52,736 nucleotides of DNA from Thermodesulfovibrionales bacterium (lineage in GTDB: Bacteria; Nitrospirota; Thermodesulfovibrionia; Thermodesulfovibrionales; CALJEL01), in assembly GCA_041082235.1 (NCBI GenBank), contig JBDOIG010000091.1:1-52736 (forward strand), written 5' to 3'. How positions within the stretch are numbered: position 1 is the stretch's first letter; the number at the start of each line of letters is the position of its first letter. The translations under genes and the position numbers were made by a program. Under the pieces are notes generated by a model. That model saw only the letters and a list, made by a program, of their open reading frames with translations. It was not told the DNA's origin and made no database searches. Below, piece by piece: positions 1 through 52,736 of this stretch.

Positions 1-888
1 AAAGAATTCATTTTCCCACAGCTTGAATTTATGTTTGAATACAGCAGGGATAATATCAGGGATATCTTTGATGAGAATAGAAAGGTCATAATTGGTGCCA
101 GGTCATGCGATATATATGCCATAAATATTATTGACAGATTCTTTTCAGGTGAGACAGTCTCAGCCTATGATATCGGGCATCCGAAAAGGAAATTTAAGGA
201 TCCCTATTATTTTTCAAGAAGGCAAAATACCACATTTATATCCATTGGTTGCAATGAGCCAGGGCCTGTGTGTTTCTGCCAGAGTATAGGGACAGGTCCT
301 TTTCTTGAAAGGGGTTTTGATATACAGCTCATTGACCTGGAGGACAGGTATCTTGTGGAGATTGGTTCTGAGAGGGCTGAGGAATTGATAAACAGGCAGA
401 GATATTTATTCAGAAAAGCAGAAAAGGATGACCTTGATGATCGCTATGAGGCATTATTCCTGAGTATCTCAAGGTTTGAAAAGAGGGTGGATCTTGAGGA
501 TGTAAGAAAGAGTGTCCTTGAAAAGAGGATCCCGGAGGATTTCTGGCAATGGTTAGCTGAGAGGTGTTTTGAATGTGGAGGATGTGTTTATGTATGCCCT
601 CTCTGTACATGCTTTAATATCATAGACCATCCTGTAGCTGATCATAAATGGACAAGATTCAGGATATGGGATACATGTCTTTTTAAAGGCTTTACAGAGA
701 TGGCAGGCAGGATTATACCTGCAGAAAAAAAGGAATCAAGACTGAAGAGGTGGTGGTTTCATAAGGTACTCTATTACCCTGAGCAATTCAGGTCCTTTGG
801 CTGTGTGGGCTGTGGTAGATGCACAATTGCATGTCCAGGAAATATTGATATTGCCACAGTCTCTGAAAAGATTAAAAGATGGAGATAA
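1..888 (+). CDS. AsrA/FlxB/sulfhydrogenase-beta-like 4Fe-4S dicluster protein (probably 5'-truncated by window edge)
   Basis: Frame open from base 1 (KEFIFPQLEF-M...). Motifs G-ARSCD, DPYYxxRR, CFCxSxGTGP, CxxCxxCxxxCPxCxC and GCVGCGRCxxxCP. Confidence 0.85.
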   Translation, partial: KEFIFPQLEFMFEYSRDNIRDIFDENRKVIIGARSCDIYAINIIDRFFSGETVSAYDIGHPKRKFKDPYYFSRRQNTTFISIGCNEPGPVCFCQSIGTGPFLERGFDIQLIDLEDRYLVEIGSERAEELINRQRYLFRKAEKDDLDDRYEALFLSISRFEKRVDLEDVRKSVLEKRIPEDFWQWLAERCFECGGCVYVCPLCTCFNIIDHPVADHKWTRFRIWDTCLFKGFTEMAGRIIPAEKKESRLKRWWFHKVLYYPEQFRSFGCVGCGRCTIACPGNIDIATVSEKIKRWR

Positions 889-1694
889 AGGACAATATCT
901 ACAGACCCTTTAAGGCAACTGTCTCTGAGATAAAAGACCTCGCAGAAGGGGTGAGGCTTTTTAAGGTCTTGCCGGAGAAAGAGGTCCATTATTTACCAGG
1001 CCAGTTTTTCATGCTTTCAGTCTGGGGAGCTGGAGAGGCTCCCATATCAGTAAGTTCAACAGAAGGCATACAACCCTATCTGGAATTTGGTGTAAGAAAG
1101 GCTGGCAAAGTTACATCAGCCCTTCATGAGTTAAAGCCAGGTGATACCCTGTGGCTCAGGGGACCTTTTGGAAATAGCTTTGATCTCAGGAGGGCGGAGA
1201 AAAAGGACATAATCTTTATAGCAGGTGGCATAGGGATACTGCCACTAAGGTCATTGATCAATTCTGCCCTCAGGGATATTTCTAAATTTGGGAAGCTCTT
1301 TCTTATCTATGGTGCAAAGAGGCCTTCTGAACTCCTCTTTCTTGATGAGATATCTCTATGGAAGCATAATGGCCTTGAGGTGATTCTTACAGTGGATATA
1401 GGTGATGCGTCATGGAAGGGTAATATCGGTCTTGTAACAGAACATATTGATAAAATAAATACAGATTTTAAGAAGGCCTGTGCCTATGTCTGTGGCCCTG
1501 AGATCATGATGGAAAATACCATTAAGGAGCTTTTACTGAGAGGAATGCCTGATAACTTTATAATCCTCTCCCTTGAAAGGAGGATGAAGTGTGGAATCGG
1601 GAAATGCGGACAGTGTTATTATGGAATAGAATATATATGCATAAATGGTCCTGTATACAGTGTTGATGAGATGAAAAGAAGGTTAAACCTTTAA
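879..1694 (+). CDS. AsrB/FlxA/hydrogenase-gamma-like FAD/NAD(P)-binding oxidoreductase with 2Fe-2S site
   Basis: PGQF...GEAPIS, RGPFGN, AGGIG, VCGP and MKCGIGKCGQC...C motifs. Confidence 0.88.
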   Translation: MEIKDNIYRPFKATVSEIKDLAEGVRLFKVLPEKEVHYLPGQFFMLSVWGAGEAPISVSSTEGIQPYLEFGVRKAGKVTSALHELKPGDTLWLRGPFGNSFDLRRAEKKDIIFIAGGIGILPLRSLINSALRDISKFGKLFLIYGAKRPSELLFLDEISLWKHNGLEVILTVDIGDASWKGNIGLVTEHIDKINTDFKKACAYVCGPEIMMENTIKELLLRGMPDNFIILSLERRMKCGIGKCGQCYYGIEYICINGPVYSVDEMKRRLNL

Positions 1695-1696
1695 GC

Positions 1697-2506
1697 TTAT
1701 CCCAGGCCCACATCAAGGACCATCATTATGGCAAATCCTGTTATTGCTCCCATTGTTGCAATATCTGTGTTTCCATTCCTCTGGGATTCAGGTATAAGCT
1801 CTTCCACAACAACAAATATCATGGCACCTGCTGCAAAACTCAGGGCATAGGGAAGGATTGCCTGCGACCATGACACAGCAAGGACACCGATTAACCCTGC
1901 AACTGGCTCAACTATACCTGAAAGCTGTCCATAAAAAAAGCCCTTGAGCCTTGAAAATCCCTCTCTCCTTAAAGGCATTGATATGGCAAGACCTTCTGGT
2001 AGATTCTGAATGCCTATGCCGATTGCAAGGGCTATCGCACCTGAAAGGGTTGCAGAGCCAAGGCCTTCCTTTAATGCACCGAAGGCAACTCCCACAGCAA
2101 GACCCTCAGGGATATTATGCAATGTCACAGCAAGGACAAAGAGGGTTGTCCTTCTCCATCTTGTCTTTATCCCCTCTGTCTCTTCAGCAGGAAAACCTAG
2201 ATGAAGGTGTGGAAGGACCTTATCAAGGAGCCTTAAAAAAATAGCTCCAGCGATAAAACCAGTAAGAGGCGGAAGCCATCTTGAATACCCGAGTTTTTCA
2301 GCCATTTCAATTGCTGGCTCAAGGAGAGACCAGTAGCTTGCAGCGATCATCACACCAGCAGCAAAGCCGAGCAAACCATCAAGTAGTTTCTGCTTTATTT
2401 CCTTGACAAAAAATACACCTGATGCACCGATTGCTGTAAGTAGATATGTGAAGAGGGTGGCAATAAGGGCCTGACTCAGAGGTGAAAGTTCCCTGAAGGT
2501 CTCCAT
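1697..2506 (-). CDS. ZIP family (GufA/ZupT) metal transporter
   Basis: LHNIPEGLAVG and IQNLPEGLA signatures, multiple TM helices, PHLH loop. Confidence 0.93.
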   Translation of the reverse strand: METFRELSPLSQALIATLFTYLLTAIGASGVFFVKEIKQKLLDGLLGFAAGVMIAASYWSLLEPAIEMAEKLGYSRWLPPLTGFIAGAIFLRLLDKVLPHLHLGFPAEETEGIKTRWRRTTLFVLAVTLHNIPEGLAVGVAFGALKEGLGSATLSGAIALAIGIGIQNLPEGLAISMPLRREGFSRLKGFFYGQLSGIVEPVAGLIGVLAVSWSQAILPYALSFAAGAMIFVVVEELIPESQRNGNTDIATMGAITGFAIMMVLDVGLG

Positions 2507-2558
2507 AAGTTATTATAACTTAAACTTATTATTTACATTGAAATTCATGTCTGTTTAC

Positions 2559-2590
2559 TTGACATCTACGCCTGGTTTATTTTATAAAAT
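2559..2590 (+). promoter_or_regulatory. Putative sigma70 promoter of the hsp20-ino1 operon
   Basis: TTGACA at 2559-2564, then TATAAA at 2583-2588 (18 bp spacer). Confidence 0.45.
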
Positions 2591-2625
2591 AAAACATTGA
2601 TTTCACTTTTCTAAGGATTTTCTTT

Positions 2626-3045
2626 ATGGCTAAGATGAATTTGTTAAAAAATTTTTTTATGGCAGAAGAAATCCTGAACCACTTTTTTGACAGGTCTCTG
2701 GAGATGGGTTGTTATCCTCTCTGGACACCTCCTGTTGATATTTATGAAACTAATGAAAGCTTTATTGTAGAGGCGGAACTCCCGGGTGTAAATGAAGAGG
2801 ATATAGACATAAAGATAGAGGATAATATTCTCCATATCAGAGGGATAAGGAGATCACCTGTGAATAGATTTGTGAAATGTCATAGACTTGAAAGACAGCA
2901 GGGATATTTTTCAAGACGTTTCATGCTTTGCTCTGAAATAGATACTGAAAAAGTCAGAGCATCTTTAAAAGATGGCATACTTACAATTTTAATACCAAAG
3001 AAAAAAGAATTCATAACAAGGCATATAAGGGTAGAAGGTGAATAA
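2626..3045 (+). CDS. Hsp20/alpha-crystallin small heat shock protein
   Basis: [15 protein letters not shown], ERxxGxFxRxF and DGILTIxIPK motifs. Confidence 0.93.
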
Positions 3046-4133
3046 TGGGAAAGATCAGGGTTGCGATAGCAGGTGTGGGAAACTGTGCAAGCTCTCTTGT
3101 TCAGGGTGTTGAGTATTATAAGATATTTCAGAAAAGCCTTGGACTCATGCATTATGACCTTGGCGGTTATACGCCAGGGGATATTGAATTTGTTGCAGCC
3201 TTTGATATTGACGAAAGAAAAGTAGGCCAACCTCTCAATAAGGCGATATTTGCAAAGCCCAACTGCACAAAGACCATCTGGAAGGATATGCCTGACAATG
3301 GTGTAATTGTCCAGATGGGAGAGATACTTGATGGCATATCTCCACACATGGAAGAATATCCTCCTGAAAAGAGATTCGTCCCGTCAAAGAAAGAACCCTG
3401 TGATGTTGTAAAGGTTCTTAAGAAAAGCGGCACAGAGATATTACTGAACTATCTTCCTGTAGGCTCAGAAAAGGCAACAGCCTTTTATGCAGAGGCATGT
3501 CTTCAGGCAGGTGTGAGCTTTATAAACTGTGTTCCTGTGTTCATTGCATCAAATCCTGACTGGGAAAAAAAATTCAGGGAAAAGAATATACCAATTATAG
3601 GTGATGACATAAAGAGTCAGATAGGAGCTACCATCATACACAGGGTGCTTACAAAGCTCTGTGAGGACAGGGGTGTGAAGATTGACAGCACCTATCAATT
3701 AAATGTTGGTGGCAATACAGATTTTCTGAATATGTTGAATCGTGCAAGGCTCAGGTCAAAGAAGATATCAAAGACAGAGGCTGTTAAATCTCAGATTCAT
3801 GTTGATATCAGGGATGAACATATCCATATCGGTCCTTCTGATTATGTCCCCTGGCTTAATGATAACAAGGTCTGTTTCATAAGGATTGAGGCAAGGATAT
3901 TTGGTGATATACCCATAAATCTTGAACTCAGGCTCTCTGTTGAGGATTCTCCTAATAGTGCAGGAGTTGTAATAGATGCCATAAGGTGTGCAAAGATAGC
4001 AAGGGACAGAGGAATTGGTGGTGTACTGAGTTCTGCCTCTGCATATTTTATGAAACATCCACCGGTACAGTATTCTGATGAAGAGGCAAGAAAGATGGTG
4101 GAAGAATTTATCTCAGGTAAGAGGACTCATTAG
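3045..4133 (+). CDS. ino1: myo-inositol-1(3)-phosphate synthase
   Basis: [43 protein letters not shown] and EDSPNSAG motifs. Confidence 0.96.
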
Positions 4134-4697
4134 TTGCTCAGTGGAAGACTCGGTCATTTCCTTGATAGACCACTGAGGGTCATATCCTTAAAGATTAAGA
4201 TACACCCGAATATCCTGAGCATAACGGGCTTTATTATTACCTCCTTTTCAGCCTTTATAATTCCTGTCTTCCCCTTTTATGGAGGGCTGATCCTTTCCGC
4301 TGGTGGAGCCTTTGATCTTCTTGATGGCGCCGTAGCAAGGAACAGAAACCTTGTGTCAAGATTTGGAGCCTTCCTTGATTCAACACTTGATAGAATCTCT
4401 GATGCATTATTATTTACAGCGGTTTCTATCCTCTTTTATCTCAGGAGCGATATAAACCACAGTCTTCTTTCTATATCATGCCTTATATCGTCTTTTCTTG
4501 TGAGTTATACAAGGGCAAGGATAGAGGGTCTTGGCGGAGAATGCAGGATAGGCCTTGCAGAAAGGCCTGAGAGGATTCTTCTCCTCATAGGAGGACTTAT
4601 AACAGGATATATAAAACTCAGTCTCTGGATTATACTCATTGCATCTTTCATAACAACACTGCAAAGAATCCACCATGCCAGAAAGGTCTTAAGATGA
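4134..4697 (+). CDS. CDP-alcohol phosphatidyltransferase, likely phosphatidylinositol-phosphate synthase
   Basis: DxxDGxxAR...GxxxDxxxD motif plus SYxRAR...ERPER motif typical of PIP/AIP synthases. TTG start directly after the ino1 stop. Confidence 0.85.
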   Translation: MLSGRLGHFLDRPLRVISLKIKIHPNILSITGFIITSFSAFIIPVFPFYGGLILSAGGAFDLLDGAVARNRNLVSRFGAFLDSTLDRISDALLFTAVSILFYLRSDINHSLLSISCLISSFLVSYTRARIEGLGGECRIGLAERPERILLLIGGLITGYIKLSLWIILIASFITTLQRIHHARKVLR

Positions 4698-4885
4698 AGA
4701 GGTGTAAAAGAGAAGAAAAGGAAAGACTTATAAAGACCTCTGTATATCTTGAGGAGGAGGTCATTGAAAGCCTCAAGAAAAAGGCTGAGCAACTAACAGC
4801 CGAGACAGGAAAGAGATGGTCAACAGGCGGAGTTATCAGGCTTGCCCTCAGTGAATTTTTTACAAGAAGGGGAAAGATTATTTAG
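4694..4885 (+). CDS. Small ribbon-helix-helix (CopG-like) DNA-binding protein
   Basis: KTSVYL beta-strand, helix, STGGVIRLALSEFF helix. ATGA overlap with the upstream stop region. Confidence 0.65.
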   Translation: MKRCKREEKERLIKTSVYLEEEVIESLKKKAEQLTAETGKRWSTGGVIRLALSEFFTRRGKII

Positions 4886-5306
4886 GCCTTACAATAAGCA
4901 CAGGTTTTGTTGACCGTCTGAGGACCCTCATGGCAACAGAACCAACAACCACGCGGCCCAGACCTGTTCTTCCATGACTTCCCATCACGATCAGGTCAAC
5001 ATTCTTTTCATTGGCAATCCTTACAATCTCTTCATAGGGTCTTCCCCTGGCGATTATCTTTTCCACCAGGAGCCCCTTAAATCTATCCTTTATAAACTCC
5101 TCAAGCCTCTGCTCTGCATCAGATATTATCTTTTTGACAATATTTGAGAGGTCAGGCACGTAATAACCTTCCCATGCAATTTCTTCAGGAATGACAGTAA
5201 GGACAATCACGCTGGCATTATTTCTTTGAGAGATATCTTCAGCCATATCAAGTGCCTTCAGGGATGCCTCTGACAGGTCAGTGGCATAAAGAATCCTTTT
5301 AAGCAT
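4878..5306 (-). CDS. Universal stress protein (UspA family)
   Basis: ILYATDLS, DLIVMGSHGRTG...GSVA and PVLIVR motifs. AGGAGG RBS upstream. Confidence 0.95.
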   Translation of the reverse strand: MLKRILYATDLSEASLKALDMAEDISQRNNASVIVLTVIPEEIAWEGYYVPDLSNIVKKIISDAEQRLEEFIKDRFKGLLVEKIIARGRPYEEIVRIANEKNVDLIVMGSHGRTGLGRVVVGSVAMRVLRRSTKPVLIVRPK

Positions 5307-5392
5307 GGAACACCTCCTGGCGATAAAATAACCTACAGGTTGCTCCTATTAAAGATAGTATCAGAAAATCACGGTCAGGTCAAATCTCCTTC

Positions 5393-5512
5393 CACTGTCT
5401 GAATATTATTGAGTTCCTCTCAAAACCCCTGTTTCCAGCGCCATTTCTTAAAAAGGTAAAAGAGATTATCTCAGGGAATGAGGATATTTATAAAAAATAT
5501 ACTTTAATGTAG
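5393..5512 (+). pseudogene. Possible remnant of a response-regulator receiver domain C-terminus
   Basis: Startless frame translates HCLNIIEFLSKPLFPAPFLKKVKEIISG...*, resembling the beta5-KP-alpha5 end of REC domains. Confidence 0.4.
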
Positions 5513-5582
5513 GAAACAGCTTAAATAGTAAGAAAAAGGGCAGGGGATGTCTGAAATCCTTTATATTTACCCAAAATAAATA

Positions 5583-5611
5583 TTGATAATATCTTAATAG
5601 AGTATTATAAT
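5583..5611 (+). promoter_or_regulatory. sigma70 promoter of the small lipoprotein gene
   Basis: TTGATA-N17-TATAAT, followed by AAGGAGG RBS. Confidence 0.75.
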
Positions 5612-5638
5612 AGGTTTTTTGAAAGGAGGTGAGCGGAG

Positions 5639-5833
5639 GTGAAGAAGATTTTGGCAATAGTTCTTTCCTTAGTTCTCGCACTTGCCTTTACAATGGCAAT
5701 CGGCTGCAAAAAGGCTGAGGAGCAGAAGCCAGCAGAGGCACCAGCTCCAGCAGCACCTGCAGCACCAGAGCAGGCACCAGCCCAGCAGCCTGCAGCACCG
5801 GCACAGCCAGCACCAGCACAGCCTGGCAAATAG
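5639..5833 (+). CDS. Small Ala/Pro/Gln-rich lipoprotein
   Basis: MKK + hydrophobic stretch + AIGC lipobox, low-complexity PAAP/QPA tail. Has its own promoter, RBS and terminator. Confidence 0.8.
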   Translation: MKKILAIVLSLVLALAFTMAIGCKKAEEQKPAEAPAPAAPAAPEQAPAQQPAAPAQPAPAQPGK

Positions 5834-5859
5834 TAGCTTAGTCAAAATGAGCACTGTTG

Positions 5860-5893
5860 AAAAGGGGCAGGATGTAATTCCTGCCCTTTTTTT
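5860..5893 (+). terminator. Rho-independent terminator
   Basis: GGGCAGGA-loop-TCCTGCCC followed by T7; A-tract on the other side. Confidence 0.8.
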
Positions 5894-5900
5894 ATTTCTA

Positions 5901-6045
5901 AAAATCGCCGAAATAAAATATGCAGACTGGCTTAAAGTCTTTACAGAGCGACTATGAGCAGGATACAGGATTCAAGATACAATTCAGGATTTAAGATTTT
6001 AAAAAATCGTGTATCTTGTATCATGGATTAGGGTGTCGCAGGCAA
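5901..6045. repeat. Intergenic repeat element, copy 1 (MITE/REP-like; right arm truncated)
   Basis: Left arm AAATCGCCGAAATAAAATATGCAGACTGGCTTAAAGTCTTTACAGAGCGAC, CAGGATW heptamers and GTGTATCTTGTATCATGGATT...GTGTCGCA; these parts are shared with the copies at 9870 and/or 11269. Confidence 0.7.
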
Positions 6046-6065
6046 TATGTGGTCTTTTAAACCTA

Positions 6066-6094
6066 TTGATTTTTCTTATAAAAATTGTTATCTT
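6066..6094 (+). promoter_or_regulatory. Putative sigma70 promoter of rimP-nusA
   Basis: TTGATT-N17-TATCTT with extended -10 TGn. Confidence 0.5.
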
Positions 6095-6216
6095 ATATAA
6101 AGGTTATTGGCCTTCAGGATTATGCGTAATGAGCGAGGGTTCAAAAGCAAATGAGGTAATGCTGAAATAGCATTTATTGAGACTCTGTTCTGCAGGATGC
6201 TGAAGGCTTAAATTAT

Positions 6217-6240
6217 AAAGTGGGAAAACCCACTTTTTTG
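6217..6240 (+). ncRNA. rimP leader hairpin
   Basis: AAAGTGGG-AAAA-CCCACTTTTTT just upstream of the rimP RBS, matching the conserved GUGGG...CCCAC rimP-leader element. Confidence 0.8.
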
Positions 6241-6258
6241 TTTTTAAGGATATTTACT

Positions 6259-6714
6259 ATGAATGATATTAAAGAAAGGATATGGAGGCTTGCAAGAGAG
6301 GTTGCAGAGCAGGAGGACCTTGAGCTTGTGGATATTGAACTCACTCGTGGCAGGAGGGTGGTATTAAGGGTCTTTATAGATAAGGAAGGTGGAGTAACAA
6401 TAGAGGATTGCGAGAGGATGAGCAGAGCACTTGAGGCCCTCTTAGATGTAGAGGACCCGATCAAGGAATCCTATATCCTTGAGGTATCCTCTCCAGGGCT
6501 TGACAGGCCATTAAAAGGCAGACATGATTTTATAAGGAATATGGGAAGGCTTGCAAGGGTTATTACCAGGGAGAAGGTGGAGAACCAGAACTTTTTTATA
6601 GGAAGGATAGAAGGCGCTGATGAAGAGGGTATTACAATTAATCTTGGCAAAAGGACAGTCTTTATAATGTATGATAATATATCAAGGGCTAATCTTGAGG
6701 TGGAGATAAGATGA
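6259..6714 (+). CDS. rimP: Ribosome maturation factor RimP
   Basis: LRVFIDKEGGVTIEDCERMSR and YILEVSSPGLDRPL motifs. Start moved to ATG 6259 (AAGGA RBS, after the leader hairpin). Confidence 0.96.
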   Translation: MNDIKERIWRLAREVAEQEDLELVDIELTRGRRVVLRVFIDKEGGVTIEDCERMSRALEALLDVEDPIKESYILEVSSPGLDRPLKGRHDFIRNMGRLARVITREKVENQNFFIGRIEGADEEGITINLGKRTVFIMYDNISRANLEVEIR

Positions 6715-7775
6715 CAAAGGAACTCTGTTACATAGTTGACCAGATAAGCAGGGAGAAGGCAATACCAAAGGAGGTATTGCTCAATGCCCTTCAGTCTGCC
6801 CTTCAATCAGCAGCAAGGAAGAGATTTGGTGGAAGGACAAATATTAATCTCAGGATTGATCCTAAGACCTGTGCTATAACAGTCACAGAGGCAAAGAAGG
6901 TCGTGGAAACTGTCTCTGATGCTGATCAGGAGATTTCCCTTGATGAGGCAAAAAAGATAAAGACAGATGCAGCCCTTGATGATATAGTGGAGCTACCCAT
7001 ACACCTTGAGGATTTTGGAAGAATAGCAGCCCAGACAGCCAAACAGGTGATACTCCAGAGGGTCAGAGAGGCTGAGAAGAATGTAATTTATAATGAATTT
7101 AAGGATAAAAAAGGAACTGTTGTCTCGGGTACTGTGATGCGAAGGGAGAAGGGCAATTACTATGTCAGTATTGGAAGGGCAGAGGCAATACTTCCTGTTA
7201 AGGAGACGCTGCCAAATGAGAACCTCAGGCGGGGCGATATCATAAAGGCATATATAACAGATGTGCAGGATACATCAAAGGGCCCTGTGATTTTACTTTC
7301 AAGGACAGTACCAGAATTTGTTGCAGCGCTTTTTAAGATGGAGGTCCCTGAGATAGCTGATGGAGCAGTGATACTAAAAAATATAGTAAGGGAACCAGGG
7401 GAAAGAACAAAACTGGCAGTTTATTCTTCAAATCCTGCCATTGACCCTGTTGGTTCCTGTGTCGGGATGAAGGGCACGAGGGTTCAGGCTATTGTAAGGG
7501 AATTAAGAGGAGAAAGAATAGACATCATCCCCTGGAATGATGATCCACGGGTTCTTATTGCAAGGGCATTAAGTCCTGCTCAGGTTGAAAGGATTGGAAT
7601 AAATGAAGAGGAAAAGACTGCTATGGTCATAGTGCCTGATGAGCAACTTTCAATAGCCATTGGTAAAAAGGGGCACAATGTCAGGCTTGCCATGAAACTC
7701 ACTGGCTGGGATATAGATATAATGAGTGAGAGCGAATATTCAAAGGCAAAGGCCGAGCAGGAGGTTAAGGAGTAG
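6711..7775 (+). CDS. nusA: Transcription factor NusA (short form, no AR domains)
   Basis: FGRIAAQTAKQVI, REPGERTKLAV, DPVGSCVGMKGTRV and LSIAIGKKGHNVRLA motifs. Confidence 0.97.
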   Translation: MTKELCYIVDQISREKAIPKEVLLNALQSALQSAARKRFGGRTNINLRIDPKTCAITVTEAKKVVETVSDADQEISLDEAKKIKTDAALDDIVELPIHLEDFGRIAAQTAKQVILQRVREAEKNVIYNEFKDKKGTVVSGTVMRREKGNYYVSIGRAEAILPVKETLPNENLRRGDIIKAYITDVQDTSKGPVILLSRTVPEFVAALFKMEVPEIADGAVILKNIVREPGERTKLAVYSSNPAIDPVGSCVGMKGTRVQAIVRELRGERIDIIPWNDDPRVLIARALSPAQVERIGINEEEKTAMVIVPDEQLSIAIGKKGHNVRLAMKLTGWDIDIMSESEYSKAKAEQEVKE

Positions 7776-7795
7776 AAAGCAGGGTGCAGGGAGTG

Positions 7796-9859
7796 ATGAA
7801 CTCCATTCAATATGTTAAGGGAGTAGGTAGAGAGAGAGCAAAATTACTGGAGAAACTCGGAATCAAGTCCCTGAAAGACGCCTTTTATTACCTTCCAAAG
7901 AGGTACGAGGATAGAAGATTCCTTAGATCTATCGCCCAGCTCAGATACGGAAAGATAGAGACTGTAAAGGCAAGGATTGTCTCTGTAGAATTAATAGAAA
8001 GGAAAAGGCTTAAGATACTGGAACTGACACTGAGTGACGGAAGCGGGGTGCTCAGGGCAAAATGGTTCAATCAGCCTTATCTCAAAAAGGTCTTTCAGCA
8101 GAATCAGGAGCTTATACTGAGTGGCATTGTAAAAAGAAATAGTTTCTGGGGAATTGGTTTTGAGATGGAAAATCCTGAATATGAGTTTATTGAAGAGGGT
8201 GATGAACTTATCCATACTTCAAGAATAGTTCCTGTATATGGCCTTACAAAGGGTATAACCCAGAGACAGATGAGAAGGATAATGTTTTCTGTTGTGAATG
8301 AGCATGCAGATTCTATTGAGGATTGTATGCCTGAAGAAATATTAAAAGAATTTGCCCTTCCCCCTCTAAGGGAGAGTTTATTGAATACTCATTTCCCTTC
8401 AGAATCCCTTGACCCTGACAGCCTTAATGATTTCAAAACAACCTATCAGCGCAGGCTTGCCTTTGACGAGATATTTCTATTCCAGATCGGGCTTTCAATT
8501 ATTAGAAAGAATAATTCATTCTCAAGGGGTGTTGCCTTTAAAGGAGAAGGCAGGCTTCTTCGGAGATTAAAGGAATCTCTTCCTTTTAATCTCACGGGTG
8601 CACAGGAAAGGGTTTTAAAAGAGGTAATCTCTGATATGAAGGCTCCCTATCAGATGAATAGACTGATTCAGGGTGATGTGGGATGCGGAAAGACAATAGT
8701 CGCACTTATGGCAATGCTCTTTGCAGTGGAAGATGGTTATCAGGCTGCGTTGATGGCGCCAACAGAGATACTGGCGGAGCAGCATTATATCAATATCCAC
8801 AGGCTTATTGAGGCTCTTGGATTGAAGATCGCCCTTCTCTCAAGGGGAGTGGATGAAAGACCACTGGAGCTTATAGAAAGGGGAGAAATCCACATCGTAG
8901 TTGGGACCCATGCCTTGATTGAGGAAGATGTTAAATTTAAGAAACTGGGTCTTGTGATTATTGATGAACAGCATAGATTTGGCGTAATGCAGAGGTCTGC
9001 CCTGAGGGCAAAAGGTGAGATACCTGATGTTCTTGTAATGACTGCTACACCTATTCCGAGGACCCTTGCACTTACACTTTATGGAGATCTTGATTATTCC
9101 ATAATAGATGAACTTCCACCAGGAAGATCTCCAGTCATTACCAGGGTGATGAATCAGTCCGAGAAGCAAGAGCTTTACAGGCTTATAAGAGAGGAGGTCA
9201 GGAAGGGGAGACAGGTTTATGTGGTATATCCTGTGATAGAGGAATCAGAGGAGCTCAATCTCAGGTCTGCTATACAGGGTAAGGAGGCCTTTGAAAAACT
9301 CTTTCCTGAATTCAGGATCGGGCTTCTTCATGGAAGGCTCAAGCCCTCTGAAAAGGAAGAGATAATGGCAGCCTTTAAGGCACACAAAATTGACATGCTT
9401 GTAAGCACCACTGTTATAGAAGTAGGTATAGATGTTCCGAATGCTACACTTATGGTTATAGTGCATGCTGAGAGGTTTGGCTTGAGTCAGCTTCATCAAT
9501 TAAGGGGAAGGGTGGGAAGGGGTTCTGACCAGTCCTATTGTATCCTCCTTGCTTATGAGCCCCTTTCAGAGGAGGCAAGGCAGAGGCTTCAGGCGATGGT
9601 GAAGTACAGTGATGGGTTCTCCATTGCAGAGCAGGACCTTCTTATAAGGGGGCCAGGAGAGTTTTTCGGGACAAGGCAGTCAGGGATGCCGGACCTGAAG
9701 ATAGCAAACATTGTTAGAGATGCTGAGCTTATACCATTTGCAAGAGAGGCTGCATCCAGCCTGATTAAGAGAGACCCGGAATTGAAAAGATATCCCTTTT
9801 TGAAGAATTCGGTTGAGGAATTCTGGCAAGGTAAGATAGAATTATTTGTGACAGGATAG
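7796..9859 (+). CDS. recG: ATP-dependent DNA helicase RecG
   Basis: RLIQGDVGCGKT, DEQHRFG, MTATPIPRTL, QLHQLRGRVGRG and RGPGEFFGTRQSG motifs. ATG 7796 with GGGAG RBS (GTG 7784 is an alternative). Confidence 0.97.
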   Translation: MNSIQYVKGVGRERAKLLEKLGIKSLKDAFYYLPKRYEDRRFLRSIAQLRYGKIETVKARIVSVELIERKRLKILELTLSDGSGVLRAKWFNQPYLKKVFQQNQELILSGIVKRNSFWGIGFEMENPEYEFIEEGDELIHTSRIVPVYGLTKGITQRQMRRIMFSVVNEHADSIEDCMPEEILKEFALPPLRESLLNTHFPSESLDPDSLNDFKTTYQRRLAFDEIFLFQIGLSIIRKNNSFSRGVAFKGEGRLLRRLKESLPFNLTGAQERVLKEVISDMKAPYQMNRLIQGDVGCGKTIVALMAMLFAVEDGYQAALMAPTEILAEQHYINIHRLIEALGLKIALLSRGVDERPLELIERGEIHIVVGTHALIEEDVKFKKLGLVIIDEQHRFGVMQRSALRAKGEIPDVLVMTATPIPRTLALTLYGDLDYSIIDELPPGRSPVITRVMNQSEKQELYRLIREEVRKGRQVYVVYPVIEESEELNLRSAIQGKEAFEKLFPEFRIGLLHGRLKPSEKEEIMAAFKAHKIDMLVSTTVIEVGIDVPNATLMVIVHAERFGLSQLHQLRGRVGRGSDQSYCILLAYEPLSEEARQRLQAMVKYSDGFSIAEQDLLIRGPGEFFGTRQSGMPDLKIANIVRDAELIPFAREAASSLIKRDPELKRYPFLKNSVEEFWQGKIELFVTG

Positions 9860-9869
9860 TAAAACGTAG

Positions 9870-10059
9870 TGGCCGATAGAAAAAAGGCAGGATGCCTCAA
9901 AGTCTTTACAAAGCGACGATTTTTATTTATTATGTAACAAGAGGTTTTCACCGAAAAGATGCTCTTAGCTATGAATAGTAAGCTAATTAATAACATTACA
10001 TTAAGGTGTCGCAGTAAAGCCTTTTCGGCATTCTGCACATTTTATTTTCAAGGTGATTT
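9870..10059. repeat. Intergenic repeat element, copy 2 (both inverted arms, different interior)
   Basis: Left GCAGGATGCCTCAAAGTCTTTACAAAGCGAC. Right GTCGCAGTAAAGCCTTTTCGGCATTCTGCACATTTTATTTTCAAGGTGATTT, whose reverse complement matches the left arms. Confidence 0.7.
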
Positions 10060-10094
10060 GAAGCATCCTTTTGGCGGTTTTGAGGTAAAACTGT

Positions 10095-10424
10095 ATGCTT
10101 GACATGGTGAGAGATAATATAAAGAGGGCCTGGACAAAGTTTCTGGGATGGTCAGGTCTCATCTCTGAGAGGGTGAGGGTTGAGATAGCTGTAATAGGAA
10201 TAATACAGGAGATAAAGAGGATAGACGAGAGGATTGAAGAGATTTACAAAACAGTTGGCAAGAGGTTCTTTGAATTGAAACAGATACAGGAAAAGAATAT
10301 CCTTAAAGATGAAGAGATAACAAATTGCCTTTTGGAGATACAGAGACTTCTCAAGGAGAAGGAAACCCTTCTTAAAAGGGCATCAGAGATAACAGAGGTC
10401 GGGGAGCAGAGATCGGATGTTTGA
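10095..10424 (+). CDS. Hypothetical coiled-coil protein
   Basis: 109 aa ORF, GAGG RBS, host-like codon use, charged helical sequence. Confidence 0.7.
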   Translation: MLDMVRDNIKRAWTKFLGWSGLISERVRVEIAVIGIIQEIKRIDERIEEIYKTVGKRFFELKQIQEKNILKDEEITNCLLEIQRLLKEKETLLKRASEITEVGEQRSDV

Positions 10425-10451
10425 TAACAATTCTCACTTGTCCTGTGTCAG

Positions 10452-11270
10452 ATGTCCAGAATCCGAAAAATCATGATAGATATTCCTCCTTCAATCCTCA
10501 GTATTTTTATCTTTCTCTTCGGGCTTGCTGCCGGTTCATTCATGAATGTCTGTATATACAGGATACCCAGGGGGCTTTCCATTATAAGACCTGCTTCAAG
10601 ATGTCCCCATTGCGATACCCCCATAAGGCCCTTTGATAACATACCCCTTTTAAGTTTTTTTATCCTTAAAGGAAGATGCAGGACCTGCGGTGAAAAGATT
10701 CACTGGAGGTATCCTCTGGTAGAATTGTTGAATGGTATCTTCTGGTTTTTGCTCTTCAATAGGTTCGGAGCATCCCTGGATGTCATGCCTGTTCTTTTTT
10801 TAATATCCTCTCTTATTGTAATAACATTTATTGATCTTGAGCATATGATTATACCTGATATAATAACAATACCCGGGACATTTCTTGGTATTGCCCTGAG
10901 CCTGTTTATCCCTGATCCCTTCTTCAGACTGGAAAGGCTTGGTCTGATGAACTCCCTTACCGGTGCCATTACAGGATTTTTATTATTTTTTATTATTGCT
11001 ATCCTTGGTTCATGGATATTCAGGAAAGAGGCAATGGGCGGTGGAGATGTAAAGCTCATGGCAATGGTTGGAGCTTTTACAGGGTGGAAGGGTGTTATAC
11101 TTACCACATTTGCAGGCAGCCTGATTGGTTCCATAGCCGGGATAGCTATAATCCTCAGAAAAAAAACTCAGGATACGGTTATCCCCTTTGGTCCCTACCT
11201 TGCAGCTGGTGCAGTTGTGAGTATTTTTTATGGGCAGGAGATAATGGGTGTATGGTTAAGGTGGCTATAA
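10452..11270 (+). CDS. pilD: Prepilin peptidase/N-methyltransferase
   Basis: GSFMNVCIYRIP, two CxxC pairs, MGGGDVKL and IPFGPYLA motifs. Start may be ATG 10473. Confidence 0.95.
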   Translation: MSRIRKIMIDIPPSILSIFIFLFGLAAGSFMNVCIYRIPRGLSIIRPASRCPHCDTPIRPFDNIPLLSFFILKGRCRTCGEKIHWRYPLVELLNGIFWFLLFNRFGASLDVMPVLFLISSLIVITFIDLEHMIIPDIITIPGTFLGIALSLFIPDPFFRLERLGLMNSLTGAITGFLLFFIIAILGSWIFRKEAMGGGDVKLMAMVGAFTGWKGVILTTFAGSLIGSIAGIAIILRKKTQDTVIPFGPYLAAGAVVSIFYGQEIMGVWLRWL

Positions 11271-11455
11271 AATTGCCAGTAAAAAGGTGCAGCCTGTCTC
11301 AAAGTATTTACAAGGCTATGATAGTCAGGATACAGGATTTAAGATACCAGATTCAGGATTCAGAATACAGGCTTTTAGGATTATTGTGTATCTTGTATCA
11401 TGGATTTAATGTGTCGCCATAAAGCCTTTTCGGCAACAGGCACCTTTTATTTTAA
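11269..11455. repeat. Intergenic repeat element, copy 3, with heptamer tandem array
   Basis: Left AAAAGGTGCAGCCTGTCTCAAAGTATTTACAAGGC. About 7 heptamers CAGGATA/CAGGATT/TAAGATA at 11326-11374. Right GTCGCCATAAAGCCTTTTCGGCAACAGGCACCTTTT. Confidence 0.75.
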
Positions 11456-11499
11456 AGGGCTATTATATTCTTATTGGTATTTTTGGCTGTTCAGATAAT

Positions 11500-12732
11500 A
11501 TGCGTATATTGATTGGTGCAATATTAACAGGTATCTTTATTTCAACCATGGTAATTTTTCTTTCAGAAAAATCCATAAATCCCGTCCTTATATTTATGGC
11601 CATTATAACAGGCATTGGACTTATAATTGTATTTATCTCATCCATGAGAAATGCAATGAGGACAAAGACAGAAGAAAGAGAATTTATGATGGAGACCATG
11701 AGAGAGCTTATTTCACAGATGAAGGATAAACAGGTGGCTCTTGATATATTTAATGAAAATATCCTTCAGAGTGTTCCAAGTGGTGTCCTGAGTATAAACA
11801 GGGAAGGGATTGTAACAAAGATCAATGAGGCTGGTATGAATATCCTTAAAAGCTCAGATATTATCGGAAGGCCTATCTCGGAGGTAATTGGAGAGTCACT
11901 TCTTAATTATATCCTCAGGGAGGAATTAATAAAGAGAGATGAGGTGCTCTGCGAGATAGCTGGTAGAAAGGTGTGGCTCGGCTTCAGCATATCTCCTCTC
12001 AGAGACAGGAATAAAAATATTATCGGGAAGATAATAACATTTACAGATATAACAGAATTTAAAGATCTTCAGTCAAGGATTAAGCTGAAGGAGAGACTTG
12101 AGAGCCTTGGAGAGATGGCTGCTGGTATTGCTCATGAGATGAGGAACCCCATGGCAGTTATTACAGGTTATGCAAATATCCTGAGGAAAAAGGCAGACCC
12201 TTCAATTCAGGAGCTTGTTGAGGCCATTCAGAAGGAGATCTATCTTATTGACAGCATTATCAGGGATTTCCTGAGCTTTGCAAGATATGAGGAACCAAAT
12301 CTTGTTCCTGTAGATATGATAAGCATGGTTAGAGATATCCTTAATGGTTTTGAGATGCCAGAAGAGATTGAACTTAAAATTGAGATTGAACCTTCTGATG
12401 GTCTTATGGCTGATGAGACACTCATTAAACAGGCTATAAAGAATCTAATACAAAACAGTATTGATGCCATGCCAGAGGGTGGAAATCTTGAGATTAAAGG
12501 GCAAAAGATTCATAACTCATACAGGATTTCCATATCAGATACAGGCAAGGGCATTTCACCGGAGATAAGGGAAAAGATATTCATACCCTTTTTTACCACA
12601 AAGGAGCGAGGAACAGGTCTGGGGCTTGCTATAGTTCATAAGGTTGTTGCCGCCCATGGAGGAGAGATAGCATTTGATACCTCTGAGAATGGAACTACCT
12701 TTAAAATAACCTTACCTCTGGGCCCTTTTTAA
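11500..12732 (+). CDS. Membrane PAS-domain sensor histidine kinase (PilS/NtrB-like)
   Basis: 2 N-terminal TMs, PAS region, AHEMRNP H-box, N/G1/F/G2 boxes (FIPFFTTKERGTGLGL). Confidence 0.92.
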   Translation: MRILIGAILTGIFISTMVIFLSEKSINPVLIFMAIITGIGLIIVFISSMRNAMRTKTEEREFMMETMRELISQMKDKQVALDIFNENILQSVPSGVLSINREGIVTKINEAGMNILKSSDIIGRPISEVIGESLLNYILREELIKRDEVLCEIAGRKVWLGFSISPLRDRNKNIIGKIITFTDITEFKDLQSRIKLKERLESLGEMAAGIAHEMRNPMAVITGYANILRKKADPSIQELVEAIQKEIYLIDSIIRDFLSFARYEEPNLVPVDMISMVRDILNGFEMPEEIELKIEIEPSDGLMADETLIKQAIKNLIQNSIDAMPEGGNLEIKGQKIHNSYRISISDTGKGISPEIREKIFIPFFTTKERGTGLGLAIVHKVVAAHGGEIAFDTSENGTTFKITLPLGPF

Positions 12733-14691
12733 TCTACTGAAAAGCCCTTTATAGTATTTTAAATCAGTTTTTTTCTCACCAAATCTTGCTGATAGATAAA
12801 GTTCAATGAATTCTTCAAGCTCCTCCTCGGGAAGCCCTGACCGGAGTCCGTAGTTAAATACATCCAGAGGGGTTGATGAATCCCCGATGGAGAAGCCCCT
12901 TTCTTTAAGGAGTCTTTTTAATTTCACATAGTAGAAACTTACTTCTCTATGGGAAGACCTTTTTGAGATAATTATCTTAAAAAATAAAAAGCTCAGTATA
13001 ACAGCAGAGATGATGATCATAAATAAAAAGGCAATAGAAACAATGCCCATAGCATTTCTCATTGCTCTGGTAGCAGAAATAATGGAATCTTCTATTTTTA
13101 TCTTTATCTTTTCTGTAGATGTCTTGAGCCCCTTTACAATTTTTATCTGGTCTTCCCTGCTGAAGCTTACCACATATCTCTGCCATTGTAGTTTAAGGTA
13201 ATCAAGATAAAGAAATATCCCCGGTGGTTCTGGTTCAGGAGTTATCACCAATGGTGTTGGATCAAATCTTGACCAGCTTCCATCAATCAGTGCCTCAACC
13301 CATGAGTGGGCATCCTTCTGCCGAACAATAATATAGTTTCCTATATTATTTATCTGACCTCCTGAAAACCCTGTAATCACCCTTGCAGGTATCCCGATAG
13401 ACCGTAACATCAACACCATTGCGCTTGCATAATGCTCGCAGTATCCTTTTTTTTCTTCAAAGAGAAAATAGGATACAGGATCAACACCTGAAGGCGGCTC
13501 AGTGACTGTAAGGGAATATGTATAATTTTTTTTAAGAAAGGATTCTATAAAGAGCGCCTTTTCCTTATCAGTTTTAATTCCGGAGACAAGTCTTTCTGTA
13601 AAAGGCTGGAGAGTTTTTTTAAGAGATGCAGGTATCTGGAGGTACCGGGGATGAAATTTAACCTCAGGTAATAAGCGAGGGGAGCTCTTTACAACATAAT
13701 GTATCCTCCTTGCTCCCTTTCTTGGCAGATAAAGGGTATCAGAGAAATCTCTTTCCATTCTGTGAGCTGTTATATTTATTGAGACAGGTCTGTCCATTAA
13801 AAAAAGCACATCTGAGTCAACAGGTTCTAGAAGGATATCCTGTTCTACGGAATCTTCAGGGATCGGGGTCCTCAGTAGAAATTCCTCTCCTGTTTTTTTG
13901 AGGCTCCATCTTGTCTCTATAAAGGAGTTTGACCATGCCTGTCCATCAAAATAATCAAGTGTCATGCCCCTCCAGTAATAGGGGCCCTTTTTGAAGGGTC
14001 TGAGCTCAACCCTCATGACCACTGTGGGGTCAAGCTTGAGCTCACCCGAAGAAAGATCCATCCTCTCAGAAAAACCTGCATTTTTAATCCCCTTTATATG
14101 ACTTTTACCCCAGAGGCCGTATCTCAACCTTGGAAGACTTATAAAAAATATCGTTGAGAGGATGACTGTTGTTATCACCAGTAATACGAGGGCATTCTTA
14201 AGACCTCTTCCTTCAAGGGGTATTGAAATACCCAGTTGAAGAGAGGTCTTGATGTAATGTGCCATTATCATGACGAATATAAACAGGAATATAAAAAGGA
14301 TTATTATCGCTCCAAAGAGCATCTGCGTGGTGAATTCCGATGCAACCACAAGCTGTAAAAGAGACATAAAATAGACCTGTAGTGGGTCATAGGGCTCCTT
14401 TATATCAAAAGACTTTATTGCATGAAAAACAAGGCTGAGATGACCCACAGAGACAAGGTAATCTCCTGTTATAATAAAGACATCTATAAAAAATATAAAA
14501 AGGCCTGCAATGGATGAGAGACCTATTACGAACCTTGACCCCTGAGGTCTGTTTTTAATAAGTCTTATATACCCATATATCATTAAAAATAAAAAGGGAT
14601 AATAAACAGGATTGAGCTCTCCTGTGAATATTAATGTTAAGGAACCTGAAATGGCTATCAGGCCTGTAAGGACTTTATATCTCTGAGGCAT
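12712..14691 (-). CDS. DUF3488/transglutaminase-domain membrane protein (TgpA-like)
   Basis: N-terminal TMs, YWRG, GYCEHYASAM...GIPARV, AHSWVE and FDPTP catalytic motifs. Confidence 0.92.
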   Translation of the reverse strand: MPQRYKVLTGLIAISGSLTLIFTGELNPVYYPFLFLMIYGYIRLIKNRPQGSRFVIGLSSIAGLFIFFIDVFIITGDYLVSVGHLSLVFHAIKSFDIKEPYDPLQVYFMSLLQLVVASEFTTQMLFGAIIILFIFLFIFVMIMAHYIKTSLQLGISIPLEGRGLKNALVLLVITTVILSTIFFISLPRLRYGLWGKSHIKGIKNAGFSERMDLSSGELKLDPTVVMRVELRPFKKGPYYWRGMTLDYFDGQAWSNSFIETRWSLKKTGEEFLLRTPIPEDSVEQDILLEPVDSDVLFLMDRPVSINITAHRMERDFSDTLYLPRKGARRIHYVVKSSPRLLPEVKFHPRYLQIPASLKKTLQPFTERLVSGIKTDKEKALFIESFLKKNYTYSLTVTEPPSGVDPVSYFLFEEKKGYCEHYASAMVLMLRSIGIPARVITGFSGGQINNIGNYIIVRQKDAHSWVEALIDGSWSRFDPTPLVITPEPEPPGIFLYLDYLKLQWQRYVVSFSREDQIKIVKGLKTSTEKIKIKIEDSIISATRAMRNAMGIVSIAFLFMIIISAVILSFLFFKIIISKRSSHREVSFYYVKLKRLLKERGFSIGDSSTPLDVFNYGLRSGLPEEELEEFIELYLSARFGEKKTDLKYYKGLFSRLKRAQR

Positions 14692-15682
14692 AGAAGACCC
14701 TCTCTGAAGATTCCCTGAATCTTACAAGAGGTGAAGCATCGGACTGAAGTATTAATATTGATCTTCCCGCTGATTCACCTTCATCAATAAGACAGGAGAA
14801 GTCATCAGCGTATGATATAATGGCAAGATGGTCAAGTATCTTCCTCAGGTGTTCCATTCCTGTTCCAAAAGGTATGGTCTTGAGGCATGTAATAAACCTC
14901 ACATAATATCCAGCCTCTATAAATCTTGCTGAAAGAGAGGCTGCAAAGGAGATAGATTCCTCAAAAGCCTCCTCCTGTGGTGGTCTGAAGTTATCAAAAA
15001 AGACTGTTATCCTTATGGTTTCTTCTGTAGCTGATTCTTTTATCATAAGTTCTCCTGTCTTTGCTGTTGCCTTCCAGTGAATGAATCTCCTGTCATCACC
15101 ATATCTATACTGCCTGATCTTCTGAAAATCCCTTTCTCCTGTAAAGGGTCTTTTACCTTCACTTATGAAAGGGTCCATCAACAGGTCTATATCTTTTAAT
15201 GCAGGATAAATAAGAAGTGTTCCCTTAACATCCTGTCTTATGGAATTTTCTGTAAATATAAAAGGGAAACCTGTTTTGAGGATGAGCGTGTCCTTCAGAC
15301 TGAGCATACCCCTTTTTAAGGGTGTAACATTTATTGTTTTTTCGATACTTCCACCGGGTTTAAGTATATCTACATAATCAACAATCCTCAGCGGGCCTTT
15401 GGGAGGGGCACTTATGGAAAATGACCTTGAGCTTAGAAAGGACTTTTTCTTTGAGTATCTCAGTTTTATTCTGGAGGTTTTTCCAGCAAAGAGGTCATCA
15501 GATGGTTCTATCTCTATTCTGATTCCTCTCAGATTTACATAAGTAATCAAAAGTGATAGAAAGAAGATGGAGAGCATTACAGAGAGAATCAGATACATAA
15601 GGTTGTTGCCTGTATTTAATGATGCCAGGCCTATAAGGGATGTGGCAAGGACTAATCTGAAACCTTCCCTGGTAATCTTCAT
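14675..15682 (-). CDS. DUF58 domain protein
   Basis: N-terminal TMs and RQYRYGDDRRFIHWKATAK motif; adjacent to MoxR. Confidence 0.9.
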   Translation of the reverse strand: MKITREGFRLVLATSLIGLASLNTGNNLMYLILSVMLSIFFLSLLITYVNLRGIRIEIEPSDDLFAGKTSRIKLRYSKKKSFLSSRSFSISAPPKGPLRIVDYVDILKPGGSIEKTINVTPLKRGMLSLKDTLILKTGFPFIFTENSIRQDVKGTLLIYPALKDIDLLMDPFISEGKRPFTGERDFQKIRQYRYGDDRRFIHWKATAKTGELMIKESATEETIRITVFFDNFRPPQEEAFEESISFAASLSARFIEAGYYVRFITCLKTIPFGTGMEHLRKILDHLAIISYADDFSCLIDEGESAGRSILILQSDASPLVRFRESSERVFYASEI

Positions 15683-16599
15683 ACAGGCACGGCTATTCTT
15701 GATATTATTTCTCTTATAATTTCTGTGGCATCAGTAATATATGTCTTTGTCTTGAGTATTATCCTGTGACCAAAGACAAGTGGAGCCACGATTTTTATAT
15801 CATCAGGAGTTACAAAGTTCCTTCCACTAAAAAAGGCATGGGCCCTTGCTGCCTGAAGGCAAAACTGTCCACCCCTGGGGCTGACACCAAGCCTTATCAT
15901 ATCATGTCTTCTTGTTGCAAGTATAATCTCATGAAGATATTTAAGTATATCATCATGGACCTTTACCTCTGAGACAGCTGTCTGCATCCTCATAATCTCA
16001 TCAGCTCCTATTACTGGAGAGAGCCTTTCTATCTCTTCAAATCTTGAACCTTTGAGAAGTGCTTTTTTCTCAAAGTCAGGTTCAGGATAGCCAATCCTGA
16101 GATGCATCATGAACCTGTCAAGCTGACTTTCCGGTAATGGGAAGGTTCCGTAATATTCAATTGGATTTTGTGTGGCAATAATCATGAATGGTTCCGGAAT
16201 TTCATAGGTTTTCCTGTCAACAGAGACCTTTCTTTCATTCATTGCCTCAAGAAGGGCTGACTGGGTCTTTGGATTTGTCCTGTTTATCTCATCAGCAAGG
16301 ACAATATTGGCAAATATAGGTCCTGGTTTAAATTCAAAGTCTCTCTTTTCAGGGTTGTAGACATTTACTCCAATAATATCTGATGGAAGAAGGTCACTTG
16401 TAAACTGTATCCTCTGGAATGTGCAGCTTGTAGCTTTTGCAAGGGCGTAGGCAAGGGTGGTCTTTCCAACACCGGGTATATCCTCAATAAGGAGATGACC
16501 TTTTGCAAGGAGGGTTACGATGCAGAATTTTGTAACATCCTCCTTTCCGAGGATAATGGAGTCAAGGGTGGATTTCAGCCTTTTAAGAGATTCATTCAT
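15679..16599 (-). CDS. moxR: MoxR family AAA+ ATPase
   Basis: EDIPGVGKT, RIQFTSDLLPSD, LADEINR...QSALLEAM and LPESQLDRF motifs. Confidence 0.95.
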   Translation of the reverse strand: MNESLKRLKSTLDSIILGKEDVTKFCIVTLLAKGHLLIEDIPGVGKTTLAYALAKATSCTFQRIQFTSDLLPSDIIGVNVYNPEKRDFEFKPGPIFANIVLADEINRTNPKTQSALLEAMNERKVSVDRKTYEIPEPFMIIATQNPIEYYGTFPLPESQLDRFMMHLRIGYPEPDFEKKALLKGSRFEEIERLSPVIGADEIMRMQTAVSEVKVHDDILKYLHEIILATRRHDMIRLGVSPRGGQFCLQAARAHAFFSGRNFVTPDDIKIVAPLVFGHRIILKTKTYITDATEIIREIISRIAVPV

Positions 16600-17654
16600 A
16601 TTACCTCAAGTTCCTTTGATAGATTGGTGAGTATCTCTGAACCATCTTTTTTTACAGATACCATATCTTCTATCCTCACCCCTCCGATATTGCTCAGATA
16701 TATCCCTGGTTCCACTGTAAAGACCATACCCGGTTTCAGCCTTTCCTTTCCTGTCATACTGATCACAGGTAGTTCATGTATATCAAGCCCAACTCCATGA
16801 CCGGTAGAATGACCAAAGGCCTTCCCATAACCCTCTTTCTCAATTGCCATCCTTGCCTTCTGATCAATCTTAAAGGTGGTAATACCTGGTTTTACTACCA
16901 AGAGGGCCTCTTCCTGTGCCCTCTTAACAATATTGTATATCCGCTTTTTTTGTTCTAAATATGGGTCATCAGAAACTGGTTTAATCAAAAATGTCCTTGT
17001 CATATCACAGAAATATCCATCAGCCTCAGCACCCCAGTCAATAACAACAAGATCACCGGGTGATATTTTTTTCATTGATGACCTTGCATGAGGCATGGCT
17101 GAATTTTCTCCAGATGCAACAATTACTTCAAAAGGAAGATTCCCTGAGCCAAGTTTTTTTATCTGGTATTCAAGCTCTGTGGCTATATCCCGTTCCTTAA
17201 CACCTGGCTTGATCAGTTCTTTTATCCTTAAAAATCCCTCTTCAGCCCTCTTGATTGCTATCTTAATCTTTTCTATTTCCTCCTGAGTTTTGATTTCCCT
17301 TAACTTCTGAAGATGTTTTTTTAGAGGTATAAGTCCTAAACCGAAATTCTTCAGCCTTTGAAAATTTTCATAGCTTATAGCAGGCTCAAAGGCGAGCCTT
17401 TTAAGATTGAGCTTTGTAATTAGCTTTTTCAGACCGCTGAACCTTTTTTTCTCAATAACAATGTCCCAGGACTTAACCTCTTTTCCAGCCTGTTCCTTGT
17501 ATCTGAAATCAGTTATAAAAAAATTTGCTTTCCCTGTATAAAGGCAGATAGCTGATGAACCCGTGAACCCTGTAAAATATCTGATATTTTTAATATCCGT
17601 AAGTAGTATTGCATCTACATGAAGTGAGTTTTTGATCTTTTTAAGCCTGTCCAT
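16596..17654 (-). CDS. Xaa-Pro aminopeptidase (M24B)
   Basis: DxG...DMTRT, HSTGHGVGLDIHE, TVEPGIY and GVRIED motifs. Confidence 0.95.
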   Translation of the reverse strand: MDRLKKIKNSLHVDAILLTDIKNIRYFTGFTGSSAICLYTGKANFFITDFRYKEQAGKEVKSWDIVIEKKRFSGLKKLITKLNLKRLAFEPAISYENFQRLKNFGLGLIPLKKHLQKLREIKTQEEIEKIKIAIKRAEEGFLRIKELIKPGVKERDIATELEYQIKKLGSGNLPFEVIVASGENSAMPHARSSMKKISPGDLVVIDWGAEADGYFCDMTRTFLIKPVSDDPYLEQKKRIYNIVKRAQEEALLVVKPGITTFKIDQKARMAIEKEGYGKAFGHSTGHGVGLDIHELPVISMTGKERLKPGMVFTVEPGIYLSNIGGVRIEDMVSVKKDGSEILTNLSKELEVI

Positions 17655-17739
17655 AAATTAGTATAGCATACCATCAATTATCTCATTGAGCCACTCAAAG
17701 ATAGAGAAGCTGAAAATATTATTAAGACATAAGGTTCAG

Positions 17740-17797
17740 GTTACACCTGTTACATATTGTTACAAGTATTGACTTTTTAAATAAAATTCTATAACTT
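17740..17797 (+). promoter_or_regulatory. sigma70 promoter with adjacent TGT-N11-ACA box
   Basis: TGTTACATATTGTTACA at 17748-17764; TTGACT (17769)-N17-TAACTT (17792). Confidence 0.55.
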
Positions 17798-17803
17798 ATA
17801 CTC

Positions 17804-18802
17804 ATGAGAGGGGGAGAGAGGATTACATTAATTATTGATAAAAATTTAAAGATTACAAACTATAAGACTAATTTCAGATGTCTCAATGAGACGGAACTGA
17901 AAGGAAAAAAATATTTTGAGGTCATACCCAAAATATATGTTGATAAAAAAGATGCTGTATTAAGTATATTTAAGGATAGCAAGAAGCTTTGTTTTAAGGA
18001 CATTACCTTTAATTGTTTTTTTGATAATACAAAGGCTGACATTTTTTTAGAACCAATAAGCCGTGGAAGGACAGAATTCGTAAAGATGACCATTCGCAAT
18101 TTTAGACCCTGTTCTTTTATAGAACAATATAATACATCCAAGAAATTTATAGACATAGGAAAGGTTGCATCATCCCTTGCCCATGGAGTCAGAAATCCAT
18201 TGAATGCCATAAAGGGTGCTATTATCTATATATATGAGAAATATAAGGATGATCAATCGCTTATGGAATTTTTGAAGATCATGAATGAAGAGATATCCCG
18301 TCTTGATAATTTTATATCAAGATTTCTGAGTACCTCTTTATCAAATACTGAGGTGGTTCCCCTTGATATAAACCGGCTTTTAAAAAAAATTGAACTTTAT
18401 ATTTCCTTTCAGACACATTCGCAAAATATCAGGACGATTTATGAATATAGACCTATCCCGATTCTAAAGCTTAACCCCTTTCAAATTGAGCAGGCAATAT
18501 TAAACATAGTTAATAATGCCATTGAGGCCATGACAGGGGGTGGTGAATTATGCATTAAGACCTATATAATGCATGAATTAAATGATGATTATGCTGTTAT
18601 TGAAGTATCTGATACCGGGATGGGTATGATAAGTAAAAAAATGCCTTGCAATTCAAATGGTACAGGTAGAGGATACGGCCTGTTTATCACCAGAGAGATA
18701 ATCAAGTATTATGGTGGCTATATTGAAATAAAGAGTTCAAAGGGTACAGGTAGCACTGTGAGATTATATCTTCCTATCAAAAATTTAAAATCAGGGCAAT
18801 GA
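17804..18802 (+). CDS. Soluble sensor histidine kinase (atypical)
   Basis: LAHGVRNPL H-box, NIVNNAIEAM, DTGMG and GRGYGL boxes; no TM segments. Confidence 0.85.
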   Translation: MRGGERITLIIDKNLKITNYKTNFRCLNETELKGKKYFEVIPKIYVDKKDAVLSIFKDSKKLCFKDITFNCFFDNTKADIFLEPISRGRTEFVKMTIRNFRPCSFIEQYNTSKKFIDIGKVASSLAHGVRNPLNAIKGAIIYIYEKYKDDQSLMEFLKIMNEEISRLDNFISRFLSTSLSNTEVVPLDINRLLKKIELYISFQTHSQNIRTIYEYRPIPILKLNPFQIEQAILNIVNNAIEAMTGGGELCIKTYIMHELNDDYAVIEVSDTGMGMISKKMPCNSNGTGRGYGLFITREIIKYYGGYIEIKSSKGTGSTVRLYLPIKNLKSGQ

Positions 18803-18803
18803 T

Positions 18804-20138
18804 ATGATAGGAGAAATATTAATTGTGGATGATGAGCCCAATGCTATTAAGGTTCTATCAGCTATCCTGTCTGAAGAAGGATATTATGTAGAGGGAGCAT
18901 ATAATGTTGAAAGGGCCCTTGAGATTCTTAAACAAAAGGATTTTGATTGTATCATTACTGATTTAAGAATGCCAGATAAGGACGGGATGGTCTTGTTTGA
19001 GCAGATTAACCTTCACTATCCTCACATCCCTGTTATTTTTTTGACTGCTTACGGGACTGTTGAACATGCAGTTTCTGCCTTACAGCTTGGTGCCTTTTAT
19101 TATTTTATAAAGCCCCCTGATTATACAAAACTTAAACAGATATTAACAAAGGCTATTGAGGAAAAAAGATTAAGAAGCAGTTTATTTTCAATAAAATATG
19201 AAGAGTATGGTATTGTTGGTGAAAGCAAAGAAATTAAAAAGGTATTAAGCCTAATTGATTCTATTAAGAATTCATCCTGTAATGTTTTAATTTCTGGAGA
19301 GACGGGAACGGGTAAAGAATTAGTTGCAAGGATGTTGCATTACACAAGTTGCAGAAAAATAAAGCCTTTTATTGTTGTAAATTGTGCTGCAATCCCGAAG
19401 GAGCTTTTGGAGTCAGAACTCTTTGGACATGAAAGAGGAGCTTTTACCGGTGCGGTTTCAAGGAGGATAGGTCGCTTTGAGGAGGTATCATCTGGTACCT
19501 TATTGCTTGATGAAATAGGTGAACTTGATTTGCCCTTGCAGGCAAAATTGCTGAGGGTATTGCAGGAAAAGGAAATAGAGAGACTGGGGAGTAATAAAAA
19601 AATAAAGGTGGATTTCAGACTTATATGCTCCACAAATCGTGATCTTGAAGTGGAAGTTAAAAAGGGAAATTTTAGAGAAGATCTCTATTACCGTATAAAT
19701 GTATTTCAGATAAAATTACCGCCCTTAAGAGATAGAAAAGAGGATATTCCTTTGCTGGCAGACTTTTTCTTAAAACAATTCTCATGCAGGGAAAAGAAGA
19801 AACTTTCTTTTTCAAAAGAAGTGTTAGATATATTTGAAAAGTTCCGCTGGCCCGGTAATGTAAGACAATTAAAAAATATTATTGAGAGGGCGGTAGTCCT
19901 TGCAAGGGGCAGAGAGATCACGACAAAGGAACTTCCCCCTGAAATTGTTAATACTCAATATGATGAAAAGGCCAAAAAAATTTCTTCTTTAAAAGATCTG
20001 GAGCTTCTGGCTATAAAGGATACACTTATAAAGTGTAATGGAAATAAGTCTAAGGCTGCAAGGATGCTCGGTATTTCCCGCAAGACCCTTTATAAAAGAT
20101 TGAATGAACTTGCAAGTGTTTCCAGAGGAAACATATAA
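18804..20138 (+). CDS. sigma54-dependent response regulator (NtrC family)
   Basis: REC domain (DDE, ITDLRMP, KP), GETGTGKE, GAFTGA, WPGNVRQL and Fis-type HTH. Confidence 0.96.
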   Translation: MIGEILIVDDEPNAIKVLSAILSEEGYYVEGAYNVERALEILKQKDFDCIITDLRMPDKDGMVLFEQINLHYPHIPVIFLTAYGTVEHAVSALQLGAFYYFIKPPDYTKLKQILTKAIEEKRLRSSLFSIKYEEYGIVGESKEIKKVLSLIDSIKNSSCNVLISGETGTGKELVARMLHYTSCRKIKPFIVVNCAAIPKELLESELFGHERGAFTGAVSRRIGRFEEVSSGTLLLDEIGELDLPLQAKLLRVLQEKEIERLGSNKKIKVDFRLICSTNRDLEVEVKKGNFREDLYYRINVFQIKLPPLRDRKEDIPLLADFFLKQFSCREKKKLSFSKEVLDIFEKFRWPGNVRQLKNIIERAVVLARGREITTKELPPEIVNTQYDEKAKKISSLKDLELLAIKDTLIKCNGNKSKAARMLGISRKTLYKRLNELASVSRGNI

Positions 20139-20249
20139 TATTAAAACTGACTATTATCTGCATAAACCCTTTCTTCTATTGTAACTAATGGAAACAGTTA
20201 AATTCCGCATGATTACAAAATTTTTTCAGCCCTGTATCTTAAAGCTACA
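20117..20249. promoter_or_regulatory. Three putative enhancer (UAS) boxes TGTWWC-N5-GNWACA
   Basis: TGTTTCCAGAGGAAACA (20117), TGTAACTAATGGAAACA (20180), TGTATCTTAAAGCTACA (20233). Confidence 0.7.
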
Positions 20250-20334
20250 ATTTTAGTTTTAAACCTTGACGTTAATTAAAAAATCAAATTCCATTTGTAT
20301 TTGTTTTATCAAGACTTTTCTATAGTTATTAATA

Positions 20335-20351
20335 CTGGCATTATATTTGCT
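20335..20351 (+). promoter_or_regulatory. sigma54 (-24/-12) promoter of the EPS operon
   Basis: CTGGCAT-TATAT-TTGCT has canonical GG-N10-GC spacing and lies downstream of a bEBP gene. Confidence 0.85.
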
Positions 20352-20364
20352 TCTTTATATTTCA

Positions 20365-20739
20365 ATGCATAAAAAGATATTGATAATTGATGAATATGGA
20401 TTTTCAAAAATATGCGCCGCAATTTTGGGTAGTATTGGATATGAGGTTGAGACATTTTCAATAATTAATGATAATATTGCTTCAAAACTTAATGGATATG
20501 AATTTGGTCTTATTATAACGAGTTATCCTTATGGAGCTGTTTATTTTAATGAAATCAAAAACAAGAGCATACCGATTCTTGTATTGACAGATAATATTGA
20601 CCAGACTTTATTAAAGTGGTTAAATGATTTTAATTCATCATATTGTATGATAAAGCCCCTGGATTATCAGAAATTTAAATCCATTATTCAAAGGGTTTTA
20701 GATGGAGATATAAATATCCATGGATACAGCATATTATGA
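20365..20739 (+). CDS. Receiver-like single-domain protein lacking the phospho-Asp
   Basis: KKILIIDE...LIITS...PILVLTD...IKPLD. Start set at ATG 20365 because TTG 20347 lies inside the -12 box. Confidence 0.7.
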   Translation: MHKKILIIDEYGFSKICAAILGSIGYEVETFSIINDNIASKLNGYEFGLIITSYPYGAVYFNEIKNKSIPILVLTDNIDQTLLKWLNDFNSSYCMIKPLDYQKFKSIIQRVLDGDINIHGYSIL

Positions 20740-22098
20740 GTGGATATGAATAAGGTAATCCTTCTTATAGCGGGAGATGTCTTCTTATCAATTCTTGGTT
20801 TTTTGACAGCCTTTCTGGTGAGATTCGGCACATTTAACATTGCCGGATTTGTGGAAAAGCCGGTAGCAAAAATTTTATTGTTTACATTTATTGTTATAAC
20901 AGTATCTTTTTTCGCTGAACTCTATAATTCAGGTAATGATTCCAAGAAAATAATTTTTTTAAAAATATTTATATGTGCCATCCTGTCTTTGATTATTTTA
21001 TCATCACTTTTTTACATAGTACCATTTTTTATGATGGGACGTGGCCTTTTAGGAATTGCAATATTTTCATTCGGTATATATCAATTTTTGTGGCATACAA
21101 GCTGGCTCTTATTATTGGATATACCTATCCTTGCAAAAAAAGTACTTATACTTGGCACCGGGCCTGTTGCGCATAAAATTGGTAATATCATTACCTCCAC
21201 CAATCACCAGTATGCCTTGGCTGGATATATACATTGTTCCTCCGATGCGATCTCGGTACCCGTAGATAAAGTTTTATGCAATGAAGAGAAACTCAGTGAA
21301 ACAGCAATAAGAGAGAAGGCTCACAAGGTGATAGTATCCATCAGCGAGCGGAGAGGTTCTTTGCCTTTAAGGGACCTGCTTGTTTGTAAATTCAGCGGCA
21401 TAGAAGTTCTTGATGCCCCTTCTTTTTATGAGCACCTGACAGGCAAGCTATTGATAGAAAATATCACACCGAGCTGGTTTATTTTTTCTAATGGTTTTAA
21501 GATAACTTTTCTAAAAAGGGTTTCAAAAAGAATAATTGATATTATTTTTGCTTTTATCATTTTAATTTTTACTTTTCCATTGATGCTCATAATTGCTCTG
21601 TTAATCAAGATTGATTCAAGAGGGCCTGTTTTTTACCGCCAGGTGAGAGTGGGAGAGAAAGAAAAAAATTTCGTGATGCTTAAATTTCGAACAATGCGTT
21701 CTGATGCTGAAAAAAATACAGGTCCTGTTTGGAGTCAGCGTAAGGATCCGAGGGTTACAAGGATTGGCAGGATATTAAGAAAGATGAGGTTGGATGAGCT
21801 ACCTCAGATATTTAATGTCATTAAGGGTGAAATGAGTTTTGTTGGACCCCGTCCGGAAAGACCGGAATTCGTGGAAAAACTCAAGCAGGAAATACCCTAT
21901 TATAGTGAAAGGCATTTTGTAAAGCCAGGTATCACTGGATGGGCGCAGATAAAATATCCTTATGGTTCGTCAGTGGAAGATGCGTTGGAAAAACTGAGAT
22001 TTGACCTTTTTTATATAAAGCATCTGTCTGTATTTTTCGATCTACTGATACTTATTGAAACAATCAAAGTGGTTCTTCTTGGCAGGGGAGGAAGGTGA
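20740..22098 (+). CDS. Priming polyprenyl-phosphate sugar transferase (PEP-CTERM/XrtA-associated type)
   Basis: N-terminal TMs, KFRTM, DPRVTRIG, RLDELPQ, MSFVGPRPER and KPGITGWAQ motifs. Confidence 0.93.
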   Translation: MDMNKVILLIAGDVFLSILGFLTAFLVRFGTFNIAGFVEKPVAKILLFTFIVITVSFFAELYNSGNDSKKIIFLKIFICAILSLIILSSLFYIVPFFMMGRGLLGIAIFSFGIYQFLWHTSWLLLLDIPILAKKVLILGTGPVAHKIGNIITSTNHQYALAGYIHCSSDAISVPVDKVLCNEEKLSETAIREKAHKVIVSISERRGSLPLRDLLVCKFSGIEVLDAPSFYEHLTGKLLIENITPSWFIFSNGFKITFLKRVSKRIIDIIFAFIILIFTFPLMLIIALLIKIDSRGPVFYRQVRVGEKEKNFVMLKFRTMRSDAEKNTGPVWSQRKDPRVTRIGRILRKMRLDELPQIFNVIKGEMSFVGPRPERPEFVEKLKQEIPYYSERHFVKPGITGWAQIKYPYGSSVEDALEKLRFDLFYIKHLSVFFDLLILIETIKVVLLGRGGR

Positions 22099-22101
22099 TT
22101 T

Positions 22102-22605
22102 ATGATAGATAATAACTGGTATGCTGTGTATGTAAAGTCAAGACATGAATTTGTCACATATAATGAACTAATTCAAAAAAATATTGAAACCTTTTTACCT
22201 TTAGTAAAAATGTTGAGATACTGGCGGGATAGAAAAAAAATAATTGATGCCCCTCTTTTCCCTGGTTATATTTTTGTGTATCTACCCGCTGACCCACAAT
22301 ATTTTCTTTCAGTACTGAGGACGAAAGGCGTTGTGAGGTTTGTTGATTATGAATACGGAAAACCAGCCATTGTATCTTCTGAGGAGATTAAATCTCTTAA
22401 GATTTTATTGAATGGTGATGGAAATATAACAGTATATCCGGAATTACATGAAGGGGCAAGGGTGAGTATTAAGAGAGGTCCTCTTACAGGAGCGGAAGGT
22501 ATTATTCAGAGGAAAGAAGATCATTTTATATTTTTGGTTAACATAAATATCCTTGGCAGAAGCGTAGGCGTAAAACTTTACGGTTGCGATTTAGAGGCAT
22601 CTTAA
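22102..22605 (+). CDS. NusG-paralogue antiterminator (UpxY/RfaH/LoaP-like)
   Basis: WYAVYVKSRHE and PLFPGYIFV (NGN domain), KOW IKRGPLTGAEG. Confidence 0.9.
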   Translation: MIDNNWYAVYVKSRHEFVTYNELIQKNIETFLPLVKMLRYWRDRKKIIDAPLFPGYIFVYLPADPQYFLSVLRTKGVVRFVDYEYGKPAIVSSEEIKSLKILLNGDGNITVYPELHEGARVSIKRGPLTGAEGIIQRKEDHFIFLVNINILGRSVGVKLYGCDLEAS

Positions 22606-22635
22606 CAAGAAAGTTTAATTAATTTTTAAAAAAAA

Positions 22636-22666
22636 TCAGTCCTGTGACTGAAGAGGCGGAGCATTG
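22636..22666 (+). promoter_or_regulatory. Hairpin plus ops-like element (JUMPstart-like)
   Basis: TCAGTC-CTGT-GACTGA hairpin followed by GGCGGAGCATTG (ops consensus GGCGGTAGnnTG), just before the wza RBS. Confidence 0.4.
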
Positions 22667-22688
22667 TTTAAAAGAGGGGTAAATTAAG

Positions 22689-23531
22689 ATGAAAAAAATT
22701 TTATTTTTAGTGGTCCTTATCTTCCTTATGGTCACTGCTGGTTCAATTAGTTATGGCGCCGCTGATGGAGATTATGTTATTGGAGAGGAAGATGTGCTCC
22801 GAATATCTGTATGGGGAAATCCTGAAATGACAGCTGAGCTTCCTGTCAGGCCTGATGGGAAAATATCCTTTTATCTTATCGGAGACATAAAGGTGGCTGG
22901 CAGAACGGCAATAGAAGTCAAAAAATTAATTGAGACTGAACTTTCTAAATACATCAAGGCACCTGTGGTAAATGTCATGGTAATTGCTATAAATAGTTAT
23001 AAGGTCTATGTTATAAACCAGGGAGGCACGATTTCTAGAGATACAGAAAGAGGTGTAACGGGAGTTATTCAATTAAGAAAAAAGACTACCCTGCTTCAAT
23101 TACTTTCTCAAATAGGTTCATTGGAGAATATTGATTTCCGTAACTCTTTAATAATTAGAAATGGCGAAAGATTAAATATTAATCTATTAAGCCTTATTAA
23201 TGGGGATTTAACCCAGGATATCCTGTTAAAACCAGGTGATATAGTTTTTCTTGCTGATAATTTTCATAATAGAATTAAGGTCATTGGGGCAATTAAAACT
23301 CCATCCATTATATCTTACAAAGAGGGTCTAACAGTAATGGATGCAATTTTACAGTGCGGTGGATTTACAGAATTTGCAAAACAAAATGATGTAATTATTG
23401 TACGAAAAGAGGAAGACGGTGTCAGGAGACTTGCAGTAAGAGCCGGAGACATATTAAACAAGGGAGAGTTAAATCAGGATATACCATTGAGGCCTGGTGA
23501 TACAATTATTGTTAAGACAGGGATATTTTAG
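22689..23531 (+). CDS. wza: Polysaccharide export protein (OPX/Wza family)
   Basis: YVIGEEDVLRISVW, VRPDGKIS, SLBB repeats (LKPGDIV, LRPGDTI), signal peptide. Confidence 0.9.
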   Translation: MKKILFLVVLIFLMVTAGSISYGAADGDYVIGEEDVLRISVWGNPEMTAELPVRPDGKISFYLIGDIKVAGRTAIEVKKLIETELSKYIKAPVVNVMVIAINSYKVYVINQGGTISRDTERGVTGVIQLRKKTTLLQLLSQIGSLENIDFRNSLIIRNGERLNINLLSLINGDLTQDILLKPGDIVFLADNFHNRIKVIGAIKTPSIISYKEGLTVMDAILQCGGFTEFAKQNDVIIVRKEEDGVRRLAVRAGDILNKGELNQDIPLRPGDTIIVKTGIF

Positions 23532-23539
23532 GAGGAACG

Positions 23540-25057
23540 ATGGAAAGTTATAATAACAACCTTTCATCTAATATCAGACATTACTGGATGCAAATTCTAA
23601 GGAGAAGAAATCTTTTCCTTCTGATTTTTTTTTCTGTCCTTTCAATCTTTACATGGAGTGGTTTTTTCATCCCTGCTGAATATGAGGCTGTTACAACGTT
23701 CATTGTTGATAATACTTTTTTTGAAAGTATTTTTTTAAAGGGTTTTAAGGTTCCAAATACTGATTCAAAGCTATCTATGATAAAAGAAGGGCTTTTCTCA
23801 GAAAATCTTATTAAGAAGTCCCTTCAAGGGGTCAGTAGTCCTGATAAAAAGTTATCGGATGATAAAGCGGTTACAGAAATTAGATCAAAGTTAAAGATTA
23901 ATATTAATTCAATAGGAGAAAAAGGTGTTTCCCTTGTAAGGATTTCATATTCCCATAGGGATTCACAATTTGCTGCTGATTTAGTTAACAACTTAACACA
24001 TGAATATATAGAATTTATAAATAATATCCGTGCAAATAATATTTTAAATTTGACAGAGGTATCCCAGAAAAAGCTTATTGAATATCAGCAAAAGTTAAAT
24101 GAATTAGATGGTATGATTGCAAAATTTTTAAAAGAGCATCCTGATTTCGTACCAGAAAAGGAATCACCTTTATATAAAAATGTGGAATCCTTACAGTTCG
24201 CAAGGGTTGATATTGAGATCAAATTAAAGGAACTTGAGACTACCAGAGAAGGCCTTTTAAAACAATTAGAGGGAAGCGGGTTAACCTATATTGATACAGG
24301 ATTGGAGGAAACACCTTCTGTTAGACTGGCTCGTCTCAGTAATCAGCTCATGATTTTAAGTGCTAAATATACGGAAAACCATCCAGATATAATTAAAATA
24401 AAAATGGAGATTGAGGAATTAAAAAAACAGGTCGGACAGATAAGGATGCAGCCTGATAGGGAGGCTAATCCTATTTCTTTACAGATAAATGAGGAGTTGA
24501 AAAAAGTAGATAATGAGATTAAAAAGCTGAAAGTTAAGCTCTCTGAAATTTCAAATCAAGAAAATGCTGCTGATGCAAGAATAAAAAATTTATCAAATGA
24601 AAAACAGGAATGGCTTAATCTTCAGCGCGAGAGATTAATATATCAAAAATTATATGATGATTTATTTCAGAAGATTGAAATGGCAAAGGTTGAGTTTATG
24701 AGTAACCCCAAATCTATATTGGTCGCGGAATATGCAAAAACTCCGTTGTATCCTGCCAGACCAGATAGGACGAAGTTGATTTTAATTGGTTTTATAATCG
24801 GGATCATTTTATCCGCAGGTACAGTTATTGGCATTTCCTATATAAATGACAGGTTCAATGATGAGGAAGATATTGAAAAAGAGTTAAAGATACCTGTTCT
24901 CTCTGTTATACCTGAGATAATACAGGATTCTGAGATAAGAGAGAAGAAAAATAAGAGGATACTGTTGGTTTCTGGAGCGTATTTATTATTCATTTTATTG
25001 CTGTGGTTCAATGAGCTTATCTTTAAGTACATTGGATTAAGGATTATAGCTTTTTAG
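23540..25057 (+). CDS. Polysaccharide co-polymerase/chain-length determinant (GumC/Wzc N-terminal-like)
   Basis: TM-coiled coil-TM layout, KYTENHPD motif, PVLSVIP. Confidence 0.88.
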   Translation: MESYNNNLSSNIRHYWMQILRRRNLFLLIFFSVLSIFTWSGFFIPAEYEAVTTFIVDNTFFESIFLKGFKVPNTDSKLSMIKEGLFSENLIKKSLQGVSSPDKKLSDDKAVTEIRSKLKININSIGEKGVSLVRISYSHRDSQFAADLVNNLTHEYIEFINNIRANNILNLTEVSQKKLIEYQQKLNELDGMIAKFLKEHPDFVPEKESPLYKNVESLQFARVDIEIKLKELETTREGLLKQLEGSGLTYIDTGLEETPSVRLARLSNQLMILSAKYTENHPDIIKIKMEIEELKKQVGQIRMQPDREANPISLQINEELKKVDNEIKKLKVKLSEISNQENAADARIKNLSNEKQEWLNLQRERLIYQKLYDDLFQKIEMAKVEFMSNPKSILVAEYAKTPLYPARPDRTKLILIGFIIGIILSAGTVIGISYINDRFNDEEDIEKELKIPVLSVIPEIIQDSEIREKKNKRILLVSGAYLLFILLLWFNELIFKYIGLRIIAF

Positions 25058-25066
25058 GAGGTTCAA

Positions 25067-25843
25067 ATGGATAGATTACAGAAGGCATTTGATATGGCTT
25101 TAAAGGAAAAAAGACTTCGTTCGGCTCCCTTGTCTGTCACTCTCTCTTGCGGAGAGGTTCAAAAAGCATCAATAGATTTAAAAAATGTTAACCCCTATGT
25201 AGTTACACTTACAAGACCTCATTCTATAGAATCTGAACAGTACAGAAAATTAAAAGTCAGACTTTTCAGGACGCATTCAACTGAATATAAGATTCTTTTG
25301 GTTACTAGTCCTGCTGCTGGAGCTGGTAAGAGCCTGATTGCCCTTAATTTATCAATTCTCCTTGCCTTATCTGATAAGGTTTTATTAATAGATGCTGATC
25401 TAAATCATCCATCCATTAATAAATATTTAGGCATTAAAGTTGATTGTGGATTGGGAAATTATTTTACCAACACCTTAGATTTATCCAAAATTATTATTAA
25501 AACGGACATTGGTAATCTTGATATTATCCCATCAGGAGATAAAATTAATGAGGCTGCAAATCAATTTTCTTCAGAGAAAATGAGATTTCTCATAGAATCA
25601 CTAAAGAATCACTATTCATTCATTATAATAGACTCTCCTCCTGTTCTTGCATCTGCCGATACTATTCAACTTGCCTCTGTTTGTGAAGCTATTCTCTTTG
25701 TTATTAATGATAGACTTACAACAAAAAGTTCTTCAAGGCAGGCTCTTTCGCTGATGAATAATTGTAATATCCTGGGTGCTGTTTTCAATAATTTCCCCGC
25801 TAATCTGATGAAAATCAAATATCCATATTATTACGGTAGGTGA
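25067..25843 (+). CDS. BY-kinase (CpsD/CapB) tyrosine kinase
   Basis: SEQYRKL, GAGKS Walker A, LLIDADL, IIIDSPP, C-terminal YPYYY cluster. Confidence 0.92.
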   Translation: MDRLQKAFDMALKEKRLRSAPLSVTLSCGEVQKASIDLKNVNPYVVTLTRPHSIESEQYRKLKVRLFRTHSTEYKILLVTSPAAGAGKSLIALNLSILLALSDKVLLIDADLNHPSINKYLGIKVDCGLGNYFTNTLDLSKIIIKTDIGNLDIIPSGDKINEAANQFSSEKMRFLIESLKNHYSFIIIDSPPVLASADTIQLASVCEAILFVINDRLTTKSSSRQALSLMNNCNILGAVFNNFPANLMKIKYPYYYGR

Positions 25844-25844
25844 T

Positions 25845-27068
25845 GTGTCCTTAACAAAGGTCGTAAATTATATATATGTATGGTGTTTGCTTTTTACTTT
25901 ATTTTCTTCTCTGGAAGCAGGAGAAGTCGTTATAAAACCTTCCATTGGTCTTTCTGAAGAATATACTGATAATATTTATTTAAGTGAATCAAACAGGACT
26001 CATGAATATATAACCTATGTAGAGCCATCAATAAATTTTTTATACAAGGCTTCCCATATTAATATCATATGTGATTATACATTAAAATGGCTTTACTACA
26101 GTCGCCTTGGAAAGGATGATACCTCTCATCTGCTCAATGCCTCTGCGAAGAGCGAGATAGTAAATAATTTTTTATATCTCGAACTTTCTGATATTTATTC
26201 CAGGGCTATTATTGAACCGAGGAGACCTTCAACAGAGACAAATATATTAATCAATAAAACGGATATGAATATTTTTTCTGTATTACCTTATTTAAAGTTT
26301 CAGCTGACTTCAACTTTGTCATTGAGTCCTGGCTACAAATATGAAAATATCTGGTATAAAGATCCGGAGAGCGTGGATCGCACAAGGCATACTTTTTTTG
26401 GTAATTTAGAAAAGACAATTAATCCGAGAGTTTCCATTGGTTTTGAGTCTGTTTATACGCAGGATAGGCCTGATGATAATAAAGACAGTGACCAGATAGC
26501 AAATTCTGTAAAAATTTCCTACAGGCTCACAGAAAAGAGTAATATAAACCTGTCAGGAGGATATAAATATATTAATTTTAAAAGAACATCAGATAAAAGA
26601 AGGGCTATCTATAATATTTCATTAAGCAGGGCCCTTGAGGGTGGTAGTGTAAATTTAAGCATAAAAGGGGATACATCAGCCTCAGCGCGACAGGGAATTT
26701 TTGAAGAGAGGTCTGAGGAAATTTCGGTCAGATATGGTATTAAAACTATTTTTGATCTCAGGCTCTCTCATTCAATGAATAACTATTTGGAGATCAATCG
26801 TGAAGATGAGACCTATACCCTTGGCCTTGGTTTCACCCTAAGATATGAAAGATTTCAGAATCGGATTGGTGGTGGTTACATAAGGTATAAATTCAGACCT
26901 GAGACGGAAGAGAGAGATCTGTATACATTATTTACAGGTATTGATTATTCAATTTCTGACAAAAGTAATTTATCCTTGAATTATTCCTTTACTTTTGTAG
27001 ATTCCACAGTGAATGGTAATGATTATTCAGAAAATGTTATATCACTAAAATTTAAATATACCTTTTAA
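25845..27068 (+). CDS. Outer-membrane beta-barrel protein (PEP-CTERM-system-associated type)
   Basis: Signal peptide, PSIGLSEEYTDN motif, alternating strands, C-terminal YTF. Confidence 0.8.
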   Translation: MSLTKVVNYIYVWCLLFTLFSSLEAGEVVIKPSIGLSEEYTDNIYLSESNRTHEYITYVEPSINFLYKASHINIICDYTLKWLYYSRLGKDDTSHLLNASAKSEIVNNFLYLELSDIYSRAIIEPRRPSTETNILINKTDMNIFSVLPYLKFQLTSTLSLSPGYKYENIWYKDPESVDRTRHTFFGNLEKTINPRVSIGFESVYTQDRPDDNKDSDQIANSVKISYRLTEKSNINLSGGYKYINFKRTSDKRRAIYNISLSRALEGGSVNLSIKGDTSASARQGIFEERSEEISVRYGIKTIFDLRLSHSMNNYLEINREDETYTLGLGFTLRYERFQNRIGGGYIRYKFRPETEERDLYTLFTGIDYSISDKSNLSLNYSFTFVDSTVNGNDYSENVISLKFKYTF

Positions 27069-27108
27069 AGTAGGGAGTGGATAAAAATTTTCAGAAAGTG
27101 CCTTGACT

Positions 27109-28056
27109 ATGTATAACTCATTTTTTGGATTTAAGGAAAGCCCTTTTCAATTAACACCTGACCCTGATTTTTTTTATCAGGGCAGGACACATAAGCGGGC
27201 TTTGACATATTTAGAGTATGGGCTTATAAGTGGTTCGGGTTTCATAGTGATTTCAGGAGAAATTGGAACTGGCAAGACAACCCTTATAAAGACATTTCTC
27301 AGAAAAATACCAAAGAAGATAAAAATTGCAAGTTTATCTCATACCAAACTTAAATCCCATCAGCTGATTTCTATGATAAATCATGAATTTGGCTTAAGAA
27401 TTGATGGTAAGGACAAACCACTGCTGTTGCACGACCTGACAGATTTTTTGATTACTCAATATGTTGAAGAAAAGAGTGCGCTCCTGATTATAGATGAGGC
27501 ACACAATTTAACCTGTGAACAGCTTGAAGAGGTTAGATTGCTTTCAAATCTGGAAACCGAAAAGGAAAAGCTATTAAAGATTATCCTTGTCGGCCAACCT
27601 GAACTTAGCATTAAGCTTGCAAGCCCTGAGCTCGAGCAATTACGGCAGAGGATAACTGTTTATACTCATCTCAGCCCGTTGTCTAAAGAAGAGATAAAGG
27701 AATATATATTGTATCGTCTTGAAGCTGCTGGGAATAAGAGTGCAGTAACCTTTGAAGATGGAGTTATGGAACAGATTTATGAATATAGTAAAGGGGTGCC
27801 GAGACTCATTAATATCCTCTGTGATTTTGTATTATTAGTGGCTTATACAGAAAAAACTAAAATTATAAGTAAGGATATTGTAAGTGATGTAATCAAGGAT
27901 TTAAATAACAGGCCTGATATCAGGCTTTCGTCAGGGACTATGAGGAGGGTTGACGGAGATTATAAAAAAATTAAGGAAGCCCTCATTAGGTGTGATCTAA
28001 AAATAAGGGATTTAGAATCAATGGTCAGAGATATTTATAAAAAGGTCTATAATTAA
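27109..28056 (+). CDS. ExeA/GspA-like AAA ATPase (XrtA/PEP-CTERM-associated)
   Basis: MYxxFFGFKExPFQLTPDP, GEIGTGKTT, IIDEAH, LVGQPEL and GVPRLIN motifs. Confidence 0.9.
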   Translation: MYNSFFGFKESPFQLTPDPDFFYQGRTHKRALTYLEYGLISGSGFIVISGEIGTGKTTLIKTFLRKIPKKIKIASLSHTKLKSHQLISMINHEFGLRIDGKDKPLLLHDLTDFLITQYVEEKSALLIIDEAHNLTCEQLEEVRLLSNLETEKEKLLKIILVGQPELSIKLASPELEQLRQRITVYTHLSPLSKEEIKEYILYRLEAAGNKSAVTFEDGVMEQIYEYSKGVPRLINILCDFVLLVAYTEKTKIISKDIVSDVIKDLNNRPDIRLSSGTMRRVDGDYKKIKEALIRCDLKIRDLESMVRDIYKKVYN

Positions 28057-28077
28057 AAGATTTATTTTTTCTGTCAA

Positions 28078-28920
28078 ATGATTAACGCACTGACTGTAGA
28101 TGTAGAAGATTATTTTATGGTTTCTGCCTTTTCTGATATTGTTAAATTTGATGAATGGAATAATTACGAAAGCCGGGTTGCAAAGAATGTGTATATAATC
28201 TTGGATACATTTGAAAAATTTTCCACAAAGGCTACCTTTTTTATACTTGGGTGGCTTGCAAGGCAGTATCCCAGACTTGTAAGAGATATTTGTGAGGCCG
28301 GTCATGAAATTGCCTCACACGGTTATAATCATAAAATTTTATATAACCTTTCTCCTGCAGAGTTTCGCCATGACATAAAGGTCTCAAAGGAGATTCTTGA
28401 AGATATAGTGGGTGAAGGAATTTATGGTTACAGGGCGCCAAGTTATTCTATTTCAAAAAGTACATTATGGGCCCTTGATATCCTTGTTGAAGAAGGGTTT
28501 ATTTATGATTCCAGTATTTTCCCCATATTTCATGATATTTATGGTTTTCCCGGAGCCAGAAGAAGTCCTCACATGATACAGACAGGTTCAGGTTCAATTA
28601 TGGAGTTCCCTCCTTCAACAATCAGGATATTGGGTATAAACATCCCTGTTGCCGGTGGAGGATATTTAAGACTGCTACCATTTGAATTTATAAAATATTC
28701 CATTAAAAGATTAAATGAGAAAGAAAAAATTATGGCAGTAATATATTTTCATCCATGGGAGATAGATGTGGACCAGCCAAGATTAAAGGCATGCTTAAAA
28801 TCGCGTTTCAGACATTATATAAATCTTCACAAGACTTTATCAAAAGTTGAGGGACTTTTAAAGAATTTCAAATTCAAACCTCTCAAATCTTTATACTTTA
28901 ATAATGAACAGCAATCTTAA
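28078..28920 (+). CDS. Polysaccharide deacetylase (XrtA-system/DUF3473 type)
   Basis: LTVDVEDYF, HEIASHG, GYRAPSYS, GGGYLR and YFHPWEID motifs. Confidence 0.92.
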   Translation: MINALTVDVEDYFMVSAFSDIVKFDEWNNYESRVAKNVYIILDTFEKFSTKATFFILGWLARQYPRLVRDICEAGHEIASHGYNHKILYNLSPAEFRHDIKVSKEILEDIVGEGIYGYRAPSYSISKSTLWALDILVEEGFIYDSSIFPIFHDIYGFPGARRSPHMIQTGSGSIMEFPPSTIRILGINIPVAGGGYLRLLPFEFIKYSIKRLNEKEKIMAVIYFHPWEIDVDQPRLKACLKSRFRHYINLHKTLSKVEGLLKNFKFKPLKSLYFNNEQQS

Positions 28921-29998
28921 GATAAGAAAGATTAAAACCTTTGATGAATGGGAGTGTATCAGGGATAAATGGAATCAGCTTTTAAAAAAATCTTTCTCTG
29001 ATAATGTATTTCTTACATGGGAATGGCTCTATTCGTGGGCTGAGTGTAACTGGAATTCTAATAGATATTTATATATTCTCTCTGTAGAAGAGGGTGATAA
29101 CTTAGTTGGAATTGCTCCTTTATATATAGAAAAGAGACAAACAGGAATTTTTGGAGTTAGAAAAATATTCTTTTTAGGATATCCTGAATGCGGTGCTGAT
29201 TACCTGGATGTAATTATAAAGCGAGGCTATGAGAAAGAAGTAACCACACTGATTTATGAGTTTCTTAATGATGAGAAGGGGTGGGATATAATGGAATTAC
29301 ATAATATACCATCTAATTCTTTTTTTGTTCTTCATTTTTTTGAAAAAATTAATCAGGATGGTAAATATGCCAGCATCAGGCTCGATGGATTTTGCCCGAT
29401 AATAATTTTGCCGGAAAGGGTAGAGGATTTTTATATGTCTCTTTCTTCTAACAGAAGACAGCAGTTCAGACGGCATTTAAATATTTTAAAACGGGAGGGA
29501 GAAGTTAAACATTTTACGTTTTTGAGTGGAAAGGAGGATTTAAAAGATCAATTGATTTATTTATGTGATTTATATAAGAAGAGCAGGAATATGTCATCAG
29601 CCTTTTCCATGTTTCTTGAAAGGTTGATTTTAAGATCTCAGGAGCAGGGCTCCTCTATTTTTCAGTTAGATTTTCTTGCCTTTAATAATAAATATATAGC
29701 AGGGCTTCTTCATTTTAGATATAATGGAAGTCTTTACATGTATGTAATGGCTGTGGACAAGTCCTTTAAGCCTCAAATCAGTATTGGAAATATTATAGTG
29801 GGGCTGTCTATTGAGAGGGCAATCCTGGATAAGATTAAAATTTATGATTTTTTACGAGGTACTGAAGACTATAAATTTCACTGGTCAAACAAAGTTATAA
29901 CCTTGCTTTCTATCCAGTTATATAAAAAAAATTTCTTACCTCTTTTTTACTCGTCAAGACAATTTTGTAAAGACTTTGCAAAGATAATACTCCGTTAA
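28904..29998 (+). CDS. GNAT protein, CelD/BcsL family
   Basis: FLTWEWLxSW, LVGIAPL, ADYLD and YDFLRGTEDYKFHW motifs. Confidence 0.85.
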   Translation: MNSNLKIRKIKTFDEWECIRDKWNQLLKKSFSDNVFLTWEWLYSWAECNWNSNRYLYILSVEEGDNLVGIAPLYIEKRQTGIFGVRKIFFLGYPECGADYLDVIIKRGYEKEVTTLIYEFLNDEKGWDIMELHNIPSNSFFVLHFFEKINQDGKYASIRLDGFCPIIILPERVEDFYMSLSSNRRQQFRRHLNILKREGEVKHFTFLSGKEDLKDQLIYLCDLYKKSRNMSSAFSMFLERLILRSQEQGSSIFQLDFLAFNNKYIAGLLHFRYNGSLYMYVMAVDKSFKPQISIGNIIVGLSIERAILDKIKIYDFLRGTEDYKFHWSNKVITLLSIQLYKKNFLPLFYSSRQFCKDFAKIILR

Positions 29999-30382
29999 AT
30001 GCATATAAGAATCATTTATTCTATATTAACAATCTTCTATATATTCTTTATATTTTATCTTTCATCTTTACCCGATACTTCCTTTAAATTTGCTGATTCA
30101 AGATTGGAAAAGATTTTCTGGAACATGGGACATATACCTTTATATTTTATTTTGGCTATTTTACTTTTTTTATCTTTGAAGCCTCATAGAAAACCTATTT
30201 TTTATCTATTAGTAGGCTCTATCTCTATAGTAATTGCGGTTTGTGATGAGTTAAATCAATCCACCACTTCTGGCAGAACTTCTTCATTTTTAGATATCTG
30301 TCTTGATTTCTTCGGAATATATATTGCCATTCTGTTTATTAAGTTCTTATATTATGAAAATAGAATTACTACAAAAGTCTGA
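29999..30382 (+). CDS. VanZ-like membrane protein
   Basis: IFYLSS, HIPLY, DELNQ...GRTSS.LD motifs. Confidence 0.85.
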   Translation: MHIRIIYSILTIFYIFFIFYLSSLPDTSFKFADSRLEKIFWNMGHIPLYFILAILLFLSLKPHRKPIFYLLVGSISIVIAVCDELNQSTTSGRTSSFLDICLDFFGIYIAILFIKFLYYENRITTKV

Positions 30383-31385
30383 TTACAATAAATGGGATAC
30401 CTTTGTCATGCAATCAGAATATTCAGTCCTTTACCATCTCACCGTCTGGAAGGATATTATAGAGCAAACCTTTGGACATAGTACTTATTATCTCTATGCA
30501 GTTGAGGGCGAGCGGATAAGGGGTATTCTACCTCTGGTGCATATGAAGAGTTTGCTATTTGGAAATTTCTTTGTTTCGCTACCTTTTTTTAATTATGGCG
30601 GCTTATGCACAGATAAAGATCAAATAGCTCATTCTTTATTAAAGGAGGCAATAAATATCTCAAGAGATAAGAAGGCTGATTATATTGAATTCAGACATGT
30701 TCACAATTTCTTTCCGGAAGAAACAAGATTAAAGACTAAAAAGGTTTCAATGAGATTAACTCTTCCATCAAGTCCTGAAGATTTATGGAAATCCTTTCCC
30801 TCCAAGCTCAGGGCACAGATAAGAAGACCATTGAAAGAGAAGATGTGTCATTCTATTTTAAGTGATGATGGTATTGATTATTTCTATGATGTCTTTTCAG
30901 AGAACATGAGGGATCTTGGCACACCTGTATATCCTAAAAAATTTTTTCAAAATATTTTCAGATATTACAAGCAAGCATGGGTATGTGTTGTTTTCAATGC
31001 ATCGCAGAGACCGGTTGCTTCAGGAATTTTGCTTGGATTTAAAGATACTATGGAGATACCATGGGCATCTTCATTGAGAAAATTTAATAAATATGCTTCA
31101 AATATGTTGCTTTACTGGTCCTGTCTTGAGTTTGCCTGCATGAGGGGATATAAATTTTTCGATTTTGGTCGTTCAACATATGGTAGCTCTACCTTTAAAT
31201 TTAAGGAACAGTGGGGAGCCGAGCCTCATCAACTTTTCTGGCATTACTGGATTAATGATGGTGGGAGGTTGCCAGAATTGAGTCCAGATAATCAAAAATA
31301 CAGGCTGGCGATAAATATCTGGAAAAATTTACCTTTAATAATTACTAACAATCTGGGTCCTAAAATTATAAAATTCATACCGTGA
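30354..31385 (+). CDS. FemAB-related protein (XrtA/PEP-CTERM-associated)
   Basis: GILPLV, SLPFFNYGG, NMRDLGTP, FDFGRS and FKEQWG motifs. Start at ATG 30354. Confidence 0.9.
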   Translation: MKIELLQKSDYNKWDTFVMQSEYSVLYHLTVWKDIIEQTFGHSTYYLYAVEGERIRGILPLVHMKSLLFGNFFVSLPFFNYGGLCTDKDQIAHSLLKEAINISRDKKADYIEFRHVHNFFPEETRLKTKKVSMRLTLPSSPEDLWKSFPSKLRAQIRRPLKEKMCHSILSDDGIDYFYDVFSENMRDLGTPVYPKKFFQNIFRYYKQAWVCVVFNASQRPVASGILLGFKDTMEIPWASSLRKFNKYASNMLLYWSCLEFACMRGYKFFDFGRSTYGSSTFKFKEQWGAEPHQLFWHYWINDGGRLPELSPDNQKYRLAINIWKNLPLIITNNLGPKIIKFIP

Positions 31386-32557
31386 TTAAAAGGGTTTTAC
31401 CACCTGCTGCTGCACCTGTTGAGCTGAGAAGTTTTTTTTATGCAATACAAGGGTTCTTTTGTGAAGATAGTATTCTAAGGAAAAGAGAGGAGGAGCTAAA
31501 AAAATTCTTTGGTATTAATCATATTTTTCTTGTTTCTTCCGGGAAGGCTGCCCTATATTTAATCCTTAAAGCTTTAAAAAAAATTTATAATGAACGCAGC
31601 AATGTAATTATCCCGGCCTATACCTGTTTTTCTGTGCCATCAGCAATTAAGAAATCTGGCCTGAAGATTGTGTTATGTGATATAGAAGAGAAAAGATTTG
31701 ATTTTAATTATGCTCATCTTAGAAGGCTATTAGATCATAACACGCTCTGTGTTATAGGAACTCATCTCTTTGGGATCCCGATTGATATAGAACGACTTAT
31801 AGAAATCTGCCATGAGAAAGGAATCTTTGTTATTGAAGACGCTGCCCAAGCCATGGGAGTTTATTATAAAGGAAGGTTTCTTGGAACCTTCGGAGATATA
31901 GGATTTTTCAGCCTTGGAAGAGGTAAAAATCTCTGCGCAGGTAATGGAGGCATTATCATTACAAATGCTGAACCTATTGCAGGTGAGATTAGTAAGGAAT
32001 ATGTTCTTCTTGATAAAATGAAATTTTATAGTAAGCTGAGTGAATTTTTAAAGATTATGCTGATGGATATTTTTATTAATCCTTTCTTTTACTGGATACC
32101 CCGTTCTATAAAATTTTTAAAGATAGGAGAGACTATTTATTATGAAGACTTTCCTGTTAAGCGCCTCTCCGGAGTACAGGCTGGATTCCTGAGTAGCTGG
32201 CAGGAAAGACTCAGGAAATTAAGCGATATTAGAAGAAAGAATTCAGGTATTATTATTAAAAAAATCGGGATGGATATACCTGAAGATATACCCTATATCA
32301 GGTTACCAATAATATTGAAGGATAAAAAAACAAGGGATTATCTGCATAATATCTCAAAAAGAGAAGGCCTTGGTTTAGAAAAAATGTATCCTTATCCATT
32401 AAATGAGATACAGCAATTAGGAGAGGATTTTAATGAAAAGGAATATCCTGCTTCAAGAAAGATATCAGAGACCCTTATAACCCTTCCTACCCATTCTTTT
32501 CTAAAAGAAAAAGATATAGAAAGAATAACTTACCTGATCCAGACATGTATGAAATAG
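31382..32557 (+). CDS. DegT/DnrJ/EryC1/StrS PLP-dependent aminotransferase
   Basis: SSGKAAL, PAYTC, HLFG, IEDAAQA, FSLGRGK (PLP Lys) and LITLPTH motifs. Confidence 0.88.
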   Translation: MIKRVLPPAAAPVELRSFFYAIQGFFCEDSILRKREEELKKFFGINHIFLVSSGKAALYLILKALKKIYNERSNVIIPAYTCFSVPSAIKKSGLKIVLCDIEEKRFDFNYAHLRRLLDHNTLCVIGTHLFGIPIDIERLIEICHEKGIFVIEDAAQAMGVYYKGRFLGTFGDIGFFSLGRGKNLCAGNGGIIITNAEPIAGEISKEYVLLDKMKFYSKLSEFLKIMLMDIFINPFFYWIPRSIKFLKIGETIYYEDFPVKRLSGVQAGFLSSWQERLRKLSDIRRKNSGIIIKKIGMDIPEDIPYIRLPIILKDKKTRDYLHNISKREGLGLEKMYPYPLNEIQQLGEDFNEKEYPASRKISETLITLPTHSFLKEKDIERITYLIQTCMK

Positions 32558-33669
32558 AATTAATAGATAAGATAGAGGATTTCTTAAAGATAAAAGATGA
32601 ATGGAATTATCTTCTCAAAAAAACAGATACCGACGTGCCATATCTTACCCATGAATGGTTAACTGCCTGGTGGGAATGTTTTGGTGATCAAAACAGGCTG
32701 GCAGTTCTTTTAGTAAGGAATGAGGGAGAATTGTGTGCTGCGGCACCATTGATGTTGACGATGAAGAAGAAGTTTTTTTTAAATCTTATCTGTCTGAGAT
32801 TTATCGGGAATTCTTTATGTTATAGACTTAATTTTTTGATTCCTGATGACCATGAAAAACTTTTGAGCTTAATCTTGGATTATGTAATTCATCGCATTAA
32901 GTGGCATATTGCTGAGTTTTATCATATTCCTCTATATTCAGCAGTATATAAGGCCTTTATGAATTTACTAAGTAAAAAAAATTCTGTATTCTTTAGTGAA
33001 GATATGTCTTTGCTCAGTCCTTATATTCCACTGAATGAGCCCTGGGATTCTTATTTTAAGCACTTGAGTAAATCTTTTGTTAGAACGCTCCAGAAAAAGA
33101 AAAGAAGATTGGATAAAATTGGTTATTCACTATTATCGTGCAGGGGATTAGAGCCATCTCTAATTCAGCCATTTCTGGAGGATGTATTTAAGGTAGCAGA
33201 GAGGTCATGGCAGCATAAAGTTGGTACATCCATAGCATCAAATGAGAGGGAGAAAAGATTCTTTACATTGATTGCTGAGCAATTCAATGAGTATAAAGGA
33301 TTGTATTTATATATCCTCAGGATTGGAGATGATAATGCAGCCTTTGAATATAGCATTAAATATGCAGATGTATTATATACCTTGAAGAAAGGATACGACC
33401 CAAAGTATCAAAAATTTTCACCGGGAGTAATTCTGGATTTTATTCAATATGAGGATTTTTTTAAGACAGGTTGTTGTGAGATAGATATTGGAGGTCATAT
33501 AAATAGAGATAAACTGAGCTGGACATCTCATGTAAGAATGCACAGGGTAGTCTATCTATTCAGGAAGAGATTATTCCTTCTTTATTTCTGGCCCTTTAAG
33601 CTAAAACCCTTTTTACGGCGTTTTAAGATACTGAGGAAATTTAAGTCATTAATTATGAAAGGCAAATGA
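32545..33669 (+). CDS. GNAT protein, CelD/BcsL family
   Basis: YLTHEWLxAWW, AAAPL, GYDPKYxxFSPG and KLSW motifs. Confidence 0.82.
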   Translation: MYEIELIDKIEDFLKIKDEWNYLLKKTDTDVPYLTHEWLTAWWECFGDQNRLAVLLVRNEGELCAAAPLMLTMKKKFFLNLICLRFIGNSLCYRLNFLIPDDHEKLLSLILDYVIHRIKWHIAEFYHIPLYSAVYKAFMNLLSKKNSVFFSEDMSLLSPYIPLNEPWDSYFKHLSKSFVRTLQKKKRRLDKIGYSLLSCRGLEPSLIQPFLEDVFKVAERSWQHKVGTSIASNEREKRFFTLIAEQFNEYKGLYLYILRIGDDNAAFEYSIKYADVLYTLKKGYDPKYQKFSPGVILDFIQYEDFFKTGCCEIDIGGHINRDKLSWTSHVRMHRVVYLFRKRLFLLYFWPFKLKPFLRRFKILRKFKSLIMKGK

Positions 33670-34679
33670 AGTTTTTTATCCTTGACTGGCTTGTCTGTCC
33701 TTTTGATAAGTTTTTCCCATTATCTATTCACATAGAAAAGTTATCACATATAAAAGAACAATCTTATATTAAATGTCAATCTTATTGTTCAAGATATGAT
33801 ACATATAAAATAAACAATATCAGTGAAAGGTATTGCGAGAACTGTGCAAATTTTGAGATTGAATCAGGAGAATTAAGATGTCCAGCTTGCGGAAAAAGAT
33901 ATTCCATAATTGATGGAATTCCTGATATGATTTGCTTTGAAGAACCTGATCCAATCGCTCAAATAAAAATGAAGGAGATAGAGGTACGTGATAGGGAGGC
34001 CCCTGTTGAAAGGCAATTTTATTCAGATTATATGTGGTATGGTGAAATACCACCTGTCCTTAAACTTCTAAAACTTTCTGACGAGGATATACTCCTTGAA
34101 CTTGGTTGCGGTTCTGGCAGGTTTACAGGTATCTATTCAAGAAAGTGTACTGTATTTGCAGTGGATTTTTCTTTTGGGGCATTGAAAGAATGTAAAAAAA
34201 ATTCTGACAGGAAGTCTAATCTCCACCTGATTCGGGCAAATATTGAGTATCTACCTTTTTTAAGCAATAGATTTAATAAGATTGTAAGCACCCAGGTCAT
34301 GTGTTATTTTCCTGAGAAGGCGAGGTTTAAAAGTTATGCTGAGATTCTCAGGGTTCTTCATGATAATGGTTTTTTTGTCATGACTGTATATAATTATAAT
34401 CAGATTAAAAAAAGGGATGGTTTCCCCAAGGAATTTTTCAGTCCTGCTGGTATATATAACTTCTACTTCACCAGGAAAGAGCTTATTACTGAATTAGAGA
34501 GATTTTTTAATATTGATTTTTTAGGAGGTATTTTACATTTTATAGACACTGGGACATCACTTGCCATGAAATTTAAAAATAAAATGAGAATTATTGATTA
34601 TGTGATAGAGAAAACTCCTCTTTCTTCTTTTATTTCATTCCTGCATCTTGTTAAATGCACGAAGAAGGGAATATCATGA
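33666..34679 (+). CDS. Trm112-like domain fused to class I SAM methyltransferase
   Basis: LVCP...CPACGKRYSIIDGIPDM N-terminus; LELGCGSGRF and AVDFS motifs. Confidence 0.8.
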   Translation: MKFFILDWLVCPFDKFFPLSIHIEKLSHIKEQSYIKCQSYCSRYDTYKINNISERYCENCANFEIESGELRCPACGKRYSIIDGIPDMICFEEPDPIAQIKMKEIEVRDREAPVERQFYSDYMWYGEIPPVLKLLKLSDEDILLELGCGSGRFTGIYSRKCTVFAVDFSFGALKECKKNSDRKSNLHLIRANIEYLPFLSNRFNKIVSTQVMCYFPEKARFKSYAEILRVLHDNGFFVMTVYNYNQIKKRDGFPKEFFSPAGIYNFYFTRKELITELERFFNIDFLGGILHFIDTGTSLAMKFKNKMRIIDYVIEKTPLSSFISFLHLVKCTKKGIS

Positions 34680-35857
34680 CAGCTATTGTACTCGGGGATT
34701 TACATATTATTAGATCTCTTGGTATGGAAGGTATACCTGTTATTGCTGTAACTCCTATAGAATATGTCAGATTTTCAAGATATTGTAAAAGACATATAAC
34801 CTGTCCTGACCCTTATTATGCTCCTGAGGCTGTTTTAGATATTTTAATTAATCTGGGTAGAAACCTTAAAGACAAAACGCCTATTTTTTATAACGGAGAC
34901 CACGATGTTTTACTTGTCTCAAGGTATAGAAATGTCCTTTCTGAATACTATCTTTTTAATCTTTCAGATGAAGAGGTTATAGAAGCTTTTCTTAACAAGG
35001 AAAAATTTATTAACCTTGCCCTTTTAAAGGATATACCGGTCCCTGAAACTATAATAGTCAACTCCCTTGAAGACATATACGAGGTAGACCAAAAAATAGG
35101 ATTCCCTTGCATTGCAAAACCTTTTATTCAAAAACAGTGGCTAAGAAGGAAGGAGTTAAAGGATATAATTAAAGGTCCAAGAAAATCGGTTAGGTTTGAG
35201 AAAATTCAGGAATTGCAGGAATTCTATAACAGAGTTAAATCCTTAACAGAAAAATTTATAATACAGAGGTGGATAGAGGGTGATGATTCAGAACTGTTCA
35301 GTTTTCATGTTTATTACAATAAAGATGCTCAACCTGTAGCGTATTATGCAGGCAGAAAAATCAGGACGTATCCGCCAGATAGTGGAATAAGTACCTTTCT
35401 TGAACTTGTAGATGAGCCACGTATTGTAAAACTTGGTTTAAGTATTCTTAATAAATTTAATTTTAAAGGTGTAGCAAAGATTGATTTTAAAAGGGATATT
35501 TTTACAGATAAATTTTATGTCCTTGAGATAAATCCGAGGTTTAATTTATGGAATTATCTTGGTGCCTGTAGTGGAATAAATATACCTGCTATTGCCTATC
35601 ATGATCTTTTTGATAGGTCCTATAACGGGTCACGCTCCATTAGAAAGAAATACAGATGGTTGTGGTTTGATGGTGATCTCTCCGCGATAAGGGAATACAG
35701 AAGGATTGGCCGATGGTCCTACTGGCAATGGATATTATCATTGATAAATTGTAAGAAGGTATATAAAATATTCTCCTGGAAGGATCCATTTCCCTTTCTT
35801 TTTCATTCGTTGAAAGAATTTTCCAGACGCATATTGAAAAGATTATTCTCAAGATGA
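34676..35857 (+). CDS. ATP-grasp carboxylate-amine ligase (D-aspartate-ligase-like)
   Basis: IRSLG, IPVPET, PCIAKP, IIQRWIEG, DFKRD and LEINPR motifs. ATGA-coupled start at 34676. Confidence 0.85.
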   Translation: MTAIVLGDLHIIRSLGMEGIPVIAVTPIEYVRFSRYCKRHITCPDPYYAPEAVLDILINLGRNLKDKTPIFYNGDHDVLLVSRYRNVLSEYYLFNLSDEEVIEAFLNKEKFINLALLKDIPVPETIIVNSLEDIYEVDQKIGFPCIAKPFIQKQWLRRKELKDIIKGPRKSVRFEKIQELQEFYNRVKSLTEKFIIQRWIEGDDSELFSFHVYYNKDAQPVAYYAGRKIRTYPPDSGISTFLELVDEPRIVKLGLSILNKFNFKGVAKIDFKRDIFTDKFYVLEINPRFNLWNYLGACSGINIPAIAYHDLFDRSYNGSRSIRKKYRWLWFDGDLSAIREYRRIGRWSYWQWILSLINCKKVYKIFSWKDPFPFLFHSLKEFSRRILKRLFSR

Positions 35858-36561
35858 GAGTGGCCATAATCTCTGATATCCATGCAAATCTCAAATCATT
35901 TCAAGAATGTATTAAGTATCTTGAAGGCTGCAGTATTGATGAGGTCATTTGTCTTGGTGATGTTGTTGGTTATTATTCTAATCCGAATGAATGTCTGGAG
36001 CTTATTAAAAAATATGGTATTGTGACTGCTATTGGTAATCATGATGCTGCAGCGATCGGATTATCAGAACTCTGTAATCCTTCAAGGCATGCAAAAGAGG
36101 CAATAATATGGACTAAAAAGAATCTATGCAGTGAGGGCAAGGGAATAATCTCCTCCTTTTATCCCCTTATCGTTAGAAAAGAATTTGTGGCATTTCATGG
36201 TTCTTTTTTTAGTATCCATGAATACATTAGGACTCCCCAAGAGGCTCAGGTTAACGTTTTAGAAATAGTGAGTCATTACCAGAATATAAGAATCTGTTTT
36301 TTTGGCCATACCCATAGAAAAGCAGTATATGAATATTCAGGCAAAAAAATTAAGGAGATTGCGGGAAGGATTATTCAACTCAGGGATGATTCAGTATACC
36401 TGATTAACCCTGGAAGCATCGGACAGCCGCGTGATGAAACAGGAGGGTCATTCTTGATTTTTGACTCTTTAAAGAACAGGATTCAATTCATTAGTTTTAA
36501 ATCAGATTATAAAATATTTCTTCAGAAGATATTTAATATCTATAACAGGTTTTTCAGATAA
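35854..36561 (+). CDS. Metallophosphoesterase (calcineurin-like)
   Basis: SDIHAN, LGDVVGY, GNHD, GHTH and NPGSIGQPRD motifs. Confidence 0.92.
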   Translation: MRVAIISDIHANLKSFQECIKYLEGCSIDEVICLGDVVGYYSNPNECLELIKKYGIVTAIGNHDAAAIGLSELCNPSRHAKEAIIWTKKNLCSEGKGIISSFYPLIVRKEFVAFHGSFFSIHEYIRTPQEAQVNVLEIVSHYQNIRICFFGHTHRKAVYEYSGKKIKEIAGRIIQLRDDSVYLINPGSIGQPRDETGGSFLIFDSLKNRIQFISFKSDYKIFLQKIFNIYNRFFR

Positions 36562-37505
36562 TGGTGCATTTTATCATCACTGTAGATACTGAAGAAGATA
36601 ACTGGGGTTATAGGGCTGAAAAATATACATCAACAAATATTGAAAGGCTTTATGACCTTCAATTGATTTTTAATGATTTTAATGTAAAGCCAGTGTATCT
36701 TGTTACGTATCAAGTTGCAATAGATAATAAAGCTGTCGCAATTCTTAAGAGTATTCTTAAAGAAAAGAAATGCAAGATTGGATCGCACTGTCATCCCTGG
36801 AGTACCCCTCCTTATGTTGAAAAAAAAAATAAGATAAATAGCATGCTGTGTAATCTACCCGTAGCACTACAGTTTAAAAAGTTACAAAATCTTCACAGGG
36901 CAATAACTGACAGTTTTGGGATAGAGCCTGTAATATTTAGGGCTGGTAGATATGGCTTTGACCACAGCGTGGCAGAGAATATTTATAGGCTCGGTTATAA
37001 GATAGATACGTCTTTCACACCATTTTTAACATGGAAGGATTATGGTGGACCTGATTTTTCAAATTATACCCCACAGCCGTTTAAATATTTTCTTAATAGC
37101 TCGGAGGATTCTTATCTCATAGAATTGCCTGTTACTATAGGTTTTTTGCAGGACAATTTTGCAAGGTGCAACAAACTTTCATCATATTTAACAGAAAATT
37201 CGTTTTTAAAAAAAATTAAAATAAAAGGGATGTTGTATCACATGAGACTATTAAATCTCGTATGGCTCTCCCCTGAACAGGCAGATTATAAAAAAATGAT
37301 AAGTCTTGTAAAAAAAATGAAGAAGGAAAATTATTCTTTTTTGAACATGACCTTTCATACACCATCTCTTAAACCGGGGCTTTCACCATTTGTGAAAAAT
37401 AAAGAGGATGAAAAGAGATTTTTTAATGATATCAAGCTTTTTTTAAAATATATTCACGATGAAGGTATTAAGAACGTTAACCTTAATGAGATATCTTTAA
37501 CATGA
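36561..37505 (+). CDS. Polysaccharide deacetylase (WalW-like)
   Basis: ITVDTEED, IGSHCHPW and FRAGRYG motifs. Confidence 0.85.
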   Translation: MVHFIITVDTEEDNWGYRAEKYTSTNIERLYDLQLIFNDFNVKPVYLVTYQVAIDNKAVAILKSILKEKKCKIGSHCHPWSTPPYVEKKNKINSMLCNLPVALQFKKLQNLHRAITDSFGIEPVIFRAGRYGFDHSVAENIYRLGYKIDTSFTPFLTWKDYGGPDFSNYTPQPFKYFLNSSEDSYLIELPVTIGFLQDNFARCNKLSSYLTENSFLKKIKIKGMLYHMRLLNLVWLSPEQADYKKMISLVKKMKKENYSFLNMTFHTPSLKPGLSPFVKNKEDEKRFFNDIKLFLKYIHDEGIKNVNLNEISLT

Positions 37506-38638
37506 AATTCTTATTCTGGTTTTCTTTAGTCTTTATTATTTATACATATCTTGGATATCCTCTCCTTCTTTTAATTCTCTCTCATCTTAGGAAAAGGGAT
37601 GTTCTTAAGGGCGACATTTTGCCAAAGGTTTCTTTTATTATTGCAGCATATAATGAAGAAAGGCAGATTAAGGATAAAATTGAGAATACCCTTGCTATTG
37701 ATTATCCAAGAGATAAATTTGAAATTATAATAGTCTCTGATGCCTCTACTGATAAGACTGACAGCATTATAAAATCCTATGTACCATGTGGTATAAAATT
37801 CGTGAGATTGAGTGAAAGAAGAGGTAAAGAAACTGCACAGAAACAAGGGATAGATATATCCACTGGCGATATTTTAGTCTTTTCTGATGTTGCCACTATT
37901 TTGAGGCCTGATGCTGTTTTAAATATAGTAAAAAATTTTCAGGATTCTGCTGTGGGGTGTGTTAGTAGTACTGATAGGATTTTATCTGAGGGAAAGGCTG
38001 AAAGCGGAGAGAGCCTTTATGTGAGATATGAGATGTTTTTAAGAAAATTAGAGAGTAAATGTTATTCTCTCGTGGGCTTGAGTGGATCTTTTTTCGCTGC
38101 GAGGCGGGAAGTTTGTTTTCCGTGGTCTATAGATTGTAATAGCGATTTTAATGTGGTACTGAATTCAGTCAAAAAAGGTTTACGAGGTGTTCTTGATTTA
38201 TCAAGTATAGGTTATTACAAAAGTACGCCGGGTCGCAGAAAAGAATATCGAAGAAAATTACGCACAATAGTGAGAGGCATGCATACTTTTTTTAAGAATA
38301 TATCCTTGTTGAACTTTGTTAAATATAAAATTTTTTCATTGCAATTATTCAGTCATAAATTATGCAGGTGGCTTGTCCCATTTGCACTGATAAACTTATT
38401 TTTTAGTAATTTCTACATATTATTTACTAATAAGAATATATTTTATAATTATTCATTTGTGGCACAGTGCCTGTTTTATATAGTTGGATTTGTTTCCATG
38501 AAATTAAAAAATTTTTCATCTTTCTCTATTTTCAAAATTTCATCCTTTTTCATAATAGTAAATCTATCTGTATTAAATGCGTGGCTTTTATATCTTAAAG
38601 GTAAAAAAATTATGTATTGGGAACCAACGGAACGATAA
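37502..38638 (+). CDS. Glycosyltransferase family 2 (membrane-anchored)
   Basis: YxGYP TM, IAAYNEE, SDASTD, GK..AQ and SHKLCRW motifs. Confidence 0.92.
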   Translation: MKFLFWFSLVFIIYTYLGYPLLLLILSHLRKRDVLKGDILPKVSFIIAAYNEERQIKDKIENTLAIDYPRDKFEIIIVSDASTDKTDSIIKSYVPCGIKFVRLSERRGKETAQKQGIDISTGDILVFSDVATILRPDAVLNIVKNFQDSAVGCVSSTDRILSEGKAESGESLYVRYEMFLRKLESKCYSLVGLSGSFFAARREVCFPWSIDCNSDFNVVLNSVKKGLRGVLDLSSIGYYKSTPGRRKEYRRKLRTIVRGMHTFFKNISLLNFVKYKIFSLQLFSHKLCRWLVPFALINLFFSNFYILFTNKNIFYNYSFVAQCLFYIVGFVSMKLKNFSSFSIFKISSFFIIVNLSVLNAWLLYLKGKKIMYWEPTER

Positions 38639-38644
38639 AAATTA

Positions 38645-39652
38645 ATGATAAAATTAGGACTTAAAAGAATTATAGCTCATATCTATTCTGGCTTATCCTT
38701 TGATAGAGTAATGCCCTCTCATAAAGTTATAATTATGGTATACCATAGGGTATTACCAGAGAGCCAGCACGTATCCTTTCTACAACCAGGCATGTTTGTT
38801 ACTTCAAAAACTTTTGAAAAACACATAAAATTTCTTCTGGATAAATATAGATTTATTACCATTGAAGATCTACTGTTAAACAAAATTAAAACCACCCATA
38901 GATACTCTATCATGACCTTTGATGATGGATGGCTTGATAATTATTTATACGCGTTTCCAATTTTAAAAAAATATAATATCCCTGCAACTATTTTCCTACC
39001 TGTTGATTATATCGGTTCTAAAAAATGGTTGTGGACTGATATTATTGCCTGGTTTATTACAAACAAATCTAATGTTTTAAAAAAGATTGACTCTTTAAAG
39101 GATTTCAAAGCTATAACTCAACTTATTATCAGGACAATTACATCAAGGCATAACCTAATAAAAAAGATTGACTTTTTGCTGGAGAGCCTTAAACTTTTTC
39201 CCGAAAATGAAATTTATGAGTTTATTGAGTATTTAAAAGATAGGACTGGGTTAACCTATCCGGAGGAGAGGGTTTTCTTAAACTGGGATGAAATTATTGA
39301 GATGTCTCATGCTGGTATATCCTTTGGCTCTCATACCCGAACTCATAGAATCCTTACGCGTTTAAAAGAAGACGAGATTATATATGAACTCAGTACTTCT
39401 CTTGAGATTATTAAGCAAAAAAATATAAATTCTATTCCGATTTTATCCTATCCTAATGGAGATAAAAATAAAAAAATAGAAGAAATTGCACAGGCCTGCG
39501 GTTATATAGGTGCGGTAACTACAAACTACGGCTTTGAATCAACCCCTCCTGCTGAACCTTTTTCTTTACATAGGATCGGCGTACATCAGGATATAGCCTC
39601 ATCAGATGCCTTGTTCGCATTTCATTTATCAGGACTTAAAAGCTGGATATGA
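38645..39652 (+). CDS. Polysaccharide deacetylase (NodB/PgaB-like)
   Basis: YHRV, TFDDGW, GSHTRTH and SYPNG motifs. Confidence 0.9.
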   Translation: MIKLGLKRIIAHIYSGLSFDRVMPSHKVIIMVYHRVLPESQHVSFLQPGMFVTSKTFEKHIKFLLDKYRFITIEDLLLNKIKTTHRYSIMTFDDGWLDNYLYAFPILKKYNIPATIFLPVDYIGSKKWLWTDIIAWFITNKSNVLKKIDSLKDFKAITQLIIRTITSRHNLIKKIDFLLESLKLFPENEIYEFIEYLKDRTGLTYPEERVFLNWDEIIEMSHAGISFGSHTRTHRILTRLKEDEIIYELSTSLEIIKQKNINSIPILSYPNGDKNKKIEEIAQACGYIGAVTTNYGFESTPPAEPFSLHRIGVHQDIASSDALFAFHLSGLKSWI

Positions 39653-40749
39653 CAAAAACTATTCTTCATATTTTTTCTGGTGATTTATGGGCAGGTGCTG
39701 AGGTCATGATTTATAATCTTTTAAGGTGTCTTAAAAATTACCCTGGTCTCAGCATAATCGCACTTTCTATGAATGAGGGTGAGCTTACTGAAAGATTAAG
39801 AAAGGAGAATGTAGAGCTGTACATAATAGACGAACAGCAACATTCTTTTCTTACTATTTTATTAAAGACTAAAAGTCTTTTTAAATACAGGGAAATTGAT
39901 ATCATCCATTCTCACAGATACAAGGAGAATCTGCTGGCTTTATTAGCTGGGCGAATGCTTGGCATATCAAAACTGGTCACCACAGTACATGGTCTCCAAG
40001 AGGTTGCTTATAATACTGGATCAGAAAATAGCATTTCATGGAAAGCGAATGTTGATTACTATATATTAAAGAAAAAATTTACAGTTGTAGCTGTTTCTGA
40101 AGCTATGAAAAAAGTTTTTGTAAAGCAGTTAGGTTTTATGCATGACATGGTAAAGGTAATCCATAACGGAATTGATGTATCAAACTTTTTTACAGCAAAA
40201 AAATTTTTTTCAGATGATTCCATCCTTCATATTGGCACTGTAGGAAGGCTTGTTCCTGTAAAAGGGTTTGATTTGTTTCTTGCGATTGCGTGTGAGGTCA
40301 GGAATAAGGTAGAGGGGATTAAATTCAGTATTCTTGGAGATGGGCCGATGAGAGATTTTCTTAAGAATAGAGCTGAGGAATTAGGGCTGAATGGATTCGT
40401 AGAATTCAAGGGACATCTCAACAACCCCCAGTCATATTACCAGGGTCTTGATATTTTTATTAATACCTCATTTCATGAGGGTATTCCTATGAGTGTACTT
40501 GAGGCAATGGCATGCGGAGTACCTGTAATTGCACCAAAAGTGGGAGGGATTCCTGAGATTATAAGAAACGGAATAGATGGATTTCTTGTGAAAAGAGAAA
40601 AAGATAGCTTTGTGAAAGCGTGTATGAATCTTATTTCAAATAGAGAACTGCTTTTTCAAATGTCAGAGAACTGTAAACAGAGGATTAAGGATTACTTCAG
40701 CGCTGAAAGAATGGCTGAGCAATATAGACAACTTTATAACAGTATTTAG
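39649..40749 (+). CDS. Glycosyltransferase family 4
   Basis: AGAE, IHNGID, VGRLVPVKG and EGIPMSVLEAMACG motifs. Confidence 0.93.
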   Translation: MTKTILHIFSGDLWAGAEVMIYNLLRCLKNYPGLSIIALSMNEGELTERLRKENVELYIIDEQQHSFLTILLKTKSLFKYREIDIIHSHRYKENLLALLAGRMLGISKLVTTVHGLQEVAYNTGSENSISWKANVDYYILKKKFTVVAVSEAMKKVFVKQLGFMHDMVKVIHNGIDVSNFFTAKKFFSDDSILHIGTVGRLVPVKGFDLFLAIACEVRNKVEGIKFSILGDGPMRDFLKNRAEELGLNGFVEFKGHLNNPQSYYQGLDIFINTSFHEGIPMSVLEAMACGVPVIAPKVGGIPEIIRNGIDGFLVKREKDSFVKACMNLISNRELLFQMSENCKQRIKDYFSAERMAEQYRQLYNSI

Positions 40750-40751
40750 CA

Positions 40752-41912
40752 ATGGAAAAGGTTCTTGTCCTTGACGGTAATGAAAGGCCGGCCCTTGCAA
40801 TAACACGTTCTATTGGTAAAAGAGGGATTCAAGTTGTTGTAGGTGCTGAGAAAGCGGAATCCTTAGCTGGAGTATCAAGGTATTGCAGTGAAAGACTTTT
40901 GTATCCGTCACCGATGCATAACTCTAATGAGTTTCTAAATACTATCACTCAGGAAATTAAAAAAAGAGCAATAACTATCATCTATCCTGTTACAGAGATT
41001 ATGACCTATCTAATTCTTAAATATAGAGACAGATTTGAGGGGATTAAAATACCATTTGCAAGCTTTGATAAATTTGAAATTCTCACAAATAAGATAAGAC
41101 TGATGAAACTTGCAGAGAAACTAAATGTTCCAATCCCTGAAACTCGCTATATCTCTAATATAGAAGATATTTATGTGCTGAAGGATAAACTCAAATATCC
41201 AGTAGTTATCAAGCCCTGCAGGTCACGCATCCTTACAGAGAGGGGCTGGATAACTGCCTCTGTTAAATATGCCTATACGGAGGATGAACTTATTAAAACA
41301 GTTAAAAATACCTCTTATTTTAAGAGTCATCCCTTTTTAATCCAGCAGTTTATTAAAGGAGAGGGGAGGGGGGTATTTGCTCTTTATAATCATGGCCAGC
41401 CTATAATATTTTTTGCCCACAGGAGGTTGAGGGAAAAACCTCCTTCAGGAGGTGTAAGTGTCTTATGTGAAAGTGTTCCAGTAGACCCGGTTCTGAGAGA
41501 ATATGCAGAGAGGATATTGAACCACGTTCAATGGCATGGGGTGGCAATGGTAGAATTTAAGATTTCTGAAGAGGGTTTACCGTACTTGATTGAAGTTAAT
41601 GCCAGGTTCTGGGGCTCTTTACAGCTTGCTATTGATGCAGGTGTTGATTTTCCTTGGCTTTTATATCAGATTGAAACGGGAATATGTCTTGATAGAGTCA
41701 ATAACTACAGAAAAGGCATAAAATTGCGTTGGCTTTTAGGGGATCTTGACAATCTTTATCTTACATTTAAAAGCCGTACTAATATCGTAGCCAAGATTTT
41801 TTCTTTAATTCGATTTCTTAATTTATTTGCACGCAATACTCATTACGAAATAAATAGATTATACGACTTTAAACCATTTTTATTTGAATTAAAACAATAC
41901 GTTAAACATTAA
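40752..41912 (+). CDS. ATP-grasp ligase
   Basis: RSIG, VPIPET, PVVIKP, HRRLREKPPSGGVS, MVEFK and EVNARFWGS motifs. Confidence 0.88.
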   Translation: MEKVLVLDGNERPALAITRSIGKRGIQVVVGAEKAESLAGVSRYCSERLLYPSPMHNSNEFLNTITQEIKKRAITIIYPVTEIMTYLILKYRDRFEGIKIPFASFDKFEILTNKIRLMKLAEKLNVPIPETRYISNIEDIYVLKDKLKYPVVIKPCRSRILTERGWITASVKYAYTEDELIKTVKNTSYFKSHPFLIQQFIKGEGRGVFALYNHGQPIIFFAHRRLREKPPSGGVSVLCESVPVDPVLREYAERILNHVQWHGVAMVEFKISEEGLPYLIEVNARFWGSLQLAIDAGVDFPWLLYQIETGICLDRVNNYRKGIKLRWLLGDLDNLYLTFKSRTNIVAKIFSLIRFLNLFARNTHYEINRLYDFKPFLFELKQYVKH

Positions 41913-41920
41913 ATATTTAA

Positions 41921-42649
41921 ATGTATTTTAAAGGTATTATTCACGTTCATTCAAATTATTCCTATGATGGTTATCATACCATCAGTGAGATAGCAGAGTG
42001 GGGTAAAAAAAGAGGATATAGTTTTATCTGTATGAGTGAGCATTCTGAGACTTTTGATGAAAAAAAGATGTTGAATTACGTTGAAGAATGTAAAAATGTT
42101 TCAACATCAGGGTTGTTAATAATACCGGGAATAGAATTTAGCTGTAATAATGGTTTGCATATTTTAGGATTGGGAATTAAAGAGTTCATTCATTCATCGG
42201 AACCAGTTGAAATAGTGCAATTTATTAAAGAACAGAATGGATTAATAATTATTGCTCATCCAAGTCGTTATAATTATCAGATACCTTTAAATCTTATTGG
42301 ATATGTAAATGGAATTGAAATCTGGAATGCAGCATATGATGGACGATTTATTCCAAATCCTGATTCAATTGCTCTTTTTAGAAAAATAGATAGACGTTAT
42401 GCTTTTTTTGCATATGGCGGTCTTGATTTTCACAAAATTTCTGATAATTTTAATATTGAAATAATAGTTTTTTGTAATGAAATAAAAAATATTTTATTAG
42501 CACTGCAGAATGGAAATTTTGTGATGTCTAATTCTTATTTTACGATTGATTCATTGTGTAGATTGAGTCAGATAAAATATGCTCAAATATTTATAATGCG
42601 AAAGCTTTATCTTTTTATGAAGGCAGTGCGCGATTATATATTGGAATAA
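41921..42649 (+). CDS. PHP-domain phosphoesterase
   Basis: HVHSNYSYDG, SEH, GIEF, AHP and GGLDFH motifs. Confidence 0.82.
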   Translation: MYFKGIIHVHSNYSYDGYHTISEIAEWGKKRGYSFICMSEHSETFDEKKMLNYVEECKNVSTSGLLIIPGIEFSCNNGLHILGLGIKEFIHSSEPVEIVQFIKEQNGLIIIAHPSRYNYQIPLNLIGYVNGIEIWNAAYDGRFIPNPDSIALFRKIDRRYAFFAYGGLDFHKISDNFNIEIIVFCNEIKNILLALQNGNFVMSNSYFTIDSLCRLSQIKYAQIFIMRKLYLFMKAVRDYILE

Positions 42650-42678
42650 ATTTTAATTGAAGCAAAATAAACAATATC

Positions 42679-44163
42679 ATGAGAGAAGATATTTTAAAAA
42701 TTACCCGTCATACACTAATTTATAGTGCTGGAACAATAATTAATAGAGCTATAGGATTTATTATGTTACCCGTTTATACGCGATATTTGTCTCCTGCTGA
42801 TTATGGCACTATTGAATTATTAACGATGACCTTGGATATCATTTCTCTTATAATGGGGATGGGAGTTTCTGCAACTGTTTTTAAATATTATTTTGAATAT
42901 GAAAGCTCAATAGAAAAAAAAGAAGTCATAAGTACATCCATTATATTATTAACCTCGCTGTGGCTTATAACTTCAATAGCGGGCCTTTTTTTTTCAAATA
43001 AACTTTCATTAATAGTATTCAAGCATGAAGAAAATGGTTATTACTTCAAATTACTATTTATAATTCATTTTTTGCAATCTAGTATGGTTACTATACCTTT
43101 TATGTTTATAAGAGCAATGGAGAATTCAAAACTCTTTGTTTATCTTAACTTGATAAAGCTGATCATGCAAGTTTCTTTCAATATACTTTTTGTAGTTAGA
43201 TTAAAGATGGGTATACTTGGAATTCTATATAGCACTTTGTTGACAGATTTTATTTTGGGTTCATATCTTGTTTTTTTTACATTTCGTAGAGTTGGTTTCA
43301 GATTTTCTATATCTAAATGTCAAAAAATGGTTAAATTTGGATACTTTTTTGTTTTTGCTTCATTAAGCAGTTTTATTCTTACCTATTCTGACCGCTATTT
43401 CTTAAATATCTTTAGTGAGCTTAGAACAGTTGGAATTTATGCGCTTGCATATAAATTTGGATTTCTGCTTGGTTATCTAACTGTTGGACCTTTTATGCAA
43501 ATATGGGAACCTTATAGATTTGAGATTGCCAAGAAAGATTACGCTTTGCAATTTTTTAAAAGAATGTTTTTATATTTCAATATTGCTGTTATAACATTTT
43601 CTCTTTTAATTTCCCTTTTTGTAAAGGATGCTTTAGTTATAATGGCTGCACCATCTTATCTTGAGGCTTATAAAATTGTTCCAATAATCATTATAGCTTT
43701 TATATTTCAGGCATGGACATATTACTGTAACATCGGAATTTATATTAAAGAAAAAAGTAAATATATGGCCTTAGCATATATAAGCTCGGCTGTGAGTGTT
43801 ATTATTTTAAATTTTATCTTGATTCCGAAATATGGAGGGTATGGCGCAGCATTTGCTGCAGTTGGAGCATTCTTTATAAGATTTATTTTAACTTTAATAT
43901 TTTCTCAAAAATTTTATCATGTAAATTATGATTGGAATAAACAATTATCATTGCTAATCTCATCAATATTTATTTATCTAATCAGTAGATTTCTGAATAT
44001 ATCAGGTCTCGCAATTTCACTCGGTATTAATACTATCTTAATTTTATTATTTCTAATAATCATTTATTTATTCTTTTTGGATTATTCTGAAAGAAATTTC
44101 ATTAAAAAAACTGTTAGAAATTCAATAGCTTCTATTAAAGCATTAGCTTCGTATCGGCTTTAA
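42679..44163 (+). CDS. wzx: Oligosaccharide flippase
   Basis: LPVYTRYLSPADYG, DRYFL, VGIY and LIPKYGxxGAA motifs; many TM segments. Confidence 0.9.
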   Translation: MREDILKITRHTLIYSAGTIINRAIGFIMLPVYTRYLSPADYGTIELLTMTLDIISLIMGMGVSATVFKYYFEYESSIEKKEVISTSIILLTSLWLITSIAGLFFSNKLSLIVFKHEENGYYFKLLFIIHFLQSSMVTIPFMFIRAMENSKLFVYLNLIKLIMQVSFNILFVVRLKMGILGILYSTLLTDFILGSYLVFFTFRRVGFRFSISKCQKMVKFGYFFVFASLSSFILTYSDRYFLNIFSELRTVGIYALAYKFGFLLGYLTVGPFMQIWEPYRFEIAKKDYALQFFKRMFLYFNIAVITFSLLISLFVKDALVIMAAPSYLEAYKIVPIIIIAFIFQAWTYYCNIGIYIKEKSKYMALAYISSAVSVIILNFILIPKYGGYGAAFAAVGAFFIRFILTLIFSQKFYHVNYDWNKQLSLLISSIFIYLISRFLNISGLAISLGINTILILLFLIIIYLFFLDYSERNFIKKTVRNSIASIKALASYRL

Positions 44164-44165
44164 AT

Positions 44166-45356
44166 ATGAGCCTTTTTTTCACTATTGCTTATCTAATTGC
44201 TGAATATATGCGACCGCAGTCCATGTATGAAGCACTTGCTGGTTTGCCGTTTGCGCTGCTCACAATAATCGGAATTATACTTTCTTTTGTATTAGAAAGA
44301 AGGCAGCTAAACAACTATAATTTTCAAAATGTACTTATAGTTATTTTTTTAATTCAGATATTTATTTCTTATCAGTTTGCTTTTAATCAAGAATTAGCTC
44401 GGCAGCCATTAATAGATTTTGCTAAATTGGTAATTATATATTTTCTATTAATTAATATAGTCAATGAGAGAAAAAAATTGTACTGGTTTGTTGTTGTTTT
44501 GTTACTAATTCATTTTAAATCTGCCCAGCATCTTGTAAGACAGTTAATTGCATTAAATTTTAATATAGGGACTGGGCTATTTGGTGGTGCTGGTCTTTTT
44601 GCAAACCCTGGTGATTTGGGTACAGCTTTGGTGGCATTTTGGGGTATAAGTTATTACATGATAAGAGTAGAACATGTAAGATTGTTCAGATTTTTTAACT
44701 TAAAATGGTTTTTCATTATTACAACGATTACAATGCCGATTGCTATTGTAGCTACAAACACAAGAGGGGCTTCGCTCGGATGTGGAGTTAGCTTATTATA
44801 TATATGGTATAAAAGTAAAAAGAAATTCATTGCAGCTATAATTATAATCACAATGATTCTAATGTTTACAGCATTTATTCCTAACTGGGAAAGGTATAAA
44901 CAGATAGGAACGGAGGAGGATGCGACAGGGCAACAAAGAATTATTCTCTGGGGGGCCTCTATTAAGATGGCAAATGAATATCCACTTGCTGGAGTTGGTC
45001 CAAATAATTTTGTATTTGTTAATAAAAATTATTTTGGTTCTGAGTTACAACTCGTGCAACATAATATTTTTTTCCAGGTTTTATCAGAGCTTGGCTATCC
45101 CGGGCTTGTTTTATTTTTATTAATGATCATAGGCTGTTTCTATAATCAGTGGATGGCTCGGAAAATTTTAAAGGAAAGGAATATCCATGATCCATTTTTA
45201 TACTGGTTATCTCATGGATTAGATGTTAGTTTAATAGGATTTATTATTGCAGCTTTTTTTGTTTCAGTATTCTATTATCCCCTTTTTTGGTCACTTCTTA
45301 TATTAAGTGTTTCATTGATAGACTCGGTAAAAAAGCTTTGCAGAAATAATTCTTAA
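44166..45356 (+). CDS. Wzy/O-antigen ligase family polymerase
   Basis: Multi-TM protein with NPGDLG, TRG, RxxLW, PLAGVG and HNIFFQVLSELG motifs. Confidence 0.85.
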   Translation: MSLFFTIAYLIAEYMRPQSMYEALAGLPFALLTIIGIILSFVLERRQLNNYNFQNVLIVIFLIQIFISYQFAFNQELARQPLIDFAKLVIIYFLLINIVNERKKLYWFVVVLLLIHFKSAQHLVRQLIALNFNIGTGLFGGAGLFANPGDLGTALVAFWGISYYMIRVEHVRLFRFFNLKWFFIITTITMPIAIVATNTRGASLGCGVSLLYIWYKSKKKFIAAIIIITMILMFTAFIPNWERYKQIGTEEDATGQQRIILWGASIKMANEYPLAGVGPNNFVFVNKNYFGSELQLVQHNIFFQVLSELGYPGLVLFLLMIIGCFYNQWMARKILKERNIHDPFLYWLSHGLDVSLIGFIIAAFFVSVFYYPLFWSLLILSVSLIDSVKKLCRNNS

Positions 45357-45364
45357 AAATTACA

Positions 45365-46411
45365 ATGATTAGTGTTATTATACCAACCTATAACTGTAGT
45401 GACTACATAATAGAAGCCATTGAGAGTGTTCTAAATCAGACATATAAGGATGTAGAAATTATTGTTATAGATGATGGGTCTACAGATGATACCTATAAAA
45501 TTTTAAAACCTTACCTGCATAAGATTAAGTATATTTACCAGGATAATAGTGGGCCCTCAAGAGCAAGGAATGTGGGTATTCAAGAGGCAAAAGGAGAATA
45601 TATTGCCTTTCTTGATGCTGACGATAAGTGGAGGACATTTAAAATATATCTTCAACTATCCTTGCTGGAAGCTCTTCCTGATGTTAATATGATTTTTTCA
45701 AATTATGCGGTGATAGACAAAAATGGGACTTTAATTGTAGATTCCTATATAGAAAAAGGTTTTCCTATTTTTTCTGAATATAAAGTAAAAATTAAAGGCA
45801 TTTTTAATAAGGTAATCCCCATAAAAAAGATTTGTAATTTTGATGGTCTTTTATCCGATAGTTATGTATATTACGGTAATATATTTGATAAATTATTTAT
45901 GGGAAATTTTATACTTCCTTCTACTGAAATAATCAGGAGATCAAGTTTGCGACCTCCTTTTTTGTTTAATGAGAAATATAAGTGTGCTGTGGATCAAGAT
46001 TTTCATCTCAGGTTTTCTAAAAACCATAAGATCGCATATATTGATATTTCTACAACTGAATATAGAATAAATAGAAAAGGTCAGCTTTCTGGTAAACAAA
46101 ACACCTCACAATTAATTTTAAATACCATAGAGACAAGGCTTAGAGTGATTAATGAAGATAGTGAATTTTTATCGCAAAAAAGAGGTTTAATTAAAAAGGT
46201 CCTGGCAAAAGACTTTTTGCGGCTTTCATATTATTATTTAAGTGAATTAGATATGAAAAGTTCAAGAAAATATGCTATTTCAAGCTTAAGATATAAGCCC
46301 TTATTAATAAAGTCATGGGTTATCTTTTTGTCTTCTTTTTTTCCGCCCTTTGTATTATCTCTAATTCGCTCGTTTAAATTTTTTATAAAATCTTTATCAT
46401 CTAAAAAATGA
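45365..46411 (+). CDS. Glycosyltransferase family 2
   Basis: SVIIPTYN, DDGSTD, ARNVG and FLDADD motifs. Confidence 0.93.
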   Translation: MISVIIPTYNCSDYIIEAIESVLNQTYKDVEIIVIDDGSTDDTYKILKPYLHKIKYIYQDNSGPSRARNVGIQEAKGEYIAFLDADDKWRTFKIYLQLSLLEALPDVNMIFSNYAVIDKNGTLIVDSYIEKGFPIFSEYKVKIKGIFNKVIPIKKICNFDGLLSDSYVYYGNIFDKLFMGNFILPSTEIIRRSSLRPPFLFNEKYKCAVDQDFHLRFSKNHKIAYIDISTTEYRINRKGQLSGKQNTSQLILNTIETRLRVINEDSEFLSQKRGLIKKVLAKDFLRLSYYYLSELDMKSSRKYAISSLRYKPLLIKSWVIFLSSFFPPFVLSLIRSFKFFIKSLSSKK

Positions 46412-47517
46412 AAAAAGGGGTTATTCTGCAACTTATTGAGTCGTGGGGTCCTGGTGGAGCCGAGACCATTGTTTTAGAATTATGCAAAAAATTATCTGAG
46501 AGGTCTTTTTATCCAGTTGTAGGATTGTTAAAGGATGGTTGGCTAAATCAGGAGCTTTCAAGGCATGGCATAGAGACTGTAATTATTAAAAATAAATATT
46601 CTTGTGACCCTTTTTGTTTATGGCAATTAGTTAAAATTATCAGAATGCGGAAAATAGACATTATTCATTCGCATGAGTTTATGATGAATGTTTATGGAAC
46701 TGTAGCCTCAATTTTAACGAATAAGCCAATAATAAATACTATACATGGGAAAAATTACTACTGGGAGAAATGGCGTAGGATATTGGCTTATCGGTTTATG
46801 GGGCATTTTGCTACTAAAGTAGTTGCGGTTTCTGAGGATTTGAAAAATTTTGTTGCTGACAGGACCGGGATAAACAGGGATAAGATATCTGTTATTTATA
46901 ACGGTATTGACTTGAATAAATACAATATAAAAAATTCATGCGATATATTGAAGATAAAAAAAGAGCTTATGTTAAACAATGTGGTTATTGGTAGTGTTGG
47001 TAACATTTATCCTGTTAAAGGATATCTGTACCTGATTCAGGCCGCCAGTAAGGTTATTAAAAGAATTCCTGATATTACTTTTTTAATAATAGGGAAAAAA
47101 ACACCTTATTTTGATGAATTAAAAAGAATCGTAGATAATTTAGGTATTAATGGTCATATAAATTTTTTAGGGTTTAGAAATGATGTGCAAGATTTGCTGG
47201 CCTTATTTGATTTATATGTTTCTCCTTCCTTATCAGAGGGTTTATCTTTATCTATTTTGCAAGCTATGGCAGCAGGTAAACCTGTAATTGCAACTGATGT
47301 AGGTGGAAATCAAGAAATAATAAGGCATGGTGAAACTGGCATTTTAATATCACCTCAAAACTCTGAGATGTTAGCAGATAGTATTCTTATGTTATTGGAA
47401 AATAAAACCTTGGCAAATAAACTCGGGATGGCTGCCAGAAAAGTAGTCAAGGAGAAATTTTCTATAAATTGCATGATAGATAATTATATTAAACTTTATG
47501 AATCTTGCAAAGTTTAA
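46408..47517 (+). CDS. Glycosyltransferase family 4
   Basis: GGAE, IYNGID, VKG and SEGLSLSILQAMAAGKPVIATDVGG motifs. Confidence 0.93.
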   Translation: MKKGVILQLIESWGPGGAETIVLELCKKLSERSFYPVVGLLKDGWLNQELSRHGIETVIIKNKYSCDPFCLWQLVKIIRMRKIDIIHSHEFMMNVYGTVASILTNKPIINTIHGKNYYWEKWRRILAYRFMGHFATKVVAVSEDLKNFVADRTGINRDKISVIYNGIDLNKYNIKNSCDILKIKKELMLNNVVIGSVGNIYPVKGYLYLIQAASKVIKRIPDITFLIIGKKTPYFDELKRIVDNLGINGHINFLGFRNDVQDLLALFDLYVSPSLSEGLSLSILQAMAAGKPVIATDVGGNQEIIRHGETGILISPQNSEMLADSILMLLENKTLANKLGMAARKVVKEKFSINCMIDNYIKLYESCKV

Positions 47518-48169
47518 AAATAATAAAATTATTAAAAAGATATTTCATATGCGATTACCTTATTTCAAAACTTATGCAGAATTGCTTGTTCTATTCAGAA
47601 CAATCATAAAATTCTTTTTTATGTGGTTAAAAAATGTATTATTTTTTGACCAAATGATCCGCTATCAATGTAATGAGGTAGGGAGAAATATTTTCTTCTG
47701 GGGTACATATCCACTTATACAGAATAAAGGATATATAAAAATAGGGGATAATGTTAGTTTTGTCGGTCGTAACAATATTATAGTGGGTTTTAATATTCCG
47801 GAGATTGAGAGGCCAACTTTAATAATTGGTAATAATGTAAATATTGGCTTTGGTTGCGAAATAAATGTTGGAGAAAAAGTCATTATTGGGGACAATGTAC
47901 TTATAGCTACTGGTGTTAGAATATTTGATAATAATTCTCATCCAACTAATCCTGTTAAAAGGATAAATAGAGAACCTTTGAGTAAAGATGATATAGCCCC
48001 TGTAATAATAGAAGATAATGTATGGATTGGCACCGGAGCTTTAATACTTAAGGGAGTGAGAATTGGAAAAGGTTCTGTAGTAGGTGCTTGTTCAGTTGTA
48101 ACAAAGGATGTCCCTGAAAATGTAATAGTAGTTGGTAATCCAGCGAGAATTGTAAAAGAAATAAAGTAA
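47498..48169 (+). CDS. Left-handed beta-helix O-acyltransferase
   Basis: Hexapeptide repeats; IEDNVWIG...GVRIG...SVVTKDVP...GNPAR. Confidence 0.9.
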   Translation: MNLAKFKNNKIIKKIFHMRLPYFKTYAELLVLFRTIIKFFFMWLKNVLFFDQMIRYQCNEVGRNIFFWGTYPLIQNKGYIKIGDNVSFVGRNNIIVGFNIPEIERPTLIIGNNVNIGFGCEINVGEKVIIGDNVLIATGVRIFDNNSHPTNPVKRINREPLSKDDIAPVIIEDNVWIGTGALILKGVRIGKGSVVGACSVVTKDVPENVIVVGNPARIVKEIK

Positions 48170-48250
48170 AATTTTAATTCACAGATTGGAAATATAAATT
48201 TATTTAAATATTTACCTCATAAGTTCCAATTTGCTATATCATTCGTAAAA

Positions 48251-49108
48251 TTATTTTACTGTAAGATTTTGAGGGGGCGCAGGCGAGCCACAAGCTTTAG
48301 CCCGGTCCCAATTGAGAGGTCCTATCATCGGATTACCCTTACAGTCAACATTAAGGGGCTTATCTGTGGTTACTTCTACATCATCAATAAAAGCATACTG
48401 TGTCTTTGGAACTCCTCCATTCCAGTATGTAAATATATATGTTCCAAACTCTTTATCAACTATATCCGTTATCTCCAGCATCGTCTTATGATCCCTATCT
48501 TCTATTACTAAAATACCATCCTTCCATATTCTCATAACGGGAGATATGTTAGACAATTTTACATAAAGCTCTATACTCTGCCACTTTCCCCTGCTAAAAT
48601 AAACATTGGTAGTCGGTTGATAAGGTGTTATTTCGTTTGAAAGGACAATCCTCCCTTGATCATCGGAAAGTATTGATAAAATCCCTCGGGGGCTGTTGTC
48701 TATTGTAAGAATTCGTGCAGTCCTCAGAATCTTAAAAACTGGATGACTTGTAAAATCAAAATCCGGTGGAAAATAAACATACTCCCTTACCCATATTTCA
48801 TCATCGTGGAACAAAGGCGTGTGATACACGATGGTACCACCACACACCGGCCAGCAATCAGAGTCTTTGGGGAAAATAACCTTTGCAGATTTAGAGCCAC
48901 TATGGGAATTTTCACTTGAATAAAATGTTTGAGATAAGGCATCTGTGAACCCTGATGGTCCCTGAGCCTCTTGCCCGATAGTACCGAGCTCAAAATCAGC
49001 AGTTATTGTCCATGCATGTGCACGGATAGAAAAAATAGAAAACGATAGAATGATGAGGAAGACTTTAAAAATTGATACAATGAAGTTATTTTTTCTGTAT
49101 TTTTTCAT
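48251..49108 (-). CDS. Secreted jelly-roll (polysaccharide lyase/LamG-like) protein
   Basis: Signal peptide ending AHA-W, DFE, WVRxYVYFPxDFDF, K..R, GKWQSIExYVK, RIWKDG and YxxIDD pattern. AGGAGGAG RBS. Confidence 0.65.
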   Translation of the reverse strand: MKKYRKNNFIVSIFKVFLIILSFSIFSIRAHAWTITADFELGTIGQEAQGPSGFTDALSQTFYSSENSHSGSKSAKVIFPKDSDCWPVCGGTIVYHTPLFHDDEIWVREYVYFPPDFDFTSHPVFKILRTARILTIDNSPRGILSILSDDQGRIVLSNEITPYQPTTNVYFSRGKWQSIELYVKLSNISPVMRIWKDGILVIEDRDHKTMLEITDIVDKEFGTYIFTYWNGGVPKTQYAFIDDVEVTTDKPLNVDCKGNPMIGPLNWDRAKACGSPAPPQNLTVK

Positions 49109-49140
49109 GAGACACTCCTCCTTTCAACTAACTATTATAT

Positions 49141-49563
49141 TCAAGGTATCATTTTATATCCAGTATTTGAATAATCACTTTCATTACCATCTGCATCATA
49201 GGCAGTTACAGCGAAGTAATAAGTTCCACTTGTAAGATTTCTGATGGTATAAGAACATGTTTGTGGCTGTGCTGTACCAGGGCATGATGATGAACACGGA
49301 GTGCATCCTACATCTATTACTGTAGGGGATTTCCCATTAATCCAATAATAAATCTTATATCCTGCTAAATCATTAAGAGATGTCCCATCAGCATTTATTG
49401 TAGGAGAATCCCAGGTTAAAGTTGCAAAGTTGTTTGAGCCGCTGTTATTATCACTCATTTGAGTAGTTGCTCCACAACTAAAAAGCAATAGTGTCAATAA
49501 TGTAACAATGATATTAGGAGCCACTTTAATATAGCCCTTATATAAAGGTTTCAGTATTAACAT
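49141..49563 (-). CDS. Fibronectin type III domain lipoprotein
   Basis: ATG 49563 with GAGGAGG RBS, LFSC lipobox, TLTWDSP...LAGYKIYY...NLTSGTYYFAVTAYD..GNES.YSN. Confidence 0.82.
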   Translation of the reverse strand: MLILKPLYKGYIKVAPNIIVTLLTLLLFSCGATTQMSDNNSGSNNFATLTWDSPTINADGTSLNDLAGYKIYYWINGKSPTVIDVGCTPCSSSCPGTAQPQTCSYTIRNLTSGTYYFAVTAYDADGNESDYSNTGYKMIP

Positions 49564-49584
49564 TTTGGACCTCCTCAATAGCTT

Positions 49585-49619
49585 AAAAATAAAAGCCGCC
49601 AGAGTCAACTCTGGCGGCT
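49585..49619 (-). terminator. Intrinsic terminator, expression platform of the riboswitch
   Basis: Minus strand AGCCGCCAGAG-UUGA-CUCUGGCGGCU-UUUAUUUUU; its 5' arm overlaps the aptamer 3' strand. Confidence 0.85.
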
Positions 49620-49698
49620 CGGCGGACATGGGAGAAATTCTCCTTTAGTCCCGTTGCTCTGCGTCCCATGGTTTCCCATGGTTTGCTCTGAGCAGAGT
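49608..49698 (-). ncRNA. GEMM-I (c-di-GMP-I class) riboswitch, A20 variant
   Basis: Minus strand ACUCUG-CUCAG-A-GCAAACCAUGG-GAAA-CCAUGGGACGCAGAGC...GGACUAAAGGAGAAUUUCUCCCAUGUCC...GCCGC-CAGAGU shows P1, P2 with GAAA tetraloop, P3 with receptor, A47 and C92 equivalents. Confidence 0.92.
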
Positions 49699-49753
49699 GC
49701 AAAAACTTAAACCTAACAAAGGAAGCTCTTTCAAAGAGCCTTTTTACAATACC

Positions 49754-49796
49754 ATAATAGAAAATTTTTAATCAAATTTCTGTGATTTGAATCACA
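49754..49796 (-). promoter_or_regulatory. CRP-family box and -10 element for the riboswitch-led transcript
   Basis: TGTGA-TTTGAA-TCACA at 49781-49796; minus-strand TATTAT at 49759-49754. Confidence 0.7.
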
Positions 49797-50016
49797 AAAG
49801 GTTGTTTCAAATTCTGTAAATTCAAAAAGGGTCTAATTCTCAATAGATTTTATAGACATCAAATAAGAACGGAGAATTATACCAGTGCATAGAGCTATTT
49901 ATAAGACAGTGAGGATAGAGGTACCCAAAGCGGTGAAGATATAGAGGTGTGTTTAACATATTATAATTACCCTTACCTGCTTTCGAGGATAAGAACAACT
50001 TATAGAGAGGTGACAG

Positions 50017-50748
50017 ATGGTTTCTTTTAAAAGATGGTTAAAGGCACAGAAATATGAGCAATCATATTGGGAAAAAGCTGCAAACCGCATCGCCTCAGGG
50101 ATTTCAGGGCAGTTGAGTTGGTACGGATGGAGAGCGGAAGTACTTGAGAAGCGATTAGTCCAGTACATGCATAATGAGATGAAGAAATTTTCCAAGGTTC
50201 TTGAGATTGGTAGCGGTCCTATTGGAATTGTGAGTTTTCTCAAATGGGGCGATAGATATGCAATTGATCCACTAGAAAAGTTTTATGTCAAAAATCCCAT
50301 TTTAACAAAATTGCGGAATCCTGAGGTTAGATATATGAATGGCACAGGTGAATCTATTCCGTTTAATGATGCTTTTTTTTCATTAGTGATTATAGATAAT
50401 GTTATTGATCATACTAAAGATCCTTTTATAGTTATGAAAGAAATCTATCGTATACTCAAAACTAAAGGTATATTATATATTTCTGTTAATGTTCATACTC
50501 TCTGGGGTGCAAAACTTCATCGCATCCTTTCTACTCTTTCTATAGATAAAGGTCATCCTCATACATTCACTATAAACAGAATTCGTCATCTTATAAAAAC
50601 AAGTGGTTTGAGAATTGAAGAAGAAACAATCGAAAATTATCACGAGGTTAAAAGAAAGGATATTCAGTCAAAGAGTTTGAAGAGTAAGATAAAAGGATAT
50701 ACAGGATTGTCTGAATTTTTATATCAGGCAATCTGTAGGAAGGATTAA
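50017..50748 (+). CDS. Class I SAM-dependent methyltransferase
   Basis: VLEIGSGP, AIDPL, GESIPF, NVIDH and RILKTKG motifs. GAGAGG RBS. Confidence 0.88.
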   Translation: MVSFKRWLKAQKYEQSYWEKAANRIASGISGQLSWYGWRAEVLEKRLVQYMHNEMKKFSKVLEIGSGPIGIVSFLKWGDRYAIDPLEKFYVKNPILTKLRNPEVRYMNGTGESIPFNDAFFSLVIIDNVIDHTKDPFIVMKEIYRILKTKGILYISVNVHTLWGAKLHRILSTLSIDKGHPHTFTINRIRHLIKTSGLRIEEETIENYHEVKRKDIQSKSLKSKIKGYTGLSEFLYQAICRKD

Positions 50749-50836
50749 GTATTTACAACAAGAAATGTAGTGGCCATCTGACATGTAACGATAAGAAATA
50801 ATCTGATATTCAAAGAAAGTTATAGGGAGGAGAAAC

Positions 50837-52144
50837 ATGAGTCTAATTGAAAAGATCAAATCAAAAAAAGCAAACGTGGGTATTATAGGACTTGGTTATG
50901 TAGGTCTTCCTCTTGCAATTGAATTTTGTAAGGCAGGATTTTCAGTGAAAGGTTTTGATGTGGATGAAGAAAAAGTTGAGCTCCTCAGGAATGGTAAAAG
51001 TTATATAAAACATATAAACTCCTATAAGCTCGTGGAATGTGGGGACCTTTTTGTACCAACTTCTGATTTTTCAGGACTTCGTGAGATGGATTGTATCTTA
51101 ATTTGTGTACCAACTCCTCTTAACAGTCACAGAGAACCTGACCTTACCTATGTAGTTAATACTGCTAAAATAGTATCAAGATACCTCAGAAAAAACCAGC
51201 TTGTTGTGCTTGAATCCACTACGTATCCTGGTACTACAGAGGAAGTGATGAAGGCAATACTGGAGGAATCGGGGCTGAAGGCGGGTGATGAGTTCTTTCT
51301 TGCCTATTCACCTGAAAGAGAGGATCCAAACAATACTGATTTTACAACGCGCACCATACCCAAGGTGGTTGGAGGATATTCAAAAAAATGTCTTGAGGTA
51401 GCAAAAACACTCTATGAAATGGTGGTGATGAAGGTAGTCCCTGTATCCTCCCCTCGAGTAGCTGAAGCATCAAAACTCCTTGAGAACATTTATAGAGCTG
51501 TCAATATTGCATTGGTTAATGAACTGAAGATGCTTTTTGATAGAATAGGAATAGACATATGGGAGGTAATAGAGGCTGCAAAGACAAAGCCTTTTGGATT
51601 TCAAGCATTTTATCCTGGCCCGGGACTCGGAGGTCACTGTATTCCTATAGATCCATTTTATCTAACCTGGAAAGCAAGGGAGTATGGATTTAATACCAAG
51701 TTTATTGAATTAGCAGGTGAGATTAACACACACATGCCTTACTATGTTGTAGAAAAAGTGGTTCAGGTGCTGAATAATTTTAAGGTTCCTGTAAATGGTG
51801 CAACAATACTTATTCTTGGGGTTGCATATAAAAGAGATATAGATGACCAAAGGGAATCTCCGGCCTTGAAGATCATTCAGCTGCTAAAGGAAAAAGGTGC
51901 AGCGGTAAAGTATAATGATCCCTATGTACCTGTCTGTCGTGGTCATCGTCATTATCCTGATATAAATATGAAGTCTGTTGAGTTATCAGAAGAAATCTTA
52001 AGAATAACAGACTTGGTCTTACTTGTTACCGATCATTCTGTGTATGACTATACTTTTATCGAAAAATATGCAAATTGTATAATTGATACTCGAAATGCCT
52101 TTGCACGGCACGGGATTAACAGTAAAAAGATTTTCAAGGCATGA
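50837..52144 (+). CDS. Nucleotide-sugar dehydrogenase (UDP-GlcNAc/ManNAc 6-dehydrogenase, WbpA-like)
   Basis: GLGYVGLP, ICVPTP, LESTTYPGTT, SPEREDP, GPGLGGHCIP and DQRESP motifs. Confidence 0.95.
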   Translation: MSLIEKIKSKKANVGIIGLGYVGLPLAIEFCKAGFSVKGFDVDEEKVELLRNGKSYIKHINSYKLVECGDLFVPTSDFSGLREMDCILICVPTPLNSHREPDLTYVVNTAKIVSRYLRKNQLVVLESTTYPGTTEEVMKAILEESGLKAGDEFFLAYSPEREDPNNTDFTTRTIPKVVGGYSKKCLEVAKTLYEMVVMKVVPVSSPRVAEASKLLENIYRAVNIALVNELKMLFDRIGIDIWEVIEAAKTKPFGFQAFYPGPGLGGHCIPIDPFYLTWKAREYGFNTKFIELAGEINTHMPYYVVEKVVQVLNNFKVPVNGATILILGVAYKRDIDDQRESPALKIIQLLKEKGAAVKYNDPYVPVCRGHRHYPDINMKSVELSEEILRITDLVLLVTDHSVYDYTFIEKYANCIIDTRNAFARHGINSKKIFKA

Positions 52145-52154
52145 CAGGAAAAAA

Positions 52155-52736
52155 ATGAATAAAGAATCTCCTTATGTATCAGTTATTATACCAGCATATA
52201 ATGAATCACGATTTATTGGCCTCTGTCTCGAATCCATAAAGAACCAGACTTATAATAAAGAAAGAATTGAGATTATTGTTGTTGATAATGGTTCTATAGA
52301 TAATACTGTAGAGATAGCAAGAAGATACACTGATAAGGTATTCATTGTTCCTAATGTCACGGTTGCAGCTTTAAGGAATTTGGGTGCAAGGAAGGCCTCG
52401 GGTGAGATACTTGCCTTTATTGATGCCGACTGTGTCGCAGAGCCTGAGTGGCTTGAAAGGTCAGTATATAGATTAAATGAAAGGAGATGTGTAACAGGTT
52501 CACAGATAGCTTTAAAAGATAACCTGTCATGGATTGAAAGGGCATGGTTTTCTCAGAGACTCAATGGTGTCAGAAAGGTAAATTATATTAATTCAGGCAA
52601 TCTGATAGTTCCTTATGATATTTTTATGAAAATAGGTGGTTTTAATGAAAGCCTTCATACAGGAGAGGACTATGAATTCTGTATGAGGGCCCAGAGATAT
52701 GTTGATATAATAAGTGATGATAGTATCAGGGTAGTT
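52155..52736 (+). CDS. Glycosyltransferase family 2 (runs off window end)
   Basis: MNKESPYVSVIIPAYNES...VVDNGS.D...RNLG...FIDADC...GGFNE...GED; not in the ORF track because it has no stop in the window. Confidence 0.9.
   Translation, partial: MNKESPYVSVIIPAYNESRFIGLCLESIKNQTYNKERIEIIVVDNGSIDNTVEIARRYTDKVFIVPNVTVAALRNLGARKASGEILAFIDADCVAEPEWLERSVYRLNERRCVTGSQIALKDNLSWIERAWFSQRLNGVRKVNYINSGNLIVPYDIFMKIGGFNESLHTGEDYEFCMRAQRYVDIISDDSIRVV

Follow-up and report, generated by a model that had tools for sequence, protein, structure and literature searches.

Chaperone–usher pili and other strand-donating fibres are built from Ig-like β-sandwiches that are one strand short, the gap being filled by a terminal peptide of another polypeptide. 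C-terminal signals of the PEP-CTERM, LPXTG and T9SS types carry either a hydrophobic helix and basic residues after the motif or a folded C-terminal domain of ~80 residues. Periplasmic lyases or hydrolases (AlgL, BcsZ, PslG and PelA) are encoded within exopolysaccharide loci, and we know of no use of an FN3-strand tail by these four enzymes. For the locus described here, which lies in a 52,736-nucleotide stretch of DNA analysed whole (the window), the original prediction was that a secreted enzyme ends in the first (A) strand of an FN3 domain, that the FN3 domain of a co-transcribed lipoprotein lacks this strand, and that the tail of the former completes the fold of the latter in trans. In a full-text search of the main texts of papers outside subscription journals, neither an FN3 A-strand tag nor a split-FN3 anchor was found described. 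The features of the operon are given in Table 1.

Table 1. Features of the two-gene operon and its leader, in the order of transcription (positions are those of the window)
Feature	Positions	Strand	Basis
c-di-GMP-I riboswitch aptamer, leader of the two-gene operon	49610–49697	minus	Rfam RF01051
Intrinsic terminator, 12-bp stem and T-run, expression platform	49583–49620	minus	Terminator scan
Lipoprotein gene, 140 aa, single FN3 domain without strand A	49141–49563	minus	ORF, GAGGAGG ribosome-binding site
Lipoprotein signal peptide, residues 1–29, and lipobox Cys30 (LLLFSC)	49474–49563	minus	Sequence
Lipoprotein polar linker GATTQMSDNNSGSNN, residues 31–45, at the place of strand A	49429–49473	minus	Translation, AF2
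Six-stranded FN3 body (B, C, C', E, F, G), residues 46–140, with Cys-rich loop 87–101	49144–49428	minus	AF2
Intergenic spacer, 32 nt, AGGAGG ahead of the enzyme ATG	49109–49140	minus	Sequence
Enzyme gene, 285-aa secreted jelly-roll protein resembling polysaccharide lyases	48251–49108	minus	ORF
Enzyme Sec signal peptide, residues 1–32 (...RAHA, then WT)	49013–49108	minus	Sequence
Enzyme linker, residues 266–273, to Cys273, after the conserved GNPMIGP core motif	48290–48313	minus	Alignment A1
Enzyme tail GSPAPPQNLTVK, residues 274–285, orphan FN3 A-strand motif, proposed donor strand	48254–48289	minus	Translation

The leader aptamer matches RF01051 over model positions 1–87 of 87 with a score of 65.8 bits (gathering score 35, E = 1.3e-12), and the 2.54-Mb genome has no second RF01051 match. 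The 5′ arm of the terminator shares sequence with the 3′ end of the aptamer; folded without ligand, the leader has the terminator hairpin in its minimum-energy structure (−57.8 kcal/mol, z = −4.47). No terminator-like site was found by the terminator scan in the 32-nt spacer between the lipoprotein and enzyme genes. Probably, c-di-GMP switches the two-gene operon on, the direction of the switch being what we infer. A longer lipoprotein ORF, reaching up to position 49629, was discarded as the riboswitch terminator read as protein. Riboswitches of the c-di-GMP-I class stand upstream of the operon here and at L002, L007 and L015, four loci from different lineages. Among 12 loci centred on the lipoprotein a riboswitch was found once (L088), there ahead of a large FN3 protein, and riboswitch control as a general trait of small FN3 lipoproteins was rejected on this count. 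Two metatranscriptome runs (X7 and X8, from the study to which the probable source belongs), of each of which about 12 in 100 were read, gave 0 reads on the stretch, a result that counts as no test of transcription.

The smaller protein is predicted, from its signal peptide and lipobox, to be a bacterial lipoprotein; the lipobox Cys is present in 34 of the 36 aligned members of its family (alignment A2), with Gly next. Directly after the polar linker the sequence reads FATLTWDSP. The Pfam fn3 profile (PF00041) aligns its positions 10–79 of 84 with residues 40–133 (26.6 bits, cut-off 25), so that the first-strand positions 1–9 are unmatched; NCBIfam gave sub-threshold matches only. The AF2 model has strands at residues 46–52, 66–75, 81–86, 102–108, 113–123 and 133–139 and none ahead of residue 46, and residues 31–40 (mean pLDDT 51) have no predicted strand. 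When superimposed with VIA-align, the model matches solved FN3 domains with Z scores of 9–10 (for PDB entry 2h41, Z = 9.8, r.m.s.d. 2.6, 81 aligned residues); 146 chains reach a Z of at least 8, and many of the alignments begin at model residue 43–44. As modelled, the lipoprotein has an FN3 β-sandwich fold without the complete seven-strand topology. Both the Pfam and the AF2 results agree with the original prediction of an FN3 domain that starts at strand B, after a polar linker that lacks the A-strand motif. The lipoprotein family is without an A strand throughout: its profile aligns with solved FN3 domains only from domain residue ~11–16, and the linkers between the Cys and strand B (8–45 residues, rich in G, S, T, N, D and P) contain the strict A-strand motif in 0 and the loose motif in 1 of the 36 members. 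The FN3 core has a pLDDT of 79–93 in the monomer model in which strand A is missing, and the domain may therefore be stable alone.

In the enzyme, W33 is invariant in alignment A1 and is the first position of the conserved body, and the AF2 model (pLDDT 85.9) places a helix at residues 8–26 of the signal region. Against Pfam PF14099 the protein scores 25.4 bits (E = 1.5e-5), below the cut-off of 29.9 that is passed by some representatives of its family (e.g. P0228 with 39.3 bits and P0234 with 34.9 bits); the NCBIfam search gave no match. Foldseek identified a jelly roll common to solved lyases of families PL36, PL14, PL20 and PL7, with matches that include 6kzk (Aly36B; E = 2.2e-8, TM 0.54/0.63), 5gmt (PL14), 2zzj (glucuronan lyase) and 7nde (PL7A). 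The best match is 8q2a (TtX122B), a protein of unknown function. Lectin-like folds match the enzyme too, so the fold by itself is no proof of lyase activity. Residues R108, Y112, E180, Y182, R193, N230 and Q237 are invariant in alignment A1. We regard the enzyme as a putative lyase that probably acts on a uronic-acid polysaccharide made by the surrounding locus. This locus encodes a flippase, a Wzy_C protein, GT2 and GT4 transferases, an acetyltransferase, a methyltransferase and a UDP-glucose/GDP-mannose dehydrogenase. The presence of the dehydrogenase is a circumstantial pointer to a uronic-acid polymer as the substrate.

The enzyme ORF terminates with KACGSPAPPQNLTVK and its stop codon, and the tail contains PAPPQNLTVK. 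The polypeptide stops three residues past the tail Leu with nothing after the motif, and the 81 nt that lie between the enzyme stop and the convergent gene (ending at 48169) leave no room for an FN3 domain downstream; the translation thereby confirms the predicted ending in a canonical FN3 first strand with no domain after it. In complete FN3 domains of the same genome the segments PPSPPLNLTAT, PPQPPINLTIT and PLPPQNLTMN are found a few residues ahead of strand B, and the tail thus matches the genome's own A-strand motif. The strict motif forms the C-terminus of one of the 1981 ORFs of at least 150 aa in the genome, namely the enzyme itself. Features of the PEP-CTERM, LPXTG or T9SS type were not found at the enzyme C-terminus (neither a hydrophobic helix with basic residues nor a folded domain of ~80 aa), and the tail, with no transmembrane helix or basic cluster behind its motif, is unlike a PEP-CTERM or LPXTG signal. 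Read from its sequence, the tail is an orphan FN3 A strand. Residues 274–285 have a pLDDT below 50 in the AF2 monomer model, where they are not packed against the rest of the enzyme.

The tail is the C-terminal end in 10 of 15 close homologues (alignment A1), and those homologues that keep it at the extreme C-terminus share 37–49% identity and come from several phyla. For a count across the family the best 150 of 1374 representatives were used, 92 of which have a C-terminal extension of 5–45 residues. Among these 92 the strict motif is the end of 24 proteins, about 70-fold more than in 200 shuffles of the tails (mean 0.36, maximum 3), and the loose motif is the end of 72 (shuffles: mean 29.6, maximum 40); the remaining 20 lack even the loose motif. 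The motif lies −4 to 26 residues from the core (median 11), after linkers that are variable and of low complexity, and some tails stop one residue past the Leu (NLR or NLQ before the stop), which leaves a very short strand. The tail is still terminal where domains have been inserted (P0123, P0180, L005 with 584 aa and L038 with 698 aa), and unrelated protein families that neighbour the enzyme in these loci also terminate in the motif. In P0133 the enzyme is followed by a complete FN3 domain in cis (Pfam profile positions 2–83 of 84), with the A strand PAAPTNLTA at the place of the tail. A complete FN3 domain is fused N-terminally at L017, where the tail is absent. Of 18 representatives extended N-terminally by more than 100 aa, one has the strict tail, compared with 26 of 128 that are not so extended, a weak trend towards N-terminal fusions replacing the tail among metagenomic proteins whose completeness is unsure. 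These comparisons indicate a conserved terminal module under selection and no local truncation: since the tail stands at the extreme C-terminus across homologues and other protein families, the truncation relic that the original prediction had named as an alternative can be set aside as a local accident.

The genes for the two components also lie together. Tail-bearing genes are often found downstream of genes whose FN3 domain begins at strand B, and an enrichment of such neighbours was seen; the acceptor gene is directly upstream of the tail gene or genes, on the same strand, here and at L002, L007, L012, L019, L090 and L092. The present genome has exactly one gene for a tail-bearing enzyme and one for an A-less FN3 lipoprotein, and they are adjacent; three genomes of the same genus have neither. 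In four of five genomes of the phylum with distant tail-bearing relatives a small A-less FN3 lipoprotein is encoded 0–8 kb away, and such a lipoprotein was found at 0 of 7 loci of tail-less homologues. Two tail-bearing proteins accompany a single acceptor in the operons at L007, L012, L019 and L092. Across the loci the candidate acceptors include a lipoprotein, FN3-PKD-DUF4082 proteins and FN3-CBM6 proteins. Linkage of tail and acceptor could also reflect simple shared membership of exopolysaccharide loci.

A complex of tail residues 254–285 with FN3 residues 31–140 was modelled in ESMFold2 using our own alignments. The ipSAE was 0.55 (0.54, 0.56 and 0.55 in the individual runs) compared with 0.01 for the best of three controls, in one of which the FN3 domain was kept and the tail replaced. 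At least 85% of the contacts are common to the runs, and the partner pLDDT is at least 71. Of 80 solved complexes, 58 passed the ipSAE mark, and of 110 mismatched pairs 2 did so, counts that are rough owing to the use of our own alignments; on the same rough counts, only 7 of the 80 solved complexes but both passing mismatches fall among the passes at or below 0.60. The modelling separated the tail from its controls, with a tool verdict of weak support: the score speaks to a predicted complex of tail and FN3 domain as a whole rather than to a place of the tail at the A-strand position.

The mechanism that we propose is as follows. The operon would supply an A-less single-FN3 lipoprotein together with a Sec-secreted jelly-roll enzyme that carries a flexible tail. 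After export, the tail would insert beside strand B of the lipoprotein FN3 domain, with Leu282 and Val284 going into its half-open core. Held in this way by donor-strand complementation, the enzyme would be attached without a covalent bond to the lipoprotein anchored in the membrane, close to the site of polymer export. The binding of tail to FN3 domain, its geometry, and the membrane and face concerned are what we infer from the anatomy of the two proteins, from the tail and the missing strand across their families and from the riboswitch and gene linkage.

The tail might instead be a C-terminal tag read by another factor, for sorting, export or processing or as the partner of a different Ig/FN3 acceptor, with the lipoprotein a co-functioning non-binder such as a polymer-binding protein or scaffold. 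We consider this rather unlikely, although it would account for tail-bearing genes at L001, L003, L005, L010, L015 and L021, where no A-less FN3 was found within 4 kb (at least 2.5 kb of upstream flank); genome G001, which holds locus L001, has no A2-type FN3 match anywhere in 7.3 Mb. It would also account for the 16–17 of 20 small FN3 lipoprotein loci that are without a tail-bearing neighbour within ±7 kb, such a neighbour being present at only three (L090, L092 and L093) and possibly at L100. Among 401 genomes of the phylum, A2-type FN3 matches were found in 212 and enzyme relatives in 6; since the small A-less FN3 lipoproteins outnumber tail-bearing neighbours by far, pairing is not obligatory. 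The expected co-occurrence stands in one direction, with A-less FN3 genes enriched beside tail genes, but not in the other, a tail gene being absent beside most of the small FN3 lipoproteins. Alternative C-terminal modules at the tail site, in the form of long extensions in the Fibrobacterota loci L004 and L006 and of hydrophobic-plus-Arg-rich ends in P0138, P0169, P0186 and P0192, would make the site one that accepts sorting or anchoring signals in general. The lack of a transmembrane helix or basic cluster past the motif speaks against another reader, as does the specific FN3 A-strand type of the motif, for which P0133 has a whole FN3 domain instead; the difference in ipSAE from the controls, including the one with the tail replaced, weakly supports the lipoprotein as the partner.

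That the tail is a low-function remnant of a once-complete C-terminal FN3 domain, with the six-stranded FN3 domain of the lipoprotein self-sufficient, appears improbable. The cis form in P0133, the confident model of the FN3 body alone and the 20 of 92 short-tailed representatives (among the best 150 of 1374) without even a loose motif are what such a history would leave, but terminal fixation across homologues of 37–49% identity in several phyla and a ~70-fold enrichment over shuffled tails (24 versus 0.36) would not be expected of a remnant, and the tail recurs on other protein families and after inserted domains. We regard as very improbable a tail that packs on its own jelly roll or on a second copy of the enzyme in an oligomer. 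The edges of jelly rolls can take up an extra strand, and adjacent tail-bearing paralogues are frequent (L005, L007, L012, L015, L018 and L019); against such packing, the tail is disordered in the monomer model (pLDDT below 50) and follows long, variable linkers of low complexity, and it is kept where unrelated domains separate it from the core (L005, L038 and P0123).

Donor-strand tethering of the enzyme to the lipoprotein, in an operon switched by c-di-GMP, is in our judgement the best explanation, and we give it about an even chance of being right. Completion in trans, as originally envisaged, is partly supported: the tail and the lack of strand A, both of them conserved across their families, speak for it, as does gene linkage, whereas the FN3 body models confidently alone and the pairing is not obligatory. 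More tentatively, and with somewhat less than even confidence, the PxxPxNLxV terminus and the FN3 domain that starts at strand B may form a general tag-and-catcher pair that docks matrix-remodelling enzymes at the envelope in several phyla, often under a c-di-GMP riboswitch, the acceptor being either a lipoprotein anchor or a scaffold with carbohydrate-binding and PKD domains. If the tail docks in this way, secreted enzymes would be attached to a membrane anchor or scaffold independently of sortase and dockerin, at the genetic cost of a tag of ~10 residues. Donor-strand complementation would then extend from the building of pili to the tethering of enzymes, a widespread unannotated C-terminal motif would be accounted for, and many small 'FN3 domain lipoproteins' would gain a function. 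A defined two-protein module would connect signalling by c-di-GMP with the way the biofilm matrix is remodelled, and the pair could offer protein engineering a small natural peptide and domain.

Compared with AlgL, BcsZ, PslG and PelA, the enzyme is likewise secreted, putatively polymer-cleaving and encoded inside a polysaccharide biosynthesis locus; it differs in its modelled fold, a jelly roll whose closest matches are the lyases of PL36, PL14, PL20 and PL7 together with TtX122. Neither a cohesin nor a dockerin was found by Pfam in the pair. As in the cohesin–dockerin system of the cellulosome, a small terminal module would dock diverse secreted carbohydrate-active enzymes on an anchor or scaffold, but the tag here is unfolded and ~10 residues long, and docking would complete the fold of the acceptor rather than join two folded domains. 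PDB entry 4m6a, which is among the structural matches of the lipoprotein FN3 domain, is by its title an N-terminal strand-swapped consensus FN3; on that title an FN3 A strand can complete another copy in trans, but, as far as the title tells, in an engineered homodimer whose complete domains swap the strand, whereas the present case would be a natural split over two genes with an unrelated protein as the donor. A further parallel is with chaperone–usher fibres. No chaperone or usher genes are encoded nearby, and the acceptor is here too one strand short, with a separate polypeptide whose short terminal peptide matches the gap. The missing strand is however the first (A) strand of an FN3 domain rather than the last strand of a pilin, and the strand would be donated by an enzyme C-terminus rather than by the N-terminus of the next subunit. 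Judged from the genes and models, the putative product would be a 1:1 tether and not a polymer.

The genes for the secreted jelly-roll protein (the enzyme) and for the FN3 lipoprotein lie on the minus strand within a large polysaccharide biosynthesis locus, which also encodes a Polysacc_synt flippase, a Wzy_C protein, GT2 and GT4 glycosyltransferases, a hexapeptide acyltransferase, a methyltransferase and a UDP-glucose/GDP-mannose dehydrogenase. They are separated by 32 nt, with an AGGAGG site before the enzyme gene. The source genome holds exactly one enzyme, one small FN3 lipoprotein starting at strand B (A-less) and one real tail-bearing ORF, with the enzyme and lipoprotein genes adjacent. 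Neither gene was found in the three same-genus genomes searched (G045, G307 and G325; 95–100% complete), which makes the pair look accessory, its two genes probably gained together.

Positions of the gene pair, its leader and selected genes of other loci
Feature	Source	Position	Strand	Description
Lipoprotein gene	window	49141-49563	minus	upstream gene of pair; 140 aa; signal peptide, lipobox LFSC (Cys30), polar linker GATTQMSDNNSGSNN, FN3 domain
Enzyme gene	window	48251-49108	minus	second gene of pair; 285 aa; Sec signal peptide (...RAHA then WT); C-terminus GSPAPPQNLTVK, then stop
c-di-GMP-I aptamer, full-length	window	49610-49697	minus	RF01051, 65.8 bits (gathering score 35); directly upstream of lipoprotein gene
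Terminator, 12 bp	window	49620-49593	minus	5' arm overlaps aptamer 3' end; riboswitch and terminator together 49583-49697
Cys-rich insertion	window	49261-49305		CTPCSSSCPGTAQPQTC; lipoprotein residues 87-101
Large A-less FN3 protein	L088	3880-6090
Large A-less FN3 protein	L090	8223-10652
Large A-less FN3 protein	L095	4711-6819
Large A-less FN3 protein	L101	33-3053
Protein of ~257 aa	L092	2461-3207
Protein of ~257 aa	L093	5777-6550
Protein of ~257 aa	L094	5425-6198
Protein of ~257 aa	L097	7859-8635
Protein of ~257 aa	L098	3789-4508
Protein of ~257 aa	L103	6876-7655
Protein of ~257 aa	L105	10890-11603

The original prediction held that the enzyme ends in the motif of an FN3 first strand with no domain after it, and that the lipoprotein domain begins at strand B; both statements were borne out. 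Complete FN3 domains in this genome carry PPSPPLNLTAT, PPQPPINLTIT and PLPPQNLTMN a few residues ahead of strand B, so the enzyme tail (residues 274–285) is this genome's own A-strand motif, and the convergent next gene ends 81 nt from the enzyme stop, leaving no room for anything more. In the lipoprotein, Pfam fn3 aligns to residues 40–133 from profile position 10 onward (26.6 bits; cut-off 25). The AlphaFold2 model, calculated from a 36-sequence alignment, has six strands (46–52, 66–75, 81–86, 102–108, 113–123 and 133–139) and none in residues 31–45, with a mean pLDDT of 51 over residues 31–40. VIA-align groups the model with solved FN3 domains (Z 9–10; 2h41, Z 9.8, r.m.s.d. 2.6, 81 aligned), many alignments starting at model residue 43–44, and alignments of the family profile to solved FN3 chains do not start before about residue 11–16 of each domain.

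The tail recurs at the C-terminus of related proteins. Ten of 15 homologues (37–94% identity) stop right after the motif, with ends such as SKPTNLIVR, SPPKNLR and STPTNLEVKK. Among the best 150 of 1374 relatives, obtained at E ≤ 1e-3 by a profile search of 1.84 billion representatives, 92 extend 5–45 residues past the conserved GNxMIGP core. A strict motif, [AP]Px[NGDSTA]Lx[VILAT] at most five residues from the C-terminal end, is present in 24 of these 92 (mean 0.36 and maximum 3 in 200 tail shuffles) and a looser motif in 72 (shuffles: mean 29.6, maximum 40); the strict motif ends one of the 1981 ORFs of at least 150 aa in this genome, namely the enzyme. The spacer between core and motif is of low complexity and ranges from −4 to 26 residues (median 11), and the motif stays at the extreme end despite inserted domains (L005, 584 aa; L038, 698 aa; P0123; P0180). 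It also ends members of a second, weakly related PL-like family (L007, 317 aa; L012, 304 aa; L015, L018, L019, L092, L093 and L107–L109) and proteins without a PL match (L090, 343 aa; L092, 383 aa; L093, 296 aa). In one representative (P0133) the enzyme is followed by a complete FN3 domain (Pfam profile 2–83 of 84) whose A strand, PAAPTNLTA, occupies the position of the tail; in L017 a complete FN3 domain is fused N-terminally and the tail is absent, and some homologues bear other C-terminal modules in its place. In L002, a betaproteobacterial MAG, the enzyme gene shifts frame after WNGG (about 4650–4790), and the tail, VAPPSNLIVR, is found only in another frame; we read this as a frameshift or assembly error.

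The enzyme model is a jelly roll of pLDDT 85.9 in which residues 274–285 are unpacked and fall below 50. Foldseek matched it to TtX122B (8q2a, E 5.9e-9), to the polysaccharide lyases Aly36B (6kzk, TM 0.54/0.63), a PL14 lyase (5gmt), a glucuronan lyase (2zzj), vAL-1 and PL7A, and also to generic lectin-like folds; Pfam PF14099 scored 25.4 bits, under its 29.9 cut-off. Six representatives (P0139, P0194, P0199, P0202, P0209 and P0234) have the domain, tail-less, as the last part of large proteins lacking a signal peptide. Phage-tail-like proteins such as P0139, which matches Pfam Phage-tail_3, end in the domain; this fits polysaccharide-degrading activity and suggests use as phage depolymerases. 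In Fibrobacterota (L004 and L006) and other homologues (P0112, P0134 and P0136) the tail is replaced by a 70–140-residue extension with a YFAQL-type end, which may resemble a type IX secretion C-terminal domain, and the ends of P0138, P0169, P0186 and P0192 consist of a hydrophobic stretch and then Arg-rich residues.

At least 81 proteins of 77–245 aa are related to the lipoprotein. A lipobox Cys is present in 34 of 36 aligned members, and the linker from Cys to strand B (8–45 residues, median 17; rich in G/S/T/N/D/P) holds the strict A-strand motif in none of the 36 and the loose motif in one. Larger proteins have the same kind of FN3 directly after the signal-peptide cleavage site (e.g. AFAGQVTLAWDP), which leaves no space for strand A; Pfam fn3 aligns to them from profile positions 8–13 on, and they continue into PKD and DUF4082, MopE-like repeats and CBM6, or Big_7 domains. 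Since the same FN3 subtypes also occur in complete cis form with a normal A strand (C39 and C95 of this genome, and L048), the A-less forms miss what the subtype normally has. Strands C' and E of the lipoprotein are joined by a loop that holds its Cys-rich insertion (pLDDT about 60), which is common to P0017 and, in part, to P0021 and P0022. In a single small FN3 protein, P0046, possibly incomplete, an A-strand-like tail follows strand G (SVEPSAPSGCKVQ) and would allow head-to-tail chaining.

Docking of the tail was modelled with ESMFold2 using enzyme residues 254–285, lipoprotein residues 31–140 and custom alignments. The ipSAE values of 0.54, 0.56 and 0.55 compare with 0.01 for the best of three controls, contact agreement between runs was at least 85% and partner pLDDT at least 71. 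With such alignments the calibration counts hold only roughly: of 80 solved complexes 58 pass the ipSAE mark, as do two of 110 mismatched pairs, and the band of 0.60 or under contains only seven of the 80 together with both passing mismatches. The tool graded the predicted pairing as weak support and reported no interface.

Co-occurrence was examined from both sides, at 40 enzyme-centred loci (11 genomic and 29 metagenomic, several duplicates) and 20 lipoprotein-centred loci (±7 kb). An FN3 starting at strand B lies in the fetched flank of five of the former (L002, L007, L012, L019 and L038), upstream on the same strand in four; all five enzymes bear the tail, that of L002 past the apparent frameshift. 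No A-less FN3 was found within 4 kb at six tail-bearing loci with at least 2.5 kb of upstream flank (L001, L003, L005, L010, L015 and L021); in L003 and L005 one lies 7–8 kb away on the same contig, and the L001 genome contains no FN3 of the lipoprotein's alignment family. None of seven loci with tail-less homologues has an A-less FN3. In a 401-genome phylum sample, enzyme relatives occur in six genomes and FN3 domains of the lipoprotein's family in 212. Four of the five other relative-bearing genomes (G160, G178, G184 and G226) have a small A-less FN3 lipoprotein 0–8 kb from tail-bearing genes, and G141, the fifth, has its tail gene after that for a 1002-aa protein with FN3 at its end. The linkage is much weaker from the lipoprotein side, where tail-bearing neighbours were seen only at L090, L092 and L093 (possibly L100). 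As to the anticipated co-occurrence, tail genes therefore generally have an acceptor-like FN3 close by, whereas no donor is visible around most acceptor-like lipoproteins. The sampled genomes are related to one another, so these counts overstate independence.

Other genes recur beside the small FN3 lipoproteins. Proteins of 700–1000 aa (L088, L090, L095 and L101) begin, once past the signal peptide, with an A-less FN3 and share the conserved ending GQYELIIYKP, and the protein of about 257 aa, ending in FILLRPEFESISF, is accompanied by sigma-54-type two-component genes.

Apart from the c-di-GMP riboswitch ahead of the pair, the genome assembly has no RF01051 match. The ligand-free minimum-energy fold of the leader contains the terminator, so c-di-GMP binding should favour read-through. 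The same class precedes FN3-plus-tail operons in L002 (GGC variant) and L007 and tail genes in L015 (three of 15 sources), and the gene for a large A-less FN3 protein in L088 (one of 12). Over window positions 49591–49798, contigs of two DNA runs reach summed depths of 35.9 and 48.8, compared with 13.6 and 20.2 over the two genes; several break or diverge in this stretch and one leads on to another ribosome-binding site and start, so the community may hold more leader copies ahead of other genes. No reads mapped from the roughly 12% examined of each of two metatranscriptome runs, a result that speaks neither for nor against transcription.

We consider it about evenly balanced whether the enzyme tail completes the lipoprotein FN3 in trans. 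Such completion would yield a membrane-tethered polymer-processing enzyme, which would be produced at high c-di-GMP. The main rival, in which the tail is a tag for another factor and the lipoprotein a mere companion at the locus, draws on the many unpaired lipoproteins and tails; we regard it as possible, though rather unlikely. That the tail is a relic of truncation in this copy was ruled out by conservation of the motif at the C-terminus across homologues and other protein families, and sequence comparison identifies it as a conserved module. A remnant without function is contradicted by the same conservation and seems improbable. A disordered tail on variable linkers contradicts packing of the tail on its own enzyme, or a role in oligomerization, and we judge this reading very improbable.

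No description of an FN3 A-strand tag or split-FN3 anchor was found in the main texts of openly accessible articles. Completion of the lipoprotein FN3 by the tail would work like pilus donor-strand complementation, from which it differs in the strand, in the donor and in having no chaperone or usher, and like cohesin–dockerin docking, from which it differs in having no dockerin; the tail–lipoprotein pair belongs to neither system.

What the first reader, a model, noticed from the sequence alone, without database searches (positions are those of the whole stretch)
49585..49698. GEMM-I riboswitch with A20: candidate 3',3'-cGAMP-sensing ON switch
Seen: aligned to the Vc2 aptamer (P1-G, 5-nt J1/2 CUCAG, position 20, GCAAACC), position 20 is A (plus-strand T at 49687), with A47 and C92 equivalents retained. 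The aptamer 3' strand is also the 5' arm of the terminator, so ligand binding should permit read-through. Known: G20 reads c-di-GMP, while A20 marks the Geobacter GEMM-Ib c-AMP-GMP riboswitches, although some A20 RNAs remain promiscuous. Inference: cGAMP signalling may control an EPS-embedded surface module in this lineage, implying a Hypr-type GGDEF synthase elsewhere in the genome.
Basis: partly seen in the sequence, partly recalled or inferred. Interest (0 to 1): 0.85.

Follow-up and report, generated by a model that had tools for sequence, protein, structure and literature searches.

The report
A20 GEMM-I riboswitch, likely cGAMP-responsive
This is a real cyclic-dinucleotide riboswitch carrying the adenine that lets such RNAs bind cGAMP, in a hot-spring Nitrospirota genome that also encodes two candidate cGAMP-making enzymes, but whether it prefers cGAMP to c-di-GMP cannot be told from sequence.

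Summary
Rfam places a c-di-GMP-I (GEMM-I) aptamer at 49697..49610 (minus strand; 65.8 bits, cut-off 35). The base at Vc2 position 20 is A (plus-strand T at 49687), and the A47 and C92 equivalents are kept. A 12-bp terminator (49620..49593) shares its 5' arm with the P1 3' strand, so this is an ON switch. The A stands in contigs of two studies.

The genome, a Thermodesulfovibrionales MAG, encodes a GacA-like GAF-GGDEF with Ser, GGDEY and a non-Arg cross-dimer residue, plus a GSU1937-like HAMP-GGDDF with Ser.

The RNA belongs to a widespread subfamily (CUCAG-A20-GCAAACC...GACGCAGAG). In it, position 20 is A in 78 of 80 metagenome loci and in 48 of 48 matches in Nitrospirota genomes. All 37 carrier genomes have a match to one of the two Ser-type enzymes.

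cGAMP selectivity is not shown. The pocket matches the bispecific Vc2 G20A type (G21-C46), not the Geobacter GEMM-Ib type. I found no RxxQ/N HD-GYP. It is a new member of a known kind.

The parts
49781..49796 (.). CRP/FNR-type palindrome TGTGA-N6-TCACA upstream of the promoter
   Evidence: Only match in the window (expected 0.06; 6 of 100 shuffles reach one). The same 16-mer, or a version with one mismatch, lies upstream of both sister riboswitches in G019. Genome-wide there are 4 sites against about 3 expected, so the support is conservation, not enrichment. No binding protein was tested.
49754..49759 (-). Candidate -10 hexamer TATTAT. It would put the transcription start near 49747 and the palindrome centre near -41.5 (class II geometry).
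   Evidence: My reading of the sequence. The promoter scan did not list it because there is no -35 hexamer. Inferred, not shown.
49723..49741 (-). Small leader hairpin before the aptamer
   Evidence: Listed as a weak terminator-like hairpin (8 pairs, 3 G-C) and formed in the MFE fold. Not conserved in G019. Role unknown.
49610..49697 (-). GEMM-I (c-di-GMP-I) aptamer
   Evidence: Rfam RF01051, 65.8 bits against a cut-off of 35, full model.
49693..49698 (-). P1 5' strand ACUCUG
   Evidence: Pairs with CAGAGU at 49613..49608. P1 covaries in the subfamily: 57 of 73 sequences have 5 of 5 pairs in register, with at least 7 different pair sets.
49687..49687 (-). A at Vc2 position 20, the base that reads the alpha nucleobase of the ligand
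   Evidence: A in 78 of 80 metagenome loci and in 48 of 48 genome matches of the subfamily.
49659..49660 (-). A47 equivalent (49660), followed by G at position 48 (49659; consensus A)
   Evidence: In the order-level survey, all 4 hits with GCAGAG have A20.
49614..49614 (-). C92 equivalent, which pairs with the guanine of the ligand in Vc2
   Evidence: column 84. The role is taken from PMC6140456.
49583..49620 (-). Intrinsic terminator (stem 49620..49593, U-rich tail 49592..49583)
   Evidence: The hairpin alone folds at -23.5 kcal/mol. The full leader folds at -54.6 with the terminator and at -32.4 with P1 enforced.
49141..49563 (-). First regulated gene: 140-aa lipoprotein with one fn3 domain (RBS GAGGAGG at 49576..49570)
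   Evidence: Pfam fn3, 26.6 bits against a cut-off of 25. 47% identical over 89 aligned columns (residues 47-133) to the N-terminal fn3 of the protein behind sister riboswitch #1 of G019.
48251..49108 (-). Second regulated gene: 285-aa secreted polysaccharide-lyase-like protein
   Evidence: Pfam PF14099, E 1.5e-5 and 25.4 bits, below the cut-off of 29.9, covering profile positions 17-209 of 210. The nearest ESM Atlas clusters carry PL14, heparin lyase I or Cip1-like families, scores 0.94-0.97. No PDB sequence match.

Best explanation
A transcriptional ON riboswitch of the GEMM-I fold with adenine at the ligand-reading position 20.

How it works:
- Transcription probably starts near 49747 from a promoter carrying a CRP/FNR-type box. 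This is inferred.
- While the aptamer is being made, a cyclic dinucleotide bound between A20, A47 and C92 holds P1 (ACUCUG/CAGAGU) and the base of P3 together.
- That keeps GAGCCGCCAGAG out of the 12-bp terminator, so the polymerase reads on into the fn3 lipoprotein gene and the polysaccharide-lyase-like gene.
- Without ligand, the far more stable terminator forms and transcription stops at about 49590.

The most likely physiological ligand is 3',3'-cGAMP, made by the genome's two Ser-type (Hypr-like) GGDEF enzymes. c-di-GMP probably binds as well.

What is shown: the aptamer, A20, the terminator overlap, the presence of the enzymes, and the co-occurrence. What is inferred: ligand identity, ligand preference, the enzymes' products, and the promoter.

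My odds:
- It is a working cyclic-dinucleotide ON switch: 0.9.
- cGAMP is a physiological ligand: 0.6 to 0.65.
- It discriminates strongly against c-di-GMP: 0.3.
For: (1) Aptamer, A20, A47 and C92. Terminator overlap and energies: -54.6 kcal/mol with the terminator, -32.4 with P1.

(2) A20 is real. It is unchanged in contigs of two studies.

(3) A20 is under selection.
- With position 20 left free, the pattern CTCAGNGCAAACC-N8-20-GGGACGCAGAG found A in 78 of 80 metagenome loci. The two G loci are identical in sequence.
- It found A in 78 of 79 distinct sequences once the 4 genomic copies are added.
- It found A in 48 of 48 matches in 37 of 401 Nitrospirota genomes.
- In Vc2, G20 gives picomolar c-di-GMP binding and 10 uM cGAMP binding. 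A20 gives 53 and 120 nM (PMC6140456). Keeping A therefore costs c-di-GMP affinity and buys cGAMP binding.

(4) Synthases.
- Of 11 GGDEF domains in the genome, 7 have Asp, 2 have Asn and 2 have Ser at the PleD-D344 position.
- P0001 has GHLVGS, GGDEY, Thr at the GacA Tyr304 position and an RxxD I-site. Its best PDB match is the GacA fusion 6d9m_A.
- According to PMC6456294, Ser/Thr enzymes always have GGDE[F/Y], and enzymes with a non-Arg cross-dimer residue (Tyr, Ser, Ala, Gln) make mostly cGAMP.
- The C206 protein (4HB_MCP-HAMP-GGDDF with Ser) matches the description of GSU1937, whose deletion lowers cGAMP reporter activity in Geobacter (PMC8835794). Its single match in a Geobacteraceae genome also has Ser + GGDDF.

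(5) Co-occurrence.
- All 37 subfamily-carrying genomes of the 401 sampled have a match to one of the two enzymes. 31 have a C206-like match at E<=1e-70. The other 6 have a P0001-like match at E 8.5e-102 to 3.3e-146.
- By my hand count, about 165 of the 401 genomes have either match, so the split is 37 of about 165 against 0 of about 236.

(6) Seven genomes of the order hold both G20 and A20 GEMM-I RNAs (G019 has 9 G and 8 A), as expected if two ligands are told apart.
Against: (1) The pocket backbone is Vc2-like (G21-C22/G45-C46). All 12 A20 riboswitches of a Geobacteraceae genome have C21-U22/G45-G46. The tested A20 RNA on the Vc2 backbone, Vc2 G20A, is bispecific. The natural A20 RNA Cbe 1-2, whose 21/46 pair I did not see, prefers c-di-GMP (30 against 463 nM) (PMC6140456).

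(2) None of the 14 HD-GYP domains examined has the Rxx(Q/N) signature of cGAMP-specific phosphodiesterases. 12 are Rxx(R/K), one is RxxS and one was not parsed. I placed the motif from recall.

(3) In family f25, which holds 25 of the 37 carrier genomes, no GacA-like enzyme was found. In 5 genomes, 25 parsed domains among the 30 top-scoring GGDEF loci gave Asp 22, Asn 2 and Ser 1. The one Ser comes with GGEEF, a combination reported inactive. There the link rests on the GGDDF enzyme alone, and its cGAMP synthase activity was shown only for an engineered fusion (PMC8835794).

(4) The pattern was not found in 50 other genomes, 28 of them chosen as Ser-type (Acidobacteriota, Bdellovibrionota and others). 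The enzyme does not imply the RNA.

(5) The co-occurrence is confounded by kinship. Whole families lack the RNA and both enzymes together. The Ser was read in only part of the matches.

(6) The genome also has 7 Asp-type GGDEFs, so c-di-GMP is made too.

(7) No expression data.
Confidence: 0.6

Rival explanations
1. A bispecific or mainly c-di-GMP-driven switch. The A20 RNA binds c-di-GMP through a protonated adenine about as well as cGAMP. In the cell it follows the c-di-GMP pool made by the seven Asp-type GGDEFs. A20 tunes affinity down from picomolar to nanomolar and does not change the ligand.
For: - Vc2 G20A binds c-di-GMP at 53 nM and cGAMP at 120 nM. Cbe 1-2 binds them at 30 and 463 nM. 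A20 protonation is stable above pH 8.3 (PMC6140456, passages).
- This RNA shares the Vc2 backbone G21-C46 and lacks the Geobacter C21-G46.
- It is the only GEMM-I in a genome with 7 canonical GGDEFs.
- No RxxQ/N HD-GYP.
- The regulated genes (surface lipoprotein, polysaccharide-lyase-like protein in an EPS locus) are typical c-di-GMP targets. This last point is from general knowledge.
Against: - A is kept in 78 of 80 and 48 of 48 subfamily members.
- Seven genomes keep G20 and A20 RNAs side by side.
- Every carrier genome has a Ser-type GGDEF match.
- Affinity tuning alone would not need that enzyme.
Confidence: 0.3
2. A decayed or idle aptamer, or one for a different ligand such as c-di-AMP or a linear dinucleotide. 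The terminator then acts constitutively, or the leader acts through something else, for example the CRP-like box only.
For: - Two non-standard pairs in P3 (A-C and A-A).
- G in place of A at position 48.
- The operon is missing from 5 of 5 same-genus genomes.
- No RNA reads could be laid.
Against: - The score is almost twice the family cut-off.
- The same P3 features and G48 recur in sister copies in G019, where the P2 and P3 stems differ from the window's yet stay paired (my reading of the sequences).
- P1 covaries across the subfamily.
- C92 is kept, and c-di-AMP would need a change there. That is an inference from the Vc2 pairing rules in PMC6140456.
Confidence: 0.06
3. The A at 49687 is an assembly or sequencing error in an ordinary G20 c-di-GMP riboswitch.
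For: None found. The genome is a fragmented MAG of 316 contigs.
Against: - No other letter at 49687 in contigs of X1 (depth 23.1) or of X3, from another study (depth 9.8).
- Sister copies in other genomes and in metagenomes also have A.
Confidence: 0.01

Closest known systems
Vc2 c-di-GMP-I (GEMM-I) riboswitch of Vibrio cholerae, and its G20A mutant
   Same: - Same Rfam family.
- Same J1/2 length and near-identical sequence (CUCAG here; I recall CACAG in Vc2).
- Same G21-C22/G45-C46 pairs.
- GAAA loop on P2, and A47 and C92 kept.
- The G20A mutant carries the same base at position 20.
   Different: - A20 is natural here and conserved in the subfamily.
- Position 48 is G.
- P3 has two mismatches.
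- The expression platform is a terminator, giving an ON switch.
- Ligand binding was not measured here. Vc2 G20A is bispecific (PMC6140456).
Geobacter GEMM-Ib cGAMP riboswitches (Gs1761/pgcA, Gm0970)
   Same: - A at position 20.
- ON switches with terminators upstream of surface and extracellular proteins.
- They co-occur with GacA-type and GSU1937-type Ser GGDEFs (PMC6456294, PMC8835794).
   Different: - The Geobacteraceae set read here has C21-U22/G45-G46 and J1/2 CGAYAAUA (12 of 12 A20 copies). This RNA has G21-C22/G45-C46 and CUCAG.
- Host phylum is Nitrospirota, not Desulfobacterota.
- One copy per genome here, against 12 A20 copies (of 17 GEMM-I hits) in the Geomonas genome and 13 GEMM-Ib reported for G. 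sulfurreducens (PMC8835794).
- Selectivity is untested.
GacA (GSU1658 / Gmet_1914) Hypr GGDEF, PDB 6d9m / 5VS9
   Same: - P0001 aligns over the whole GGDEF domain.
- It has GHLVGS, GGDE[F/Y] and an RxxD I-site.
- 162 bits, against 115 for the best canonical cyclase.
   Different: - Thr, not Tyr, at the cross-dimer position.
- GGDEY, not GGDEF.
- The N-terminus is a degenerate receiver-like region plus a GAF domain.
- Products are untested.
GSU1937, the second Geobacter cGAMP-linked GGDEF (GGDDF motif, HAMP)
   Same: The C206 protein has a 4HB_MCP-HAMP-GGDEF-like architecture, Ser at the specificity position, GGDDF and no EAL or HD-GYP domain. A full-length match in a Geobacteraceae genome has the same motifs (36% identity, E 1.7e-75).
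   Different: Orthology to GSU1937 itself is inferred from the paper's description. I did not have its sequence. Its activity is known only from a deletion phenotype and an engineered fusion (PMC8835794).

Membership tests
Rfam RF01051 c-di-GMP-I (GEMM-I) riboswitch | Covariance-model score at or above the curated gathering score over the full model | tested here: met
   65.8 bits against 35, model 1-87 of 87, E 9.8e-11.
Rfam RF01051 c-di-GMP-I (GEMM-I) riboswitch | Ligand-contacting A47 and C92 equivalents, and a GNRA loop on P2 | tested here: met
   Column 38 is A, column 84 is C, and the P2 loop is GAAA. The mapping of numbers is mine.
Rfam RF01051 c-di-GMP-I (GEMM-I) riboswitch | P1 helix closing the three-way junction, supported by covariation | tested here: met
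   ACUCUG/CAGAGU here. In the subfamily, 57 of 73 sequences pair 5 of 5 in register, with at least 7 pair sets. The other 16 are register shifts or misparsed tails.
Rfam RF01051 c-di-GMP-I (GEMM-I) riboswitch | Binds a cyclic dinucleotide | not testable with these tools
   Needs in-line probing or ITC.
GEMM-Ib (cGAMP-selective subclass) | A in place of G at position 20 | tested here: met
GEMM-Ib (cGAMP-selective subclass) | Selective binding of 3',3'-cGAMP over c-di-GMP | not testable with these tools
   A20 alone does not ensure it. Vc2 G20A and Cbe 1-2 are bispecific (PMC6140456).
GEMM-Ib (cGAMP-selective subclass) | Sequence backbone of the founding Geobacter members (C21-U22 / G45-G46) | tested here: not met
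   This RNA has G21-C22/G45-C46. 12 of 12 A20 copies in a Geobacteraceae genome have the other form. I could not check whether this is a defining feature, because the 2015 papers are not held. G20 RNAs on the C21 backbone are common in this order (30 of 87), so the backbone is not itself the specificity switch.
GEMM-Ib (cGAMP-selective subclass) | A cGAMP synthase in the same genome | tested here: met
   Two Ser-type GGDEF candidates. Their activity was not tested. CD-NTase/DncV was not searched.
Hypr GGDEF (for P0001, G000:C73:3260-4657) | Ser or Thr at the PleD D344 / GacA S348 position | tested here: met
   GHLVGS aligned to GHLVGS of 6d9m_A. The same in 28 relatives, which with G000 gives 29 of the 30 order-level ortholog loci parsed.
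Hypr GGDEF (for P0001, G000:C73:3260-4657) | GGDE[F/Y], not GGEEF (Goldilocks rule, PMC6456294) | tested here: met
   GGDEY.
Hypr GGDEF (for P0001, G000:C73:3260-4657) | Cross-dimer residue not Arg (Arg skews the product to c-di-GMP) | tested here: met
   FNTRY aligned to FNYRY of 6d9m_A, so Thr stands at Tyr304. Thr itself is not among the residues tested in PMC6456294 (Tyr, Ser, Ala, Gln).
Hypr GGDEF (for P0001, G000:C73:3260-4657) | Makes cGAMP from ATP and GTP | not testable with these tools
   Needs expression with LC-MS or biosensors.
Class II CRP/FNR-dependent promoter | TGTGA-N6-TCACA centred near -41.5, and a Crp-family regulator that binds it | tested here: inconclusive
   The palindrome is present and conserved in 3 of 3 cassettes of G000 and G019. 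It is absent upstream of the G012 and G108 copies, and exact in only 4 of 80 metagenome loci. The transcription start is inferred. G000 has three full-length Crp-family genes. Binding was not tested.

The most novel reading that the evidence does not exclude
The window's RNA is one member of a distinct, environmentally abundant A20 lineage of GEMM-I: CUCAG-A20-GCAAACC, G at position 48, on the Vc2-type G21-C46 backbone. This lineage arose apart from the Geobacter GEMM-Ib RNAs.

Together with GSU1937-type GGDDF and GacA-type Ser-GGDEF enzymes, it would form a cGAMP pathway across Nitrospirota and other soil and sediment bacteria. The pathway would switch on Ig-like and fn3 surface lipoproteins. 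In some Thermodesulfovibrionales it would be wired in series with a Crp-family regulator, with a Crp box upstream of the riboswitch and, in G019, a riboswitch upstream of a crp-family gene. The conserved G48 would be a second determinant that restores cGAMP selectivity on the Vc2 backbone.
Probability: 0.35. Interest if true: 0.65.

Novelty: new member of a known kind. Interest (0 to 1): 0.5.

Why it matters
Riboswitch-mediated Hypr-cGAMP signalling is documented in Geobacter, and the enzymes are called rare (0.17% of GGDEF domains, PMC9140294).

Here a whole order of Nitrospirota keeps a GacA-like Ser-GGDEF: 31 of 40 relatives have the ortholog. A second, GGDDF-type enzyme is common in another Nitrospirota family (55 of 64). 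An A20 riboswitch lineage travels with them.

If the RNA reads cGAMP, this gives a ready-made, sequence-defined reader, writer and regulon for cGAMP outside the former Deltaproteobacteria. The regulon would be surface lipoproteins with Ig-like folds and an EPS-modifying enzyme. It would also give a natural test of what, beyond A20, sets selectivity on the Vc2 backbone.

If the RNA is bispecific, it is an ordinary c-di-GMP-class switch with a tuned affinity.

Tried and rejected
- RNA evidence. No listed holder of the stretch is on record as RNA. Two metatranscriptome runs of the same study as X1 gave 0 reads on 48200-49950 (about 12 in 100 of each run was read). This is no test of expression.

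- Orthologous locus. The riboswitch and its operon were not found by DNA in 5 of 5 same-genus genomes. There was only a 72-base match to the upstream spacer in G004, so A20 could not be followed in close relatives.

- Second context. The flanks of the second context of the 208-nt cassette were not found in G000. G108's copy shares only the aptamer core.

- Co-occurrence outside the phylum. The subfamily pattern occurs in 0 of 50 genomes taken (28 chosen as Ser-type, 22 as Asp-type). The positive control gave 4 of 4. This test was uninformative.

- cGAMP phosphodiesterase signature. Not found (14 of 15 HD_5 matches were parsed, and the weak second match on C6 was dropped).

- CRP-box enrichment. 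Genome-wide there are 4 sites against about 3 expected. The box is exact in only 4 of 80 metagenome loci, so it is not a general feature of the subfamily.

- Internal CAGAG decoy pairing with the P1 5' strand. Rejected as a conserved mechanism, because P1 varies in the subfamily.

- Lyase-like protein. No PDB sequence relative. No structure was predicted.

- Literature.
  - Kellenberger 2015, Nelson 2015, Ren 2015 and Hallberg 2016 are not held. I therefore could not check whether this subfamily was among the A20 RNAs they tested. Their supplements may bear on that.
  - Searches 'Hypr + GGDEF + Nitrospir' (1 paper, irrelevant), 'cGAMP + riboswitch + Thermodesulfovibrio' (0) and 'GEMM-Ib' (7 papers, none whose title or abstract start concerns Nitrospirota) found no prior report.

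- Papers read as passages or named sections only: PMC6456294 (find, sections 12 and 13), PMC8835794 (find, section 7), PMC6140456 (find), 10.1101/600031 (find), PMC5888326 (find), 10.64898/2026.01.30.702909 (find), PMC9140294 (find).

- Not searched: DncV/CD-NTase, EAL, PilZ and GEMM-II in the genome.

- Rows dropped. Three sub-cut-off GEMM-I rows were left out of the 87-hit survey. G013 and G036 orthologs had no locus and were not parsed.

- Hand counts. The counts 107, 165 and 236 are my hand counts from the tables.
Full report
WHAT IS THERE

Rfam's c-di-GMP-I model (RF01051) matches window 49697..49610 on the minus strand over its whole length. The score is 65.8 bits against a gathering score of 35, with E 9.8e-11. 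It is the only Rfam family found in the window and the only GEMM-I found in the 2.54-Mb, 316-contig genome.

The matched row has no gaps, so alignment column i lies at 49698-i. The key positions are:
- Column 11, the unpaired base just before the paired G21-C22 of GCAAACC, is A (plus-strand T at 49687).
- J1/2 reads CUCAG.
- Column 38 (A47) is A.
- Column 39 (position 48) is G, where the consensus has A.
- Column 84 (C92) is C.

P1 is ACUCUG (49698..49693) paired with CAGAGU (49613..49608). A 12-pair hairpin at 49620..49593, followed by UUAUUUUU, is a textbook intrinsic terminator. Its 5' arm, GAGCCGCCAGAG, is made of the last P3 bases, C92 and the P1 3' strand.

The folding energies are as follows:
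- The leader folds at -54.6 kcal/mol with the terminator.
- It folds at -32.4 kcal/mol when P1 is enforced.
- The terminator alone is worth -23.5 kcal/mol.

So without a ligand the terminator wins, and a ligand that holds P1 during transcription gives read-through.

The A is not an error. Contigs of two runs from different studies cover 49687 without any other letter.

WHAT IT CONTROLS AND WHERE IT SITS

Behind the terminator come an RBS and two genes:
- A 140-aa lipoprotein with one fn3 domain (49563..49141).
- A 285-aa secreted protein (49108..48251). It matches the polysaccharide lyase family PF14099 end to end but below threshold. Its nearest ESM Atlas clusters carry PL14, heparin lyase I or Cip1-like families.

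These are the only minus-strand genes inside a Wzx/Wzy polysaccharide locus. That locus holds GT4 and GT2 transferases, a Polysacc_synt flippase, a Wzy_C polymerase or ligase, an acetyltransferase, a methyltransferase and a UDP-sugar dehydrogenase.

Upstream, at 49781-49796, is a perfect TGTGA-N6-TCACA palindrome. It is the only one in the window (expected 0.06). A TATTAT hexamer at 49759..49754 would place the start near 49747 and the palindrome near -41.5. That is my reading and has not been shown.

THE ORGANISM

Same-genus records are titled Thermodesulfovibrionales or Nitrospirae MAGs. The runs that hold the stretch are listed as hot springs metagenomes.

THE PREDICTED SYNTHASE EXISTS, TWICE

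The genome has 11 GGDEF domains. At the position of PleD D344, 7 have Asp, 2 have Asn (both with degenerate GGDEF motifs) and 2 have Ser.

The first Ser enzyme is P0001 (G000:C73:3260-4657, 466 aa):
- Its architecture is a receiver-like N-terminus, a GAF domain and a GGDEF domain.
- It has GHLVGS, GGDEY and an RxxD I-site (RAAD).
- It has FNTRY where GacA has FNYRY.
- Its best PDB match by far is 6d9m_A, the T4-lysozyme fusion of the Geobacter metallireducens GacA GGDEF domain (162.4 bits; next is 3ign_A at 115.1 bits).

PMC6456294 (sections 12 and 13 read) gives three relevant rules. Ser348 is the signature of Hypr enzymes. Natural Ser/Thr enzymes carry GGDE[F/Y] exclusively. Arg at the cross-dimer position skews the product to c-di-GMP, whereas Tyr, Ser, Ala or Gln go with cGAMP. 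P0001 meets all three, although Thr itself was not among the residues tested.

The second Ser enzyme is the C206 protein:
- Its architecture is 4HB_MCP, HAMP and a GGDEF-like domain.
- It has GYARGS and GGDDF.
- This matches the description of GSU1937 in PMC8835794 (section 7 read): a Ser enzyme with HAMP and GGDDF whose deletion lowers cGAMP reporter activity, and whose domain showed some cGAMP synthase activity in one engineered fusion.
- The single match to the C206 protein in a Geobacteraceae genome (36% identity, E 1.7e-75) also has Ser and GGDDF.

The P0001 ortholog is a core gene of the order. It is present in 31 of 40 relatives. The nine without it belong to families f4, f10 and f7. 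Of 30 loci parsed, 29 read Ser + GGDE[F/Y] + FN[TS]RY. The exception, G004, has a split gene and, in its public record, Asn.

THE RNA BELONGS TO A DISTINCT A20 LINEAGE

In 41 genomes of the order, 22 have GEMM-I. I read 87 hits; three sub-cut-off rows were dropped. Position 20 is G in 71 and A in 16, and seven genomes hold both.

Four of the A20 copies share an unusual signature: CUCUG-CUCAG-A-GCAAACC ... GGGACGCAGAGC ... GCCGNGCCGCC-AGAG. These are the window's copy, two in G019 and one in G012.

The G019 and G012 copies control these genes:
- G019 copy #1 precedes a 622-aa fn3/PKD protein. Its first fn3 domain is 47% identical to the window's lipoprotein.
- G019 copy #2 precedes a Crp-family regulator (cNMP_binding + HTH_Crp_2).
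- Both G019 copies have the same palindrome upstream, one of them with a single mismatch.
- The G012 copy precedes a membrane protein of unknown family.

I then scanned JGI metagenome contigs with position 20 left free.
- N is A in 78 and G in 2. The two G loci are identical in sequence.
- P1 covaries: 57 of 73 sequences pair 5 of 5 in register, with at least 7 different pair sets.
- About half are followed by a U-run. GC-rich members instead place an SD right after P1.
- Of 50 first downstream ORFs scanned, the commonest families are Big_2 (9), DUF5666 (8), CarboxypepD_reg (8), fn3 (7) and PKD (3). That is mostly lipoproteins with Ig-like folds.

In a sample of 401 Nitrospirota genomes, the pattern occurs in 37, with 48 matches, and all 48 have A.

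DOES IT TRAVEL WITH THE ENZYMES?

Yes, within this phylum.
- 31 of the 37 carrier genomes have a C206-like match at E<=1e-70 (97 of 401 genomes overall; 55 of 64 in family f25).
- The other six have a P0001-like match at E 8.5e-102 to 3.3e-146.
- By my hand count, about 165 genomes have one or the other, and none of the remaining roughly 236 has the RNA.

Against this:
- In f25, the family with most carriers (25 of 64), there is no GacA-like enzyme. Among 25 parsed domains from the 30 top-scoring GGDEF loci of five genomes, I found Asp 22, Asn 2 and Ser 1. The one Ser comes with GGEEF, a combination reported inactive.
- All five of those genomes do have the GGDDF enzyme with Ser. There the link hangs on the less well characterised enzyme.
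- The pattern was absent from 50 genomes of other phyla, 28 of them chosen as Ser-type (positive control 4 of 4).
- Kin are not independent. Whole families lack everything together.
- I read the Ser in only part of the matches.

WHY SELECTIVITY STAYS OPEN

PMC6140456 (passages read) reports these affinities:
- Wild-type Vc2 binds cGAMP at 10 uM and c-di-GMP in the picomolar range.
- Vc2 G20A binds c-di-GMP at 53 nM and cGAMP at 120 nM.
- The natural A20 RNA Cbe 1-2 binds c-di-GMP at 30 nM and cGAMP at 463 nM.
- c-di-GMP binds A20 RNAs through a stably protonated adenine.
- P1 composition may add to selectivity.

The window's pocket is that of Vc2 G20A apart from G48. The Geobacteraceae A20 riboswitches that I could read (12 of the 17 GEMM-I hits in a Geomonas genome) all have the flipped C21-G46 pair and U22-G45. 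The flipped backbone also occurs with G20 in this order (30 of 87), so it is not itself the switch. However, no tested cGAMP-selective RNA that I could read shares the window's backbone.

No HD-GYP of the genome has the Rxx(Q/N) signature of cGAMP-specific phosphodiesterases described in 10.1101/600031 (I placed the motif from recall). The Vibrio cGAMP phosphodiesterases also lack that signature, according to the same preprint.

VERDICT

The switch, its polarity, its surface and EPS target, and the predicted Ser-type GGDEFs are all there, and A20 is clearly selected in a lineage that co-occurs with those enzymes. That makes cGAMP the most likely physiological ligand (about 0.6).

The RNA is not a Geobacter-type GEMM-Ib. 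It may well be bispecific, and nothing here measures binding.

As a finding it is a new member of a known kind in a phylum where I found no report of this pathway. The key 2015-2016 papers and all supplements were out of reach.

The wider lineage (A20 with G48 on the Vc2 backbone, Ig-like lipoprotein regulon, Crp wiring in some genomes) is the part worth a bench test.

Noticed in passing
window 49591-49798: The 208-nt cassette (Crp-like box, promoter, riboswitch, terminator) is a separate, deeper unitig in run X1 (23.1, against 13.6 and 11.1 on the flanks). In X1 and X3 it joins other flanks on both sides. The alternative downstream flank starts with an RBS and the ATG of a different gene. These flanks are not in G000. 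It is a second copy in an unbinned part or in another strain, so the cassette may be mobile or duplicated.
   Followed up: partly
L237 (G019:C1:50000-61500) 6534-6629 and 10080-10178, minus strand: Two sister riboswitches lie 3.5 kb apart. One precedes an fn3/PKD surface protein and the other a Crp-family regulator. Both have the TGTGA-N6-TCACA box upstream. This suggests a Crp box, riboswitch and crp-gene loop.
   Followed up: partly
It includes GC-rich members that appear to regulate translation, with the SD directly after P1 and an anti-SD in the P1 5' strand. The host phyla of the GC-rich members were not determined.
   Followed up: partly
window 49659 (position 48 of the aptamer): G replaces the consensus A next to the intercalating A47. 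In the order-level survey, all 4 hits with GCAGAG have A20, while the other 12 A20 hits have GCAAAG or GCGGAAAG. Whether G48 affects ligand choice is unknown.
   Followed up: no
window 49693-49697 with 49656-49660: In the minimum-free-energy fold, the P1 5' strand CUCUG pairs with the internal CAGAG of J2/3 instead of the P1 3' strand. That could be a ligand-free decoy, but P1 varies across the subfamily, so it is probably chance.
   Followed up: partly
G034:C1:77466-77550 (L226): This is the one A20 GEMM-I in the order on the Geobacter-like C21 backbone. Its genome has no P0001-like or C206-like match at the thresholds used.
   Followed up: no
G004:C12:418-1814 / L075: In one same-genus genome, the GacA-like gene is split into two frames and reads Asn in place of the signature Ser.
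   Followed up: no
G000 contigs C113 and C115 (L010, L011): Two large proteins (1121 and 994 aa) carry degenerate GGDEF domains (GEDAF and GGDAF, with Asn at the specificity position). The C115 one lies next to an HD-GYP gene.
   Followed up: no
window 39649-52736: A complete Wzx/Wzy-type polysaccharide locus that also holds an ATP-grasp and a PHP-domain protein. The riboswitch operon inside it was not found in 5 of 5 same-genus genomes.
   Followed up: partly
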